A DNA stretch of 64,000 nt from Malacoraja senta. Lineage: Eukaryota. Both the position numbers and the translations under genes were made by a program. How positions within the stretch are numbered: the stretch's first letter is position 1; the number at the start of each line of letters is the position of its first letter. Positions 1 to 64,000 of this stretch are shown in pieces. The DNA lies in the NCBI GenBank assembly GCA_038087875.1, contig CM075988.1, positions 16,990,001 to 17,054,000 of the forward strand, read 5' to 3'. Under the pieces are notes generated by a model. That model was not told where the DNA came from and made no database searches. It saw only the letters and a program-made list of their open reading frames with translations.

Positions 1-341
1 GACCCGCTAGAGGCAGGAAACATGTTCCTGATGTTGGGGGAATCCAGAACCAGGGGCACAGTTTAAGAATAAGGAGTAAGCCATTTAGAACGGAGACGAG
101 GAAACACTTTTTCACACAGAGAGTTGTGAGTCTGTGGAATTCTCTGCCTCAGAGGGTGGTGGAGGCCAGTTCTCTGGATACTTTCAAGAGAGAGCTAGAT
201 AGGGCTCTTAAAGATAGCGGAGTCAGGGGATATGGGGAGAAGGCAGGAACTGATTGTGGATGATCAGCCATGATCACATTGAATGGTGGTACTGGCTCGA
301 TGGGCTGAATGGCCTACTCCTGCACCTATTGTCTATTGTCT
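1..341 (+). mobile_element. CR1/HER1 LINE 3' end
   Basis: FFTQRVVSLWNSLP-type ORF end; 3' UTR gatcagccatgatc; (CTATTGT)n tail. Confidence 0.9.
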
Positions 342-737
342 ACTGTTACCTTTCACATGTGACATTAAACCCCCCCCCCCCTCAGTCTTATTAGTACAGG
401 TGTCAGAGGTTATGGGGAGAAGGCAGGAGAATAGGGTTAGGAGGGAGAGATAATTAGCCATGACTGAATGGCAGAATAGACTTGATGGGCCGAATGGCCT
501 AATTCTCATCCTATCACCTGATCTTATGATCTCATCTGCCCTCTGAGGGGACATTGAGAACCCCATTTGATGAAGACCAAGGATATTCATCGGCTGATAT
601 CACTGACATACCCTGTCCATTTATGGGAAGCTAACTATACGAGTTGAATATTCAGCTTCCTAAAATATACTTTAAAAGTGGTGATCAATTCCTTTAGAAT
701 ATTTAGAGCTTGCAAGGCTTTATGGGAAGGTACGCCA

Positions 738-912
738 CAAAGTGGTGGAGTAACTCAGGCAGCATCTCTGGAAGATATGCAAAAGGAACATTTTGGGTCG
801 GAATCCTTCTTCGGACTGAAGAAGTCAGAAGAAAGTGCCTGACCTGCTGAGTTACTCCAGTGTTTTGTGTCTACCTTCGGTGTAAACCAGCATCTGCAGT
901 TCCTTCCTACAC
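738..912. mobile_element. Degenerate Penelope-derived fold-back. Similar copies near 14000-14122, 15255-15420, 15486-15617, 22387-22531, 32497-32620, 39060-39190, 41388-41590, 43864-43955, 51203-51350, 53393-53590, 54345-54450
   Basis: Shared core tgctggagtaactcagc...gcagcatctctggaga...cccttcttcaga on either strand. Confidence 0.7.
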
Positions 913-1640
913 GGAAAACTGAAGGTATTTTGTTTCTCATTCTTTCAATATTTTTGATTATTACTTCTTACAACAACAAAAAAGAAAGGGCTTAAAGCCA
1001 TTGAATTGCAATGGAAGGGAAAATGGAATCGAACAAGAAATCATCAGAGCTACCAGTCAAACCTCCAAACATCGCTGCAAAGGCACCAAAGGTGGGAGAA
1101 AAGAAGGCATTTTCCCAACCTCAATAATTACCCCGGACATAGAACAAGACTTCCGATACCCCAACTCCAAATCCCAAAACTACCCGAGATGACCTCCCCT
1201 CTTCCCTTCCTAGACCACCGCTACTGCTTTTTGCATGAGAGTGCCTCTCAAGACCAACACAATTACCCAAAATAGCATCAACAACTTGGCCTCATCGTAG
1301 TCATTGGCTTTGATTCAATAACTCGGTGCACGAGACACGACAGTGTGAATAAATGAAGGGGAAATGTGGTAATGCACTCAAATGCCTGTCGGCCCATTTC
1401 TCAATGGAGTAGACTCATGGCCAAAGGCCCTGTTTCCATGCTGCATCTTTCAAGCAACACCACCAGATAATTGCTTAAAACCCATGTTTTTAGGTTTGTG
1501 GCCAGGTTTCAGTATGTTACTATGTTGTTCGGTGAAGGGAATCTGTTATTTACCTAGTCTGATCCCAGTGACTCATAGCACCCCCTCAAATGTGTTATCA
1601 AGCCATTTGGCTTAGAGATACAAAGGTTTGTACGATTTAT

Positions 1641-1718
1641 GTAGATATGGAAGTAGTGGGCTGAAGGGCCTGTTTCAGTGTAGATATGGAAATAGTGGGC
1701 TGAAGGGCCTGTTTCAAT
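1641..1718 (+). repeat. 39-bp tandem duplication within a LINE/SINE tail
   Basis: gtagatatggaa(g/a)tagtgggctgaagggcctgtttca twice. Confidence 0.9.
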
Positions 1719-3214
1719 GCTGTATAATTCTATGACCTCAACCCATGTATGTTGGCTATTGTCTCTCTGTCAATAGAAGCAACTTAACCTTTTTTACCTA
1801 ACCAAGATTTTTCTCTCAGCCTTCTCTGATGTAAACTAAACAATATTTGTTTTTTCTGGTCTCGCAACTAGTATTATTTTAGAAAATAATTTACACACAC
1901 AAGGTTTCTCATCTGAGAAATTACTATCTTTGTTCATCAGACACGGTTTGATTTGCTGTGTATTTGTGATTACTTATGCACGGGAGAACTGCAGCGGGAT
2001 TTCCCATTTCCAATTTGGGACATTGTCATAAAATGTAAGTGAAATGAATTATTTTAATGTCAGAAAATAAATGTTCCATGTGGTGTTGCAGTAAAGCACC
2101 CACTCACTGGATGGCATCTAACAATGCAATATTCCCCAGTACTACATTTAGATGGCAAATTGCCTTGCGTTCTCAGATCCTGCAGTGGGATGTGAATTCA
2201 AACAGCACTACTCATTGGCAAGTCTTCTCCTGACATTAGAACATAGAAAAGTACAGCAGAGGAGCAGCCAATTCAGCCCACGATGTCTGTGCCAGACACC
2301 ATGCCCCAAGGTATTTGGAGCGATATGGACCAAACGCGGGACTAGTGTAGCTGGGACATGTTCGCCAGTGTAGGCAAGTTGGGCCGAAGGGCCTGTTTCC
2401 ATGCTGTGTCACTCTGTGACTCTATAAACTAATTTCCTCTGCCTGCACATGATCTATATCCATCCATTCCCTGCATATCCATGCACCCATCCAAATGCCT
2501 CTCAAATGTCATTAACGTATCTGCCTCCACCACCTCTCCGGCATTGTATTCCAGGCACTCACCACCCTCTGTGTAAAAAAAAACTTGCCCAGCACACCTC
2601 CTTAAAATATTGGTCATATTCATGCAAAAGGAAGAATTCCCAAAATAAACCTTTATTTGGATTCCATCCTCGAGTCTAAAAATTTGATAAATATTTCTCC
2701 TCCACCACAAATAACATGATGTATAAACCATAATTGGGTGCCTCACCATGGATGTTAGCCTCCAGTGCTTTCCAGAATGACACAGAAATAGAATGGCTTC
2801 TGGTCGAATCAATTCCTGAATTATTTCTTTCTTTGCTAATCCAGGATTAGTCTAGAAACGGATTAATCTCCTAAACTCTTTTTGGCATCACTAGCAACAA
2901 AGATAATAGGGGCATTTAAAACAATCATGTGCTTTTTTTCCCTTCATTTTCTTTGAATGTTGTAATTTGCTAATCAGAAGATTTCATTTGCTGAGTGAAT
3001 ATTTGGAGTTGGAGAATTTGGGAAGATTTTGAAGATGAATTCATCAGGTATACATGTTGATCATTGGCAACCCTCAGTGCAACAGGTAATTCTGGGTTTA
3101 ACCGGCAAAATACAGGTGGCGGATATATGCTCGAGGTCTACTAATTTGTCTGTCAGTCAACAGTTTCATTTTTTTAATAAACAATGTAAACAAGATGAGA
3201 ACAAAAATGATTGT

Positions 3215-3635
3215 TCATAAATTCATGTTATAAGGAGCAGAATTAGGCAATTCGGCCTATTCAGTCTATTCCGCCATTCAATCATGACTGATCTATCTTT
3301 CCCTCTCAACCCCATTCTCCTGCCTTCTCTCCATGACTCCTGACACCCTTACTGATCAAGAACCTGTCAATCTCCGCCTTAAACATAGCCATTGACGGCC
3401 TCCACAGCCTTCTGCGGCAATGAATTCCACAGATTCACCAACCTGTGACTAAAGAAATCATAAGATTCTGAGACTATGACCTCTAGACCTAGGCTCTCCC
3501 ACTAATGGAAACATCCTCTCCACATCCACTCTATCCAAGCCTTTCACTATTCTGTAGGTTTCATTGAGGTCCCCCTCATTCTTCTAAACTCCAGCGAGTA
3601 CAGGCCCAGTGCCGTCAAACGCTCATCATATGTTA
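3215..3635 (-). mobile_element. CR1 LINE 3' fragment
   Basis: Reverse complement of the CR1 ORF end and UTR. Confidence 0.8.
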
Positions 3636-3854
3636 ATGATGTCCATCCTGTCCAAGCAACATTGTATCTCGCCTCTAACAAGTTACACTTCTGCTGGTGA
3701 CAGCACCCTGGCCTTCTTATCGCTTGTTAACCTTCGGACAATCTTTGACTCCTGACAAGCTGTCCTGGCGTACCTCTTTCATTGGATCTTTTTATTCTTC
3801 ATTCAAGTGTGGACTTCAAGTGGCAATTTAATGTCCATCCCTAAATGCTCCTGG

Positions 3855-4513
3855 TACAGCAGGCAGTGAAGAAAGTGAATGGCATGTTGGCCTTTAAACA
3901 AGAGGAGTTGGGTATAGGAGCAAAGAGGTCCTTCTGCAGTTGTACAGGGCCCTAGTGAGACCACACCTGGTGTATTGTATGCAGTTTTGGTCTCCAAATT
4001 TGAGGAAGGACATTCTTGCTATGGAGGGAGTGCAGCGTAGGTTCACAAGGTTAATTCCCGGGATGGCGGGACTGTCATATGCTGAGAGAATGGAGTGGCT
4101 GGGCTTGTATACTCTGGAATTTAGAAGGATGAGAGGGGATCGTATTGAGACATATAAGATTATTAAGGGTTTGGAAAAGCTAGAGGCAGGAAACATGTTC
4201 CCAATGTTGGGGGAGTCCAGAATCAGCAGCCACAGTTTAAGAATAAGGGGTAAGCCATTTAGAATGGAGATGAGGAAACACATTTTCACACAGAGAGTTG
4301 TGAGTCTGTGGAATTCTCTGTCTCAGAGGGCGGTGGAGGCCGGTTCTCTGGAAACTTTCACGAGAGAGCTAGATAGGGCTCTTGAAGATAGCAGAGTCAG
4401 GGGATATGGGGAGAAGGCAGGAAGGGGGTACTGATTGTGGATGATCAGCCATGATCACATTGAATGGTGGTGCTGGCTTGAAGGCCTCCTCCTGCACCTA
4501 TTGTCTATTGTCT
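3855..4513 (+). mobile_element. CR1/HER1 LINE 3' fragment
   Basis: ORF 3940-4434 (LYRALVRPHL..QFWSP..VQRRFTR..WNSL); tail repeat. Confidence 0.92.
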
Positions 4514-5763
4514 AATTGAGGGGGCAGGTAAGAGTCAGTTGGCGAGTCTGGCGTCGCAGAGAGGCCGGCTTGGGTAAGGATGGCAGATCCACGTCCCTGT
4601 AGGACATTGGTGATCATATTTATTTTTACAACAATCCAATTGTTTCACGGTCGTCCATACCGAGACTAGCTCAAAACTCTCTTTTATACAATTGCAGGTA
4701 TCTCCCGATTAACAAAAGGGTTGCGTCCCTGAGGAAGGCTTCAGGTAACAGGAGGCAGCTTTCCGCTATTTCCTAGAGAACGAACCCCTTTTGGTACCTG
4801 GTGCTAAGACAGTGGTGGTGGAGAAAATGGAGGAGAAAATGGAGCAGACAAGAGGTTGAACAAGCAGTGGTTACCAGTAGGTTTCCCATGGATCTGGTTC
4901 ACTGACCCGTCAGGTCTACTCTGCCTGTATCTCACACTGGGCACTCTTTGCCCTCCCAGCTGGAGTTGTTCCTGACCTAGTACCATCATCGTGTGGGCAC
5001 TAACTCCCAAACCGGCTGCCCGCTGCCTGATGTCAATGAACTCCTGCCAATGGTCCTCAAGACGGCACTTTGTTGCCTGACCATGCAGTGCGATGAGGAG
5101 TTTATTTTGTGTGTGGTGGCATCCCGAGAAGTGAAAGACCTTCCCCACAGCCCACTGCAGCGAGAGGATGAGACTAAAGAGCGAAGCTTTGTTAAGCAAA
5201 TGTTCACTAGCCAGGGGAGACCAGTAATCGCATTTAAATTCTCCAGCTGCCAGGATGGGATTCAAACTCATGCCTCAGGCTCAAAGGTCCAGAACTCTGG
5301 CTGCTTGTCCAATAATTTTCATTCGTTGTTTCCAACGTCTGCCACAGAGGTAAGGAAACAAACCCTTCAACCCCCAGAGTCTGTGCCGACCAGCAATCAC
5401 TCAATGACACCAATCCCACATTCTCATCGATGCCCCTCACATTCTATCATTTACCTACATGATTTACAGCAGCTAATTAACTTCCCAGTTCACAAGTCCT
5501 TGGGGTGAGGTATAAAATCAGACTGCGCAGAGGAATCCCATGCAGTTATAGAGTCTCAGAGTCATAGAGTGATACAGCATGGATACAAGCCCTTCAGCCC
5601 AATTTGCCCACACCGGCCAACATGCCCCATCTACACTAGTCCACTTGCCTGCATTTGGCCCATATCCCTCTAAACGTGTTCTGTTGATGTACCCGTGTTG
5701 GAGGGAGAATGTACAATCTGCACACATGGAGCAATGGAGATCAGGATCGAACCAGGTCTCTTA

Positions 5764-6317
5764 AGGCTCTGTCTTACGTGTTTACGGTCATCGGCGGTGA
5801 AGCGCGGCTTCGCCTGTAGAGTGGACCGCACGGCAACGGCGAGAGCACCGAGCCTATGCCACGGGAGCGCCGCACGGATGCTGCGCGGGGGCCGAGTGAT
5901 TCAAATACGGCTGGTCCCACGTGCTTGCGGTAAGTAAAAAAAAGGGCGGGCCGACTGCGATGACGTCGGCCCGCCGCACGTGACTCACCAGCGGCGGCTG
6001 TGGCGGTGGCTGTGCCAGCGGCCGTGCCGCACACGTGCCTCACTGGCAGAGGCTGTGGCGGTGCAAGTTCGACGCACGCCGCTCGAGCCACACTGGCGGC
6101 GGCTGTGGCGGCGGCCGTGCCGCACTCGTGCATCACTGGTGGAGGCTGTGCGGTAGGAAAATATTTTTCAACAGTGTAGGTTTTATTTTAGCACCGTGCG
6201 GTGTTGGGAACAACGCCGCACGGCCCCGGAATTGTGCGTTCTCACGAGTGCGCGGTCTATGGCGGCAGATTCTTCCCGTTTCGCCGCCAATGACCGCAGA
6301 CTCGTGAGACAGGCCTT
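5764..6317. mobile_element. GC-rich PIF/Harbinger-type MITE inserted in an HE1 SINE
   Basis: Imperfect ~40-bp TIRs (aggctctgtcttacgtgtttacggtcatcggcgg / ccgccaatgaccgcagactcgtgagacaggcctt); TTA/TAA flanks; internal tandem repeats. Confidence 0.78.
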
Positions 6318-6737
6318 TAACACTGTGAGGCAGCAGCTCCACCAGCTCGGTCACCTATCCACCCATATTTAACACCAAATGCCTGATAATACTTGCCCTC
6401 GTGTCCTGCAATGCTGTGATTTAAATGTGACCAGGTAAAATAGAATCCATTTTAATTTAGTGAACCCATCAGACTTTTATGAACATCCTTTCACCTCATG
6501 GTAACCATTAATGATACAAGCCCTTCATTCCAGACTTTTTAATTAATTTGATTTAAATTCCCAGCTGCTGTTGTTATATTTGAACTCGTATCACTGGATC
6601 ACCAGTTGAGGCCTTTAGAAGCCTATTAACCTTTACGTTACCATAGCCCTGGGAAAGACTGCTGGGCACTTCAAAGATATATATACCCTAAATTGTGACA
6701 AGGGGTTTTAATAATCACAGTTCATCAGGAAGGACTG

Positions 6738-7266
6738 AATTTGAGGAAGGACATTCTTGCTATTGAGGGAGTACAGCGTAGGTTTATAAGGTTAATTCCC
6801 GGGATGGCGGGACTGTCATCTGCTGAGAGAATGGAGTGGTTGGATTTGTATAATCTGGAGTTTAGAAGGATGAGAGGGCATCTTATTGAAACATATAAGA
6901 TTATTAAGGGTTTGGTCAAGCTAGAGGCAGGAAACATGTTGCCGATGTTAGGGGAGTCCAGAACCAGGGACCACAGTTTAAGAATAAGGGGTAAGCAATT
7001 TAGAACGGAGACGAGGAAACACTTTTTCACACAGAGAGTTGTGAGTCTGTGGAATTCTCTGCCTCAGAGGGCAGTGGAGGCAGGTTCTCTGGATACTTTC
7101 AAGAGAGAGCTAGATAGGGCTCTTAAAGATAGCGGAGTCAGGGGATATGGGGATAAGGCAGGAACGGGGTACTGATTGGGGATGATCAGCCATGATCACA
7201 TTGAATGGCGGTGCTGGCTCTAAGGACAGAGTGGCCTACTCCTGCACCTGTTGTCTATTGTCTATT
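6738..7266 (+). mobile_element. CR1/HER1 LINE 3' fragment
   Basis: ORF 6741-7175 and tail. Confidence 0.92.
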
Positions 7267-7345
7267 AGCAACAAACACTCATTGCAACTCCAAATACGAC
7301 ACAAAACAAAGGACTCAGATCTAGAAATACAACATTGAATCCAGG

Positions 7346-7650
7346 AGCAGTGGTATAGTTGCTGCCTTACAGTGCCAGGGACCCGGGTTCGATCCTGACC
7401 ATGGCTGTTGTCTGTACGGAGTTTGTATTTTCTCCCTGTGAGACTGCGTGGGTTTTCTATGGGTGCTCCGGTTTCCTCCCACACTCCAGAGACTTACAGA
7501 TTTGTAGGTTAATTGGCTTCAGTAAAATTATAAATTGTCCCTAGTGTGTGTAGGTTAGTGTTAGTGTGTGGAGATCGCTGGTCGGCAGCGACTCAGTGGG
7601 CTGAAGGGCCTGTTTCTACGCTGTATCTCTAAACTAAACTAAACAAAACT
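7346..7650 (+). mobile_element. HE1-type tRNA-derived SINE. Plus-strand copies also at ~13285-13560, 21890-22182, 25215-25450, 41800-42112, 63492-63790
   Basis: A-box-like head, B box ggttcgatcc, central gggtgctccggtttcctcccacac, gaagggcctgtttc tail with (CTAAA)n. Confidence 0.88.
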
Positions 7651-8471
7651 AGCCATAGCCTTGGAAAAGACTGCTGGGCACTTCAAAGATATCAACGCTA
7701 GATTGTGGAAAGGGGTTTTAATAATCACTGATCACCAACAAATGCTCATTGCAACTTCAAAAGCTGCTCAACACAAAGGACTCAGATCCTGCAATACAAC
7801 AGTGAATCTGGGCTACATCTGTACCATCCGAAGCCAGATGTGGCATTTGTGAATAATTCCTCGTGAGCACTGTTCTTCAGAAAGCCTGGGTACAGATCTT
7901 TGTTCTGCATGCAACTTTTCGATGAACAGACCAATTACACAAGGACTGTTCCTCAAGGGTATGGAGAACATCAAAGGACATGCCAGATAACAAAGGGATT
8001 TCCGTCTTCTGAAGTCTAACTGCTTTGCTACTGATCGCAAAAGGCTATCTGGATTAAGGCGTTCTATCAATAATTTTCCATGAACAGGAACATACATATT
8101 GTGCTGTCTAAGCGATCAACTAGAATTTGGTCAATGTTGACTATCACTGACAAGCTTTCCCAAAGCAGTTTATTTGATTACTGAATAAACATTATTTCAT
8201 GAAACAGCATCAATAATTTAGCAGTATTGATAAGCTGTTCATCAGGGACGTATGGGCATCAGTCATTCTCATACAAATTGAAGTTCTAATATAAACTGAC
8301 CAATATATTCTTGAAGGCATCGATGGATAGTTTATCTGAACTAATGCATTATCAAGTGTTATCAAATTACCCCTGCACTGTTTATGGCTCCCCGAATTCA
8401 CACTGCAAATTTGCACAGGAACATATTGATCTTAAATATCTCCTGGTCTTGCTTATTTTCTATTTTAGTCA

Positions 8472-8772
8472 TTTTAGTTTAGTTTAGAGATACAGCGCAG
8501 AAACCCACCGAGTCCGCGCCGACCAGCGATCCCCGCACATGAACACTATCCTACACTCGGACAATTTTTACATTTATACCAAGCCAACTAACCTACAAAC
8601 CTGCACATCTTTGGAGTGTGGAAGGAAACCGAAGATGTCGGAGAAAACCCACGCAGGTCACAGGGTGAATGTACAAACTCCGTACAGACAGCACCCGTAG
8701 TCAGGATCAAAGCCAGGTCTCTGGCGCTATAAGCACTGTGAGGCAGCAACTCTACCGCTGCGCCACCGTGCT
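8472..8772 (-). mobile_element. HE1-type SINE. Minus-strand copies also at ~8885-9213, 12181-12440, 19145-19362, 31963-32250, 34053-34352, 39890-40020, 40870-41170, 45150-45410, 50593-50845, 61825-61975
   Basis: Reverse complement of the same SINE with (TTTAG)n. Confidence 0.88.
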
Positions 8773-10276
8773 GCGCTGTGAGCCACCATGCCGCCTTATT
8801 CTGCTGTTAAGTCTCAGGCAGGTGCTTTGTACCTCCAATGTCTCTTTGTCACAAGAGATGAATAATAATCTTGACAGTTTCGTAGTTTAGTTTAGAGATA
8901 CAACATGGAAACAGGCCCTTCGGCCCACCGAGTCCACACTGACCAATGATCACCTGTTCATACTAGTCCTATGTTATCCCCCTTTCACAACCTACCCACT
9001 GGGCGCAATTTATAGAAGCCAATTAACCTACACGTGGGATAATTGGCTTCTATAATTGGCTTCTATTGGGACGTGGGAAGAAACTGAAGCATTCAAAGAA
9101 AACCCATGTGGTCACATGGAGAATGTGAAAACTCCATACAGAGAGCACCCATGGTCAGATCAAACCCAGGTCTCTGACGCTGTGAGACAGCAGCTCTACC
9201 GCTGCACCACTGTTTTTGCTATGTCTTGTCCAAATTCAAGACTGCCAGGTTAGTGACGTTAAAAGATGTGGCAGATGCTCAGGTAAATTGAGCTAAGGTT
9301 GACAACGCTCTTGTACATTGAACCACATCAACAAAATCTGAACAAACTATTTATAACCACCAACTCTAATCAACAATCACAGTTTATTAAGTGAGAAGTA
9401 AAGACAAGGACATTCTGGCAATTTCGTCTGAGCGTTTTGTTTAGTGCATGGCCAGTATCTAAAAGCTCTGACAAAGAGAGTTGCCATCTGTAAGCATTCA
9501 TGGACAGGTAATGACTCTTCAAGTGGCTGAGACACAAAACTACCCCAATACCAAGCTCGCTCAGAGGGCCCAGAGAATGGCAGTAGTCATAAAGACATGA
9601 ATGACAGTCCTATCTTGTACAATCTTCACCTTTGCAATGAGTGTGTTTGTCCATTGTTGACCTTGCCTCTTCACCAGTCAAATCATTGACATCTCTCACC
9701 CTGGTTTACACGAAATATGTTTGAAAACTTGTGGAAATAATATTTAACTATATGTTAGTCGCCGAGCATGTAGCTCTCTGTATCCAGTTAAATGAACAAA
9801 TTTGGCCAATTTCCATGGGAAAGGATCCAAATTTGCCACGCTGCTTGCCAACTGTATTAAGTAAACTTGCAAAGCAAACGGTTGCATTGTGCTACTAACA
9901 GCTTACATTCCCCCACTTCATTAAGGCATCACGTGTGAACAGAATGACACAGCTGGTAGAGCCACTGCCTCAGAGCCCCAGAGACCTGGGCTCGCTCCTA
10001 ACCTCGGGTGCTGTCTGTGCGGAGTTTGCACGTTCCCCCTGCGATGGGCGACGCTTCGGGTCAGAACCCTTCTTCAGACCACAGAGGCTTAATTGTGCTG
10101 TGCAAAATTAGAAAGATCCTTGAACGAGTAGATTTAAAGGACAGATTTTCCTTGGCAGAGAGGCCAAAACCAGGGGTATCCATTTAGAGTAGAGTATTTG
10201 CAGGCAGCTCAATGTCAAGCAATGCATTGGTAGCAGGTGAGACACATTATTACACCGTAAATACTTATTGTATGGC

Positions 10277-10816
10277 AAATCTGAGGAAGGACATTATAGC
10301 CATAGAGGGAGTGCAGAGAAGGTTCACCAGACTGATTCCTGGGATGTCAGGACTTTCATATGAAGAAAGACTGGATAGACTTGGCTTATACTCGCTAGAA
10401 TTTAGGAGATTGAGAGGGGATCTTATAGAAACGTACAAAATTCTTATGGGGTTGGACAGGCTAGATGCAGGAAGATTGTTCCCGATGTTGGGGAAGTCCA
10501 GGACAAGGGGTCACAGCTTAAGGATAAGGGGGAAATCCTTTAAGACCGAGATGAGGAAAAACTTTTTCACACAGAGAGTGGTGAATCTCTGGAACTCTCT
10601 GCCACAGAGGGTAGTTGAGGCCAGTTCATTGGCTATATTTAAGAGGGAGTTAGATGTGGCCCTTGTGGCTAAGGGGATCAGGGGGTATGGAGAGAAGGCA
10701 GGTACGGGATACTGAGTTGGATGATCAGCCATGATCATATTGAATGGCGGTGCAGGCTCGAAGGGCCGAATGGCCTACTCCTGCACCTATTTTCTATGTA
10801 TCTATGTATCTATGTA
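10277..10816 (+). mobile_element. CR1 LINE 3' fragment (young subfamily)
   Basis: ORF to 10715; (CTATGTAT)n tail. Confidence 0.92.
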
Positions 10817-11185
10817 AACCAAATCCGCCCACACAGGAAACAGAGTGTGTTTAAAAGAGAAGGGGAAACATAACCTTCCTCCAATAAATCTACAGCAATT
10901 TCTCCACAAGAATGCATTGAGTGAAGAATAGTTAGTTCTACATAATGCATAGAATCAATTTTGGTCGTTTACATCAGCATGGTCACACAACGTGATTAAC
11001 GGGGGGAATTAACCAAATGTTACCACTCTGGCTTGCTGTAGTGTTATCAATAACTACAGCTTTAAGGTAATTAGAATTTAGATTAAAGGAGAGATGAGCA
11101 GTATTTTCCCCCAGAGGTGGAGCGTTATTAGAATTAACTGTCTGAAAGGGTGATACAGGCAGAAACCAGTTTTGTACCTAATAGT

Positions 11186-11790
11186 GAAGATAGACACAAA
11201 ATGCTGGAGTAACTCAGCGGGTCAGGCAGCATCTCTGGAGCAAAAAAAAGTGACGTTTCAGGTTGGTACCCTTCTTCAGATTGAGAGTAGATGTGTGGGG
11301 TGGGGGGGGGGGGGAGGAGAGTGGTGAATCTCTGGAACTCTCTGCCACAGAGGGTAGTTGACGCCAGTTCATTGGCTATATTTAAGAGGGAGTTATATGT
11401 GGCCCTTGTGGCTAAAGGGATCAGGGGGTATGGAGAGAAGGCAGGTACGGGATACTGAGTTGGATGATCAGCCATGATCATATTGAATGGCGGTGCAGGC
11501 TCGAAGGGCCGAATGGCCTACTCCTGCACCTATTTTCTATGTATCTATGTATCTATGAGAGGCAAGAAAAGGCCAGAACACATCAAGGCCGACAACAGAT
11601 GGCCTCAGGAAGCGTGGAGCCTACAATGGCCCATTGTTGGCTGGGAAAGGCGTAATAATGAGAGGGAGTCAAAGATGCAAATAGTGGAACAATTAGGGTG
11701 GGTGGGGGTGGGGGATGGTGGGGGAGGGGGGAAATGTAGGAGTTACTTGAAATTAGAGGTCAACAAGTCAACATTCATGCCGCTGGGTTG
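11186..11790 (-). mobile_element. Penelope-like element 3' end (ORF C-terminus QPSGMNVD..SNFK*, 3' UTR, hammerhead-bearing end), interrupted by a CR1 tail
   Basis: The minus strand at ~11740-11790 translates to a typical vertebrate PLE ORF end; degenerate hammerhead at ~11250-11281; CR1 insert at ~11318-11556. Confidence 0.7.
11318..11556 (+). mobile_element. CR1 3' fragment nearly identical to 10576-10814
   Basis: Only a few substitutions by eye; same tail. Confidence 0.9.
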
Positions 11791-11866
11791 TCTGAACATT
11801 TTAAATGCTGCAATCTACAAAGCTGTGGACTACGTCAAGACTCATATAGTTTTAGTATTAGTTTTA

Positions 11867-12180
11867 TGGGCCTGTCCCACTTACGCGACTTTTTTGGCGA
11901 CTGCCGGCACCCGTCATTGGTCGTTACAGGTCGCCGAAAATGTTCAACATGTTGAAAATCCAGTGGCGACCAGAACAAGGTACGACTCTTTGGGCGACTA
12001 CTCACGACCATACAGGCTTCACCCCACGACATGTCGCCAGGGTGTCGCCAGGGTGTCGCCTGTATGGTCGTGAGTCGTCTCCTCAGTCGCCCAAAGAGTT
12101 GGAGCGTCTTTCTGGTCGTCGCTGGATTTTCAACATGTTGCCGAAGTCGTCGAAAAAGTTGCATAAGTGGGACAGGCCCA
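11867..12180. mobile_element. PIF/Harbinger-type MITE
   Basis: TIR tgggcctgtcccactta / taagtgggacaggccca; perfect TTA TSD; inserted in a SINE tail. Confidence 0.88.
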
Positions 12181-14748
12181 TTAGAGATATAGCATGGAAA
12201 CAGGCCCTTCAGCCCACCAGATCCATGCCAACCAGTGATCACCCATGCACTAGCACTATCCTATGCACCTGGGACAATTTATAGAAGCCCATTAACCTAC
12301 AAACCTGCACATCTTTGGAACGTGGGCGAAACATGGTCGCAGGGAGAACATGCAAATTGTACAGAGAGCACCCATGTTGAATATGGAACTTGGTTCTCTG
12401 GCGCTGTTGGGCAGCAACTCTACCACTGTGCCACTGTGCCACCCGGTTTGTTGCGTGGTAGAATGCAGAGGGGTGGGGGGCAGGGGGTAAAGAGTTGATG
12501 GCAATGTGGGAAGAACATGTTAAAGGTAAAATGATGGGAAGAATGGTATTGTTTCAAGAGTCATCATGCTTCTGATGGGCTCAATGGCAACCTTCTACGT
12601 CATTAGAAAGACATGGAAGGTTAGTAAGAGCTGGGACGAGGATTAGACTGCATAAATTCTCCTTGGTCGTTGCAGACACACTAAACGGAGTAGCACCCTG
12701 CTGTGTCCGAGACAACAGCAATAAACTGAGCTGGCAAAATTCAAATTGGACAACATGACAAATAAGAAGCACTAGCATAAAGTGGAGCAGGTGCATAGCG
12801 ACTGTACTACCAGAACTAGATTATTAACTCAGCAGAAATGAGGTCAACATTCCACCGTGGCAATTTGTGAATTCAATTTGATAACCTCTGAAATCAAAAC
12901 ATCGGAACATAACAAAGAGGAATAGGTTCCTCACAATTACTCTGCCATTCATTGGGAACGTGGCTCATCTCAACTCACTTCCATCTTGCTGCCCAACCCC
13001 ACATTAAGTCAACTTTATATATAATTTGTGGCCCAACCTCCAGGTACACAAGTCCTTTGAGAGTAGAAGTTCAACTTCAACTCGAGGACAAGCCATTGGC
13101 TATTTTTAAAGCAGGGATTGATAGATTATTGATTAGTAAGAGTGTGAAAGGTTACAGGCAAAAGGCAGGAGAGCGAGGTTGAGAGGAAAAAATAGATCAG
13201 CCATAATTGAATGCCAGAGGAGACTCGATTGGTTGAATGGCCTAAATTTTCTTCTATGCCTTATGGTCATAAAAGATGGCAGAGAGGCACAGCTGGTAGA
13301 GACGCTGTCTCACAGTGCCAGAGACCTGGGTTTTATTCTGCCCTAGGGTGGTGCTTGGGTATGGAGTTTGCACATTCTCCCTGTGCCTGTGTGGTTTTCC
13401 TCCGGGTGCTCCGGTTTCCTCCTACATCTGCGGGTTTGTAGTCAAGGCGGGCTCTATAAATTGCCCCTAGTGTGTAGAGAGTAGATGGGATAACATAGAA
13501 CTAGTGTGAACGGGTGATCAATGGTCAGCCAAAGGGCCTCTTTCCATCTCTAAACTAAATATTAAGGATAAATTGATGACCCCTTATCCTGAGGAATGAC
13601 CCAATCCATAGGAATAACCTTCTCAACATTTACTTTGTAGAGTAACCTCGAGGTCTTATGAGATGCAATGAGACCACACGTTATTCTTCCAAACACCAAT
13701 GACTATAGCCAAACATTTTCAATCTCTTCTCATGAGAGCTCCTTCATTTTAAGAATTAACCTCAGCCTCACTTTCCTGCACTAACTCTACTTCCTATGAT
13801 TTGCTTTGCCATCCATCAATCTCTTATTAAATATACTCAGTGACCAGGCCTCCACAGCACTCTTGCAGAGAAATTCTCAAAGATTCATGACCTTCTAGGC
13901 AAAGAAAATTATTCTTCTCTTCCCGATTGGCTGACCTTTGCCTTGAGATTATGACTACTTGTTCTAGTCACCCCAGCCAGGAGAAACACGAGAGATACAA
14001 TGAAATGCAGATGCAGAAATCTTGAGCCAAACACTAAGTGCTGGATTAACGCAGTGGGCTAGGCAGCATCTGTGGAGGAAATGGACAGACAGCATTTCGG
14101 GTTGGGACCCTTCTTCAGACTTCATGAGAAACATTAGCCTTGCATCTACCCTGTCAAGCTCTGCAAGAATTTTTAATGTTTCAATCAGAGTCTTCTAAAC
14201 CCAGGAGAGTATAAGAAAACAACCAGTACATTCACTGTCTCCACAGCGACTTCTTTCAAAACAATGGGATACAGAATGTGTTCTGGAGATTTCTCAACTT
14301 TCCAGACCATAATTTTCTCCAGTGGTGATTTTTTAAAACTAAAAAATAACCACTTCTTGTGCTTCTCCTTCTCTCCAGACCTGTAGCATCCATCATCTCC
14401 AATTATTTTTTTATCCTTTCACGAAGACACAATACATGTACATTTTTTCTGCAATTTCCTTTAACCCCAATATAATTTCTCCCATCTCAATTAAGAAAGG
14501 GCTCATGCTAAATTTTAGTTATTTATTTATTTTTTACTATTCACGGTATTCATGGACGTTTTTAACAATCTCTGTTTATGTTTCTTCCTAAATCACTTCC
14601 ATATTCTACTTTCCCTTTGATCAATTTCCTGGTCCACGTTTACTGAATCCATAAAGTTTCCTCATCCTCCAGCTTATGTCCTATTTTGTCAACATAAAGA
14701 GTTTTTTCCTGTATAACCATATCATCTTTAGTCTCATATCATCTTTAG

Positions 14749-15033
14749 CCTGAAGACTGCAACGACCAGGTTCAGGAATAGCTACTTCCCCACCGCCATC
14801 AGGCTATTAAACTTGGCTCGGACAAAACTCTGAACTTTAATAGCCCATTAACTGTTATTTGCACTTTATCAGTTTATTTATTCATGTGTGTATATATTTA
14901 TAGAATGGTATATGGACACACTGATCTGTTTTGTAGTCAATGCCTACTATGTTCTGTTGTGCTGAAGCAAAGCAAGAATTTCATTGTCCTATCAGAGACG
15001 CATGACAATAAACTCACGTGAACTTGAACTTGA
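14749..15033 (+). mobile_element. Rex1-type LINE 3' end
   Basis: cctgaagactgcaacgaccaggttcagg...gacaataaactcac(gtgaacttgaacttga). Confidence 0.85.
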
Positions 15034-16524
15034 GATTGCTATGGCTGGACCTCATCTCATATAAAAGGCAACCCATTCTACAATTCAATAATCCCACATA
15101 GACATCATTGGAACAACAGTCTGTGTTTGTTTTGTGCTCAGTTCTCAGGATTCTAAACAGGGCTTGAATCTACCTGAACAATTTTCCACCTCGACAGGTG
15201 AGAATACTACAACAAAGCCGAACATAAAACATAATTAAGTTGAGCATTGGAAAGGTACAAATGCTGGAGTAACTCAACATGTCCCTGGAGAACATGGATA
15301 GGTGACATCCCGACTGGGAACAACACCTATCCATGTTCTCCAGGATGCCGTCTGACCCATTGAGTTACACCATCATTGTGTGTCAATCCTTGTTATCCAT
15401 CATCTGTAGTTTCCTCGTTTCTAGGGTGAGCATTGGGTCGCAATGAGATGCACACCAACTGAATGATACCGGTGCCATTACATCATGTGTAGGAAGGAAC
15501 TGCAGATGCCGGTTTGTACCGAAGATAGACACAAAGTGCTGGAGTAACTCAGCCGGTCGGGCAGCATCTCTGGAGAAAAAGGACGGGTGACGTTTCAGGT
15601 TGGAACCCTTCTTCAGGTCATTGTATCATGGTCACCCAATCAAAATAAATGGAACTCTCTACCTTCCAGCACCATGGGAACATTTTGTGAAATGTGAAAT
15701 GTGGGTGTGACTGGCAAAGCCAGAAGTTATTGCCCATCCCCTTGTACCCTTGAGTACATGGCAGTGAGCCACCATCTTGAACCATCACAGTCTTTGTAAT
15801 GAAGGTGCTCATACAATGCTGATGGGTAAGGAGCTCCAGGACATGTCCCAGCAAACAATGAAGGAACAATGATGACCGTCCGATGTCAAGTGGGTGTGTG
15901 ATTGAAGCCAGTGCCACGGACACACAAACTGCATCAGCTCACGAAATCTGCGCACTCTTTCAATATGAATGTATAAAGTACCTGGCACCAATGTGCTTCA
16001 TTGCTAACTGCCCTCTAAACAGTCTACACATTTATGCAGTGCATTACAGCCCTTAGAAGTAGTGCCGTACAAGACAACACCAAATGCCAATACGTATGTA
16101 CACTGACATTACCAGCACATCCCCATAGTTTTCTTTCACTTAACAGACAGTCCTGTCTTTTATTGCTCCTAATCTTCAGTGCAAACACCTGTCGAGTAGA
16201 ATCATATTTCACAAACAAACTGCACTTCCCCTTTAGACCACAGTACAAATGTCTCAGTAACATTGAGGTCACCAGCAAAATTAGTACAATATTGACCTCG
16301 CTTGTAATTTTCACACTGATTTGTTCTTCTAAAAGTTCATGTCATAGGAGCAGAACTAGACCACTCGGTCATCGAGTCTCCTCCGCCACTCAATCCTCCC
16401 CCCCCACCCCGCCCTCTCATCCCCACTCTCCCGCCTCTCCCCACAACCTCTACCACCTTACCAATCAGGAATCCATCAATCTCTGCCTTCAAAAACATCC
16501 AGTCTTCACACTATTGCATTACTC

Positions 16525-16895
16525 CATCTCAAAAAGGCCTGGCAGCATCATCAAGGACCCCACACCATCCTGGCCACACACACAACTCCCTGCTACCTTC
16601 AGGTAGAAGGTACAGGAGCCTGAAGACTGCAACAACCAGGTCAGGAATAGCTACTTCCCCACAGCATCAGGCTATTAAACCTGGCACGGACAAAACTCTG
16701 ATTATTAATAACCCAATTATCTGTTATCTGCACTTTATCAGTTTATTTATTCATGTGTGTATATATTTATATAATGGTATATGGACACACTGATCTGTTT
16801 TGTAGTAAATGCCTACTATGTTCTGTGTGCTGAAGCAAAGCAAGAATTTCATTGTCCTATCAGGGACACATGACAATAAACTCACTTGACTTGAC
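16525..16895 (+). mobile_element. Rex1-type LINE 3' end
   Basis: Same 3' ORF end and UTR as 49677-50516. Confidence 0.85.
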
Positions 16896-17322
16896 TAGTG
16901 AAACGCTTTTGTTGCGTTCTAACCAGTCAGCGGAAAGATATTACACGATTACAATCGAGCCACCCATGCTATCCAAATGATCCATACTATTTTTGCATGA
17001 GTCCCATGCATGTCATTAGTAAGATGATTTTAGTCGATGCACGCAATCTGCTGGGATTTCAGCTCCCTTGTGGACATTGCAAGGCAGAACTGTTTACAGG
17101 ACATCAGTCTGTGCCCACATTTCTAACAGTACTGTAGACAAGAAAGACAGCAGATGAATCCTCCACCCCAGCATATATCAGAAAAGGATTCCACAGAGGC
17201 ACACACATCATCCCATGTGTCTTTAGACCAATGAATAGGAAAAAATTGTGCAACAAGAAATTTAATAATTATTTAATAAATATATGATATTAGGGAGACA
17301 GGATAATTATATATTAGCCTGG

Positions 17323-17522
17323 NNNNNNNNNNNNNNNNNNNNNNNNNNNNNNNNNNNNNNNNNNNNNNNNNNNNNNNNNNNNNNNNNNNNNNNNNNNNNN
17401 NNNNNNNNNNNNNNNNNNNNNNNNNNNNNNNNNNNNNNNNNNNNNNNNNNNNNNNNNNNNNNNNNNNNNNNNNNNNNNNNNNNNNNNNNNNNNNNNNNNN
17501 NNNNNNNNNNNNNNNNNNNNNN
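17323..17522. other. Assembly gap (200 N)
   Basis: Run of N. Confidence 1.
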
Positions 17523-17779
17523 AACTCGTTCTACTCTATCTGCCAGTGTTAAAGGGTTAGTTTCTTTGAACAAGGTACCACAGTCCTTGGCATTTTGTAG
17601 ATAAGGTCCCATTTCAATACATAGGCTCAGATGGAAGTTTGGCGACTGTGGCAGGGCTTTGCCTTTCATCACTTACTACAAGGTGATAACAAGTGACTGT
17701 GACCCATCACTCCCAGACAAGCTCGATGGTTTCCAGGCTTGCTGCGAGAGGGAGAACAATCATGTATCCATCATTGGCT

Positions 17780-18860
17780 CCCACACCCCTTGCCAACCCT
17801 GCGATTTCAGTCTCCGAGGACAACATCCTTCATAATGGTGAACCTTCACAAAGCATCTGGCCTGTTGGCATACCTGGCCTCATTCTCAAAGCCCACGCAG
17901 ATCAACTGGCTGGAATTTTTGCAGACATCTTCAACCTCTCACTAGTATGGATTGAGATCCCCACCTGCTCTCAAAGAACATTCAAAAGTGTCCAAGAAGA
18001 GCAAGGAGACACCTCAATGACCACCGACCCATGGAACTCACACCAATTCTGACCAAGTGATTTGAGAGGTTGGTTATGACGATCCTGTTTCATAATTACC
18101 TGGACTTTTTCAATTTTCTTACCACCACAACAGATTAAATTGTACTTGCTCTCCACTCTGTGTCATACTACTAGGAAAACAAGAATACATATGCCAGGCT
18201 TCTGTTCATCACTTACAGCTTGGTGTTCAACACCATCATCCCGTAAAACCTCATCGTCAAACTCAGCCAAACTCAGCCAACAAACTCTGTTCATCTCTGT
18301 GCAACTGGATCCTTGACTTCCTTATCGGCAGACCTCAACCGGTACAGATTGGCAACACAGTCTCCTCTTCACTGACCAACAACACAGGGACACCTCAAGG
18401 CTGTATGCTCCGTCCACTACTCTAAACTCATCTATAACCGGGCACAATGAAGGAGGCTGCAGGAAGTGGTGAACATTGCCCGATCCATCTTGGGTACTGA
18501 CGTCCCCACCATCGAAAGGATCAACTGGAATTGGTGTGTTAGGAAGGCAGCTAATACCATCAAAGACCCATACCACCCTGGCTATGCATTCATCTTGTTG
18601 CTAACATTGGGAAGAATGTACAAGAGCTCAAGAATTGTTACGTCCAGGTTCAAGAAAAGCTTCTTTCCATCAACTATAAGGTTCGTGAACCATTCTACCT
18701 CAACCTGACTGAACCACTATGGATTTTTCATCACTGGTTTAGTGGTTCAAAACACCATGTACTTTGTTTATTGCACTAATCTTGGTTCAGTTTAATTAGA
18801 GTAACTGATAAGTTATTGTATATTTATTGTTATTATTACTATGTGTAATATGCCTTTAGA
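17780..18860 (+). mobile_element. Older, degraded Rex1-type LINE fragment
   Basis: LKAHADQLAGIFADIFNLSL and KAANTIKDPYHPG remnants with many indels. Confidence 0.75.
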
Positions 18861-20455
18861 CTTGCACCCTTGTTCTGCATAGGTGCCAGAACCCATGTCT
18901 GTGAGCGGATGATGGGCCAATTCTATCGCCACAGTTTACACTTGGTGTTGTTTTTCCGCATTAGTTTTCACGTGTTTTTCAATTAGTTTTCTGCAATTCC
19001 CTGGTCCCTCACGTGCCTCGGGACTGGCTGCCGTTCCCAGGTCGGCTCGCCTGCCCTGGGACTGGCTGTAGCGGCCAGGTTGCCTGCGTGCCCCGGGACG
19101 AGCTGCAGTTCCCAGATCAGCTCGCGTCCCCGGGTCATGTACGGCGTACACTAACACCATCCTACACACGAGGGACTATTTAAACATTTACTGAAGCCAA
19201 TTAACTTACAAACCTGTATGTCTTTGGAGTATGGGCGGAAACTGGAGCACCCGGAGAAAACCCACGCGGTCACATGGAGAAACTCCATACAGACAGCACC
19301 CGTAGTCAGGATCAAACCCGGGTCTCTGGTGCGGTAAGGCAGCAACTCGAACACTGTGCTGCCTGTAAAGCTGCAGCAAGTAAGAATTTCAATGTTCCGG
19401 ATCACATCTGGTGCTTATGACAAATAAACGCACTTGACTCTTGAATGCACTTGTTTGTGGAAATTAATATTTGCATTGAAAATGAGCATGCAATAGCGGA
19501 TGGGAATCTGATTATTAATAGTGTAGATCTTGATTCCCTGGCTGCCTGTGTACTTTGTATTCCAAACATACCTTGACTTCACACTCCCAATTTACCTCAG
19601 AGATGTTAGATGCTATGTCCACAGTTACCTCATTTTCAACCTCTGCAGCCACAAACCTGGACATTGTTTCCCTCACAGCAACAATCGCTATTGTTTCTTT
19701 GTATGCAAAAAACCCCAAACTGATCATCGCTCAAAAAGCACTGCCACTATCCCATTATGGATGTAATTAATGACATTGTTTTCCAAGTCATTTTAAAATT
19801 TGTGGTTTGGCATATTACAGATCAACGTTTAATCAATAACTGAGCATTGGACTTGGTCTTCAGGAAAGTAGTTATCCAATACTGATAATGTACTGTTAGA
19901 CTGTATCCTTGTTCGCTCATTGTTTGCAATAGATTTCCAATTAAGAAATGCAAAATAGAAGCAGAATGGTAAATGTCCTTGAACAGAAAATTGTATGCAA
20001 ATTTGAATTAATTTGCAATGCTTCCCAGGAAAATTACAAACAATTCAGACATCTTTCTTTTCACATTCCACTGCTTGCACTATAATTACGAGAATAATTA
20101 AATCACAAGGTTCTGGTTTCATGGTGAAATAAACCCATCCATTTATATGTACCTGACAGAACAAATGAGACCTCGCCTTTCGAGAGTGGCAGGTATTTTC
20201 CTCCACAGTGCGGTAAATTACAAGTATCCCACTAGCAACTATAATAGATTATCTGCTCGTTATTATATAGCTGTATGCAAAACCTGCTGTGCACAAATTT
20301 ACCATGTTAGCTAGTGGGTATACTTAATTAAAAAAACTGGCTGTATGGTTTGGCAATATATATCACGAGGGGCATAGATAGGGTGAATGCATGGAGACTT
20401 TTACCCAGGGCAGGGGAATCAAAAACCAGAGGGCAGAGGTTTAAGGTGAGAGGAG

Positions 20456-21566
20456 TCAAGTCGAGTTGAGTCAAGTCAAGAGAGTTTGTTGTCATGTGTC
20501 CCAGATAGGACAATGAAATTCTTGCTTTGCTGCAGCACGACAGAATATTGTAGGCATAAATACAGAAGAGTTCAGTGTGTCCATATACCATAGAATATAT
20601 ATAAATACACACACACACATAAATAAACAGATAAAGTACAATAGGCTGTTATAGTTCAGAGTTTGTCTGAAGTTGTGTTTAATAGTCTGATGGCTGTGGG
20701 GAAGTAGCTGTTCCTGAACCTGGATGTACCAGTTTTCAGGCTCCTGTACCTTCTACCTGAAGGCAGCAGAGAGATGAGTGTGTGGCCAGGATGGTGTGGG
20801 TCCTTGATGATGCTGGCAGCCTTTTTGAGGCAGCGACTGCGATAGATCCCCTCGATGGTGGGGAGGTCAGAGCCGATGATGGACTGGGCAGTGTTTACAA
20901 CTTTTTGCAGACTTTTCCACTCCTGGACATTCAGGTTGCAGAACCAAGCCACGATGCAACCGGTCAGCATGCTCTCTACTGTGCACCTGTAGAAGTTCGA
21001 GAGAGTCCTCCTTGACATACCGACTCTCCGTAATCTTCTCAGGAAGTAGAGGCGCTGATGTGCTTCCTTTATAATTGCATCAGTGTTCTGGGACCAGGAG
21101 AGATCTTCAGAGATGTGCACGCCCAGGAATTTGATGTTCTTGACCCTTTCCACCATTGACCCGTTGATATAAACGGGACTGTGGGTCCCCATCCTACCCC
21201 TTCCGAAGTCCACAATCAGTTCCTTGGTTTTGCTGGTGTTGAGAGCCAGGTTATTGTGCTGGCACCATTTGGTCAATCGGTCGATCGCAAATCTATACTC
21301 TGACTCGTCCCCATCAGTGATACGTTCCACAACAGTGTTGTCGTCGGCGAACTTGATGATGGAGTTCGCACTATGTCTGACTTCGCAGTCATGAGTATAG
21401 AGTGAGTACGCAGCCTTGAGGTGCTCCCGTGCTGATTGTTATCGAGGATGACACATTTCCACCAATACGGACAGACTGTGGTCTGTGAATGAGGAAGTCG
21501 AGGATCCAATCGCAGAGGGATGCGCAGAGACCCAGATCTGAGAGCTTGGTAACCAACTTGGAGGGG
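20456..21566 (-). mobile_element. Rex1/Babar-type LINE 3' part inserted into a CR1 fragment
   Basis: ORF 20656-21330 (KTKELIVDF, FLGVHI, QRLYFLRRL); (CTTGA)n tail; CR1 sequence resumes on both sides (~20365-21790). Confidence 0.9.
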
Positions 21567-23419
21567 ATTTAATCGGGACACGAAGAAGCAATATTTTCAC
21601 TCAGAGGATGGTGGGTATCTGGAACAAGCCGCCAGAGGCTGCAGGAGAGGCGGGTACAATAACAGCATTTCAAAGGCACTTGCAGAGGTACACGGATGGG
21701 AAAGATTTAGAGGGATAAGGGTCAAACATGGGCAAGTGGGACTAGTTTAGATGGGGCATCTTGGTCATCATGGACAAGTTGGGCCAAATGGTCTAACACT
21801 CTTACACATTCCAGGCATGTATAGAGTGAGTTTGCTCCAAGCCAAGTTCTCCCGGTATTAAACTACACAATGGTGGGGGGGGGGGGGGGGGGCACGGTGG
21901 CACAGCGTTAAAGTTGCTGCCTTACAGTGCCAGAGACTCGGGTTCGATCCCGACTATGGGTGCTCTCTGTATGGAGTTTGTACGTTCCCCTTGTGACTAC
22001 GTGCATTTTCTCCAGGTTTTCCGGTTTCCTCCCACATTCCAAAGATGTGCAGGTTGGTAGGTTAATCGACATCTGTAAATTGTCCCTAGTGTGTAGGCTA
22101 GAATTAGTGTAGCGATGACGGCTGGTCGGCACAGACTCGGTGGGCTGAAGGGCATGTTTCCACGCTGCATCACTAAACTAAACCAACGCCTGTCCATAGC
22201 GTTCCTGCCACAACAGCAAGCACAATTGTGGGGTGGAACAGGCAGGATAAATAAAGGAAGATAATGCCAGGTAAAACCCAAGTAAATGAGGACACGAAAG
22301 CTGGGACCTGTCCAGGAAAATAAATGTGCCAGCTTTCAGAGTTGCATCTAAGTATATTCATTGAGAGAGCATGTGCATGTATAGAAAGAAGATAGACACA
22401 AAATGCTGCAGTAACTCAGCAAGTCAGGCAACATCTCTGGAGAGAAGGAATAGGTGACGGAGTCTGAAAACGGGTTCCAACCTGAAACATCACCTATTCC
22501 TTTTCTCCAGAGATGCTGCCTGACCCGCTGATTGTGGTGAGCCCTATGTGCTGTATCATGCTTCCTCTCTTCACCCTTGTTCAGAGCACGGCAACCTTGG
22601 AGATTTGTATCTATATATGGACGTGTTCACCAATGCAAATTGAGCGCAAAAAAAGAATTATACATTGCTAAATACAAACCCACTCATAATCAAGTGGAAA
22701 CTCAGGTCTCGAGCTGCAGTCAACAAAATAATACTTTTTAAATTGAAAATATTTCCTAGGTGGCAAGGCTCATGTTGAGCATTGTATTTATCTACAGTAA
22801 AAAAAAGCACATTTGCATTAACACTGTTAACTCTGTTTATAGAATCCCTGCTAACAACATGTGTTCAACATTGGTCGGAGTTGTGGAACATCTATGATCT
22901 GCTCTCAGCAGGAGTCTACTTTAAGAAATAAAATCCAATTAGAAGATCAACATGGTGTGATAACAAAACAGAACATGTTAACCCTTGGAGAACCAGAATT
23001 ATATTTTTCTCACTTAAATCATTTGTGTAACTGATTTGGAAATAAGCTGAATTAGCAACCTTGCCATCTGCAGCGAGAGGGGTAATTTATCACCCGACAC
23101 CTTTACCCAGTGCCATCAACAGCTTCCCTACCTGACCCACTGCCACTTGCTAATGGTCTGCAGCAGCAAAACGACATTGCAACCTGCTGTGTGGACTGGT
23201 GTCGAGAGATCTGCATTCTATCACAAGTTCTGTTCTCGTGTTTGTCGCAACAGAAGATTTGAGTCACACTCCTGGAGGTAGTAACAGCTTAGGACAGTGT
23301 TTGAGTTTGCCTTCTTCACTGGTTGAAGCTTACTTATTCACTGAGATCTGTGAAACAGAGCTGTTTACTGAGTAGCACAAAGTGCCTGAGTATCTCAACG
23401 GGTTCATCCAAAAGTACAG

Positions 23420-24250
23420 AAGGACCTTGAGTAGCTGGGCAAGTGAGCAGAGGAATGGTTGAGACAGTTTAATGCAGATAAGTGCTAGGTGTCGCATCTT
23501 ATGTACTCAGACCAGGACAGAACCTACAGAGTGAATGGCAGGGCCCTGGAGAGTGTTGTAGATCAGAGGGATCTAGGAGTTCAGGTACATAGTTTCCTGA
23601 TAATGGTGTCACAAGCAGATACGATTGTCAAGGCGTCTTTGGGTACATTGGCCTTCATCAGTCAGGGTGTGGAGTATAGACGTTGGGATGTTATGTTACA
23701 GTTGTACAAGATGTTGGAGAGGCTGCAGTTAGTGTTGTGTTCAGTTTTGGTCACTCTGATATAAGAAGGATGTCATTAAACTGGAAAGTGCGCAGAGAAG
23801 ATTTCCGATGGCTGTTTCCAGGACTTGGTCTGAGCTCCACCCATAGTGCTGGCTCGGACTTTATTCCTTGGAATACAGGAGACTGATGATCTAATAGAGG
23901 TGTACAAGATCATGGGAATACATAGGGTGAATGCATAGAGTCTTTCAACCAGAGCAGGGGAATAAAGAACCAGAGGACATAGGTCAAGGTGAGTGGGGAA
24001 AGATTTAATACGAACCTCAGGGCCAATTTTATTCACACAGAGGGTGGTGGATATGTGGAACGAACTGCCAGAGGAGGTTATTGAGGCAGGTATTATAACA
24101 AAATGTAAAAGATATTTGGCAAGGTACATGGATAGGAAAGGTTTAGAAGGATATGGACTAAACACAGGCAGGTGAGACTAACCTAGATGGGGCATCTTGG
24201 TTGACATGGGCTAGTTGGGCCCAAAGGCCTGTTTCCATACTGTATGACTG
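23420..24250 (+). mobile_element. CR1 LINE 3' fragment, degraded
   Basis: RDLGVQV, LYK.L and FTQRVVDMWNELP remnants. Confidence 0.85.
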
Positions 24251-24913
24251 ATTCTACATTAAGGGTCCTAAGGCCTTTGGTTTGGGGCAGAGATGTAGAG
24301 ATATAGGACCCCCTTAGTAATGATGTGTTAGTTGGAAGGTGGAAACTGTCAAAAAGGAGGCATCAGACATATCATAGATACAAGTGGAATGGACTGCAGA
24401 AGGGAAGAATAGAATAGAATCCAGGTAGGAAGTGGGATAAGAGTAGGATGAAGCAATGGGTGTGTCTAACCATCCTGCCTGTGGATCTTGAGGAAGAGCT
24501 CAAAGTCGGCTGGGTAGAGTTGGGGGACAATGAAACTAGAGCTAGTGAAGGGTTTGGGTGGCTAATATAAACCCTGTTGATAAAAACATCCGATTCTGTA
24601 TTGAGAGTTTAAAAAAAAACACTAACTCGTTGGTCAATACAAAAAAATCATTGGTCATCTTTACAATCAGATCTTCAAAGAATCAAGTACTAGAATAAGT
24701 CAAATTGTCACCATGCCTCAACATGCAGTTTCCACATGACTGTCCACTTGCTGCTTGGAAGGATGAGTGATCAAATCCTGGGCAACCACAATATTCTGGT
24801 ACCTGCATAATATTTCACTATTACTCATAGAGCAAGATTAACAATGATTGAGTTTGGTTGTAGATGATATTCTGGAATTCAAGATAGGTTGGGTCTTCAG
24901 AAGGTGGAACATT

Positions 24914-24917
<4 letters not shown>

Positions 24918-24946
<29 letters not shown>
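24918..24946 (+). repeat. (AG)n microsatellite, tail of a minus-strand Rex1 3' remnant
   Basis: Direct observation; followed by tttattgtcatgt. Confidence 0.85.
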
Positions 24947-24950
<4 letters not shown>

Positions 24951-25551
24951 ATTGTCATGTCCCAGATAGAACAATGACATTTCTTAGTTGTAGCAGCACA
25001 ACAGATTATGTAGATTTGTAAAGAGTTTATTATGCTAATTTCATTATTTTAATACAACCACTGTTGTTAAAAAAAGAAAAGGAAAAAAAAAGAGAGAGGA
25101 CTTGTTAACACTGTACAGAATGGTTTCCGTGTTAAACTTCCATTCAACCAAATCATTCCTTAATCTTTGCTAACTCCTGCCTCACCTCTGCACACGCATA
25201 TGCACATGGGAGGCATGTGCACTGTGGAGCTTCTACCTCATAGCATCAGAGACTGGGTGCTATCCCGAACATTTTTCTCCCACATATCAAAGACGTGCAG
25301 GTTCGTAGGTTAAATGGCCTCTGTAATTTGCCCTTAGTGTATAGGGAGTGGACGAGAAAGCGGGATAACATAAAACTAGTGCAAATGGGTGATGGTCAGT
25401 GTGGTTTCGGTGGGCCAGAGGGCCTGTTTCTGTTCTCCATCCCCAAACACTGAGAGATTTGGAGATTCTTTCAGTCAACCTGGTGGCATCTAAATCTAGC
25501 ATGTCCACAGGTTCTTCAGTCACTGGAAGCTGAACAAACAAGGCATCCGTT

Positions 25552-25690
25552 GGGGTGGGAGATTGCAACCTTCAGGTTGTCCTCCCTGTTTCGACCGATG
25601 CAATTAACTTGGTGTGCACAATCAAATAAGATCAAATAGAACAAGTTGTCCTCCAACTTTAGGCTGTGCATGCCATACGCAAGAAGAAGA
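25552..25690 (+). mobile_element. Third, more diverged copy of the HDV-ribozyme SINE-like element
   Basis: GGGGTGGGAGATTGCAACCTTCAGGTTGTCCTCCCTGTTTCGACCGATGCAATT...gccatacgcaagaagaaga; ribozyme core mutated. Confidence 0.8.
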
Positions 25691-26987
25691 AAACGCCCGT
25701 GAAATATTTGAATACATTTCCCTCATGGATAGAAAAAAAAAGCATTGCAAACTCAGCACGCGAATTCGTGCCATCTGCAAATTGCATTGTGACAGATCAT
25801 CCAAATACTCCCGTATGCAAAGGCCACACTGTATAACTACCGCAGGCTGACTTAACAGCTGTTTCTCTCAGCCTTATGTTTGCTAAAGGTGTTCTAGAAG
25901 CCTATAAGGAAGCTGACTGAAAATAAAGTTGCAGCAAAATTCAATAATGGCTTCCTGTCCTTTGGTTTACCTGTATTCTGTTTATCTGGTGCAATTAATT
26001 TGGTACGGATGGAAATTTAAAGCCCGCACCTTCGATAGAAAGTTTGACATGGTTACAGAGAATTCAGATGTGTGGATAAAATAGGCATGATGGCAGAATA
26101 GCACAGATTACAGATACAGCAAAAAGGCAATTTGGCAGAATGTACAGCCAGGTAAATTCTCTCTAATACATTGGCTGGAGCCAAATTTATTCAAAACACC
26201 TGTTCCTGTGTACAATATATTCAGGATATGAGATACAGTAAGTAAATAGTACTCCTGGCTTCCCCTCTACAGATGGCATTACACAATCTCTCTTGCAAGT
26301 GTAATAATCCTATTTAAAATAATACTTTTTTTTTTGCAGGAAAAATGTTCCCGATGTTGGGGGAGTCCAGAACCAGGGGGTCACTGTTCAAGAATAAGGG
26401 GTAGGCTATTTAGGACTGAGATGAGGAAAAATATTTTCACCCAAAGAGTTGTGAATCTGTGGAATTCTCTGTCACAGAAGGCAGCGGAGGCCAATTTACC
26501 AGATGTATTCAAGAGAGAGTTACGGAATCAAGGGATATGGGGAGAAAGCAGGAGCGGGGTATTGATTTTGGATGATCAGCCATGATCATACTGAATGGTG
26601 GTGTTGGTCCGAAGGGCACCTAGTTTCTATGTTTCTATGTCCATGTTTTTCTTTCTGATGGGCTGCCTTTTACTGGAGTGCTGTGAAGATAATAGATCAT
26701 ACGTACAGATAAAATACATTTGCCAGTTTACATTGATATCGCAATAAATAGTTTTAAGATATGTCGATTAAAACAAAAGAACCCTGCACTTTATTCCTTG
26801 AAGATATGATGCTTCTTTAAAAAGCATTTTACTAACAATCATGAACCAAGATAAAGAGTGATAAAAAATAGTATGTGATGGCTTATCTCAACACATGTGG
26901 GAGGCATTTAAGCCCAACATATAGATTTAAAGACAAATGTTCCTAATCGTATCAAAGATAACAAAGACAAATTATTATTTGGCTTTG

Positions 26988-27137
26988 GTAGACAGAAAAT
27001 GCTGGAGGAACTCAGCTGGTGAGGCCCGAAACGTCACCTATTCCTTCTCTCCATAGATGCTGCCTCACCAGCTGAGTTTCTCCAGCATTTTTTGTCGACC
27101 TTTGATTTTTCCAGCATCTGCAGTTCTTTCTTAAACA
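26988..27137. mobile_element. Penelope-derived fold-back element
   Basis: Arms around cccgaaacgtcacc; TSD-like attattt(t)ggctttgg / attatttagcgttgg. Confidence 0.7.
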
Positions 27138-28073
27138 TTATTTAGCGTTGGATTCTTCTTGAAGCATTGAACTGATGTAGCTTGTTCTTTTACCGTTTCA
27201 AAGGTTGCCGGGAATGGGAAAAATAACGAACATAAACATAACCGGGTCGGTGTTGGCATAAATTACAGTTAACATGGGAATTGGGGATTGGGGTTCACAT
27301 GGGATATGGGGAGAAGGCAGGAACGGGGTACTGATTGGGGATGATCAGCCATGATCACATTGAATGGCGGTGCTGGCTCGAAGGGCCGAATGGGCTACTC
27401 CTGCACCTATTGTCTATTGTCTAATTGTAATTTGCTTAAAACTTGGACTGATTGCTGGTTAGGAGACAACCTGGACAGAGTCTAGACCTGGGGGAAAAAA
27501 GATCACGGGAATGCACATTGTCAATGGATTTCTACCTCTCCGATGCTGTGTGTGTTGGGAATAGTGTCTTTATTTTTGTTTTATTTATTTATTAGCATTT
27601 TTCTATTTCTTGCAATATTGTACACGTGTAGCTTTTGATTCTAAGTCACCGCTTTGGTGTTAAAGTTGTGTCATGATTTCCAATTCACTCATCATCGTTG
27701 AAAACATTAGCGACGCAGTGGCGCTGGTTTCCGACGGGCACAGTGACGGCCGCACCACAGATCTCTGTCCTCCATGGCAAGCTCCTCTACACATGCGTCT
27801 AGCATCAGCATCGTCTTGCTCAGGTCGGGGGGGGGGGGTGGGGGAGAGAGAGCTCCGCCCGCCACGGGTACCATGTAATCCCGTGCTACCTGCTTCATGG
27901 TCGGATAGTCGGCGACTAAACCGTCTCCCCCACCTTCGGTAGAAGTTGCGATCACTGTCGTACATAGCATTGTAAGGAACGGTGATGACTTCCAAGGAGT
28001 ATGCTAATATTTCCAGGGAATTCACAAATGGGAATTACTGTGCAGTCAATAGATATACATATGCAAGGTGATA

Positions 28074-28467
28074 TAAGGAACTGCAGATGCTGATTTACAA
28101 ACAAAGATAGTGCTGGAGTAAATCAGCGGTTCATGCAGCATCACGGGAGAAAATGGATGGATGCTGTGTCGGATTGGGACCCTTCTTCAGAATGATGGTG
28201 GTGGGGAAGGGGAGAAAGCTGGAAGAGCAGGACAAAGCCTGACGAGTGATAGGTGGATACAGGTGAGGGGGTGGGGGGAGATGATGGCCAGAGATGAAAG
28301 GAAAACAAGATTTGAAATAAGGATAGTACAAATTGTGAAGCCAGATGAAGGAAGCTAGGTGGAAGGGGAGGAGGAAGGGGAGAAATGGGCATGAGGCCAA
28401 GTGGTGCAAGGGGTTCTTTGTGGGTTAGTGTTCATACCACAAAGTTGCAAACTACACAGCCGGAATC
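28074..28467 (-). mobile_element. Penelope-like element 3' end fragment
   Basis: Minus-strand FRLCSLQLCGMNT resembles the PLE IFRLGSLQPxGMNI terminus; ends in the hammerhead-bearing repeat. Confidence 0.62.
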
Positions 28468-29073
28468 TTTCCTGCTGGGGTCACAGATGTAGTTCCATGT
28501 GTTTTGTTTTAATGAGCTGAGCCACAAGTCTATGACGGACAAATGTCATTGAGTTTACTTAAATATTTTTTTTTTAATGAATTCCATAACAAGACCAAGA
28601 TTAAAGAACATAACACTGGGCTTGTGGATAATGTTACATTCTGTTTCAACCGTACATAGATTCATTTTTTTTGTTTAAAGAACAAAATAATTATGTACAA
28701 ACAAGTGTTTATCTACAAATTATGGAATGTAAATTCTTGGCCAATGTAAATTACTTTCTTTTGGCTTTCCAGATGTTTGACACATGCAGATCTAGTCGGT
28801 GCTTTTTTTTGCAGATATAAAGATGCCAGCATATGTAACAATTCACATGACCATATTGGATGATGTACATCAAGTTCATATGTAACTTTTTAGAGGTGCT
28901 GATAAACCATAATGTGGCGCATAGCATCACACAAAACCCCCCCAGTAGATTTAATCACCTTAGAAGCACCCTATGGAGCCATTCACACAGACATTGAGCA
29001 CATCTCAACCTGAAGGGCAACTTTATTTACACAAAGGGTGGTAGGTATATTGAACTGGCTGTCAAAAGAGGTA

Positions 29074-29277
29074 TTTAAGAAGGAACTGCAGATGCTGGAA
29101 AATCGAAGTTCCTCTGCAGTTCTTTCTTAAACACTTTGTCTACTCCACTGCGAAATCTCCTCAAGGCATGCCTACTTTGAAGAAGTTCTCCTCCTCCCTC
29201 CGAAGACAGTTTTAACGTTGCCTATTTCCTTCGCTCCATAGATGCTGCTGCACCCGCTGAGTTTCTCCAGCACTTTT
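29074..29277. mobile_element. Rearranged Penelope-derived fold-back inserted in a CR1 fragment
   Basis: TSD tgtca(a/c)aagaggta; aaggaactgcagatgctgg terminus. Confidence 0.65.
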
Positions 29278-29869
29278 GTCACAAGAGGTAGTTGGGGTGT
29301 TTCTTCACTTCACAGATGCTGCTCGACCTGCTAAATTCCTCCAGCAATTTGTTTTTTTCCCCTCCTGCTCCAGACTCCAGCAAAATAACTTTGTTACATA
29401 AAACCTTCTGATGACAATGAACAAAACTGAGGATTATTACCTGGGACTAGTTCTTCTGTTAAACCATGATACCAGAAAATGTTCTCAATTCTGTGATCGT
29501 GCACTCAGTTCAGAACCCGACGTTTGTTTCAAGCAATTGTTATTGGATTCTAAGTAGTTTCCAATCCTATTCTCGTAATAATCAATGGAAAGATCTTTGG
29601 AAAGGTCCGATTAGCCAGTTCCAACTCGGTAAAAGGTGTTTTAGTTAGTTTGTATTGCAATATTGACAGATAGTACACTTATCTGCCTTGCTCTTTGAAG
29701 CATTTATCTAGTGCAGACAAATATACTTCAAGCAATTGCCTTCACTCACACGGCCTGAATAATCAATGCAAAGCTCTTCTTGAACTTGTCTTCTCAGCAC
29801 ACTGGGTGTGATAACTCCATGTTCCCATTTAACACAACCTTGTTCAATAAACATTTCATCGATTGTGTG

Positions 29870-30130
29870 TTTGTAGTACAGTCCCTTGCTTTCATCTGTC
29901 CATCCTTTTATATTTTCACCCTACAAACAGCTAAAAATGGCCTGTTTGCTTTATCATCATTACTTTTTTGCATATCTTTCATTCATTGTTCTTTATCTTT
30001 CCACATCACCGTCCAAATCTCTTGTTTCCCTTATCCCTAACCGGAAGAATGATCTCGACCCGAAAAGTCACCCTTTCCTTCTCTCCAGAGATGCTGCCTA
30101 TTCCGCTGTTACTCCAGCTTTTTGTGTCTC
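29870..30130 (+). mobile_element. Penelope-like 3' UTR fragment ending in a degenerate hammerhead repeat
   Basis: Pyrimidine-rich UTR, then ggaagaatgatctcgacccgaaaagtcacc. Confidence 0.55.
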
Positions 30131-30201
30131 TCATCCTTTTAAGAATTTCTTTACACATTGTAGAACAACATTTTTTTGTCATCGAATCATAGGTCAGTCT
30201 C

Positions 30202-30343
30202 TCTTCTTCTTCTTGCGTGTGGCGTGCACAGCCTAAAGTTGTAGGACAACTTGTTCTATTTGATCTTATTTGATTGTGCACGCCAGGTTGATTACATTCG
30301 TTGAAACAGGGCGGGCCACGTGAAGATTGCAATCTTCCACCCC
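30202..30343 (-). mobile_element. Second copy of the HDV-ribozyme SINE-like element
   Basis: Same 5' start GGGGTGGAAGATTGCA; ggtcagtctc / ggtcagcctc TSD; P3 partly degraded (AUC/GGC). Confidence 0.85.
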
Positions 30344-30531
30344 AGGGTCAGCCTCACACAGCAGAGACAAAGGCCCTGCAGTCCATTGTATATGTGCTGA
30401 TCATTAAGTACTTGTCCACATTAATTCCGTTTACTAGCACTTGATTCATAGCCATCCATGCTTTAGTGATTCAAGAGTTTCTGCCTCCACCACCCACTCA
30501 GGCAATGTGTACCAGATGTTACAGTGTGCCT

Positions 30532-30692
30532 GTCTTAAGATAGGGTCTCAACCCGAATCATTGTCTGAAGAAGGGTGTCGACCCGAAACGTCACCCATTC
30601 CTTCTCTCCAGAGATGCTGCCTGAACCGCTGAGTTACTCCAGCTTTTTGTGTCTATTTTAGGATTAAACCAACATCAGCAGTTCCTTCCTTC
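30532..30692 (+). mobile_element. Penelope-derived terminal fragment with a hammerhead motif (30565-30592), preceded by a degenerate tandem copy (30532-30559)
   Basis: gtctgaagaagggtgtcgacccgaaacgtcac; the upstream copy reads gtcttaagatagggtctcaacccgaatc. Confidence 0.72.
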
Positions 30693-31777
30693 TCATTGTA
30701 CGTCCATTCCTTCCACAGATGCTGCCTGATCCACAGGGTTTCTCCAGCACTTTGCAATTTTAAAAAGTCCAAAGTGTCTGCTTCCATTTTGAATCAGGAG
30801 AGCCGGTAGGCTTTTTTTTTTAAAAGAAGTTCTCCATAATCACAGAAGACAACCTCCATTTAATCTCACGCAAGTCAAATATTGCCCAATATGTAATTTA
30901 GATTAGGAGTCAACAACATCGCCTGGCCAGGCTGACCCCCGCAACTCCGACCCAGTGCCACCACCAGGACAATAGGCCTTTATGGCCAAGTTAAGACCCT
31001 ACATTTTTAACAACTTTGGACTTGAATCATACAAAATGGTGGCAGAAACATGGGGATGCATATGCTGTCTCAGTGTAACCTACTGTTCCTGCACTCTTGC
31101 CCCAAGTATGTTGTGCCTATGTATAGCAAAGGTTTTCCCGAACTGTATGGGGAAAATAAGTAATTTCACTGTACTAGGTACATGTGACCATAAAGTGCCG
31201 TTAAACCAACAATACGGACAGTGTTGAAACCCTCATACAACGGGCGTAACTGCACACTGACTATGCTTTCCCAATGGACCTATAAGATTGACATCTAGCT
31301 AGTAATTTAGCAAATTGTGCAGCTGTGTCTTTAGAACAAAATGAAACAATAAATGCAATCTGGCCAATTTCTGCATAGTCTGATTTCAAAATGATGAGCA
31401 TGTCATTGGTGGTAGTAAGACACACTTACTCTCCAATGACCTTCCCAGCGACACCCAATATAGATCCAACTAGAAATTACACAACTCCAGACTTCATTAA
31501 AACCTTAGCTCGATCAGACTGGATTCAAATTACAAAGGAAAGAGGATCTGACTACACTGAATATTCTTAGAATCATAGAAATAAATTATCTGGGCCAGTG
31601 CATCCTTACTGGCTAGAAAAGTTGCTGTCTCTTTCAGTAACTTACAAGTCTTTCAGTGCAGAACAGGAAACATGTTAAAAAGTAATGAGGGCTTCTGCAA
31701 ATAAAAACTGCTGGAGGAAATCAGTGGGTCAAGCAGGCAGCATCGATGGAAGAAACAGACAGATGGTGTTTTGAGTG

Positions 31778-31965
31778 GTGGTATGAATATTGATTTCTCC
31801 AATTTCAAGTAACCCTTGCATTCCCTCTCTCTCTCTGTCTCTCCGCCACCCTAGTCATCTTTCTAGTTTCACTGTTCATATCCCTCCGTAATCACCTCTT
31901 CCACAGCCAGCAATGCACCATTGTGGGCTCCACCTTTCCCGAGTCATTGACGCCAGGTCTGATTT
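31778..31965 (+). mobile_element. Penelope-like element ORF end (GMNIDFSNFK*) and 3' UTR
   Basis: ggtatgaatattgatttctccaatttcaagtaa, followed by a UTR similar to the 11560-11740 minus copy. Confidence 0.68.
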
Positions 31966-33693
31966 AGTTTAGTTTATCTTAGAGATACAGCACGGAAACA
32001 GGCCCTTCGGTCCGCGCTGACCAGCGATCCCCACACATTAACACTATCCTACACCCACTAGGGACAATTTTTACATTTACCAAGCCAATTAACCTACAAA
32101 CCTGTACGTCTTTGGAGTGTGGGGGGAAACCCAAGATCTCGGAGAAGACCCACGCAGGTCACGGAGAGAACGTACAAACAGCATCCGTAGTCAGGATCGA
32201 ACAGGGGTCTCTGGCGCAGCAAAGGCAGCATCTCTACCGCTGCGCCAGCGTGACTGCAGTAGAGTTGCTGCCGTAGAGACCCAGTATTGTCTGTTACAAA
32301 GCTGGCCTTTGGATTCTAAATTGATTACTACTTGTAACGTACATTAGAACTATTCTAAACACTGGTTCTTATTTGAATTAATGCCTACAACCTAATTTGA
32401 TGACTCCTGCACAATTCCTAAAACCTTCTGCCACATGAACTCAATTAGTCTCACCTAATATGAGCTACCCCTTCGTTCTGCCCATTCCATGCCCTACCTG
32501 AAGAAGGGTCTCGACCCGAAACATCACCCATTCCTGTCCAGAGATGCTGCCTGCCCCGCTGAATTACTCCAGCTTTTTGTGTCCATCTTGTTTAAACCAG
32601 CATCTGCACTTCCTTCCTACCCATCCCCTACCTTCTCCCTTACAGAAAACGACATTGTTTTCTCACTTTCCTTTTTCTGAAGAAGGCTTTTAGACATTAA
32701 CCTCATTTATTTTTTCCACAGATGCTGCCTGACCTTCTGCAGTTTTCCAATATTTTCTGCATGTATACCATATATAATGTCAATACAGTTGTAGCATCCA
32801 GCATTGTGACTGTACTAAGGCTCAGAATAACGACAGTGCATTCACATTTCCTTGCCTTCACAATCACTGTCAGTGTTTTTATTTTGCATGGTTGCAATCC
32901 ATTTCCATCTACTGTTCGCCCAGAATACGTAATCACTTTCTGCATAATCCTTCTTTTAGATTTTACATTGTTTTTCTGTCACAGCCTGAACACTTCTCAG
33001 AACTGAACATTTTCTGAGGCACATGTGGTTATTAGTGCATCATGTTGATTGATTAGACAATGAGCCATATCTTGTGACATCCTGAAATATCTTCAGTGGT
33101 GATTTCATCCCACGAGGTAGCTTTGTGTATGAATAAAGACTTGTGTATTACTTATCAAACTATGTTGACTTTCCATATCCATATTCAGCTGAGCCCACGC
33201 ATGTGATGGATTAAATTTGAAAACCTTTGCTTCTGCCAACTCTGCAAATGGATTCTGTAAAATAGATAATAGTTACTGCTCTTCATTGTTTAGTTCATCG
33301 TCATCTTGTAAACATCACACTGTCGAATGGTCTTGCCTATTTCTGACACAATTACAATTGGTGTTGCCTAATCACCATCTTGAGTTGTAGTATATAGAAC
33401 AGCAGTAGGCCCTTCGGCCCACAATATCTGTGCTGACTGTAATGCCACTTTGCACGTGCCTGTCTAAATGCCTCTTAAATGTTGCTATCATATGGGCTTC
33501 CATCACCTTCCCCAAAAGTCTGTTCTTGGCATCCATCCCTCTGTGTAAAAACACTTGCTTCATAAATCTCATAAACTTTGGCATGGGCAAGTTGGACCAA
33601 TGGGCCTGTTTCTACACTGAATGACTCTATAAACTTTCCCTCTCTGACAAGACGATGCCCTCTAGTATCTGACTGGAACTCGAAGCCACTCTT

Positions 33694-33896
33694 GTGTAGG
33701 AAGGAACTGCAGATGCTGGTTTAAACCGAATATAGACACAAAATGCTGGAGTAATTCAGAGGGACAGGCAGCATCTCTGGAGAGAAGGAATGGGTGACGT
33801 TCGGCTCTGAAGAAGGGTCTCGACCCGAAACGTCACCCATTCCTTCTCTCCAGAGATGCTGCCTGTCCCGCTGAGTTACTCCAGTATTTTGTGTCT
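33694..33896. mobile_element. Penelope-derived fold-back element with an intact minimal hammerhead motif at its centre
   Basis: Inverted arms ~33733-33803 and ~33825-33897; CTGAAGA-A-GGGTC-TC-GACCC-GAAA-CGTC at 33807-33834; TSD aagccactctt / aagtcactctt. Confidence 0.8.
33805..33837 (+). ncRNA. Minimal type I hammerhead ribozyme motif (Penelope-type)
   Basis: CUGANGA core, 5-bp stem II, GAAA, palindromic ACGU in place of stem III, UC cleavage site at 33833-33834. Confidence 0.72.
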
Positions 33897-35857
33897 AAGT
33901 CACTCTTCCTTCATGTAATTCTTCAGTGTATCTGTGGAGGGGTGACCCTTACATTCCAAACTGGTTTTGGACCAATCTTAAAATCGACATGGGCATTATA
34001 ATCTGTAATACCAGTGTTAGTATCCTTGGACATTTTGCATACTCTCTCAACAGTTTAGTTTAGAGATACAGCACGGAAACAGGCCCTTCGGCCCGAGTCC
34101 ACGTCTACTAGCGATCCCTGCATTCTAACACCATCCTACACTCGAGGGACTATTTACATTTATACCAAGCCAATTAGCCTACAAACCTGTCGGTCTTTGG
34201 AGTTTGGGAGGAAACCGGAGATCCCAAAGAAAACTCATGCAGGTCACGGGAGAACGTACAAACTCCGTACAGACAGCACCCTTGGTCAGCATCGAACCAG
34301 GGTCTTTGGCGTTGTAAGGCAGCAACTCTACCGCATACGCCACCGTGCCTCCCCATTTTGATATTAAAACTTCCTGCTGAATCCTTGTGTGCTTCAATTT
34401 CCTAAGATGCTTTTGTCCAGCGTTGCTCAATTAATATAATCAGCTCAAACCACTGAGAGGTCTAGCTACCGACTGTTGTGACTCACTAAATATTTAATCC
34501 CGTCTTAAGTCTGCAATGCTTCCAATGATCATGTTTTCAGGTTCACTCTACTCTTTGCTGGAATTGACATAGTCTTGTGTCATTTTGCATAATTGAGAAA
34601 AAGAAACTGCTGCCATCTTGATGTACTGACCAATTAACCACACTTTATCTTCAATTGTTATGCTTTCTGCCATTGCCTCCAGGTATAATTCTGAATGCGT
34701 AAGCACAATTCTAAATTGTCCATTGGTCACATTAGCTGTAGTATTGTGTAAACTGTCCTCCTGTGGCTTTTGGCACTGAATATCTGCCCTCTATGAGGAA
34801 CTCACACCACTGGAATTGGTTTGGTTAACTACCCTGACTCTAGGTGCATGCTGTGAGCAAGTGCTTGTTTTCCAATAATTAATTCACACAGAGGGTGGTG
34901 GCTATCTTCAATGAGTTAACCCTGGATGTGGTAAAGGCAGATACAACATTTAAATGACATTTCAATAGCAAAGGAGTAAAGGGATGGGGGCCAACGCAGG
35001 TAATTGATATTAGTGTAGATTGGCATTGTGGCCAGTATTGGATGAAGTGGGCTGAAGGGCCCATTTGTGCTGATCATTCTGTGAAAACACTTTGCTATTT
35101 TGAATTGACACATGTATGAAGGACAGCTTCTGTTACATCTTAAACAGCAACTCCCATCAATGTTAGCCATGGGTTTCAGATTCTGCATTAGAATATCCTT
35201 CTCAACCACCCGAAAACGATGGAATGTAGTTATATTGGATGAAATTCTTTGACATTTCTAACATTATCACCATGAGAAACACAGACTTTGGCACACAAGA
35301 TGGGTGAATCTGTTCAATAACCATTTGAATTTGCTCAATAAAAGCACAAACAAACTTGATGTAACAGGTGGTCTGAGAAAGACCTAACCAGGACTACAAT
35401 GGCAAGGCTGCTCTGCCAACATGCATTGCCCAACATCTACACTCTAGCTGAAGAGGTAGCAATCACCTGGACTTCTGGCACTTTCGAATCGAATTGCTGT
35501 TGTAACTTCAACTCATCACTTTCACTTTCCATGGCGTTGGAAGTTCATTAACATCATCTCTCTTTTTCAGAAGTCACTTCAGTTAGAAGGATGACTCACT
35601 TGCATTTACTGAGTAACATCATATTCTGCAGACAAATTTGCATCACTGACAATTTTCACTTTTATAATCACATTTTAAAACATGTCTGTGTCACCGTCAG
35701 ATAAACTGAAAGGCGTGCGCACCCAATCATACACATGTCGTCGAGTTTGTCTATTGTCATATGCGCAAGCACACAGAGGTACACGTACAATGGGAATCTT
35801 GCTTGCAGCAGCATCACGGGTACATAGACTCAGACAACACACGAAACTGAGCTCTTG

Positions 35858-36520
35858 GCAGAGGTTGAGCAGGCTAGGACTCTATTCTGTGGAGCGTAGG
35901 AGGATGAGGGGCGATTTTATAGAGGTATACAAAATCATGAGAGGAATAGATTGGGTAGACGCACAGAGCCTCTTGCCCAGAGTAGGGAAATCGAGAACCA
36001 GAGGATTTAATAGGAACCCGAGGGGTAGCTTTTTCCACACAAAAGGTGTGGTGGGTGTATGGAACGAGCTGCTGGAGGAGTTAGTTGAGGCAGGTAGTAA
36101 CACAACGCTGAAGAAACATTTAGACAGGTACATGGATAGGACAGGCTTAGAGGGATATGGGCCAACCACAGGCAGGAGGGACTAGTGTAGATGGGTGCTG
36201 CTCTGCATTTACACATGGGTTAACCGCACCACACCATGTACACCAACAAGCTGGGACATAGTTTAAATTACATTGTGAAAAAGCTAGGAAAGTCTCAAAA
36301 ATGTGCTACCAAAAATAGCTCTGTAAGTGCAGTGGAGGCCAAATCACTGGATGGATTTAAGAGAGAGTTAGATAGAGCTCTAGGGGCTGGTGGAATCAAG
36401 GGATATGGGGGAAAAGGCAGGCATGGGTTATTGATTGGAGACGATCAGCCATGATCACAATGAATGGCGGTGCTGGCTCGAAGGGCCAAATGGCCTCCTC
36501 CTGCACCTAGTTTCTATGTA
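35858..36520 (+). mobile_element. Two CR1 3' fragments (35858-36195, 36327-36520). Short ones also at 395-530, 13090-13270, 26335-26640, 27300-27422, 55155-55395
   Basis: CR1 ORF ends and 3' UTR motifs. Confidence 0.8.
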
Positions 36521-37199
36521 ACTATAGGAAATGAAGCAGCTATTGATGAATTATGTAACCAATTAGATTTGCAATAGAGTTCTGATTTGGAAAATTATTG
36601 AAATTAATAAATAAAATTAAGCACCAATATTTAAATCTCATGTTATACCATGTCCAAACACATATTACTAATATCATTGAGGGAAGGGAATGTGCTAGCC
36701 TTTCTTGGCCTGGTCTATTTGTGATTTTGACCCAGCGACGTGATCACCCTCCTCAGTTCAATGGTAATCAGGACAGGACAATAAATGTCAGTAATCATAT
36801 TCACATTTCAAATGAATGGAATAAGAACTCTGGAGTGCATTAAATAGTAAAAGAATCAAAAACAGTAACTTGCCAACGCCAACAATGAACAGGAAGGTGG
36901 TCACTTGCGTTTCATGGACACCAAAGCCATGAGGCTTTATCACACCACAGAAATGAAATCACTTGGCTCATTGTCTAATTCCATTTCAACTTGAATTAGT
37001 GACAAATACAGACTATCTTTAATGTTTCGTCGCATTCCATTCAATATCACAATGCTCTAATCAGTAGGCCAGCACACAGGAAGAAGATTCAATGCATGGT
37101 CACAGAATGGATGGTGAGCGTCTACGTTGAGATGTTCATCTCAGTAACATGAGAGGAAGTTAAACATTTCACCCCATTCAGCGCTTGCAGTCAGAGAGC

Positions 37200-38070
37200 A
37201 GGTGGAAGTCAGTTTTGAAATGGTTAGCAGTTCTGAACTAAAACCCAGACGTTGGAAAGATGTACCTGGCAAAAGTAGGAAACAACAAATGCATCCAAAT
37301 TGAAACTAATTATGTTTGATGAGGAAACTGTGATTTCCCCCCCAGCTATACATATCCCTTTATATTCCCGAAAGGCTTTGTCTGATTTCATCTTCCTAAA
37401 CCTTGCATATGGTTCTTTTTTCCCCACTTTTGACCAAATTTACAACCTCTCTGGTCATCCAAGGTCCTCTTACCTTGCCGTCCTTGTCCCTCCTTACTGG
37501 AACATGTTGGTCCTGAACTCTGCTCAACTAGTTTTTAAATGACTCCCACATGTCTGATTTGGAATTGCCCAATAAACAGCTGCTCCCAATTTAAGGGCCT
37601 GTCCCACGAGCATGCGACTGCATGCGGCAAGCCGACCTAACGTGGTCGCTTGAGCCGTACGGCCTCGCGGGGCCGGTCCCACTTCGATCGCCGGAGCCGT
37701 ATGGAGTTGTGCGGAGCAGGTCCTGACATCGCGCGGGGCTCCGAAAAACTGACTGTTCAAAAATTCCGCGCCGCAACGGCCTGCCGGCCCGCAGCCGCTT
37801 TGAAGCCTTACGCACCACCTCGACGCCGAACTTCCCGCGGACTTCGCTCGAACTTCACGTCAACTTGTACGGGATCACTCGACCTCCGCGCGGCCCCCAC
37901 TTCCGGTTTGGTCGCGCTTGCCGCATGCAGTTGCATGCTCGTGGGACAGGCCCTTTACTCTTTGCAAATTTACTAATCAGGTCTTGTACATTCTCATGCA
38001 AATCATTGATATAAACAACAAACGACGATGGGCCCAGCACCGTTTCCTGAGGAACACTAGACACAGGCCT
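37200..38070 (-). mobile_element. Old CR1 internal fragment(s) hosting the MITE at 37594
   Basis: Minus-strand VPQETVLGPSSFVVYINDL...ISKFA RT motif. Confidence 0.7.
37594..37954. mobile_element. PIF/Harbinger-type MITE
   Basis: TIR agggcctgtcccacgagcatgc / gcatgctcgtgggacaggccct; perfect TTA TSD; inserted in a CR1 fragment. Confidence 0.9.
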
Positions 38071-38123
38071 TCAGTCCTGGTGGGCATGTCCCACTGCCTA
38101 GCTTTTAGCAACACTACACAACC

Positions 38124-38268
38124 TTCTTCTTCTCTTCTTGCGTATGGCGTGCACAGCCTAAAGTTGTAGGACATCTTGTTCTATTTGATCTTATTTGATT
38201 GTGTACGCCAGGTTGATTGCATTCGTCGAAACAGGGTGGACCACGTGAAAGTTGCAATCTTCCACCCC
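38124..38268 (-). mobile_element. ~145-nt SINE-like element with a 5' HDV-like ribozyme fold and an (AGA)n tail (best copy)
   Basis: Homologous to the copies at 30202 and 25552; flanked by cactacacaacc / cacaacacaatc TSD-like repeats. Confidence 0.85.
38215..38268 (-). ncRNA. Minimal HDV/CPEB3-like self-cleaving ribozyme (predicted), 54 nt
   Basis: GGGGUGG(P1) AA GAUUGCA(P2) ACU(P3) UUCACGU(L3) GGU(P3') CCACCCU(P1') GU UUCGA CGAA(J4/2) UGCAAUC(P2'); G1-U wobble at the cleavage site. Confidence 0.8.
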
Positions 38269-38294
38269 TCACAACACAATCAAAGAGGCATAAC

Positions 38295-38440
38295 GTGTAG
38301 GAAGGAACTGCATATGTTGGTTTAAACCGAAGATAGACACAAAAAGCTGGAGTAACTCCGGCAGCATCTCTGGAGAGAAGGAATGGGTGACGTCCAGAGA
38401 TGCTGCCTGTGCCGCTGAGTTACTCCAGCTTTTTGTGTCT
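38295..38440. mobile_element. Penelope-derived fold-back element, hammerhead centre deleted
   Basis: Inverted arms; 15-bp TSD atcaaagaggcataa at 38279-38293 and 38441-38455. Confidence 0.8.
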
Positions 38441-41400
38441 ATCAAAGAGGCATAATGTTCTTTTAAATGCCAATTTAATTCATTTGGTGTTATTCTTTCA
38501 GAGATATTCTCCTTGCCCTCCAATCGATCCTTCCTCTTCCTTGCCATGGACATCTTGATTTTTTCCTCTGTTCCAGTTCTGATGAAGTGTCCTGGACTTG
38601 AAATGTTAACTGTTTCTCTTACCCGTCATGTTTCCTGACCAGCTGAGTGTTTCCAGTATTTTCTGTGTTCATTCCTAATTAACTATAGTTTGCTCGTCAG
38701 CGTTTTTCTCCCAACTCCAATCATGCTCATCAGACGTTGAAGCTAACATTTCAACTGGCATGATAATTAGGGTCAGGGAGGCAAATATGTTCCACATTGG
38801 GGCAGAATCTAATGAAAAAGACATACTACTAAGCATATTTTGTCACACTTTTGCCTTAGGGAATTGCTGAAATTAGTAGTTTTTTTTCTTCTAATTTCAA
38901 ATCGAGCAATTGAATTAGAACACGTTCCAAAGCATTGCATAGCTTGTCTATTCTTGTTCCCTTCAGCAAAGTAGCTTCCAGGTTTCAGTAGCCATGTACA
39001 AGGATGAGCTTTGTATGTGATAACAAGGAGCTGCGGATCCTGGTTTATACCAAAAATGCACACACAATGCTGGAGTAACTCAGCAGTTCAGGTAACATCC
39101 CTGGAAAACATGGAACATCATGCTGAAAAAGGGTTCCAACCCATTGCTGCCTGACCTGCAGAGTTACTCCAGCATTTTGTGTCTACCTTTAAGCTTAATT
39201 TGTGTCGGGTGATGAAGATCTGAGGTCAAGTTTCACTCTGCAAAAGGCAAACAATGTCATAATGCAATTGATGTAAAACACAGCCACTTAGCATTTAAAT
39301 ACTTCCCTCAGGGAAGGTGCAATATTTCTCACAACAATAATAGGAGATTCTAGTTTTAAAGTAATGTTGAAAACTTAAATGAATCAGAATAGCAGGTGCT
39401 ATACAATTCATTTTCCGAGCAGAGCTGCAAATCTTGACTTAATTGTCAATTTAATTGGTAAATGTGAAAGGGGCTGTAATTAAAATGACTGAATTCAAGC
39501 TAAATTTGTTGAAGGCTGGTTTCATCTCTGCTGTTGGCATGCTGCCCGTAGGTCTATCCACCTCTCTTATTAACCCAGAAGTGTCTAGGAGCAGCAACAC
39601 TGTTGAAATTTTCAAGTGGCATTGACTGGTGAAAGTAAACCTCATGGTATATAAACTTAGGGCCGGAAAACCCCCAGCCTTTTTGCGGCAATGGAATGGG
39701 TCTTTTGTATCTCATGTGTTCTTGAAATGGCTATTTGGCCCATCAAGTCTGTGCTAGTCTTCACAGCAATGCCATGAATCTCAGTTCCCACTTCTTTCCC
39801 TGGAACCTATTCAACACAACTCTCACGAATCTCCGATCGCCCTTCTGGCAAAAGGTAATTATAGTCAATTATATTACCAACCAAAAATTCTTTGGGATTT
39901 GGGAGGAAATTACAGAAATTGGTGAGGTTACAAGGAGAACGTGGTAACTCCACACAGCACCAGAAGCCGGGATCGAACCTGGATTGCTGGAGCTGTGAAA
40001 CACTACCTGCTGCACCAGTGATGCTCTTTTTCCCTCCCCATGCGATACAAGTACCACAGCCTTACATCACAGGAGGAAGCTGTATTTCACTTCAAATATA
40101 CATTCGCGGTTAGATTTAAGGATAAACAGATAATTTCCTGTGAATAATGAAGTACATAATCAGGTATTGTTCACTTTATGCTCAAAACTCATTCTAAGAT
40201 TAGGCAGATTAAAGGATTAACGGTTATGTTAAAATGCGGGGGGACAGAAGAATTTAAAAGCTGAACAAAAGAAACTAAAAATATTTCAAAGTGGAATAAT
40301 ATCAAGAAACTAAGGGTTTTACACTAATATATATGCACGAAGAGTTTTGGACAAAAGGTACTACTAGTAAGTGAGCTGGTACTCGGACAAATTAAATGCC
40401 ACATTCTTCTCTATTTCCTCGTAAATTCCCAAATATGCATTTATGAAAACTGCATGTGCAGTTGTGCATCCAATTCAGTGTAGTAGCAGCAACACATGAA
40501 CACCATCCCTTCTTATAATGGGTATAGAAATATGGAATTCAAATGTACAAAAATATAAATAAAAATCTATCGCTGACTGGTGACTGAATTCTCATTCTTC
40601 TCTGAAGATTAAACTTGGGTTTGATTCATTGCGCGTATGACCACGAGAGCGACTGGAGGTTATGAAAAAAATACTGCTCTTAAAACAGACAAAGCATATC
40701 ATCAGAACAACATTCAGGGGTTAAAAGACAAGGAAATTAAAGTTGTGTTGTATGTATTCCTAAGCAGGAGATGCTGAAAGATTGAAAGCTGACAAGATAT
40801 TATACTGGTGGTTCTTTCGAAAGGTCATTCCTCAGGAGCGAGCTACTCAGATATCGGGATTTTCATCTTTTTAGTTTAGAGATACAGATCCTTCGGCACA
40901 CCGGGTCAATGCCGACCATCGATTACCCGAACACCTGTTCTATGTTATCCCACTTTTGCATCCTACACAGAGGGGGCATATTACAGAACCCAATTAACCT
41001 ACGAACCTACACATCTTTGAGATGAGTGAAGAAACCGGAGCACCCTAAGAAAATCTAACGCTATCACAGGGAGAACGTGCAAACTCCGCACAGACAACCC
41101 CCTTAGTCAGGATCGAAACCTGGTCTCTGGCGCTGTAAGGTGGCAACTCTACCGCTGTACCACTGTGCTGCCTGTGCTCGCCTCCCCAGCTGCTGTGAAA
41201 CCCTTCACCAAAGGAATAGAGATGAATTTTACCAGTCTTTTCAAAGATATTTAACATTACAGGCAAGATGATGAAAGTTATCCGTCTACATTTTCAGGTT
41301 TTATTGTCGTCTAGATTTTTAATCTTTGTCAAATTCTGTGGTGTTGAGAAAATACAAATCACAAAGTTAGGAAGTCCTGAATGGCAAAGCACACAGTGTT

Positions 41401-43356
41401 GGAGTAACCCAGTGAGTCAGGCAGCATCTGTAGAGAGAATAGATAGACAACGTTTCAAGTCAGGTCTCTTCTTCAGACTCAGTCGGGAGGGTCGCCAAAA
41501 TGTCGCCAGTCCATTCCCTCCACCGATGCTGCCTGACCTGTTGAGATACTCCAGCATGGTCCGTTTTGCTCAAGATCATCTGTAGTTCCTTATATCTCCA
41601 AGACCGATATAGCATTGTCTAATAAAGAAATAGTGGGTTAACATTTCATCATCACATATATACTATACAATAAATATGGTAAAGAAACAAATTCTGCTAA
41701 TTTTCTAGGCTTGGAATCAGGATGCATAGTCAGAGGCAGCAAAATTCAGAGAGTTTGCTTCCTTTCAGGAAACGGTGGGACAGTAACAATAAAGTTTAAG
41801 GGTGGCACAGGGAGGCAGCTGATAGAGCTGCTGTCTTACAGAGCCAGAGACCTGGGTTCGATCCTGACCTCGGGCACTGTCTGTGTGGAGTTTGTACATT
41901 CTCCCTGTGACCGCACAGGGATCCTCTGGGTGCTCCCGTTTCCTCCCAAATCCCAAGGGCGTGCGGGTTTGTAGGCTAACTGGACTCTTTAAAATGCTAA
42001 TAATGTGTTAGGAGGATGAGAAAGTGGGATATCATGGAACTGGTGAATGGTCGGTGAGGACTCGGTGGGCTGAAGGGCTTGTCTTGATGCTATATCTCTA
42101 AACGAAACTAAGATAAAATGCAATAAAGTAGAGAAAGAATGGTTGTTTAATTGAACTGTGGCGACATAGAAAAGCAATCAAGAGGTTATTGTAGATAAAT
42201 GCAAGAGAAAGTCAGTGTGGTGGGAGGCCATAATTAAAAAGCCACTGACTAATGGAGAGCACAGTAAAATCAGAAGTGTTTTTACTGTATGATGTATTAT
42301 TCTGATCTTATCTGTAATTTACTTTTGTAGTCTGAACACCTAAGCAGAGAGAATTTTGGTGATGTTGAAAATGTGTGAAGATAAAAAGCAGTTAAACTAA
42401 GCTTTGAGGGAAGATTAACTAAATGAGACCTTGATGAAAGACTTCAAAATAGCCCGCTGCAAGACATCATAATTAGGAAAGGGTTTGAGATAATTGATTC
42501 ATGCAAATTGTTCAGTCTGACCAGCGCTCCTGTAGCAAGGCCACAAAATAATTAGGACTAAGACAAGATGGCTGACAAAGATTTCTTGCAGAGTGAGAAA
42601 GTTACCAGCAAAACCTATGGAAGCAAACAACATAAACACTAAACGTTTGAGAGCCTATACATGCAAAGAGGATGACAATGTTACCTCACTCTCTTTAAAT
42701 GGCAGCATCATGATTTTAATATGCCTATAATTTTAGCATGATTTTTTTTTACCACATTAACTATATGCAAAATTCTAAAAGGATTAGATTTGTAACAAAA
42801 CATGATTCTGCAAAAGGAAGTGATTGGAGTACATAATTGTCTAATCTAAAAACTAATTAAAAATAGCATGTGTTAGATGTAAAGCTCTTAAACTTGCTTC
42901 ACAAAGGGAGAGCGTGACTTCAAGCATGGTGTTGGGGAAATATACAAAACATGTACAACAACCTGTCTGTCTGACATTATATAAATTGACAATGAAGCAC
43001 CAGGGGAATTAGTAAAACCTTTATGCTTCGTCCTGGAGGAATTGTAGACCTGACCAACATGACCCACTGACTTACAGACATCATTCCCCGAGCCATAGAT
43101 CGATACTTCTGGTTTCCCCGTTCACAATCAGGTTTATTTTTCAGAGCACTCTCAGCCGGCATCATTAAACACACACAAAAATCACACACAGAAGCCATTG
43201 AATTTGAAAATAAATAAAGCATTTTATGCACACTTTAATTAGTTATAGCTTTGGCTGAAAGCATGGTGAACTACACCAGAGCTTTTGGTATATTGCACAT
43301 AACATGCTAAAAAATAATTAGCTGGGTTACATAGAAAAATATTGGATAGAAAATAC

Positions 43357-43362
43357 TTTATT
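43357..43362 (-). terminator. Candidate CEP164 polyadenylation signal AATAAA (a second candidate lies at 43133-43138)
   Basis: tttatt on the plus strand ~150 nt downstream of the stop codon; no transcript evidence available. Confidence 0.45.
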
Positions 43363-43511
43363 GCTAACTATAACAGATTCAAGTTAAATGCTATTATAGT
43401 TTGTCAAATAGCACTTTTCAGAAGCCTAAGGCTGGTTTGCACAGCGCGTCACATTTTCACTGCACCCGTCTAAATATCAGTGAAGCTGCTATGAGAGGAG
43501 TCTTAAACGTT

Positions 43512-43608
43512 TCAGAATTGGTAGACTCGGATTTGGTTGTTTTCATCCAGTCCAAGCTGGATGAGACCTTCCATCAAGGGGGAGGAGTTTGCTGCTGCCA
43601 CCAGAGAC
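43512..43608 (-). CDS. CEP164: CEP164 terminal coding exon SLVAAANSSPLMEGLIQLGLDENNQIRVYQF*
   Basis: Matches the CEP164 C-terminus LLQLGLDEHNRVKVYRF*; TGA stop at 43512-43514; cag acceptor with a U12 branch point upstream. Confidence 0.93.
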
Positions 43609-46175
43609 CTGACGGTGTATGTCAAGGAAAATTAACAACTTTTCACATTTACACAAATCTTGTGGTGCACAAAATTACAGGAATGTCAATCTATAAACCA
43701 GTAACAGTCACTCAATGCCAGAGTCCATCATGGCCTAAAAGAGATGCCTGAGGCACGATGGGGTTCTGCATTAAAAAAAATATTTTTACCAAACCGACTC
43801 AAAATAACTTCTGATTGTACTGTGGCATCTTGTGTCACCCAAGAACCGCAGTTTCTTTTGTTCAGTCTGAAGATGGGGCCTGACCCAAAATGTTGCCTGT
43901 TCATTCCTTTTCACAGATGCTGCCTGACCCATTGAGTTCCTCCAGCACTTTGCATTTTGTTCTGAATGCACTATATTTACCACTTATACGATATCTATCA
44001 TGTACATTGGAGTCCAAACTAGAGACATTGTAATTGGAATTTAGAACATTTATATTCATCATTAATGGGACTATTATTAATAATGGGGCAATTAAAGCTT
44101 AAAACACTTTCAAATTCCCTTACCACCTTATATTAAGGCTACTGAAGCCATGACAAGAACGAAGGAAGGACTGAGGTAAGCAACACGAAGGAACTCAGCT
44201 GATAATTACTAAATAGTTGAATTGACTTGGGCTGTTTTTTTCCTCAGTGTTAATTCAACTACTTCTTGCCTCCTCTGAACCCTGTCTACTGATGATGTAA
44301 CTCGTCTGGTTCAATACAAACAAAAACAGGTGAAATATTTATTTTTAGAAGGCAGCACAGTGACAGATCTGCACCATCAAAAGCATGTGCCACCTGAATC
44401 AGGAAGGTCACTAGATGTGAGAAATTACTGTGGCAGTTATACTGAGGGCAGTTATACAGAGTCTCGAAAACTGTACAAGGCATGATAATAAAACGGTGTC
44501 TGGGGATGCTTAAAACATGTTTCCTTTTTGTTTTGTAGAATGACTCATTTGTTTTCTACCGGATAGGAGAGCGTAGAAAATTCACAATTTATTAATGAAT
44601 CTGCACTGGTGACGTAGAATGCCACATTTATAGTCGTCAAGGGACAGGTCTCCTCGGCCAATTGACTCCTGTTGGTTCTTGACTCAGGGATATTTCAAAG
44701 AGATTCATATCATTATGATAATGTTTATCCCAAAAATATTTAACTTAAAAATTACCTCGTCTATCCCATTGTTTAAGAAGGAACTGCAGATGCTGGAAAA
44801 TCGAAGGTAGACAAAAAAGCTAAGGAGTGAAGGAAAACGGCGACATTTTGGGTCGAGACCTGAAACGTCGCCTTTTTCCTTCGCTCCATAGATGCTGCCT
44901 CACCCGCTAAGTTTCTCCAACTTTTTCGTCTATCCCTTTGGTACTTCTTGACTTGAGGATTGGAATGTGCTCTGGGCTGGCCTTCTTAATTTTGTACCCC
45001 CACATCAAGATATCATCTTAATTTTGCTCTGTTGGAAAGCATTTCTTTTTTGTTTCCCTCCTCAACACGACTAATTCACAATTCCCCTTGAACTTTACCA
45101 AGGCAAAATTGTTTTCCAATTGAAAGACACAACATAGGGACCGGTTCTTAGGCACAGAGTCCACACCGACCATCGATCACCTGTTCATACCATTTCAATG
45201 TTATCCCACTTTTGCATCTACTACTTACACACTAGCGGCAATTTACAGAGGCCAATTAAACTAAACAGCCACATATCTTTGGGATGTGGGAGGAAACTAG
45301 CGCACCCGGAAGAAACTCAGACAATCAGAGGGAGAACATGCAAACTCCACATAGACAGGTTCGAACCCAGCTCTCTGGTGTTGTGAGGCTTTACCAGTTG
45401 CACCACTGTTGTTCCCAGTTCATCAAATTAACCAGCTATGGGTAGACTGTGCCTATTTGGACAAATCTGAACAAGTTCAAATAAAGCCAAGGATAACAAC
45501 AAGCAAAAAGTAACTACACAAGTAAAAGATTCATTTCACGAGGCAGTATGTATTGCACCTTGGCTCTGGAACGTGCAATGTTTAGAATATAAATATATTT
45601 TTTAAATGTTATACTCTGCAATTCCATCTCAGTTATCAAACCCTCAGTCTTCTGGGGATAATCTTTGACATAGAAACATTTCTATGATCCATGGATTAAC
45701 TCAGTAACTGGCTTCTTCTCTTCTGAAGCTACATCTGCTGCAGTCCGGCTACAACAGAAATACAAGATCCATTTCATGACTGTAGAACCCACTTTTGCTT
45801 CATCATAACCAGCCAGAAACAACTTTCTTTAGTTTTCCCTTTCCTTTACTGACCTGTTCTGAAGACAAGGTTTGTATTTAACATTAGTAATTTTTGATTT
45901 AAGAACCTCCGTCACCTTTCAAATGATTTTGAAAAAAATCCCAAAATGTGCAGCTTTGTGGGGTGATTGGCTACTGTAAATTGTCCCAAGTGTCCCGAGA
46001 GAGCAGGATAATGTAGAATTTGTGTGAACGAGAGATTGATGGTCAGTGTGGACTCGGTGGTCTGAAGGGCCTATTTCCATGCTGTAGATAACAATGATTT
46101 ATGTGATAAATAAAAACCATCAGGAGACATCTTGAACAGTGTTTAAAAATGATTTCTGGATCGTTTAAAGGATAC
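43609..46175 (-). other. U12-type (minor spliceosome) GT-AG intron, last intron of CEP164
   Basis: 5' splice site GTATCCTTT (46175-46167); branch site TTCCTTGAC (43629-43621), branch A 13 nt from the intron end; no long polypyrimidine tract. Confidence 0.88.
44772..44926. mobile_element. Penelope-derived fold-back element inside the CEP164 U12 intron
   Basis: Inverted arms around gggtcgagacctgaaacgtc; TSD cgtctatccc(a/t)ttg. Confidence 0.75.
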
Positions 46176-46298
46176 ATTTTTGGGTCTTTTCTGAACGTTT
46201 CCAACCACTTTTTATTAGCTGCAATTACTTCTTGAATAGAAAGACCATTCTTTTGTGACATTTTAGAGTGGGACTGATGGAACAACTTCACCTGGTCG
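46176..46298 (-). CDS. CEP164: CEP164 penultimate coding exon DQVKLFHQSHSKMSQKNGLSIQEVIAANKKWLETFRKDPK
   Basis: Matches CEP164 EQLRLLQHSHS...QGIIEANRRWLERVKNDP; tgtctcag acceptor; donor is U12-type GTATCCTTT; 123 nt. Confidence 0.92.
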
Positions 46299-46439
46299 CT
46301 GAGACAAAAAACATTCATTAGATCAATGTCAACAAAATGGTAATTTAAAATCAATACAAAGCCTAAAATGTAGGTTGCAGAGGTAGAGCTCATCATGTAG
46401 TCAGCAACCAAAAATATATCAAACAATCTAGGTGTGAGG

Positions 46440-46881
46440 GTGTGAGCTGCAGGGAGAGGTTGGGTATACTGGGTCTCTATTCAATGGAGCGCAGTAGGAT
46501 GAGGGGGAATCTTATAGAGGTCTACAAAATCATGAGAGGAATAGATTGGGTAGATGCACAGACTCTCTTGCCCAGAGTAGGGGAATCGAGGACCAGAGGA
46601 CATAGGTTGAAGGTCAAGGGGAAAATGTTTAATAGGAATCCGTGGGGTGACTTTTTCACACATAGGGTGGTAGGTGTGTGGAACAAGCTGCCAGAGGAGG
46701 TAGTTGAGGCTGGGACTATCCCGTCGATTAAGAAACAGACAGGTACATGAATAGGACAAGGTTTGGAGGGATATGGACCATGTGCGGGCAAGTGGGAACT
46801 GGTGTAGCTGGGACAATGTTGGCCGGTGTGGGCAAGTTGGGCCGAAGGGCCTGTTTTCACACTGTATCACTCTATGACTCT
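46440..46881 (+). mobile_element. CR1/HER1 3' fragment
   Basis: ORF 46442-46750; ctctatgactct tail. Confidence 0.88.
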
Positions 46882-46939
46882 AATCTACTGCGCACTGAAA
46901 CTGATAGTGAATCTGTATGCCCAAACCCCTATAGGCTAT

Positions 46940-48851
46940 AGGGCTATAGAAGACTATAGGCTCAAATTAGAACGACAGCTGCAGCAAGATGGGGTGAAGC
47001 AGGTATGGGCTGGAATGCGAAAGATCACGGGCATGAAGCAGAAGGGTGGTACACTGCCTGATGGTGAACAGAGTCTGGCTGATGATCTCAACAGATTTTT
47101 CAACAGATTTGACTGCCCCACACCACCCCAGCCTCCACCACCTGGTCTGCTGACCATTGCTGCTTCCTCTCCACTTCCTCTCCCTCTCTCCATCATCCCC
47201 ATCACTCCTGAGATGTCACCTGTACGGAGTCCCCTCTTTCCACCTCCCACTCCACCAGCAGCTCCACCTATGACTCTTCATACTGCTCAGGTCAAGATGA
47301 TGCTGGACAGACTGAAGCCAGGGAAAGCAGTGGGGCCTGATGACACCAGCCCAAGGCTACTGAAGACCTGCTCTTTAGAGCTGTGTGGTATTCTAACACA
47401 CCTGTTCAACCTGAGCTTGCGTCTACAGAAGGTTCCAAGGCTGTGGAAAACATCTTGCCTGGTACCTGTCCCAAAGAAGACCCATCCCACTCACCACAAT
47501 GACTACAGACCAGTAGCGTCACTTCACATATTATGAAGACATTTGAGAGACTTGTCCTTTCCTATATCAGGACTAGTGTGTCAAATCAAATGGATCCTTT
47601 ACAGTTTGCATATCAGCCTAACATCAGTGTCGATGATGCCCTCATTTACATGCTGCAGAGGGTGTACACACATTTGGACACTACTGATGCATCTGTAAGG
47701 ATTACATTTTTTGACTTTTCAAGCGCCTTCAACACAATTCAGCCCCGATTGCTAGGGGAGAAGATGGAGAAGATGAAAGTGGATCCATCACTGGTACTGT
47801 GGTGTTTGGATTACCTTTCCCTCAGACCACAGTACGTGCGCCTACATAACAACAATGTCTCAAGCACCATCTTGAGCAGCACAGGGGCTCCACAAGGAAC
47901 TGTGCTGGCTCCATTCCTGTTTACCATCTACACAGCGGATCTCCGATATAACACCAACAGCTGCTTTTTGCAGAAGTTTTCGGATGACACAGCTGTTGTC
48001 GGCCTCATTAAAGGGGGCAATGAGGAGGAGTACAGAGACATAATAAGTAACTTTGTGGAGTGGAGTGCACTCAATAACCTCCATCTTAACACCACAAAAA
48101 CCAAGGAGATAGTTGTGGACTTCAGGAGGGGGAGGAGGATGACTCAAGCAACACCAATCACCATTAAGGGCACTGAGGTGTAGGTGGTCGCTAACCACAG
48201 GTACCTTGGTGTGCAGCTTGACAGGGAGCTGGACTGGAAGTGTCATATGGAGGCGGTGTACAGGAAGGGACAAAGCCGACTGTATTTTTTAAGGAGGCTG
48301 AGGGCATTTAACATCTGCCAACCCCTACTGTGCAGTGTCTACCATTCAGTGGTGGCCAGTGCTCTGTTTTTTGCGGTGGCCTGTTGGGGAGATGGCGCTC
48401 GCATAGCGGACAAAAACAGACTGGACAAACTGATCAGGAAGGCCGGCTCAGTGGTCGGGGCTGAGCAACGAACGGTCCAGCAGGTGGCAGAGGCCAGATC
48501 TCTGAAAAAACTGGGTTCTATAATGACCAACCCCACTCACCCACTCCATGCCCTGAAGGTGATCAAGAGCAGCAGCTTCAGTCAGAGACTGATTGCACCA
48601 ATGTGCAAAACGGAGAGACATAGGAAGTCCTGTTTACCAGCTGCGATAAGATTATACAATGCGCATAAATAACTGCACTTTTTAAAAATTAATTGTATTT
48701 TAACTTGTATTTTAACTTGTATTTTAACTTGTTAAGTATGGAAGCTATTTGTGGTGTTATGTATGTCTTGAAGCTGTCGTGGCATTGTAATTTCCTGCAA
48801 AGGATTATTAAAGGTATATCTTAATCTTAATCTTAATCTTAATCTTAATCT
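46940..48851 (+). mobile_element. Rex1/Babar-type LINE, 5'-truncated; RT pseudogene with one frameshift and one stop
   Basis: RT motifs DYRPVA, FFDFSSAFNTI, GAPQGTVLAPFLF, KFSDD, YLGV, RLYFLRRL; 1-nt deletion at ~47520; TAG at 48181; (TCTTAA)n tail. Confidence 0.9.
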
Positions 48852-49676
48852 ATTGTGTGTGCATGATATTCAGCCAACTATACCTGCATGTACAGATATA
48901 CATATGCATAAAACTGTTAATAAATGCAGTGAACATCAATCTACAGACTTGAAATGAATCTTGAAATATGGATTATACTGCAAAGATAAATATACACTGG
49001 CCAATTCATATAGTACACTCTAGATCTTAATAGATAATATAGCACTGAAATATGGCATCACTCACTATCCTATATATTTCTTCGATGGTTAGTTGTTTTA
49101 GTGCCTGAAAATTTTGAGCAGCAGCCAACAATCTGAAGAGCACGTGCAGATCCTGAGATGTACAAAAACCTTGTTTCCTTCAGCTACTCCTTCTCACTAT
49201 GTTTTTATTGGCAACATCCTTGGAAAATTATCACTCAAAGGAAACAAAACTGAAAAGAAACTTCACTCTTGAAAAACAAAACAATTTCAGATTTTTTTTT
49301 GTGCAGCTGATATTTTGCACGTGGAACATTAATTAAATCTGCATGTTTGCATAGTGTAATGTTACTGGGAAAGGACTGTTTGCATATCACCTGGGCTGTC
49401 TGAGAACCAGGATGCTGCAATATTTGCTTCACAAGCAGTCAGACGACAGGAGATATTCAAATGTTTTGTTTTACTGAGAATGGAGCTTACTGTACATTAG
49501 AGAACACAGCCGTTATGCAAATTTGATTCTTCACAGGAATAAGCACAAGAGAAGTCTGTCCATTTTGACATCAAGTGACAAGGAGGAGAGGATGTTGGTA
49601 GCATGCTCAGGTGTTGAACAAACATGACAATATTGGAATGGAGGTTTCACATGACATTACCTCATCTGCTGGTGAT

Positions 49677-50516
49677 GAGTGATGAGTCAGAGTATAGAAG
49701 AGAGATCGAGCAACTGTCCATATGGTGCCAGCACAACAACCTGGCCCTCAACACCAGCAAAACCAAGGAACTGATTGTGGACTTTGGAAGGAGTAGGATG
49801 GGGACCCACAGTCCCGTTTATATCAACGGGTCGATGGTTGAAAGGGTCAAGAGCTTCAAATTCCTGGGCGTGCACATCTCTGAAGATCTTTCCTGGTCCG
49901 AGAACTATGATGCCATTATTAAGAAAGCACATCAGCGCCTCTACTTCCTGAGAAGATTACGGAGAGTCGGTTTGTCAAGGAGGACTCTCTCTAACTTCTA
50001 CAGGTTCACAGTAGAGAGCATGCTGACCGGTTGCATCGTGGCTTGGTTCGGCAACTTGAGTGCCCTGGAGAGGAAAAGACTACAAAAAGTAGTAAACACT
50101 GCCCAGTCCATCATCGGCTCTGACCTCCCTTCCATCGAGGGGATCTACCACAGTCGCTGCCTCAAAAAGGCTGGCAGCATCATCAAGGACCCACACCATC
50201 CTGGCCACACACTCATCTCCCTACTACCTTCAGGTAGAAGGTACAGGAGCCTGAAGACTGCAACGACCAGGTTCAGGAACAGCTACTTCCCCACAGCCAT
50301 CAGGCTATTAAACCTGGCTTGGACATAACACTGAACTTTACTAGCCACTACTGTTATTTGCACGTTATCAGTATATTGACCATTGTGTATATATTTATAG
50401 AATGCCTTGTAGTAAATGCCTACTATGTTCTGTTGTGCTCAAGCAAAGCAAGAATTTCATTGTCCTACCAGGGACACATGACAATAAACTCACTTGACTT
50501 GACTTGACTTGACTTG
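49677..50516 (+). mobile_element. Rex1/Babar-type LINE 3' part, same family as 20456-21566
   Basis: Open ORF to 50328, near-identical to 20656-21330; (CTTGA)n tail. Confidence 0.9.
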
Positions 50517-51384
50517 CTACCGGATGAACATTTATATGGGAGAAGCTTATCTGGCTTGGGTTCAAAAGGCAACAACCTTTCTTATGGCCTATTAGTTTAG
50601 TTTAGATACAGTGTGAAAACAGGCCCTTCCTCCCACCGAGTCCACACCGACCATTGATCACCCCTGCACTAGTTCTATGTTATTCTACTTTTGCACCCGA
50701 CATGCTAGGGGCAATCTGCTGAAACTAATGAACCAACACGTCTTTGGGATGTGGGAGGAAACTGGAGCACCCGGAGAAAACCCACGCAGTCACAGGGAGA
50801 AATTACAATCACTGCACAGACAGCACCTGGGATTGAACCCAGGTCGAATTGATGTGCAACATCCATCCACACATCCTCTAATGCAAACTCAATGTTAAAG
50901 ATTACTCCATGTAGAATTAGTTTTGTTTAAAAGATTTATTTCTCATTTTGATGGGGAAAATTCCACTATGACCACTAACAAAAGAACATTAAAGTCTAAT
51001 TGTTTAGTAATGAACCATGATTTTAAAACTCTGGGATTCTCCAGCAGTTTAATCTATTTGCCTGGATTCTGTGAGCTCTGGTCCATTGACAAATTTGACG
51101 TTAGTTCAATAGAATGTTTCAGCATAATGGAAGAAGAAAGATATAGCACATAAACACAACATCTGGAGAAGTCCAGAAAAAGGAGAAACTTGAGAATTAA
51201 GATAGTCACCAAGTGCTGGAGTAACTCAGCAGGTCAGGCAGCATCTCTCGAGAAAAAGGATGAGTGATGTTTCAGGTCGGGACCCTTCTTCAGAAATATC
51301 TCTTTTCTCCAGAGATACTGCCAGACCCGCTGAGTTATTCCTGCACTTTGCGCTATCTTCTTGTCATTGTTGCTTTTCTCTACC

Positions 51385-52321
51385 TCAACTGTATGAGAAC
51401 ATACAGGGCAAGATTAGCAAATTTACTGAGGATACAAATGTGAGTGGTTTTGCAGATAGTGAAGATGGTTGTGAAAGATTGCAGCAGGATCTGGATCGAT
51501 TGGCCAGGTGGGTTGATGGAGTTTAATACAGAAAAGTGCGAGGTGTTGCATTTTGAGAAGTCTAACAAGGGCAGGACCTACACTGTAAATGGTAGGTCTC
51601 TGGGGAATGTTGCAGAGCAGAGAGATCTAGGAGTACAGGTACATGGTTCCTTGAAGGTCGAGTCGCAGGTGATAGGTAAGGTGGTCAAAAAGGCTTTTGG
51701 CACATTGGCCTTCATCAGTCAGAGTATTGAGTAAAAAAGTTGGGAGGTCATGTTGCAGTTGTATAAGACGTTGGCGAGACCGCATTTAGAATATTGTGTT
51801 TAGATCTGGGCACCACGTTATAGGAAAGATATTTTCAAGCTTGAAAGGATCCAGAAAGGATTTACGCGGATATTGCCTGGACTAGAGGGTGGAGAGGTTG
51901 AGTCTGCTGGGTCTCTATTCCTTGGAGTGCAGGAGGATGAGGGGTGATCTTATAGAGGTGTACAAAATCATGAGAGGAATAGATCGGGTAGATGCACAGA
52001 GTCTCTTGCCCAAAGTTGGGAATTTAGGACCAGAGGACATAGGTTCATGGTGAAGGGGAAAAGATTTAATAGGAAATCGAGGGGTAACATTTTCACACAA
52101 AGGGTGGTGGGTGTATGGAACAAGCTGCCAGAGGAGGTTGTTGAGGTTGGGACTATCCCATTGTTTAAGAAGCCGTTAGATAGGTACATGGATAGGACAG
52201 GTTTGGAGGGATATGGACCAAACGCAGGCAGGTTGTACTCGTGTAGCTGGGATATTGTTGGCCGGTGGGGGCAAGTTGGGTCGAAAGGCCTGTTTCCACA
52301 CTGTATCACTCTATGACTCTA
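51385..52321 (+). mobile_element. CR1/HER1 3' fragment
   Basis: ISKF.EDT, KCEVLHF, RDLGVQV and WNKLP motifs; tail. Confidence 0.9.
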
Positions 52322-52487
52322 ACAGTATTCTTTTGACCAAAACTGGAAAATTAATCTAGTCCAACCCAATTCCCATAGTAAAATTCTACACAATTGAACT
52401 GACATACAAAGGCAAAAGAAAATCATCACAATGATAATTATGTGATAACTACTTTGGCAAAACAATCTCCCAACGTAACGGTTGTAC

Positions 52488-52554
52488 CTTGCAGAAACAT
52501 ATCCCAACCCACTCACAGTAGGTGTTGGTTTTCCACTGAGGGTTGGTCTTCCTC
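52488..52554 (-). CDS. CEP164: CEP164 coding exon GGRPTLSGKPTPTVSGLGYVSA(S)
   Basis: Matches CEP164 ...LGYMSAS; tgacag acceptor, AG|gtacaa donor; 67 nt, phase 1/2. Confidence 0.88.
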
Positions 52555-54097
52555 CTGTCACAAGGGAACATTAAAAAAAAGCAATAAACACATGAATTCA
52601 AGTTGATTTTCCAATTCTAAATGAAACCCAGGTTTTATTAATTCTCATTAACATTTTTTTCACCAAAGTTAGTGCTGTTTATAAATTCACCCACAGCTTG
52701 CAATATTAAATAGACAGCAACACAGTCCACTCAGAAATTCTTTCAGCTGAAGTCAGTGGAGTGGCTTGGAGGCAGAACGTAGCAAACTGACGCAGCAAGA
52801 TTGTGATTTTAGCAACATTGCTTAGGCTGAATTTCTGGGCATGATTACTTTCTCCACACATTCCCCAATTGATTCTTTCTTTTACACATCATGTCCAGTT
52901 CAAAGGGATGGCAGATGAGCTGCCATTATGCGTTTCCCCTTGTATTTCCAATTGGTAATTAAGTAGCATTGCACCAGGTCACTGTCAGAGATACAGACTT
53001 TCATAGAGAAGGCAAGGTAAATCAGAAGGTGATGATTCAATTTTGACAGCTTTTATTGCCCTATTAATGTCAATGGAAGGAAAACCTTGGCATTGCATTG
53101 ATTTTGCATGTCCTGGGCTAAGAGGCTCTGCCATGGGAATTTAAAAATGTAACCAGAGGTTTTTGCTTCAATAACCTCTGCAGTACTTAATATTACAATA
53201 TTGCTTTATGTTATTCAAGGGGAAAAGATCACCTTCATTCTTCCTTTGATGACATTTAGTTCATGTTCAGAATTCGTGATTCACCCATTTGTGAAAGGAT
53301 TCTTTCACTACTTTGTCAAAATGAATCTTAAAACCTCTTAAAACAAAAGACAGGAAAATAAAGCCTTTTAAAAAGGAAGTCTTTTAAATCAGGACACAAA
53401 GTGCTGGAGGAACTCAGTACGTCGGCCGGGCAGCACCTGGGGAGGGAATGGACAAATTACTCTTCTTCAGATTGATTCGAAGAGTCCCAACCCAAAACAT
53501 TGTCCATTCCGTCGACAGATGCTGCCTGACCCTCCGAGTTCCTCCAACGCTTTGTGCTTTGCTCAAGATTCCAGCATTTGCAGTTCCTCGTGCCTCATCA
53601 GCCTTTCAAATCACTTTGTTGCACATTCATTATCACGGAGGTCAGTAAGATTCTTGGATTGTTTAATTTGCATCGACAAAATCTAACTTAAGCACATATA
53701 AATTCAACATTGCATTACAATAATGATTGAGGTACACGATAGATTAAAAAATATGGATTATGTTGGTTGGAACTAGAATGGATCTGGAAACTGGGGAAAC
53801 ATGGAATCTTTTCAAATAAAGTAATAAAAGAACAGGTGCATGCCCATCATTACCAATACATTTTTCCCCTCTGAACATGGAAACACTTGCAGGGAACGCA
53901 CAAAATGACCCACATTTAAATAACATATTTCATCTCTCTGAACACCAAAACACTTTACAGCCAGGGTAGTACTTTTGAGGGTAGCTGCCAAAAAACATCA
54001 ACATAAAAAGTGCCCTCAAACTGCACATAATGACCATCAAATCCACTCCAGAGACATTGATCGAGAGATAATAACCCCACGTGATTAAGGATTAAGA

Positions 54098-54327
54098 ATA
54101 GAAACATAGTAAATAGGTGCCGGAGTAGGCCATTCGGCCCTTCGAGCCTGCACCGCCATTCAATATGATCATGGCTGATCATCCAACTCAGTATCCTGTA
54201 CCTGCCTTCTCTCCATACCCCCTGATCCCTTTAGCCCCAAGGGCCACATCTAACTCCCTCTTAAATATAGCCAATGAACTGGCCTCAACTACCTTCTGTG
54301 GCAGAGAATTCCACAGATTCACCACTC
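54098..54327 (-). mobile_element. CR1 3' fragment (another at 56122-56340, minus strand)
   Basis: Reverse complement of the 10576-10816 type end. Confidence 0.88.
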
Positions 54328-54539
54328 TTTCACAGAATGCACCGCAGATGCTGGAATCTCACACAATGTGCTGGAGTAACTCAGCGGGTCAGGCCACATC
54401 TCCAGAGGACATGGATAGGCAATGTTGCAGGTTGGGACCTTTCTTCAGAGTGATTGCAGTTGGGCGGAGAAAGCTCGAAAAGAGGTAGGGGAAGTGATCT
54501 ATTGTGATAGGTAATGGGGGGGGGGGGGATTTCTTCCTT

Positions 54540-54655
54540 TGGTTCTTCAAAATAGTGCTGTAGGATCCTTTTACGTCCATGTAAGAATGCGAGAGCGCAG
54601 GCCAGATATCAGTCAAGATGTCTCACACAAAAGACAGTTCAGACCCCCACACAAC
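54540..54655 (-). mobile_element. Probable ancient Deu-domain SINE remnant; similar remnants at ~2105-2235 and ~15050-15230
   Basis: cttcaaaatagtgctgtaggatccttttacgtcca resembles the recalled DeuSINE/SacSINE core; orientation and boundaries uncertain. Confidence 0.4.
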
Positions 54656-54703
54656 CTCAAACAAGAACATAACATGAATAATAAAAAACGGGTAACATCT
54701 GAC

Positions 54704-55057
54704 CTGGGAAGTACTTGCGCCACCTCTCACTTAACGCATCGTCCAGAGATTGAGCAGCGGGATGGTGGAATGGGGCAGTTGTGCCTCTGTTCCAGGTCCA
54801 TTGCGAAGACAAGGGAGCGGTGTTGGGAGCAAACAGTGACCCACTCGTCTGGGAATCATACATCGACAGAGGCACACTGCATCCAGGAGCTGGGACGGTA
54901 AAAGCCTGTGCTGTGGAGAAAGCCGGCGATTGCTGCATTCCCATTGATCCGAGAACAGAAAGTACACTGTTAAGGTCGTACGTAATTTTCTGAATGGACT
55001 CGCTGAGGTACTGCATGTTGGCATGCTGAGCAAAGGGCCACTCTGACATCAACTCTG
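54704..55057 (-). CDS. CEP164: CEP164 coding exon ELMSEW...LSESIQKITYDLNSVLSVL...QWTWN...DDALSERWRKYFP
   Basis: Matches CEP164 LSHSLRQISSQLSSVLSIL...QWAW...DDFLLEKWRKYFP; tatacag acceptor (NAGNAG), G|gtcaga donor; 354 nt, phase 1/1. Confidence 0.92.
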
Positions 55058-57255
55058 CTGTATAAAGAGGTCAGACCAAAAAGTGAGGCAAACTTACATG
55101 GCACACATACAGATACAAATGTACTATAGCTCCTAATAATTTGCACAAAGGCACAATTGGATTGAAGGCGAAAGATCTAATAGGAATCTGAGGGGCATCT
55201 TTTTCATGGTGGGTATATAGAACGAGCTGCCAATAGAGGTAGTTGAGGCAGGTATTATGACAACATTTAATAGATATTTGGGCAGGTACATGGATAGGAA
55301 AGGTTTAGAGGGATATCGGCCAAAAGCGGGCAGGTGGAACACGCGTAGATGCGGCAGCATGGTTGGCAAGGGCACATTGGGTCAAAGGGCCTGACAATTA
55401 CAAAAGATCGATGGTTTCGAGACCACTACCTGTGATAAATTAATGGATCACTGGTGCTTCACAGTTTTTCATGCTGCGCTGGGTTTATTTGAGGAAACCA
55501 TCAGGTTACCTCCATCTCATTCCTCCAGAAGCCAAGTTCATGATCGTTAATGTCAGCCGAGAGTAGGATTAGTATGCTGCAATGTTCTCTCACAGTCAAA
55601 TCATCTTGTAGGTGCCATTATTAGTGCTCAGCGTGGAACTTGCTATTGACAGCAGTTCAGCCTCAGTGATGACTTTTTTGAAGAGTACTAAACCAAAGTC
55701 AATTAGAAAGTCCAGGGAGCATAGTGCAGATTATACATTATCAATGTCATTGGGAGGTGGTGGACCATGCACGTATAATCATCATAGAGAAAGGGGTATG
55801 TGCTGCTTTCCTTAAAAGTAGCTACTTTGAAACTTGACATCACTGTAACCAGATGCGAATAGTTGTGACAATATCAACATCAAAACTCAGTAAGTTGTGC
55901 TATTAACATAATACCTATGGTGAAATGGCCTTTCAACAGTATGAACTACTCTTGGATAGCTTACCAATAAAGTGTTCATCCAATATCATCTCTCATCTAT
56001 TATAGTTCTCCCACTTGCAAGCCAACTGTTACAGGCTACCACTAATCCCAATTGACATCTACTGATGTCATTTACTGGCACCACAAGAGCTCACAGCAGG
56101 AGAATTATGCCTTTTAAAAGACAGATAGACAATAGGTGCAGGAGTAGGCCATTCGGCCCTTAGGGCCAGCACCGCCGTTCAATGTGATCATGGCTGATCA
56201 TCCACAATCAGTACCCCGTTCCTGCTTTCTCCCCATATCCCCTGACTCCGCTATCTTTAAGAGCCCTATCAAGCTCTCTCTTGAAAGTATCCAGGGAACT
56301 GGCCTCCACCACCCCTTGAGGCAGATAATTCCACAGATATATGAAAAGGAAGGGTTTAGAGGGCTAATGGGTAAATGCAGTCAAATTAGATCTAATTCTT
56401 TATGCCAACCTGGTCGGCATGCACAAGGTGGGCCGAAGGGCCTATTTCCTTGCGGTACAGCTCGATGACACGTGTACAATCTGTGTTTCAAACCCAATCC
56501 TTTGATAAATCACAACGATACATAAATTTTGGTTTTCATGCACTCGATTCTGGTTGGTTTATAAATATTTGATTCAGTAATTGCTGTCCAATAGATTGTT
56601 TGTTACATTTTAACTGAAATAAGAATGTAGGAATCACAAAAAAATAATACAAGCACAAAAACCCAGAGAGAGGAAAAAAGAAGCCCTTTAAAAAAAAAAG
56701 TGGAATTGGAATTCACTGCTTGTCTGTTTCTCAGAGCAGTCAAAGCCATCAGGGAGCTTCCTATCCTGCCTGATCGACCAAACATAGGTTTGTTCTATGT
56801 GTAACCTTGGCCCCACATATTAACCCACACAAATTACTTAAGGCTGGATATACGCTCCTACAGCAAAACAGGTCATTATTCATGGTTGGGGAAAGGTATA
56901 AGGGCAATAAAGGAAAAATGATAAGGTAAACGAGTTATGAAAAAGTGATCATGCCACAGATTTACACAAAGCATGTAAGGAGACACAAGAGAACCACAAA
57001 TTAGAATTAGCAGAGAGAAACCAATGCTGGAAATCTAAAGCAAGAAGAAATGTTGTAAATACTTGACTAGGTCAGGATTTGTGAAGATCAAAGCAGAGTT
57101 TTAACTTGTTAGCCTTTCATCAGACAGGTCCTTAAGCCAAAACGGCATCTCCATTTCTCTCGTCATTAATGCTCGCTGCTCGTCGAGTATTTCCAGCATT
57201 TTGTTTTAAACAGCAGAGGAAATATTATTTAATGTAGACCTGGTAAGATGCTCAC

Positions 57256-57370
57256 TTTTCTGCTGAGGAAAGTCAATGCTGACCATGCTGCTGACATCAT
57301 CGGAGTCTGTAAGGTCAAAGGTGACAGCTTTCTTGCCCTCTGTGGCTTTTGGCGAGTCTTCATCTGAAAG
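57256..57370 (-). CDS. CEP164: CEP164 coding exon LSDEDSPKATEGKKAVTFDLTDSDDVSSMVSIDFPQQK
   Basis: KKAVTFDL motif as in CEP164; ttgttag acceptor, gtgagc donor; 115 nt, ends in phase 1. Confidence 0.92.
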
Positions 57371-58456
57371 CTAACAATGCAGAATGGTCAAATTGTCTCT
57401 GGAATCCAGTGCAGGATGGTATACAAAAATATAGTTTGTCTGGTGTGTTGAGTTAGCTGACCTTATCCAGGACAGCAGCTGATGTATGCTATCCCAGGGT
57501 CAGAGAAGGGACAACTTCTCTGACAAGGTCTATGATAACAAGGATAAAGAGTGTGACCAAAGTCCTGTCGTCACAAGGAGGACATTCTCCATTTTGTTAT
57601 TTGTCATAATACCAAAAGGATTGACAATAGATCTGGCAGCTCAAAACCAGGCAGCTATGAGGTTGCATGAATCATCATTAATATCAGCAATGTACACAAA
57701 CACAATCTATAATCGTCACTCTAATCATTACTATCAAGCCAGGTTCAACGAGGAGTGCAGACGGACATACTAAGAGCAGCATCAGACATCACTCAAAACA
57801 AGGTACCACACCAGTGAAGCTGCAACACAGGACCAACAGCAGCAGCATGCAGAGTTGCGCAGTCCAATCATCAACAGATCAGATTGAAGCTCAGCAGCTC
57901 CACCACATCTAGTCATGAATGGAGTGTACATTAATTTACACAGCTAACGAGACAACGTGGCGCTAACAATATTCCCATTCTCAGCAATGAAAGCAACCAG
58001 CATGAGTGCCAAGGACACTAATGCACCAGTAACCATGTTCAGCATAAATTCACTTCTTTGATTCACTCGATCTCATCACAGCCTTGGCCCACACGTGAAT
58101 CAAAGAAGCAAATTCAAGAACTGATATTGAATTCCCCAGCATTAGGTAACTTGCTCGCCCTTTCTGTTTATAATGAGACTGGCCAGTTAGCTTGCCGTTC
58201 GTGTCTCCCATTCTTATTTTGTTTGTTTATTCTGGTCTGCTGGGGATATTCCCCGAACTGCACATTTAATGACTATACTGTTTCACCTTACTGCAGATAC
58301 TCCCTTTGTTCTATCCCCTGTTCTCTCCACTTCGTCTCCTAGGCTAACTCACTTGTTTTATTTTTTCTTATGAAGGGTGTTCTTCAGATCTGATGAAGGG
58401 CCTTCAACCTGATATATTAACTATTTATTTCCCCACAGATCATGCTCGACCTGTTT

Positions 58457-59475
58457 AGCGTGGATAGAAAATTGACTGAGAGTCAGAAGGCAAAGAGTGG
58501 GAATTTTCTGTTTGGCTACCGGTGACTAATGGTGTTCCACAGGGGTTGGCGATGGGACTGCTACATTTCACGTTGTATATTAATGAATTGGATGATGGAA
58601 TTGATGGCTTTGTGGCCAGGATTGCGGATGATATGAATTTAAGTGAAAGGGCAAGTAGTGTAGAGGAAGCAGGGAGTCTGCAGAACGACTTGGACAGGTC
58701 GGGAAAGTGGGCAAAGAAGTGGCAGATGGAATACAGCGTAGTAAAGTGTGCAGTCAAGCAATTTGGTAGTGGGAATAAAAACGTAGACTATTTTCTAAAT
58801 GTGGAGAGGATTCAGAAATCAGAGGTGCAACAGGATTTGGGAGTGCTGGTGCAGGATTCCTATTAGGTTCATTTGCAGGTTAAATTGGTAGAATGGAAGG
58901 CAAATGCAATGTAAGCAGTCATTTCGAGAGGACTTGAATACAATAGAAGGGATGTAATTCTGTGGTATAAGGCACTGGTCAGACTGTATTTGGAGTATTG
59001 TGAGCAGTTTTGGGGCCCATATCTGAGGAGGGATGCCCTGGCATTGGAGAGGGTTCTGAAATGTTTATAGGAATGATCCCAGGGATGATTAGATTAACGT
59101 TTGATGCGTGATTGACAACAATGAGCCTATATTCGCTGGAATTTAGAAGGATGAGGGGGCAATCTCATTGAAACTTACTGAATAGTGAAAGGCCTGGATT
59201 GAGTGGATCCAGAGAGGATTTTTTTAACTAGTGGGAGATTCTAGGAGCAGAAGGCACAGACTCAGAATAAAAGGATGTACCTGGAGAAAGATGAGGAGGA
59301 ATTTATTTAGCCAAACGATGGTGAATCTGTGGAATTGATTGCCAGACGGCTGTCGAGGTTATGGGGAGAAGGAAGGGGAATGGGGTTGAGAGGGAAAGGT
59401 AGATTAGTCATGATTGAATGGCAGAGTAGACGTGATGGGCCGAATGGCCTAATTCTGCTCCAATAACTTATGAAC
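58457..59475 (+). mobile_element. CR1 LINE RT/3' fragment, degraded
   Basis: GVPQGLAMGLLHFTLYINELDDG..ADD motif. Confidence 0.88.
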
Positions 59476-59629
59476 CCAAGCACAAATCACTATGCACAAC
59501 ACTTGTAAATATTGCCAACGAGAAAAAGACCCATTTGTGCCTTCACTGTGTTTCCTGTTAGCCAGCCAATATTTTAATCTTGCCATTGTGTTACCTTCTA
59601 CACCAGGAGCTTTGATTTTCCACAAACTC

Positions 59630-60105
59630 TCCACTTGTCATGCTGAGTGCACCTCCAAACATTTGCAAGAAGCTGGACACCATCCAGAACAGAGTAATCT
59701 GCTTGATTGGCATCCAGTCCACCCTAAACTTCCAGTCTGTCCATCGCCACAGGCCAGAAGCTGCCGTCTATAAACCCACTGTAATTATATCCCCAGCATC
59801 TCCCAAATCTGCAACCATCAAAAAGAAAAGGCAGCACATGCACGTGAATAACCCACTCCCCCAGCATGATTACTTTCCAGTCGCACATTAACCTGATTTG
59901 GAAATATACTGCCATTCCCTCATTATGGTTAGGTTTAACTCCTTGAACTCCCTCCCAGCAGTTCTGTGGAAGCACAGTTCCAAAAGAACTGCAGTGGTTC
60001 AGTGCTCATAGTTTTCACTTTTCTAAATGACAATTCAGGATGGGCAATAATTGCTGGCCTAGCCAAAAAAGCATACATCTTGAACAACAATTTGATTAAA
60101 ATAAA
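59630..60105 (+). mobile_element. Ancient CR1/L2-like LINE 3' fragment. Related remnants probably at ~15685-15930 (minus) and ~57530-58040
   Basis: KKLDTIQNRVICLIG remnant; 3' UTR resembling old chondrichthyan LINEs, from recall. Confidence 0.5.
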
Positions 60106-60247
60106 GAAACAGGATTTGTCCTCAGAGGTACACTCCCATGGGAGGCCTGTGCTTGCATTTAGTAGTCCTCCCTTATCTAGGTGTCAGGGAGTGAACAGCT
60201 ACCCTTGGCCTCCTGACTCTATAGAGGATTTCTCCAATTAAACCCAC

Positions 60248-60355
60248 CCCTTCTGCAAAAGACGACTCCAGCTGATTTAATTTTTCTTCCTTCTTTCGTA
60301 GCAACTCCTGTCCCTTCTTCATCGTTAACTTCATTTCATCCAGATGCCGGGCTTC
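60248..60355 (-). CDS. CEP164: CEP164 coding exon [36 protein letters not shown]
   Basis: Matches CEP164 [33 protein letters not shown]; tttag acceptor and gtgggt donor; 108 nt, phase 0/0. Confidence 0.93.
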
Positions 60356-60950
60356 CTAAAGCAACACAGAAGAACAGGAGCAATGAGACAGGCACCCAAG
60401 CAAGAGGATACAAAGCACTTGCAAGATATTCACAGCTATAGAGAAACCTGCACTATTGGCAATCATTTTTCCAAATCACGGTCGTCGTAATGTGGCAAAT
60501 TTGTTGACCAATACCAAAGAAGGTCCATGCAACTTCAGGTGACATTTAGTCACCAAAAAAATCAGGTTCAAAACTTATCTCAATGTTAGTCTAGCCACAT
60601 CTATTAGAATAGTACATACCTTGCTAGAGTGAGATTAGATACTGAGGATAAAACTACAAGCAATATTACTTGTTGAAATTGATTGGACTTACAACCAGAA
60701 AATGTTTATTTGACAAGGTTACCATAAGGTTACCAATGGCTGTGAGATCTTACAAAAGTAAAGCTGAAAAGAGATTGAGATGTAAAATGCGAACTTTAAG
60801 AAGATCCTGATTTTGATTGGTTAAACATGTCAGAAATGTATATTATTCTCCCAAAAGATATTCTAATCTATTATTAATGTATAAAATGCGAAGAAGGAAG
60901 AGCTTCCTTTATCATAAGATGGGGCCTCTGTGCATTTCTGAATTCCTCAC

Positions 60951-61158
60951 CTGATCCAGGTTTTTCCAGACATCCTGCAGAATCTGTGAGCTCTCTGGGT
61001 CCTGCACCTGGTCTTGTGCTTTCCTCATGTCATGCCTCCACTGCTGCTTGGCTGACTTGAGCGTTGTCTGTCGCTTCCTCAGGGAGCGGGTCTGTTTCAC
61101 GAGGAACTCCTTGGCTTTATTGATAGACAGCCCTTCCGCGGAGATATAGTATCGTACA
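60951..61158 (-). CDS. CEP164: CEP164 coding exon VRYYISAEGLSINKAKEFLVKQTRSLRKRQTTLKSAKQQWRHDM...WKNLDQ
   Basis: Strongly resembles the recalled vertebrate CEP164 segment [40 protein letters not shown]; tttgacag acceptor, CAG|gtgagg donor; 208 nt. Confidence 0.93.
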
Positions 61159-61187
61159 CTGTCAAAGATAAATGAGCCAGTCATTTT

Positions 61188-61674
61188 TTTAATTTTTTTT
61201 TTTTTTTTTTTAGAAGTATTTTACATTACAGTAATCTGCAATAACATAAATGTATACAGTTCTTGTACCACTTCTGTTTTTCAACTTTAATAGAAAAGAA
61301 GAATAGAAAGAAATAGCAAGGACAGTCAGTGAGTGAATGAAAAAGTGGCCCAGGAACACACATGTGAACCTAAACCACAAGAAGTGGTTAAAGAAGAAAA
61401 GAAAAAAAGAGAAAAAAGAAAATAAGATAGGACAATATGAAAGGGATGTACCTACTTCTTATCTTTACTCACCCCTCGCCAGGTCCTAAAACCATTTATT
61501 ATCAACATTTTGTTGCACCCTATGTTTGTAATAAGTCGATATATGGAGACCAAATCTTTTGGAATTGGTCTTGTTTACCTGCTAGGAGGAATCTCATATC
61601 TTCTAGATGTAACAATTCCGACATATTAGAAGTCCACATTTTTATTGTTGGCGTAGGAGCATTTTTCCAAAATT
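61188..61674 (-). mobile_element. 5'-truncated L1-clade LINE with poly(A) tail and 16-bp TSD
   Basis: Minus strand encodes FWKNAPTPTIKMWTSNMSELLHLEDMRFLLAGKQDQFQKIWSPYIDLLQT* (fish L1 ORF2-like C-terminus); T-run 61188-61211; TSD atgagccagtcatttt at 61172-61187 and 61675-61690. Confidence 0.87.
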
Positions 61675-62635
61675 ATGAGCCAGTCATTTTAACTATTGAT
61701 TTAAATCAGTCAGCTTCAAATCTTTACAGGTCATAACTACTTTTTCTCCTGTTGTTCCTGAAATCAAGATTGTTCTCAACTTATCTTTTTCAGCAGTGAA
61801 AATCTCCACCGATCTCATGTCTATTAGTTTAGAGATACAGCATGGATACAGTCAGTTCAGCCCACCCAGTCTGCGCCAACCAGCGACCCCCAGACTAATT
61901 GTATCCTACACACTACGGACAATTTACAATTTTACCGAAGCCAATTAACCAACAAACCTGTACGTCTTCGGAATGTCTTCTCCCTGCTATATACAGACGG
62001 TTAAAATGACTTGATTACGCCTCATTCTAACTTCCTAATTTGGTTCATCTTCATTCCTAAAGACTGCCCAATGAGACTCAACTGTCATCTATTTAACATA
62101 TGGTGTGAACAATGCTGATTGTCAGAAACATAGTCTTAGGGCATGAAAGAATAGAATGATGTTAACTCAATATCCAAGCATGTTATTACTGCAAATTGGT
62201 ACAGGCTCACTAAAATATCAAAATATGTGCCAACTTCCTGGAAATATTATCCTTTAGTTGATGCGGGAGAAAAACCTGTTGGTTGAATAGTTAATATGGC
62301 ATGTAGATACTGGCAATGGATAGTTGACGCTAGGTTCTCCCTCTGACAAAGTACGCAAAAGGGGGAAAATTCAAACTTTCCAACTATATTGATTGATGAT
62401 TGATTTATTCGTGTGAATTTTATTTAACTGTTTAAATATAAATTCTCCAGCTGTCAATATGGGATTCAAAACTCTTGTCTCTGGATGATTAGTCAAGGCC
62501 TCTGAATGTTCGGCCATTCATTTAACTACCATGCACCTCCAGTGTATACTATTAACCTTTTCATCATGCCAGAATGAAATAGTGTAAATTAAACAGGAAA
62601 AAATAACATACAAATATTGTATATTTTGCACATAC

Positions 62636-62697
62636 TTATCCACGCTGACTTGTTCATCCTCAGTTTTGGGAATGGGAGAGCTACTGTGATTCGGGTA
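62636..62697 (-). CDS. CEP164: CEP164 coding exon (first in window), YPNHSSSPIPKTEDEQVSVD(N)
   Basis: ctctgcag acceptor and gtatgt donor; 62 nt, ends in phase 2 and joins the next exon in frame (AA+T = Asn, then VRYYIS). Sequence similarity alone is weak. Confidence 0.75.
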
Positions 62698-64000
62698 CTG
62701 CAGAGTTAAACATAAATGAAAGGTAATCATTGTGCTTTAAAATTCGAGTAAATATTAATCAACTTGCAATTCAGCCAAATCAAAATAGGTGCTTTCCTGA
62801 AACACTAAAAGTAAATGGTTGATTTTGATAAACTAAGGATGAAGAAAGAACATTTTACCAGTTTGTTCATTTGTAATGATCAGCAGAAATAGAACACCTA
62901 ATAAAGTTGAGAACAAACTGCTGCAGGAACTCCAGTGGATGTGTTTTGCCATACCTGTGCCTTTTATTAAAAAGATGGAACCAGGCCCTTCAGCCCACCA
63001 AGTCCGCATAGACCATTAATCAGTGGAAGGAAATGGACAGACAAGCTTTGGGTTCCAGCATCTGCAGCCTCTGGTGTCTCCACCTCACAGTTATTTATTA
63101 TCCCAGTGTACAATTCCATAATTCTTCCAGGTTATCTAATTAGCTGGTGTACAAATTGATTAATACAATGCGGTTTATTTCTTTTCTGTTTAACTGTATT
63201 ATTTGCAGCATAAAGCTGCTCAAACTTGAGGAAAATCGACATTAATAAGACAATGTTACCCGGCAGTCCCTAAATGTGGATGATCTGGAAAATGTTAGAT
63301 GTTTCATAGTGAAGGGGGAATGGTTCTGTTTTTAACATCAGGGAAACGTTGCAGCAGCTTTGTCTCATCTCTGGCTGGAGTGCATGAAGCAGAAAGAGGC
63401 ACTGAGGGTGGAAATGCTTTAAGTTCCTGCAAGGACATTCTTGAAATGGAAAATAAAATGTAAATGCTGAAAATCAGAAATAAGAGGAGAAAACAGTGGA
63501 GCAGTTGGTGGAGCTGCTGCCTCACAGCGTCAGGGACCCGGGTTCGATCCTGACCTTGGGTGCTATTTGTGTACAGTTTGCAGGTTCTGCTGAGACCATG
63601 TGGGTTTTCGCCAGGTGCTCCAGATTCCTCCCACATTCCAAATACGTGTAGGTTAATTAGCTTCTGCAAATTGTCCCAAATGTGTAGAGAGTGGATGTGA
63701 AAGTGGGATATCATACAACTAGTGTGAACGAATGATCAATGGTCTATGTGGATTTGGTGGGCTGAAGGGCCCGTTTCCATGCAGTATCCTTCAATCAAAA
63801 GCGCAGGAAAAACGGAACACATTCTCATCTATAAAGATCTGATATATGTTTTTTTTAAATCACATTTTTAATTAATGATTCTACCATGAAATATTATTGC
63901 ACATCTCTATCTGGAATCTGGTGGATTTGCTTTTTGCAATAGCTCCTCTTTTTGGTAGAAAATAGCACTTGTCAAACAAAAGACACAAATAATCTGGTCT

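What the first reader, a model, noticed from the sequence alone, without database searches (positions are those of the whole stretch)
38124..38268. Tiny retroposon whose 5' end is a minimal HDV/CPEB3-like ribozyme
Seen: a ~140-nt repeat occurs three times (25552+, 30343-, 38268-), and all copies begin at the same G. In this copy the first 54 nt form the HDV-type nested double pseudoknot: P1 GGGGUGG/CCACCCU with a G1-U wobble, P2 GAUUGCA/UGCAAUC, P3 ACU/GGU, L3 UUCACGU, a GU junction, a 5-nt remnant in place of P4, and J4/2 CGAA with the putative catalytic C. The copy ends in (AGA)n and has a ~12-bp TSD. No tRNA-like A/B-box head is evident. Established: L3 UUCACGU, GU and CGAA match the mammalian CPEB3 ribozyme as I recall it, and HDV-like ribozymes define the 5' ends of R2, RTE and L1Tc retrotransposons. 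Inference: this is a promoter-less, non-autonomous SINE that cuts itself out of host read-through transcripts and is copied by a LINE. I do not recall such a family being described in cartilaginous fish, but cannot confirm novelty.
Basis: partly seen in the sequence, partly recalled or inferred. Interest (0 to 1): 0.92.

Follow-up and report, generated by a model that had tools for sequence, protein, structure and literature searches.

The report
Ribozyme-headed mini-retroposon of a fish LINE
This 145-base repeat is a stripped-down copy of a jumping gene that keeps only the parent's self-cutting RNA head and its tail, and the parent's sister families carry heads that match a ribozyme so far described only in a mammalian memory gene.

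Summary
The repeat is real, with 3 copies in the window and about 5,770 matches to a family-specific 29-mer in the 1.94-Gb genome. It has target-site duplications, an (AAG)n tail and a 5' end fixed at G1. Its first 54 nt satisfy a strict HDV-type double-pseudoknot descriptor: 1 hit in the window and 0 in controls.

It is not a classical SINE. It is a short internally deleted derivative of an abundant compact LINE of about 3.1 kb with one APE+RT ORF. That LINE starts with the same P4-less ribozyme and ends with the same 37-nt tail.

Sister LINE families in the same genome begin with full ribozymes. These hit Rfam's "mammalian CPEB3 ribozyme" model at up to 64 bits (cut-off 35). P1, P2 and P3 covary across families: 10 of 17 pairs change on both sides, and 94% of cells are paired against 70% in shuffles.

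Self-cleavage itself is untested, and the RNA-seq lay was uninformative.

The kind is known (R2 SIDEs, L1Tc/NARTc, RTE ribozymes). What is new is a dispersed, high-copy, minimal, CPEB3-type version in what appears to be a cartilaginous fish. It also gives a lead that the mammalian CPEB3 ribozyme descends from such a LINE head.

The parts
38123..38268 (-). Full-length copy of the short internally deleted element (called SIDE-a here), nt 1-146
   Evidence: 94-100% identical to the 40 scored genome copies
38215..38268 (-). Putative P4-less HDV/CPEB3-type ribozyme, nt 1-54; predicted cleavage is 5' of G1 (38268)
38262..38268 (-). P1 5' strand (nt 1-7, GGGGTGG)
   Evidence: pairs with 38233-38239; the 7 P1 pairs are 91.9% paired across families
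38233..38239 (-). P1 3' strand (nt 30-36, CCACCCT); T36 forms the wobble with G1
38253..38259 (-). P2 5' strand (nt 10-16, GATTGCA)
   Evidence: 5 of 6 counted P2 pairs change on both sides between families
38215..38221 (-). P2 3' strand (nt 48-54, TGCAATC)
38250..38252 (-). P3 5' strand (nt 17-19, ACT; ACC in most copies and in the LINE)
38243..38249 (-). L3 (nt 20-26, TTCACGT); C22 (38247) pairs with G37 as P1.1
   Evidence: the C-G pair is invariant in 25 of 25 distinct rows; same L3 as the Rfam CPEB3 consensus
38240..38242 (-). P3 3' strand (nt 27-29, GGT)
38231..38232 (-). GT after P1 (nt 37-38), the P1.1 strand
38226..38230 (-). Five nt (TTCGA) where sister families have a P4 hairpin
38222..38225 (-). 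J4/2 CGAA (CTAA in the LINE); C44 (38225) is the putative catalytic cytosine
38170..38214 (-). Body, nt 55-99: up to about nt 77 it is related to the LINE 5' UTR (83-91% identity); origin of nt 78-99 unknown
38133..38169 (-). Last 37 nt before the tail (nt 100-136), the same as the 3' end of the partner LINE including its stop codon
   Evidence: up to 100% identity to LINE 3' ends
38123..38139 (-). AAG/AGA-rich tail
   Evidence: (AAG)n in all 30 loci
38270..38279 (-). Upstream target-site duplication (TTGTGTTGTG)
38112..38121 (-). Downstream target-site duplication (1 mismatch)
30198..30343 (-). Second copy; one P3 pair broken; TSD GAGGCTGACC with 1 mismatch
25552..25693 (+). Third copy, decayed (L3, P3 and P1 pairs lost); no TSD found by my criterion

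Best explanation
The repeat is a short internally deleted, non-autonomous derivative of a compact single-ORF LINE (APE + RT, about 3.1 kb). It keeps the two ends an RNA would need to be copied.

The first 54 nt are the LINE's own 5' ribozyme. This is a minimal, P4-less member of the HDV-like class and a relative of the CPEB3 ribozyme. The last 37 nt plus (AAG)n are the LINE's 3' end, which the LINE's reverse transcriptase presumably recognises.

Proposed cycle:
1. A copy lying in a transcribed region is read through by RNA polymerase II (inferred).
2. The nested double pseudoknot folds and cuts immediately 5' of G1, giving an RNA whose first base is G1 (inferred from fold, homology and the fixed 5' ends).
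3. The LINE protein binds the shared tail and copies the RNA into a new site by target-primed reverse transcription, leaving 10-17-bp duplications (shown by anatomy).

Shown: the anatomy, the LINE parentage, the copy number, conservation and covariation of the fold, and the fixed 5' ends. Not shown: cleavage, the lack of a promoter, and how the 3' end is formed.
For: Parentage.
- LINE 3' ends match SINE nt 100-136 at up to 100% identity.
- LINE 5' ends begin with the same sequence at G1 in 5 of 11 fetched 5' loci: L059, L061, L063, L067, L077. L066 begins with a variant of it and the other five are truncated at about nt 5-13.
- Ribozyme, APE and C-terminus lie collinear on one strand at four places: C8:19.40 Mb, C1:194.04 Mb, C1:144.06 Mb and C5:45.20 Mb (coordinates).
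- Pfam finds Exo_endo_phos_2 and RVT_1 (E 2.4e-23).
- A second deletion derivative joins LINE nt 1 to about 97 directly to the 37-nt tail, with TSDs: L069, L070, L073, L076.

Fold.
- The strict descriptor gives 1 hit in the window and 0 in controls.
- 21 of 32 examined copies keep all 16 pairs plus the J4/2 cytosine.
- On 26 sequences from 7 families, 94.1% of cells are paired, against 70.5 +-1.5 in 500 shuffles (0 of 500 reach it) and 36-47% with partners slid.
- 10 of 17 pairs change on both sides (P1 3/7, P2 5/6, P3 2/3) and the P1.1 C-G pair is invariant.
- P2 strands pair 6/6 within every family. Between families they pair 2-5 of 6, except C with F (identical P2) and the H 5' strand with the I 3' strand, which also reach 6.

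Homology.
- Rfam CPEB3_ribozyme scores 64.2, 63.8, 52.6 and 40.7 bits over the full model on the 5' ends of sister family C, just upstream of APE ORFs.
- In the whole genome, 39 matches exceed the cut-off of 35, and 0 of 14 control genomes match.
- A second P4-less family (I) scores 35-43.7 bits.

Ends.
- TSDs of 10-17 nt were found in 27 of 32 copies, each ending within -2 to +3 of G1.
- 17 of 20 copies sampled without regard to the 5' end reach nt 1 +-1.
- The family-specific 29-mer has 5,770 matches, and its reversed control has 0.

Precedent.
- R2 SIDEs consist of a 5' ribozyme plus the 3' end (abstract, PMC3414825).
- Cleavage at the 5' junction is reported for the R4, L1Tc and RTE clades (passage in PMC3774820).
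- P4-less HDV-like ribozymes exist (passage in PMC10879173).
Against: - No cleavage assay exists.
- Rfam finds nothing at this copy, neither at gathering thresholds on the window nor at E<=10 on 38100-38300. The LINE's own head only reaches 17.5 bits (E 2.5) against HDV-F-prausnitzii.
- The nested-only MFE fold of nt 1-60 is no better than shuffles (z 0.42). That program cannot model pseudoknots.
- P4 is missing. The activity of this particular minimal form is assumed by analogy.
- Raw poly(A) RNA-seq reads of a related organism label cover the element, but the lay lists no place where many molecules begin or end. This is a weak test: the reads are 151 nt, longer than the element, and 98% run on into unlike flanks.
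- The covariation is between families that are clades, and the structure was derived from these sequences. The shuffle counts are therefore not probabilities.
- A fixed 5' end would also follow from an internal promoter that starts at G1.
Confidence: 0.8

Rival explanations
1. The 54-nt head is an inherited but catalytically dead relic. On this view the 5' end at G1 is set by an internal RNA polymerase II promoter in the LINE-derived 5' region, as in many insect LINEs. L1Tc combines both: its Pr77 acts as promoter and ribozyme at once.
For: - The fixed 5' end is equally expected from a fixed transcription start.
- P4 is lost, and the window copy fails every Rfam model.
- L1Tc's first 77 nt act as both promoter and ribozyme (abstract of PMC3383444 as listed).
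Against: - A DNA promoter does not explain compensatory changes in three helices across families.
- It does not explain why a second, independent P4-less family keeps the same architecture.
- It does not explain the invariant P1.1 pair and the C-N-A-A junction.
Confidence: 0.12
2. The fold is real, but its main job in the short element is not cutting. It might protect the 5' end from exonucleases or serve as a handle for the reverse transcriptase or second-strand synthesis, with cleavage incidental.
For: - A review states that the stable double-pseudoknot fold of an R2 ribozyme gives cap-like protection in engineered templates (passage in PMC13708176).
- Inverted 5' segments of LINE copies stop at nt 5-14 rather than nt 1. 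This would fit a structure that hinders copying.
Against: This is not exclusive of cleavage. The conserved J4/2 cytosine and the G1-U wobble at the element boundary are features of the active site, not of a mere stable fold.
Confidence: 0.06
3. The pairing is a chance resemblance in a repeat, with no structure behind it.
For: A loose descriptor finds about 100 'hits' in the window, so weak HDV-like patterns are common.
Against: The strict descriptor gives 1 hit against 0 in controls. The covariation and the Rfam-significant sister families also argue against chance.
Confidence: 0.02

Closest known systems
R2 SIDEs (short internally deleted elements) of Drosophila (Eickbush and Eickbush 2012, PMC3414825; abstract read)
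   Same: A non-autonomous element made of the LINE's 5' HDV-like ribozyme joined to the LINE's 3' end, and propagated by the LINE's target-primed reverse transcription.
   Different: R2 SIDEs are site-specific in rDNA and are called 'rare examples' in that abstract. This family is dispersed, has about 5,770 matches to its 29-mer, derives from an APE-type LINE, lies in a vertebrate, and has a P4-less ribozyme.
L1Tc / NARTc of Trypanosoma cruzi with the L1TcRz ribozyme (PMC3185411 and PMC3383444; abstracts as listed)
   Same: An autonomous LINE and its truncated non-autonomous partner share a 5'-terminal HDV-like ribozyme that frees the RNA from co-transcripts.
   Different: That head is 77 nt and doubles as a promoter, in a protist with polycistronic transcription. 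No sequence likeness to it was tested here.
Mammalian CPEB3 ribozyme (Rfam RF00622)
   Same: The same L3 (UUCACGU), CCCUGU and CGAA as the Rfam consensus printed. Sister LINE families match the full model at 40-64 bits.
   Different: The CPEB3 ribozyme is a single intronic locus described as conserved in mammals (passages in PMC10919898). Here the motif heads multi-copy retroelements. The window copy lacks P4 and does not reach any Rfam score.
Minimal (P4-less) HDV-like ribozymes: drz-Mtgn-1 and the phage theta ribozymes (PMC10879173; passage read)
   Same: The double pseudoknot lacks the P4 domain and is about 50-55 nt long.
   Different: Those come from metagenomes and phages, next to tRNAs. 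The passage says the origin and function of minimal variants were undetermined. Here the context is a vertebrate retroelement's 5' end.
HDV-like ribozymes at the 5' junction of RTE, R4 and R2 LINEs (Ruminski et al. 2011, not held; cited in a passage of PMC3774820)
   Same: Cleavage at the exact 5' junction of a non-LTR element, and the same compact single-ORF APE+RT architecture.
   Different: The clade of this LINE was not determined (RTE-like or Vingi-like by architecture only). The known examples I could verify from text are from insects and other invertebrates.
Classical SINEs (tRNA, 7SL or 5S head with a LINE-derived tail)
   Same: Short and high-copy, with a LINE-derived 3' tail, TSDs, and dependence on a partner LINE.
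   Different: There is no Pol III head. The head is the LINE's own ribozyme.

Membership tests
HDV-like ribozymes (drz) | Nested double pseudoknot: P1 crossing P2, with P3 nested | tested here: met
   All 7+7+3 pairs form in the 38268 copy. The strict descriptor gives 1 hit against 0 in controls. Covariation across families.
HDV-like ribozymes (drz) | P1.1 pair between L3 and the base after P1, and a G1-U wobble at the cleavage site | tested here: met
   The C22-G37 pair is present in 25 of 25 distinct rows. The first P1 pair is G-U in 15, G-C in 1, unpaired in 7 and gapped in 2 of the 25 rows. It is G-U in this copy.
HDV-like ribozymes (drz) | Cytosine at the start of J4/2 (the general acid in HDV) | tested here: met
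   C44 is present in this copy. In 29 of 31 parsed SIDE-a copies J4/2 starts with C; L016 and L018 have T.
HDV-like ribozymes (drz) | P4 hairpin | tested here: not met
   Five nt (TTCGA) stand in its place. P4 is dispensable in the described minimal variants (PMC10879173 passage), so this does not exclude membership.
HDV-like ribozymes (drz) | Self-scission 5' of G1 leaving a 5'-OH | not testable with these tools
   The RNA-seq lay listed no pile-up of molecule starts or ends anywhere on the stretch, so none at G1, but it is a weak test.
Rfam CPEB3_ribozyme (RF00622) | Bit score at or above the gathering score of 35 | tested here: not met
   The window copy gives no match even at E<=10. Sister families do pass: C 40.7-64.2 bits, P4-less family I 35-43.7 bits.
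SIDE (short internally deleted element of a LINE) | The 5' end is identical in origin to the LINE's 5' ribozyme | tested here: met
   LINE 5' ends L059, L061, L063, L067 and L077 start with the same sequence. Identity to SINE nt 5-94 is 83-91%.
SIDE (short internally deleted element of a LINE) | The 3' end is identical in origin to the LINE's 3' end, and the insertions carry TPRT hallmarks | tested here: met
   nt 100-136 match LINE 3' ends at up to 100%. TSDs in 27 of 32 copies.
Classical SINE | Head derived from tRNA, 7SL or 5S with an internal Pol III promoter | tested here: not met
   ARAGORN finds 0 genes in 25400-38400. Rfam finds no such match.
RTE clade of LINEs | Placement of the reverse transcriptase within the clade by phylogeny | not tested
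   Only the architecture fits: one ORF of about 1000 aa, an element of about 3.1-3.5 kb, and a microsatellite tail. Vingi-like is equally open. No labelled reference sequences were on hand.

The most novel reading that the evidence does not exclude
The mammalian CPEB3 ribozyme is not a de novo intronic invention. It would be the domesticated 5' head of a compact LINE of the group found here.

This genome, apparently of a cartilaginous fish, still holds at least seven families of such heads. At least one (family C) precedes intact ORFs of about 1010 aa. Their core matches the mammal-built Rfam model over its full length. One family (G) shares even the P4 stem letters printed in that model's consensus.

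The P4-less form in the window's element would then be a naturally minimised CPEB3-type ribozyme with a defined job.
Probability: 0.55. Interest if true: 0.85.

Novelty: new variant of a known kind. Interest (0 to 1): 0.72.

Why it matters
If the head cuts, this family offers several things.
- It would be a vertebrate, genome-wide, high-copy example of a retroposon that needs no promoter of its own.
- It would be a natural 54-nt HDV-class ribozyme with a clear biological role. A 2024 paper (PMC10879173) says the origin and function of minimal, P4-less variants were undetermined.
- Every copy that lands in a gene would be a ready-made source of transcript-cutting sequence.

The sister families make a long-standing question testable: where the CPEB3 ribozyme came from. 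The literature I read calls it conserved in mammals and does not link it to any LINE. That could be tested by comparing mammalian CPEB3 intron 2 with the 5' regions of these LINEs.

Tried and rejected
- **Rfam on the window and on the copy**: no relevant match.
- **Nested MFE folding**: z 0.42 and 0.25. It is uninformative because pseudoknots are not modelled.
- **My first, loose descriptor**: about 100 hits in the window, so it is useless as a test. I replaced it with a strict one.
- **Walking the LINE from L050**: only low-complexity and unrelated ORFs.
- **Sequencing runs:** no RNA holder is listed for the stretch.
- **The lay on window:37800-38600**: the element is covered in raw poly(A) RNA reads, at depth about 66-112 and 144-266 by mate strand. 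No place is listed where molecules begin or end. Nearly all reads run on into unlike flanks, and an unrelated, far more abundant repeat at 38286-38447 dominates. It says nothing firm on cleavage or strand.
- **Earlier findings of this scan**: nothing on this genome or sequence.
- **LINE clade:** names attached to relatives, such as 'X-element' or 'hypothetical', do not place it. Vingi and RTE were read about but not tested.
- **Ruminski et al. 2011:** could not be read.
- **Family E** (L085, L086; 42% APE identity): neither descriptor found a ribozyme in the 650 nt upstream.
- **Family D** (L083): a candidate with a bulged P1 that I did not resolve.
- **Literature:** searches found no paper tying a CPEB3-type ribozyme to a LINE or to fishes. 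One search was badly posed. Subscription journals and Repbase/Dfam were not searchable.

Full report
**The observation**

The sequence at 38124-38268(-) is as described. Copies begin at 25552(+) and 30343(-). A 29-mer and an 18-mer from the repeat each match three times in the window, and no shuffle gave three.

In the window's own genome (1.94 Gb, 6182 contigs) a DNA search scored 40 of at least 472 candidates, all 94-100% identical. A family-specific 29-mer with up to 2 mismatches matches 5,770 times, and its reversed control matches 0 times.

**Ends of the element**

I examined 32 copies: the 30 loci, which include the window copy, plus the two other window copies.
- 27 start GGGG, 4 carry another base at position 1, and 1 is truncated.
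- A duplication of 10-17 nt with at most 1 mismatch was found in 27 of 32. Its upstream copy always ends within -2 to +3 of G1.

Those loci were the best-scoring ones and so favour complete copies. I therefore took the first 20 places, by position, that match the internal 29-mer exactly. Of these, 17 reach nt 1 (+-1), one is cut by 4 nt, one is cut by about 20 nt, and one has an internal deletion. Every locus ends in (AAG)n.

There is no tRNA, 7SL or 5S head.

**The fold**

The window copy forms P1 (7 bp, G1-U), P2 (7 bp), P3 (3 bp), a 7-nt L3 with C22 opposite G37, five nt in place of P4, and J4/2 CGAA.

My first, loose descriptor was worthless, with about 100 hits in the window. A strict descriptor required all of the following:
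- a G1-U wobble and a perfect 7-bp P1;
- a perfect 6-7-bp P2 abutting P3, and a perfect P3;
- a 7-nt L3 with C at position 3, and G directly after P1;
- the junction C-N-R-A directly before the P2 3' strand.

It hits once in both strands of the window, at 38268(-). It hits 0 times in 299 kb of other loci and 0 times in 40 simulated windows. I wrote it after seeing the sequence, so it is a control on chance, not an independent discovery.

Of the 32 copies, 21 keep all 16 pairs and the J4/2 cytosine. The 30343 copy has one broken P3 pair, and the 25552 copy is decayed. That is expected of dead insertions.

Two results point the other way. Rfam finds nothing at this copy, and nested folding is no better than shuffles.

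**The parent LINE**

A partial match in a flank (L007) turned out to be the 3' end of a LINE ORF. Its last codons, stop codon and 3' end equal SINE nt 100-136.

That C-terminal piece has at least 4,110 candidate matches in the genome. Upstream lie an RT and an APE domain.

The LINE's 5' region continues from the APE ORF back through a short leader to the same ribozyme sequence.
- Among the 11 fetched 5' loci, five reach nt 1 (+-1), each with a different flank: L059, L061, L063, L067, L077.
- L066 starts with a variant of the same sequence.
- The other five are truncated at about nt 5-13.

Ribozyme, APE and C-terminus are collinear at four places, giving an element of about 3.1 kb (coordinates). 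The ORF appears to start about 113 nt from G1 (read).

A second short family joins LINE nt 1 to about 97 directly to the 37-nt tail, with TSDs: L069, L070, L073, L076.

The window's element is therefore an internal-deletion derivative of the LINE. This is the architecture Eickbush and Eickbush named SIDE for R2 (abstract).

Relatives of the RT piece are proteins of about 1000 aa with APE and RT domains, on contigs of 3.2-3.5 kb. The named ones are from arthropods, a tunicate and a cyprinid, at 40-47% identity. The best hit, unnamed, is 73% identical. I could not place the clade. The architecture fits RTE or Vingi.

**Sister families and the CPEB3 link**

APE searches also found LINE families 34-49% identical in the same genome, some with open frames of 1008-1014 aa. 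Their upstream regions gave these results.
- Family B (L088) has a full HDV-type fold with a P4 hairpin about 140 nt before the APE start.
- Family C (L081, L082, L084, L087) matches Rfam's 'Mammalian CPEB3 ribozyme' over the whole model, at 64.2, 63.8, 52.6 and 40.7 bits against a gathering score of 35.

Searching the genome with that Rfam family gave 51 matches at E<=0.001 among 59 scored. Of these, 39 exceed the cut-off. None of 14 control genomes matched.

Twenty of these places, read with their flanks, fall into families C, F, G, H and I.
- Family G shares even the P4 stem letters of the Rfam consensus.
- Family I is P4-less like the window's element and still scores 35-43.7 bits. It looks like another short element with an (AAG)n tail and a TSD (L107).
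- Only families A, B and C were tied to LINE ORFs here. For F, G and H the position 'at a 5' end' is an appearance, not a demonstration.

**Covariation**

A MAFFT alignment of 26 heads from seven families is gap-free outside P4. Counting the pseudoknotted structure on it gave the following:
- 94.1% of 423 cells are paired, against 70.5 +-1.5 in shuffles (0 of 500 reach it) and 36-47% when partners are slid.
- The covariation score is 0.631, against 0.196 in shuffles and at most 0.13 when slid.
- 10 of 17 pairs change on both sides (P1 3/7, P2 5/6, P3 2/3).
- The P1.1 pair is invariant.

P2 strands pair 6/6 within every family. Between families they pair 2-5 of 6, except C with F (identical P2) and the H 5' strand with the I 3' strand, which also reach 6.

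Two cautions apply. The families are clades, and the structure came from these sequences.

**Expression**

No RNA holder is listed for the stretch. A lay on 37800-38600 shows the element in raw poly(A) RNA reads of a coded organism and in contigs of three other coded organisms. The majority letters there equal the family's common letters. No pile-up of molecule starts is listed at G1. With 151-nt reads on a 146-nt repeat this says little either way.

**Organism**

The only named relatives of a CR1-type ORF in the window are from a stingray (77% identity), the elephant shark (70%) and a skate. That is 3 named organisms among 102 hits. I went no further.

**What is known**

- HDV-like ribozymes at the exact 5' junction are reported for the R2, R4, L1Tc and RTE clades (passage).
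- Ribozyme-headed non-autonomous partners are known for R2 and for L1Tc/NARTc (listing).
- Twister variants are reported to function in non-LTR retrotransposition in a fluke (listing).
- P4-less HDV-like ribozymes are known from metagenomes and phages, and a 2024 paper says their origin and roles were open (passage).
- The CPEB3 ribozyme is described as conserved in mammals. The passages I read do not connect it to a LINE.
- The human genome holds fossils of RTE, RTEX and Vingi LINEs (abstract and passages), so a LINE origin is feasible.
- My searches found no paper making that link or describing such elements in cartilaginous fishes. Repbase, Dfam and subscription journals were out of reach.

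**Verdict**

The kind of element is known. This is a new variant: vertebrate, dispersed, high-copy, minimal and CPEB3-type. The most interesting by-product is the family of CPEB3-type heads on LINEs.

Noticed in passing
L084:196-279(+), L087:407-490(-), L082:386-469(-), L081:409-492(-); 39 genome places over the cut-off: LINE families in this genome begin with ribozymes that pass Rfam's gathering score for the 'mammalian' CPEB3 ribozyme (up to 64.2 bits). Some sit upstream of open frames of 1008-1014 aa.
   Followed up: partly
L100, L102, L106-L109: A second P4-less CPEB3-type head (family I, 35-43.7 bits) sits on what looks like another short element of about 165 nt with an (AAG)n tail. L107 shows a TSD, CCTGAGGAGT. 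The base before its GGGG is T in 5 of 6 copies, so its true first base is unclear.
   Followed up: partly
L081 and L082 (oriented as, nt ~110-215): There are tandem 26-nt repeats of the ribozyme's 5' half (P1 5' strand through P3 3' strand) ahead of the one complete ribozyme. The GATC shared by both P1 strands may allow slippage.
   Followed up: no
L055, L049, L047, L039, L050: 5'-truncated LINE-A copies are preceded by an inverted piece of the LINE's own 5' end. The inverted piece stops at nt 5-14, not at nt 1. This looks like twin priming, with copying that halts short of the P1 strand.
   Followed up: no
L054/L035: A hybrid copy: LINE 5' nt ~13-110, then an inverted match to SIDE-a nt ~80-95, then the last ~600 nt of the LINE. 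The origin of SIDE-a nt 78-99 remains unexplained.
   Followed up: no
window 38286-38447: A different and far more abundant repeat lies 18 bases from the element's 5' end. Summed depths are 10-20 times those of the element in every run laid, with many inverted joints.
   Followed up: no
window ~17330-17530: A run of N, either a gap or a withheld stretch. It shows as X in the ORF translations.
   Followed up: no
window 3898-4434, 6699-7175, 10188-10715, 20656-21438, 46808-48672, 49618-50328: The window is largely CR1- and L2-type LINE debris. I recognised no clear host exon. An open frame at 54657-55070(-) was not identified.
   Followed up: no
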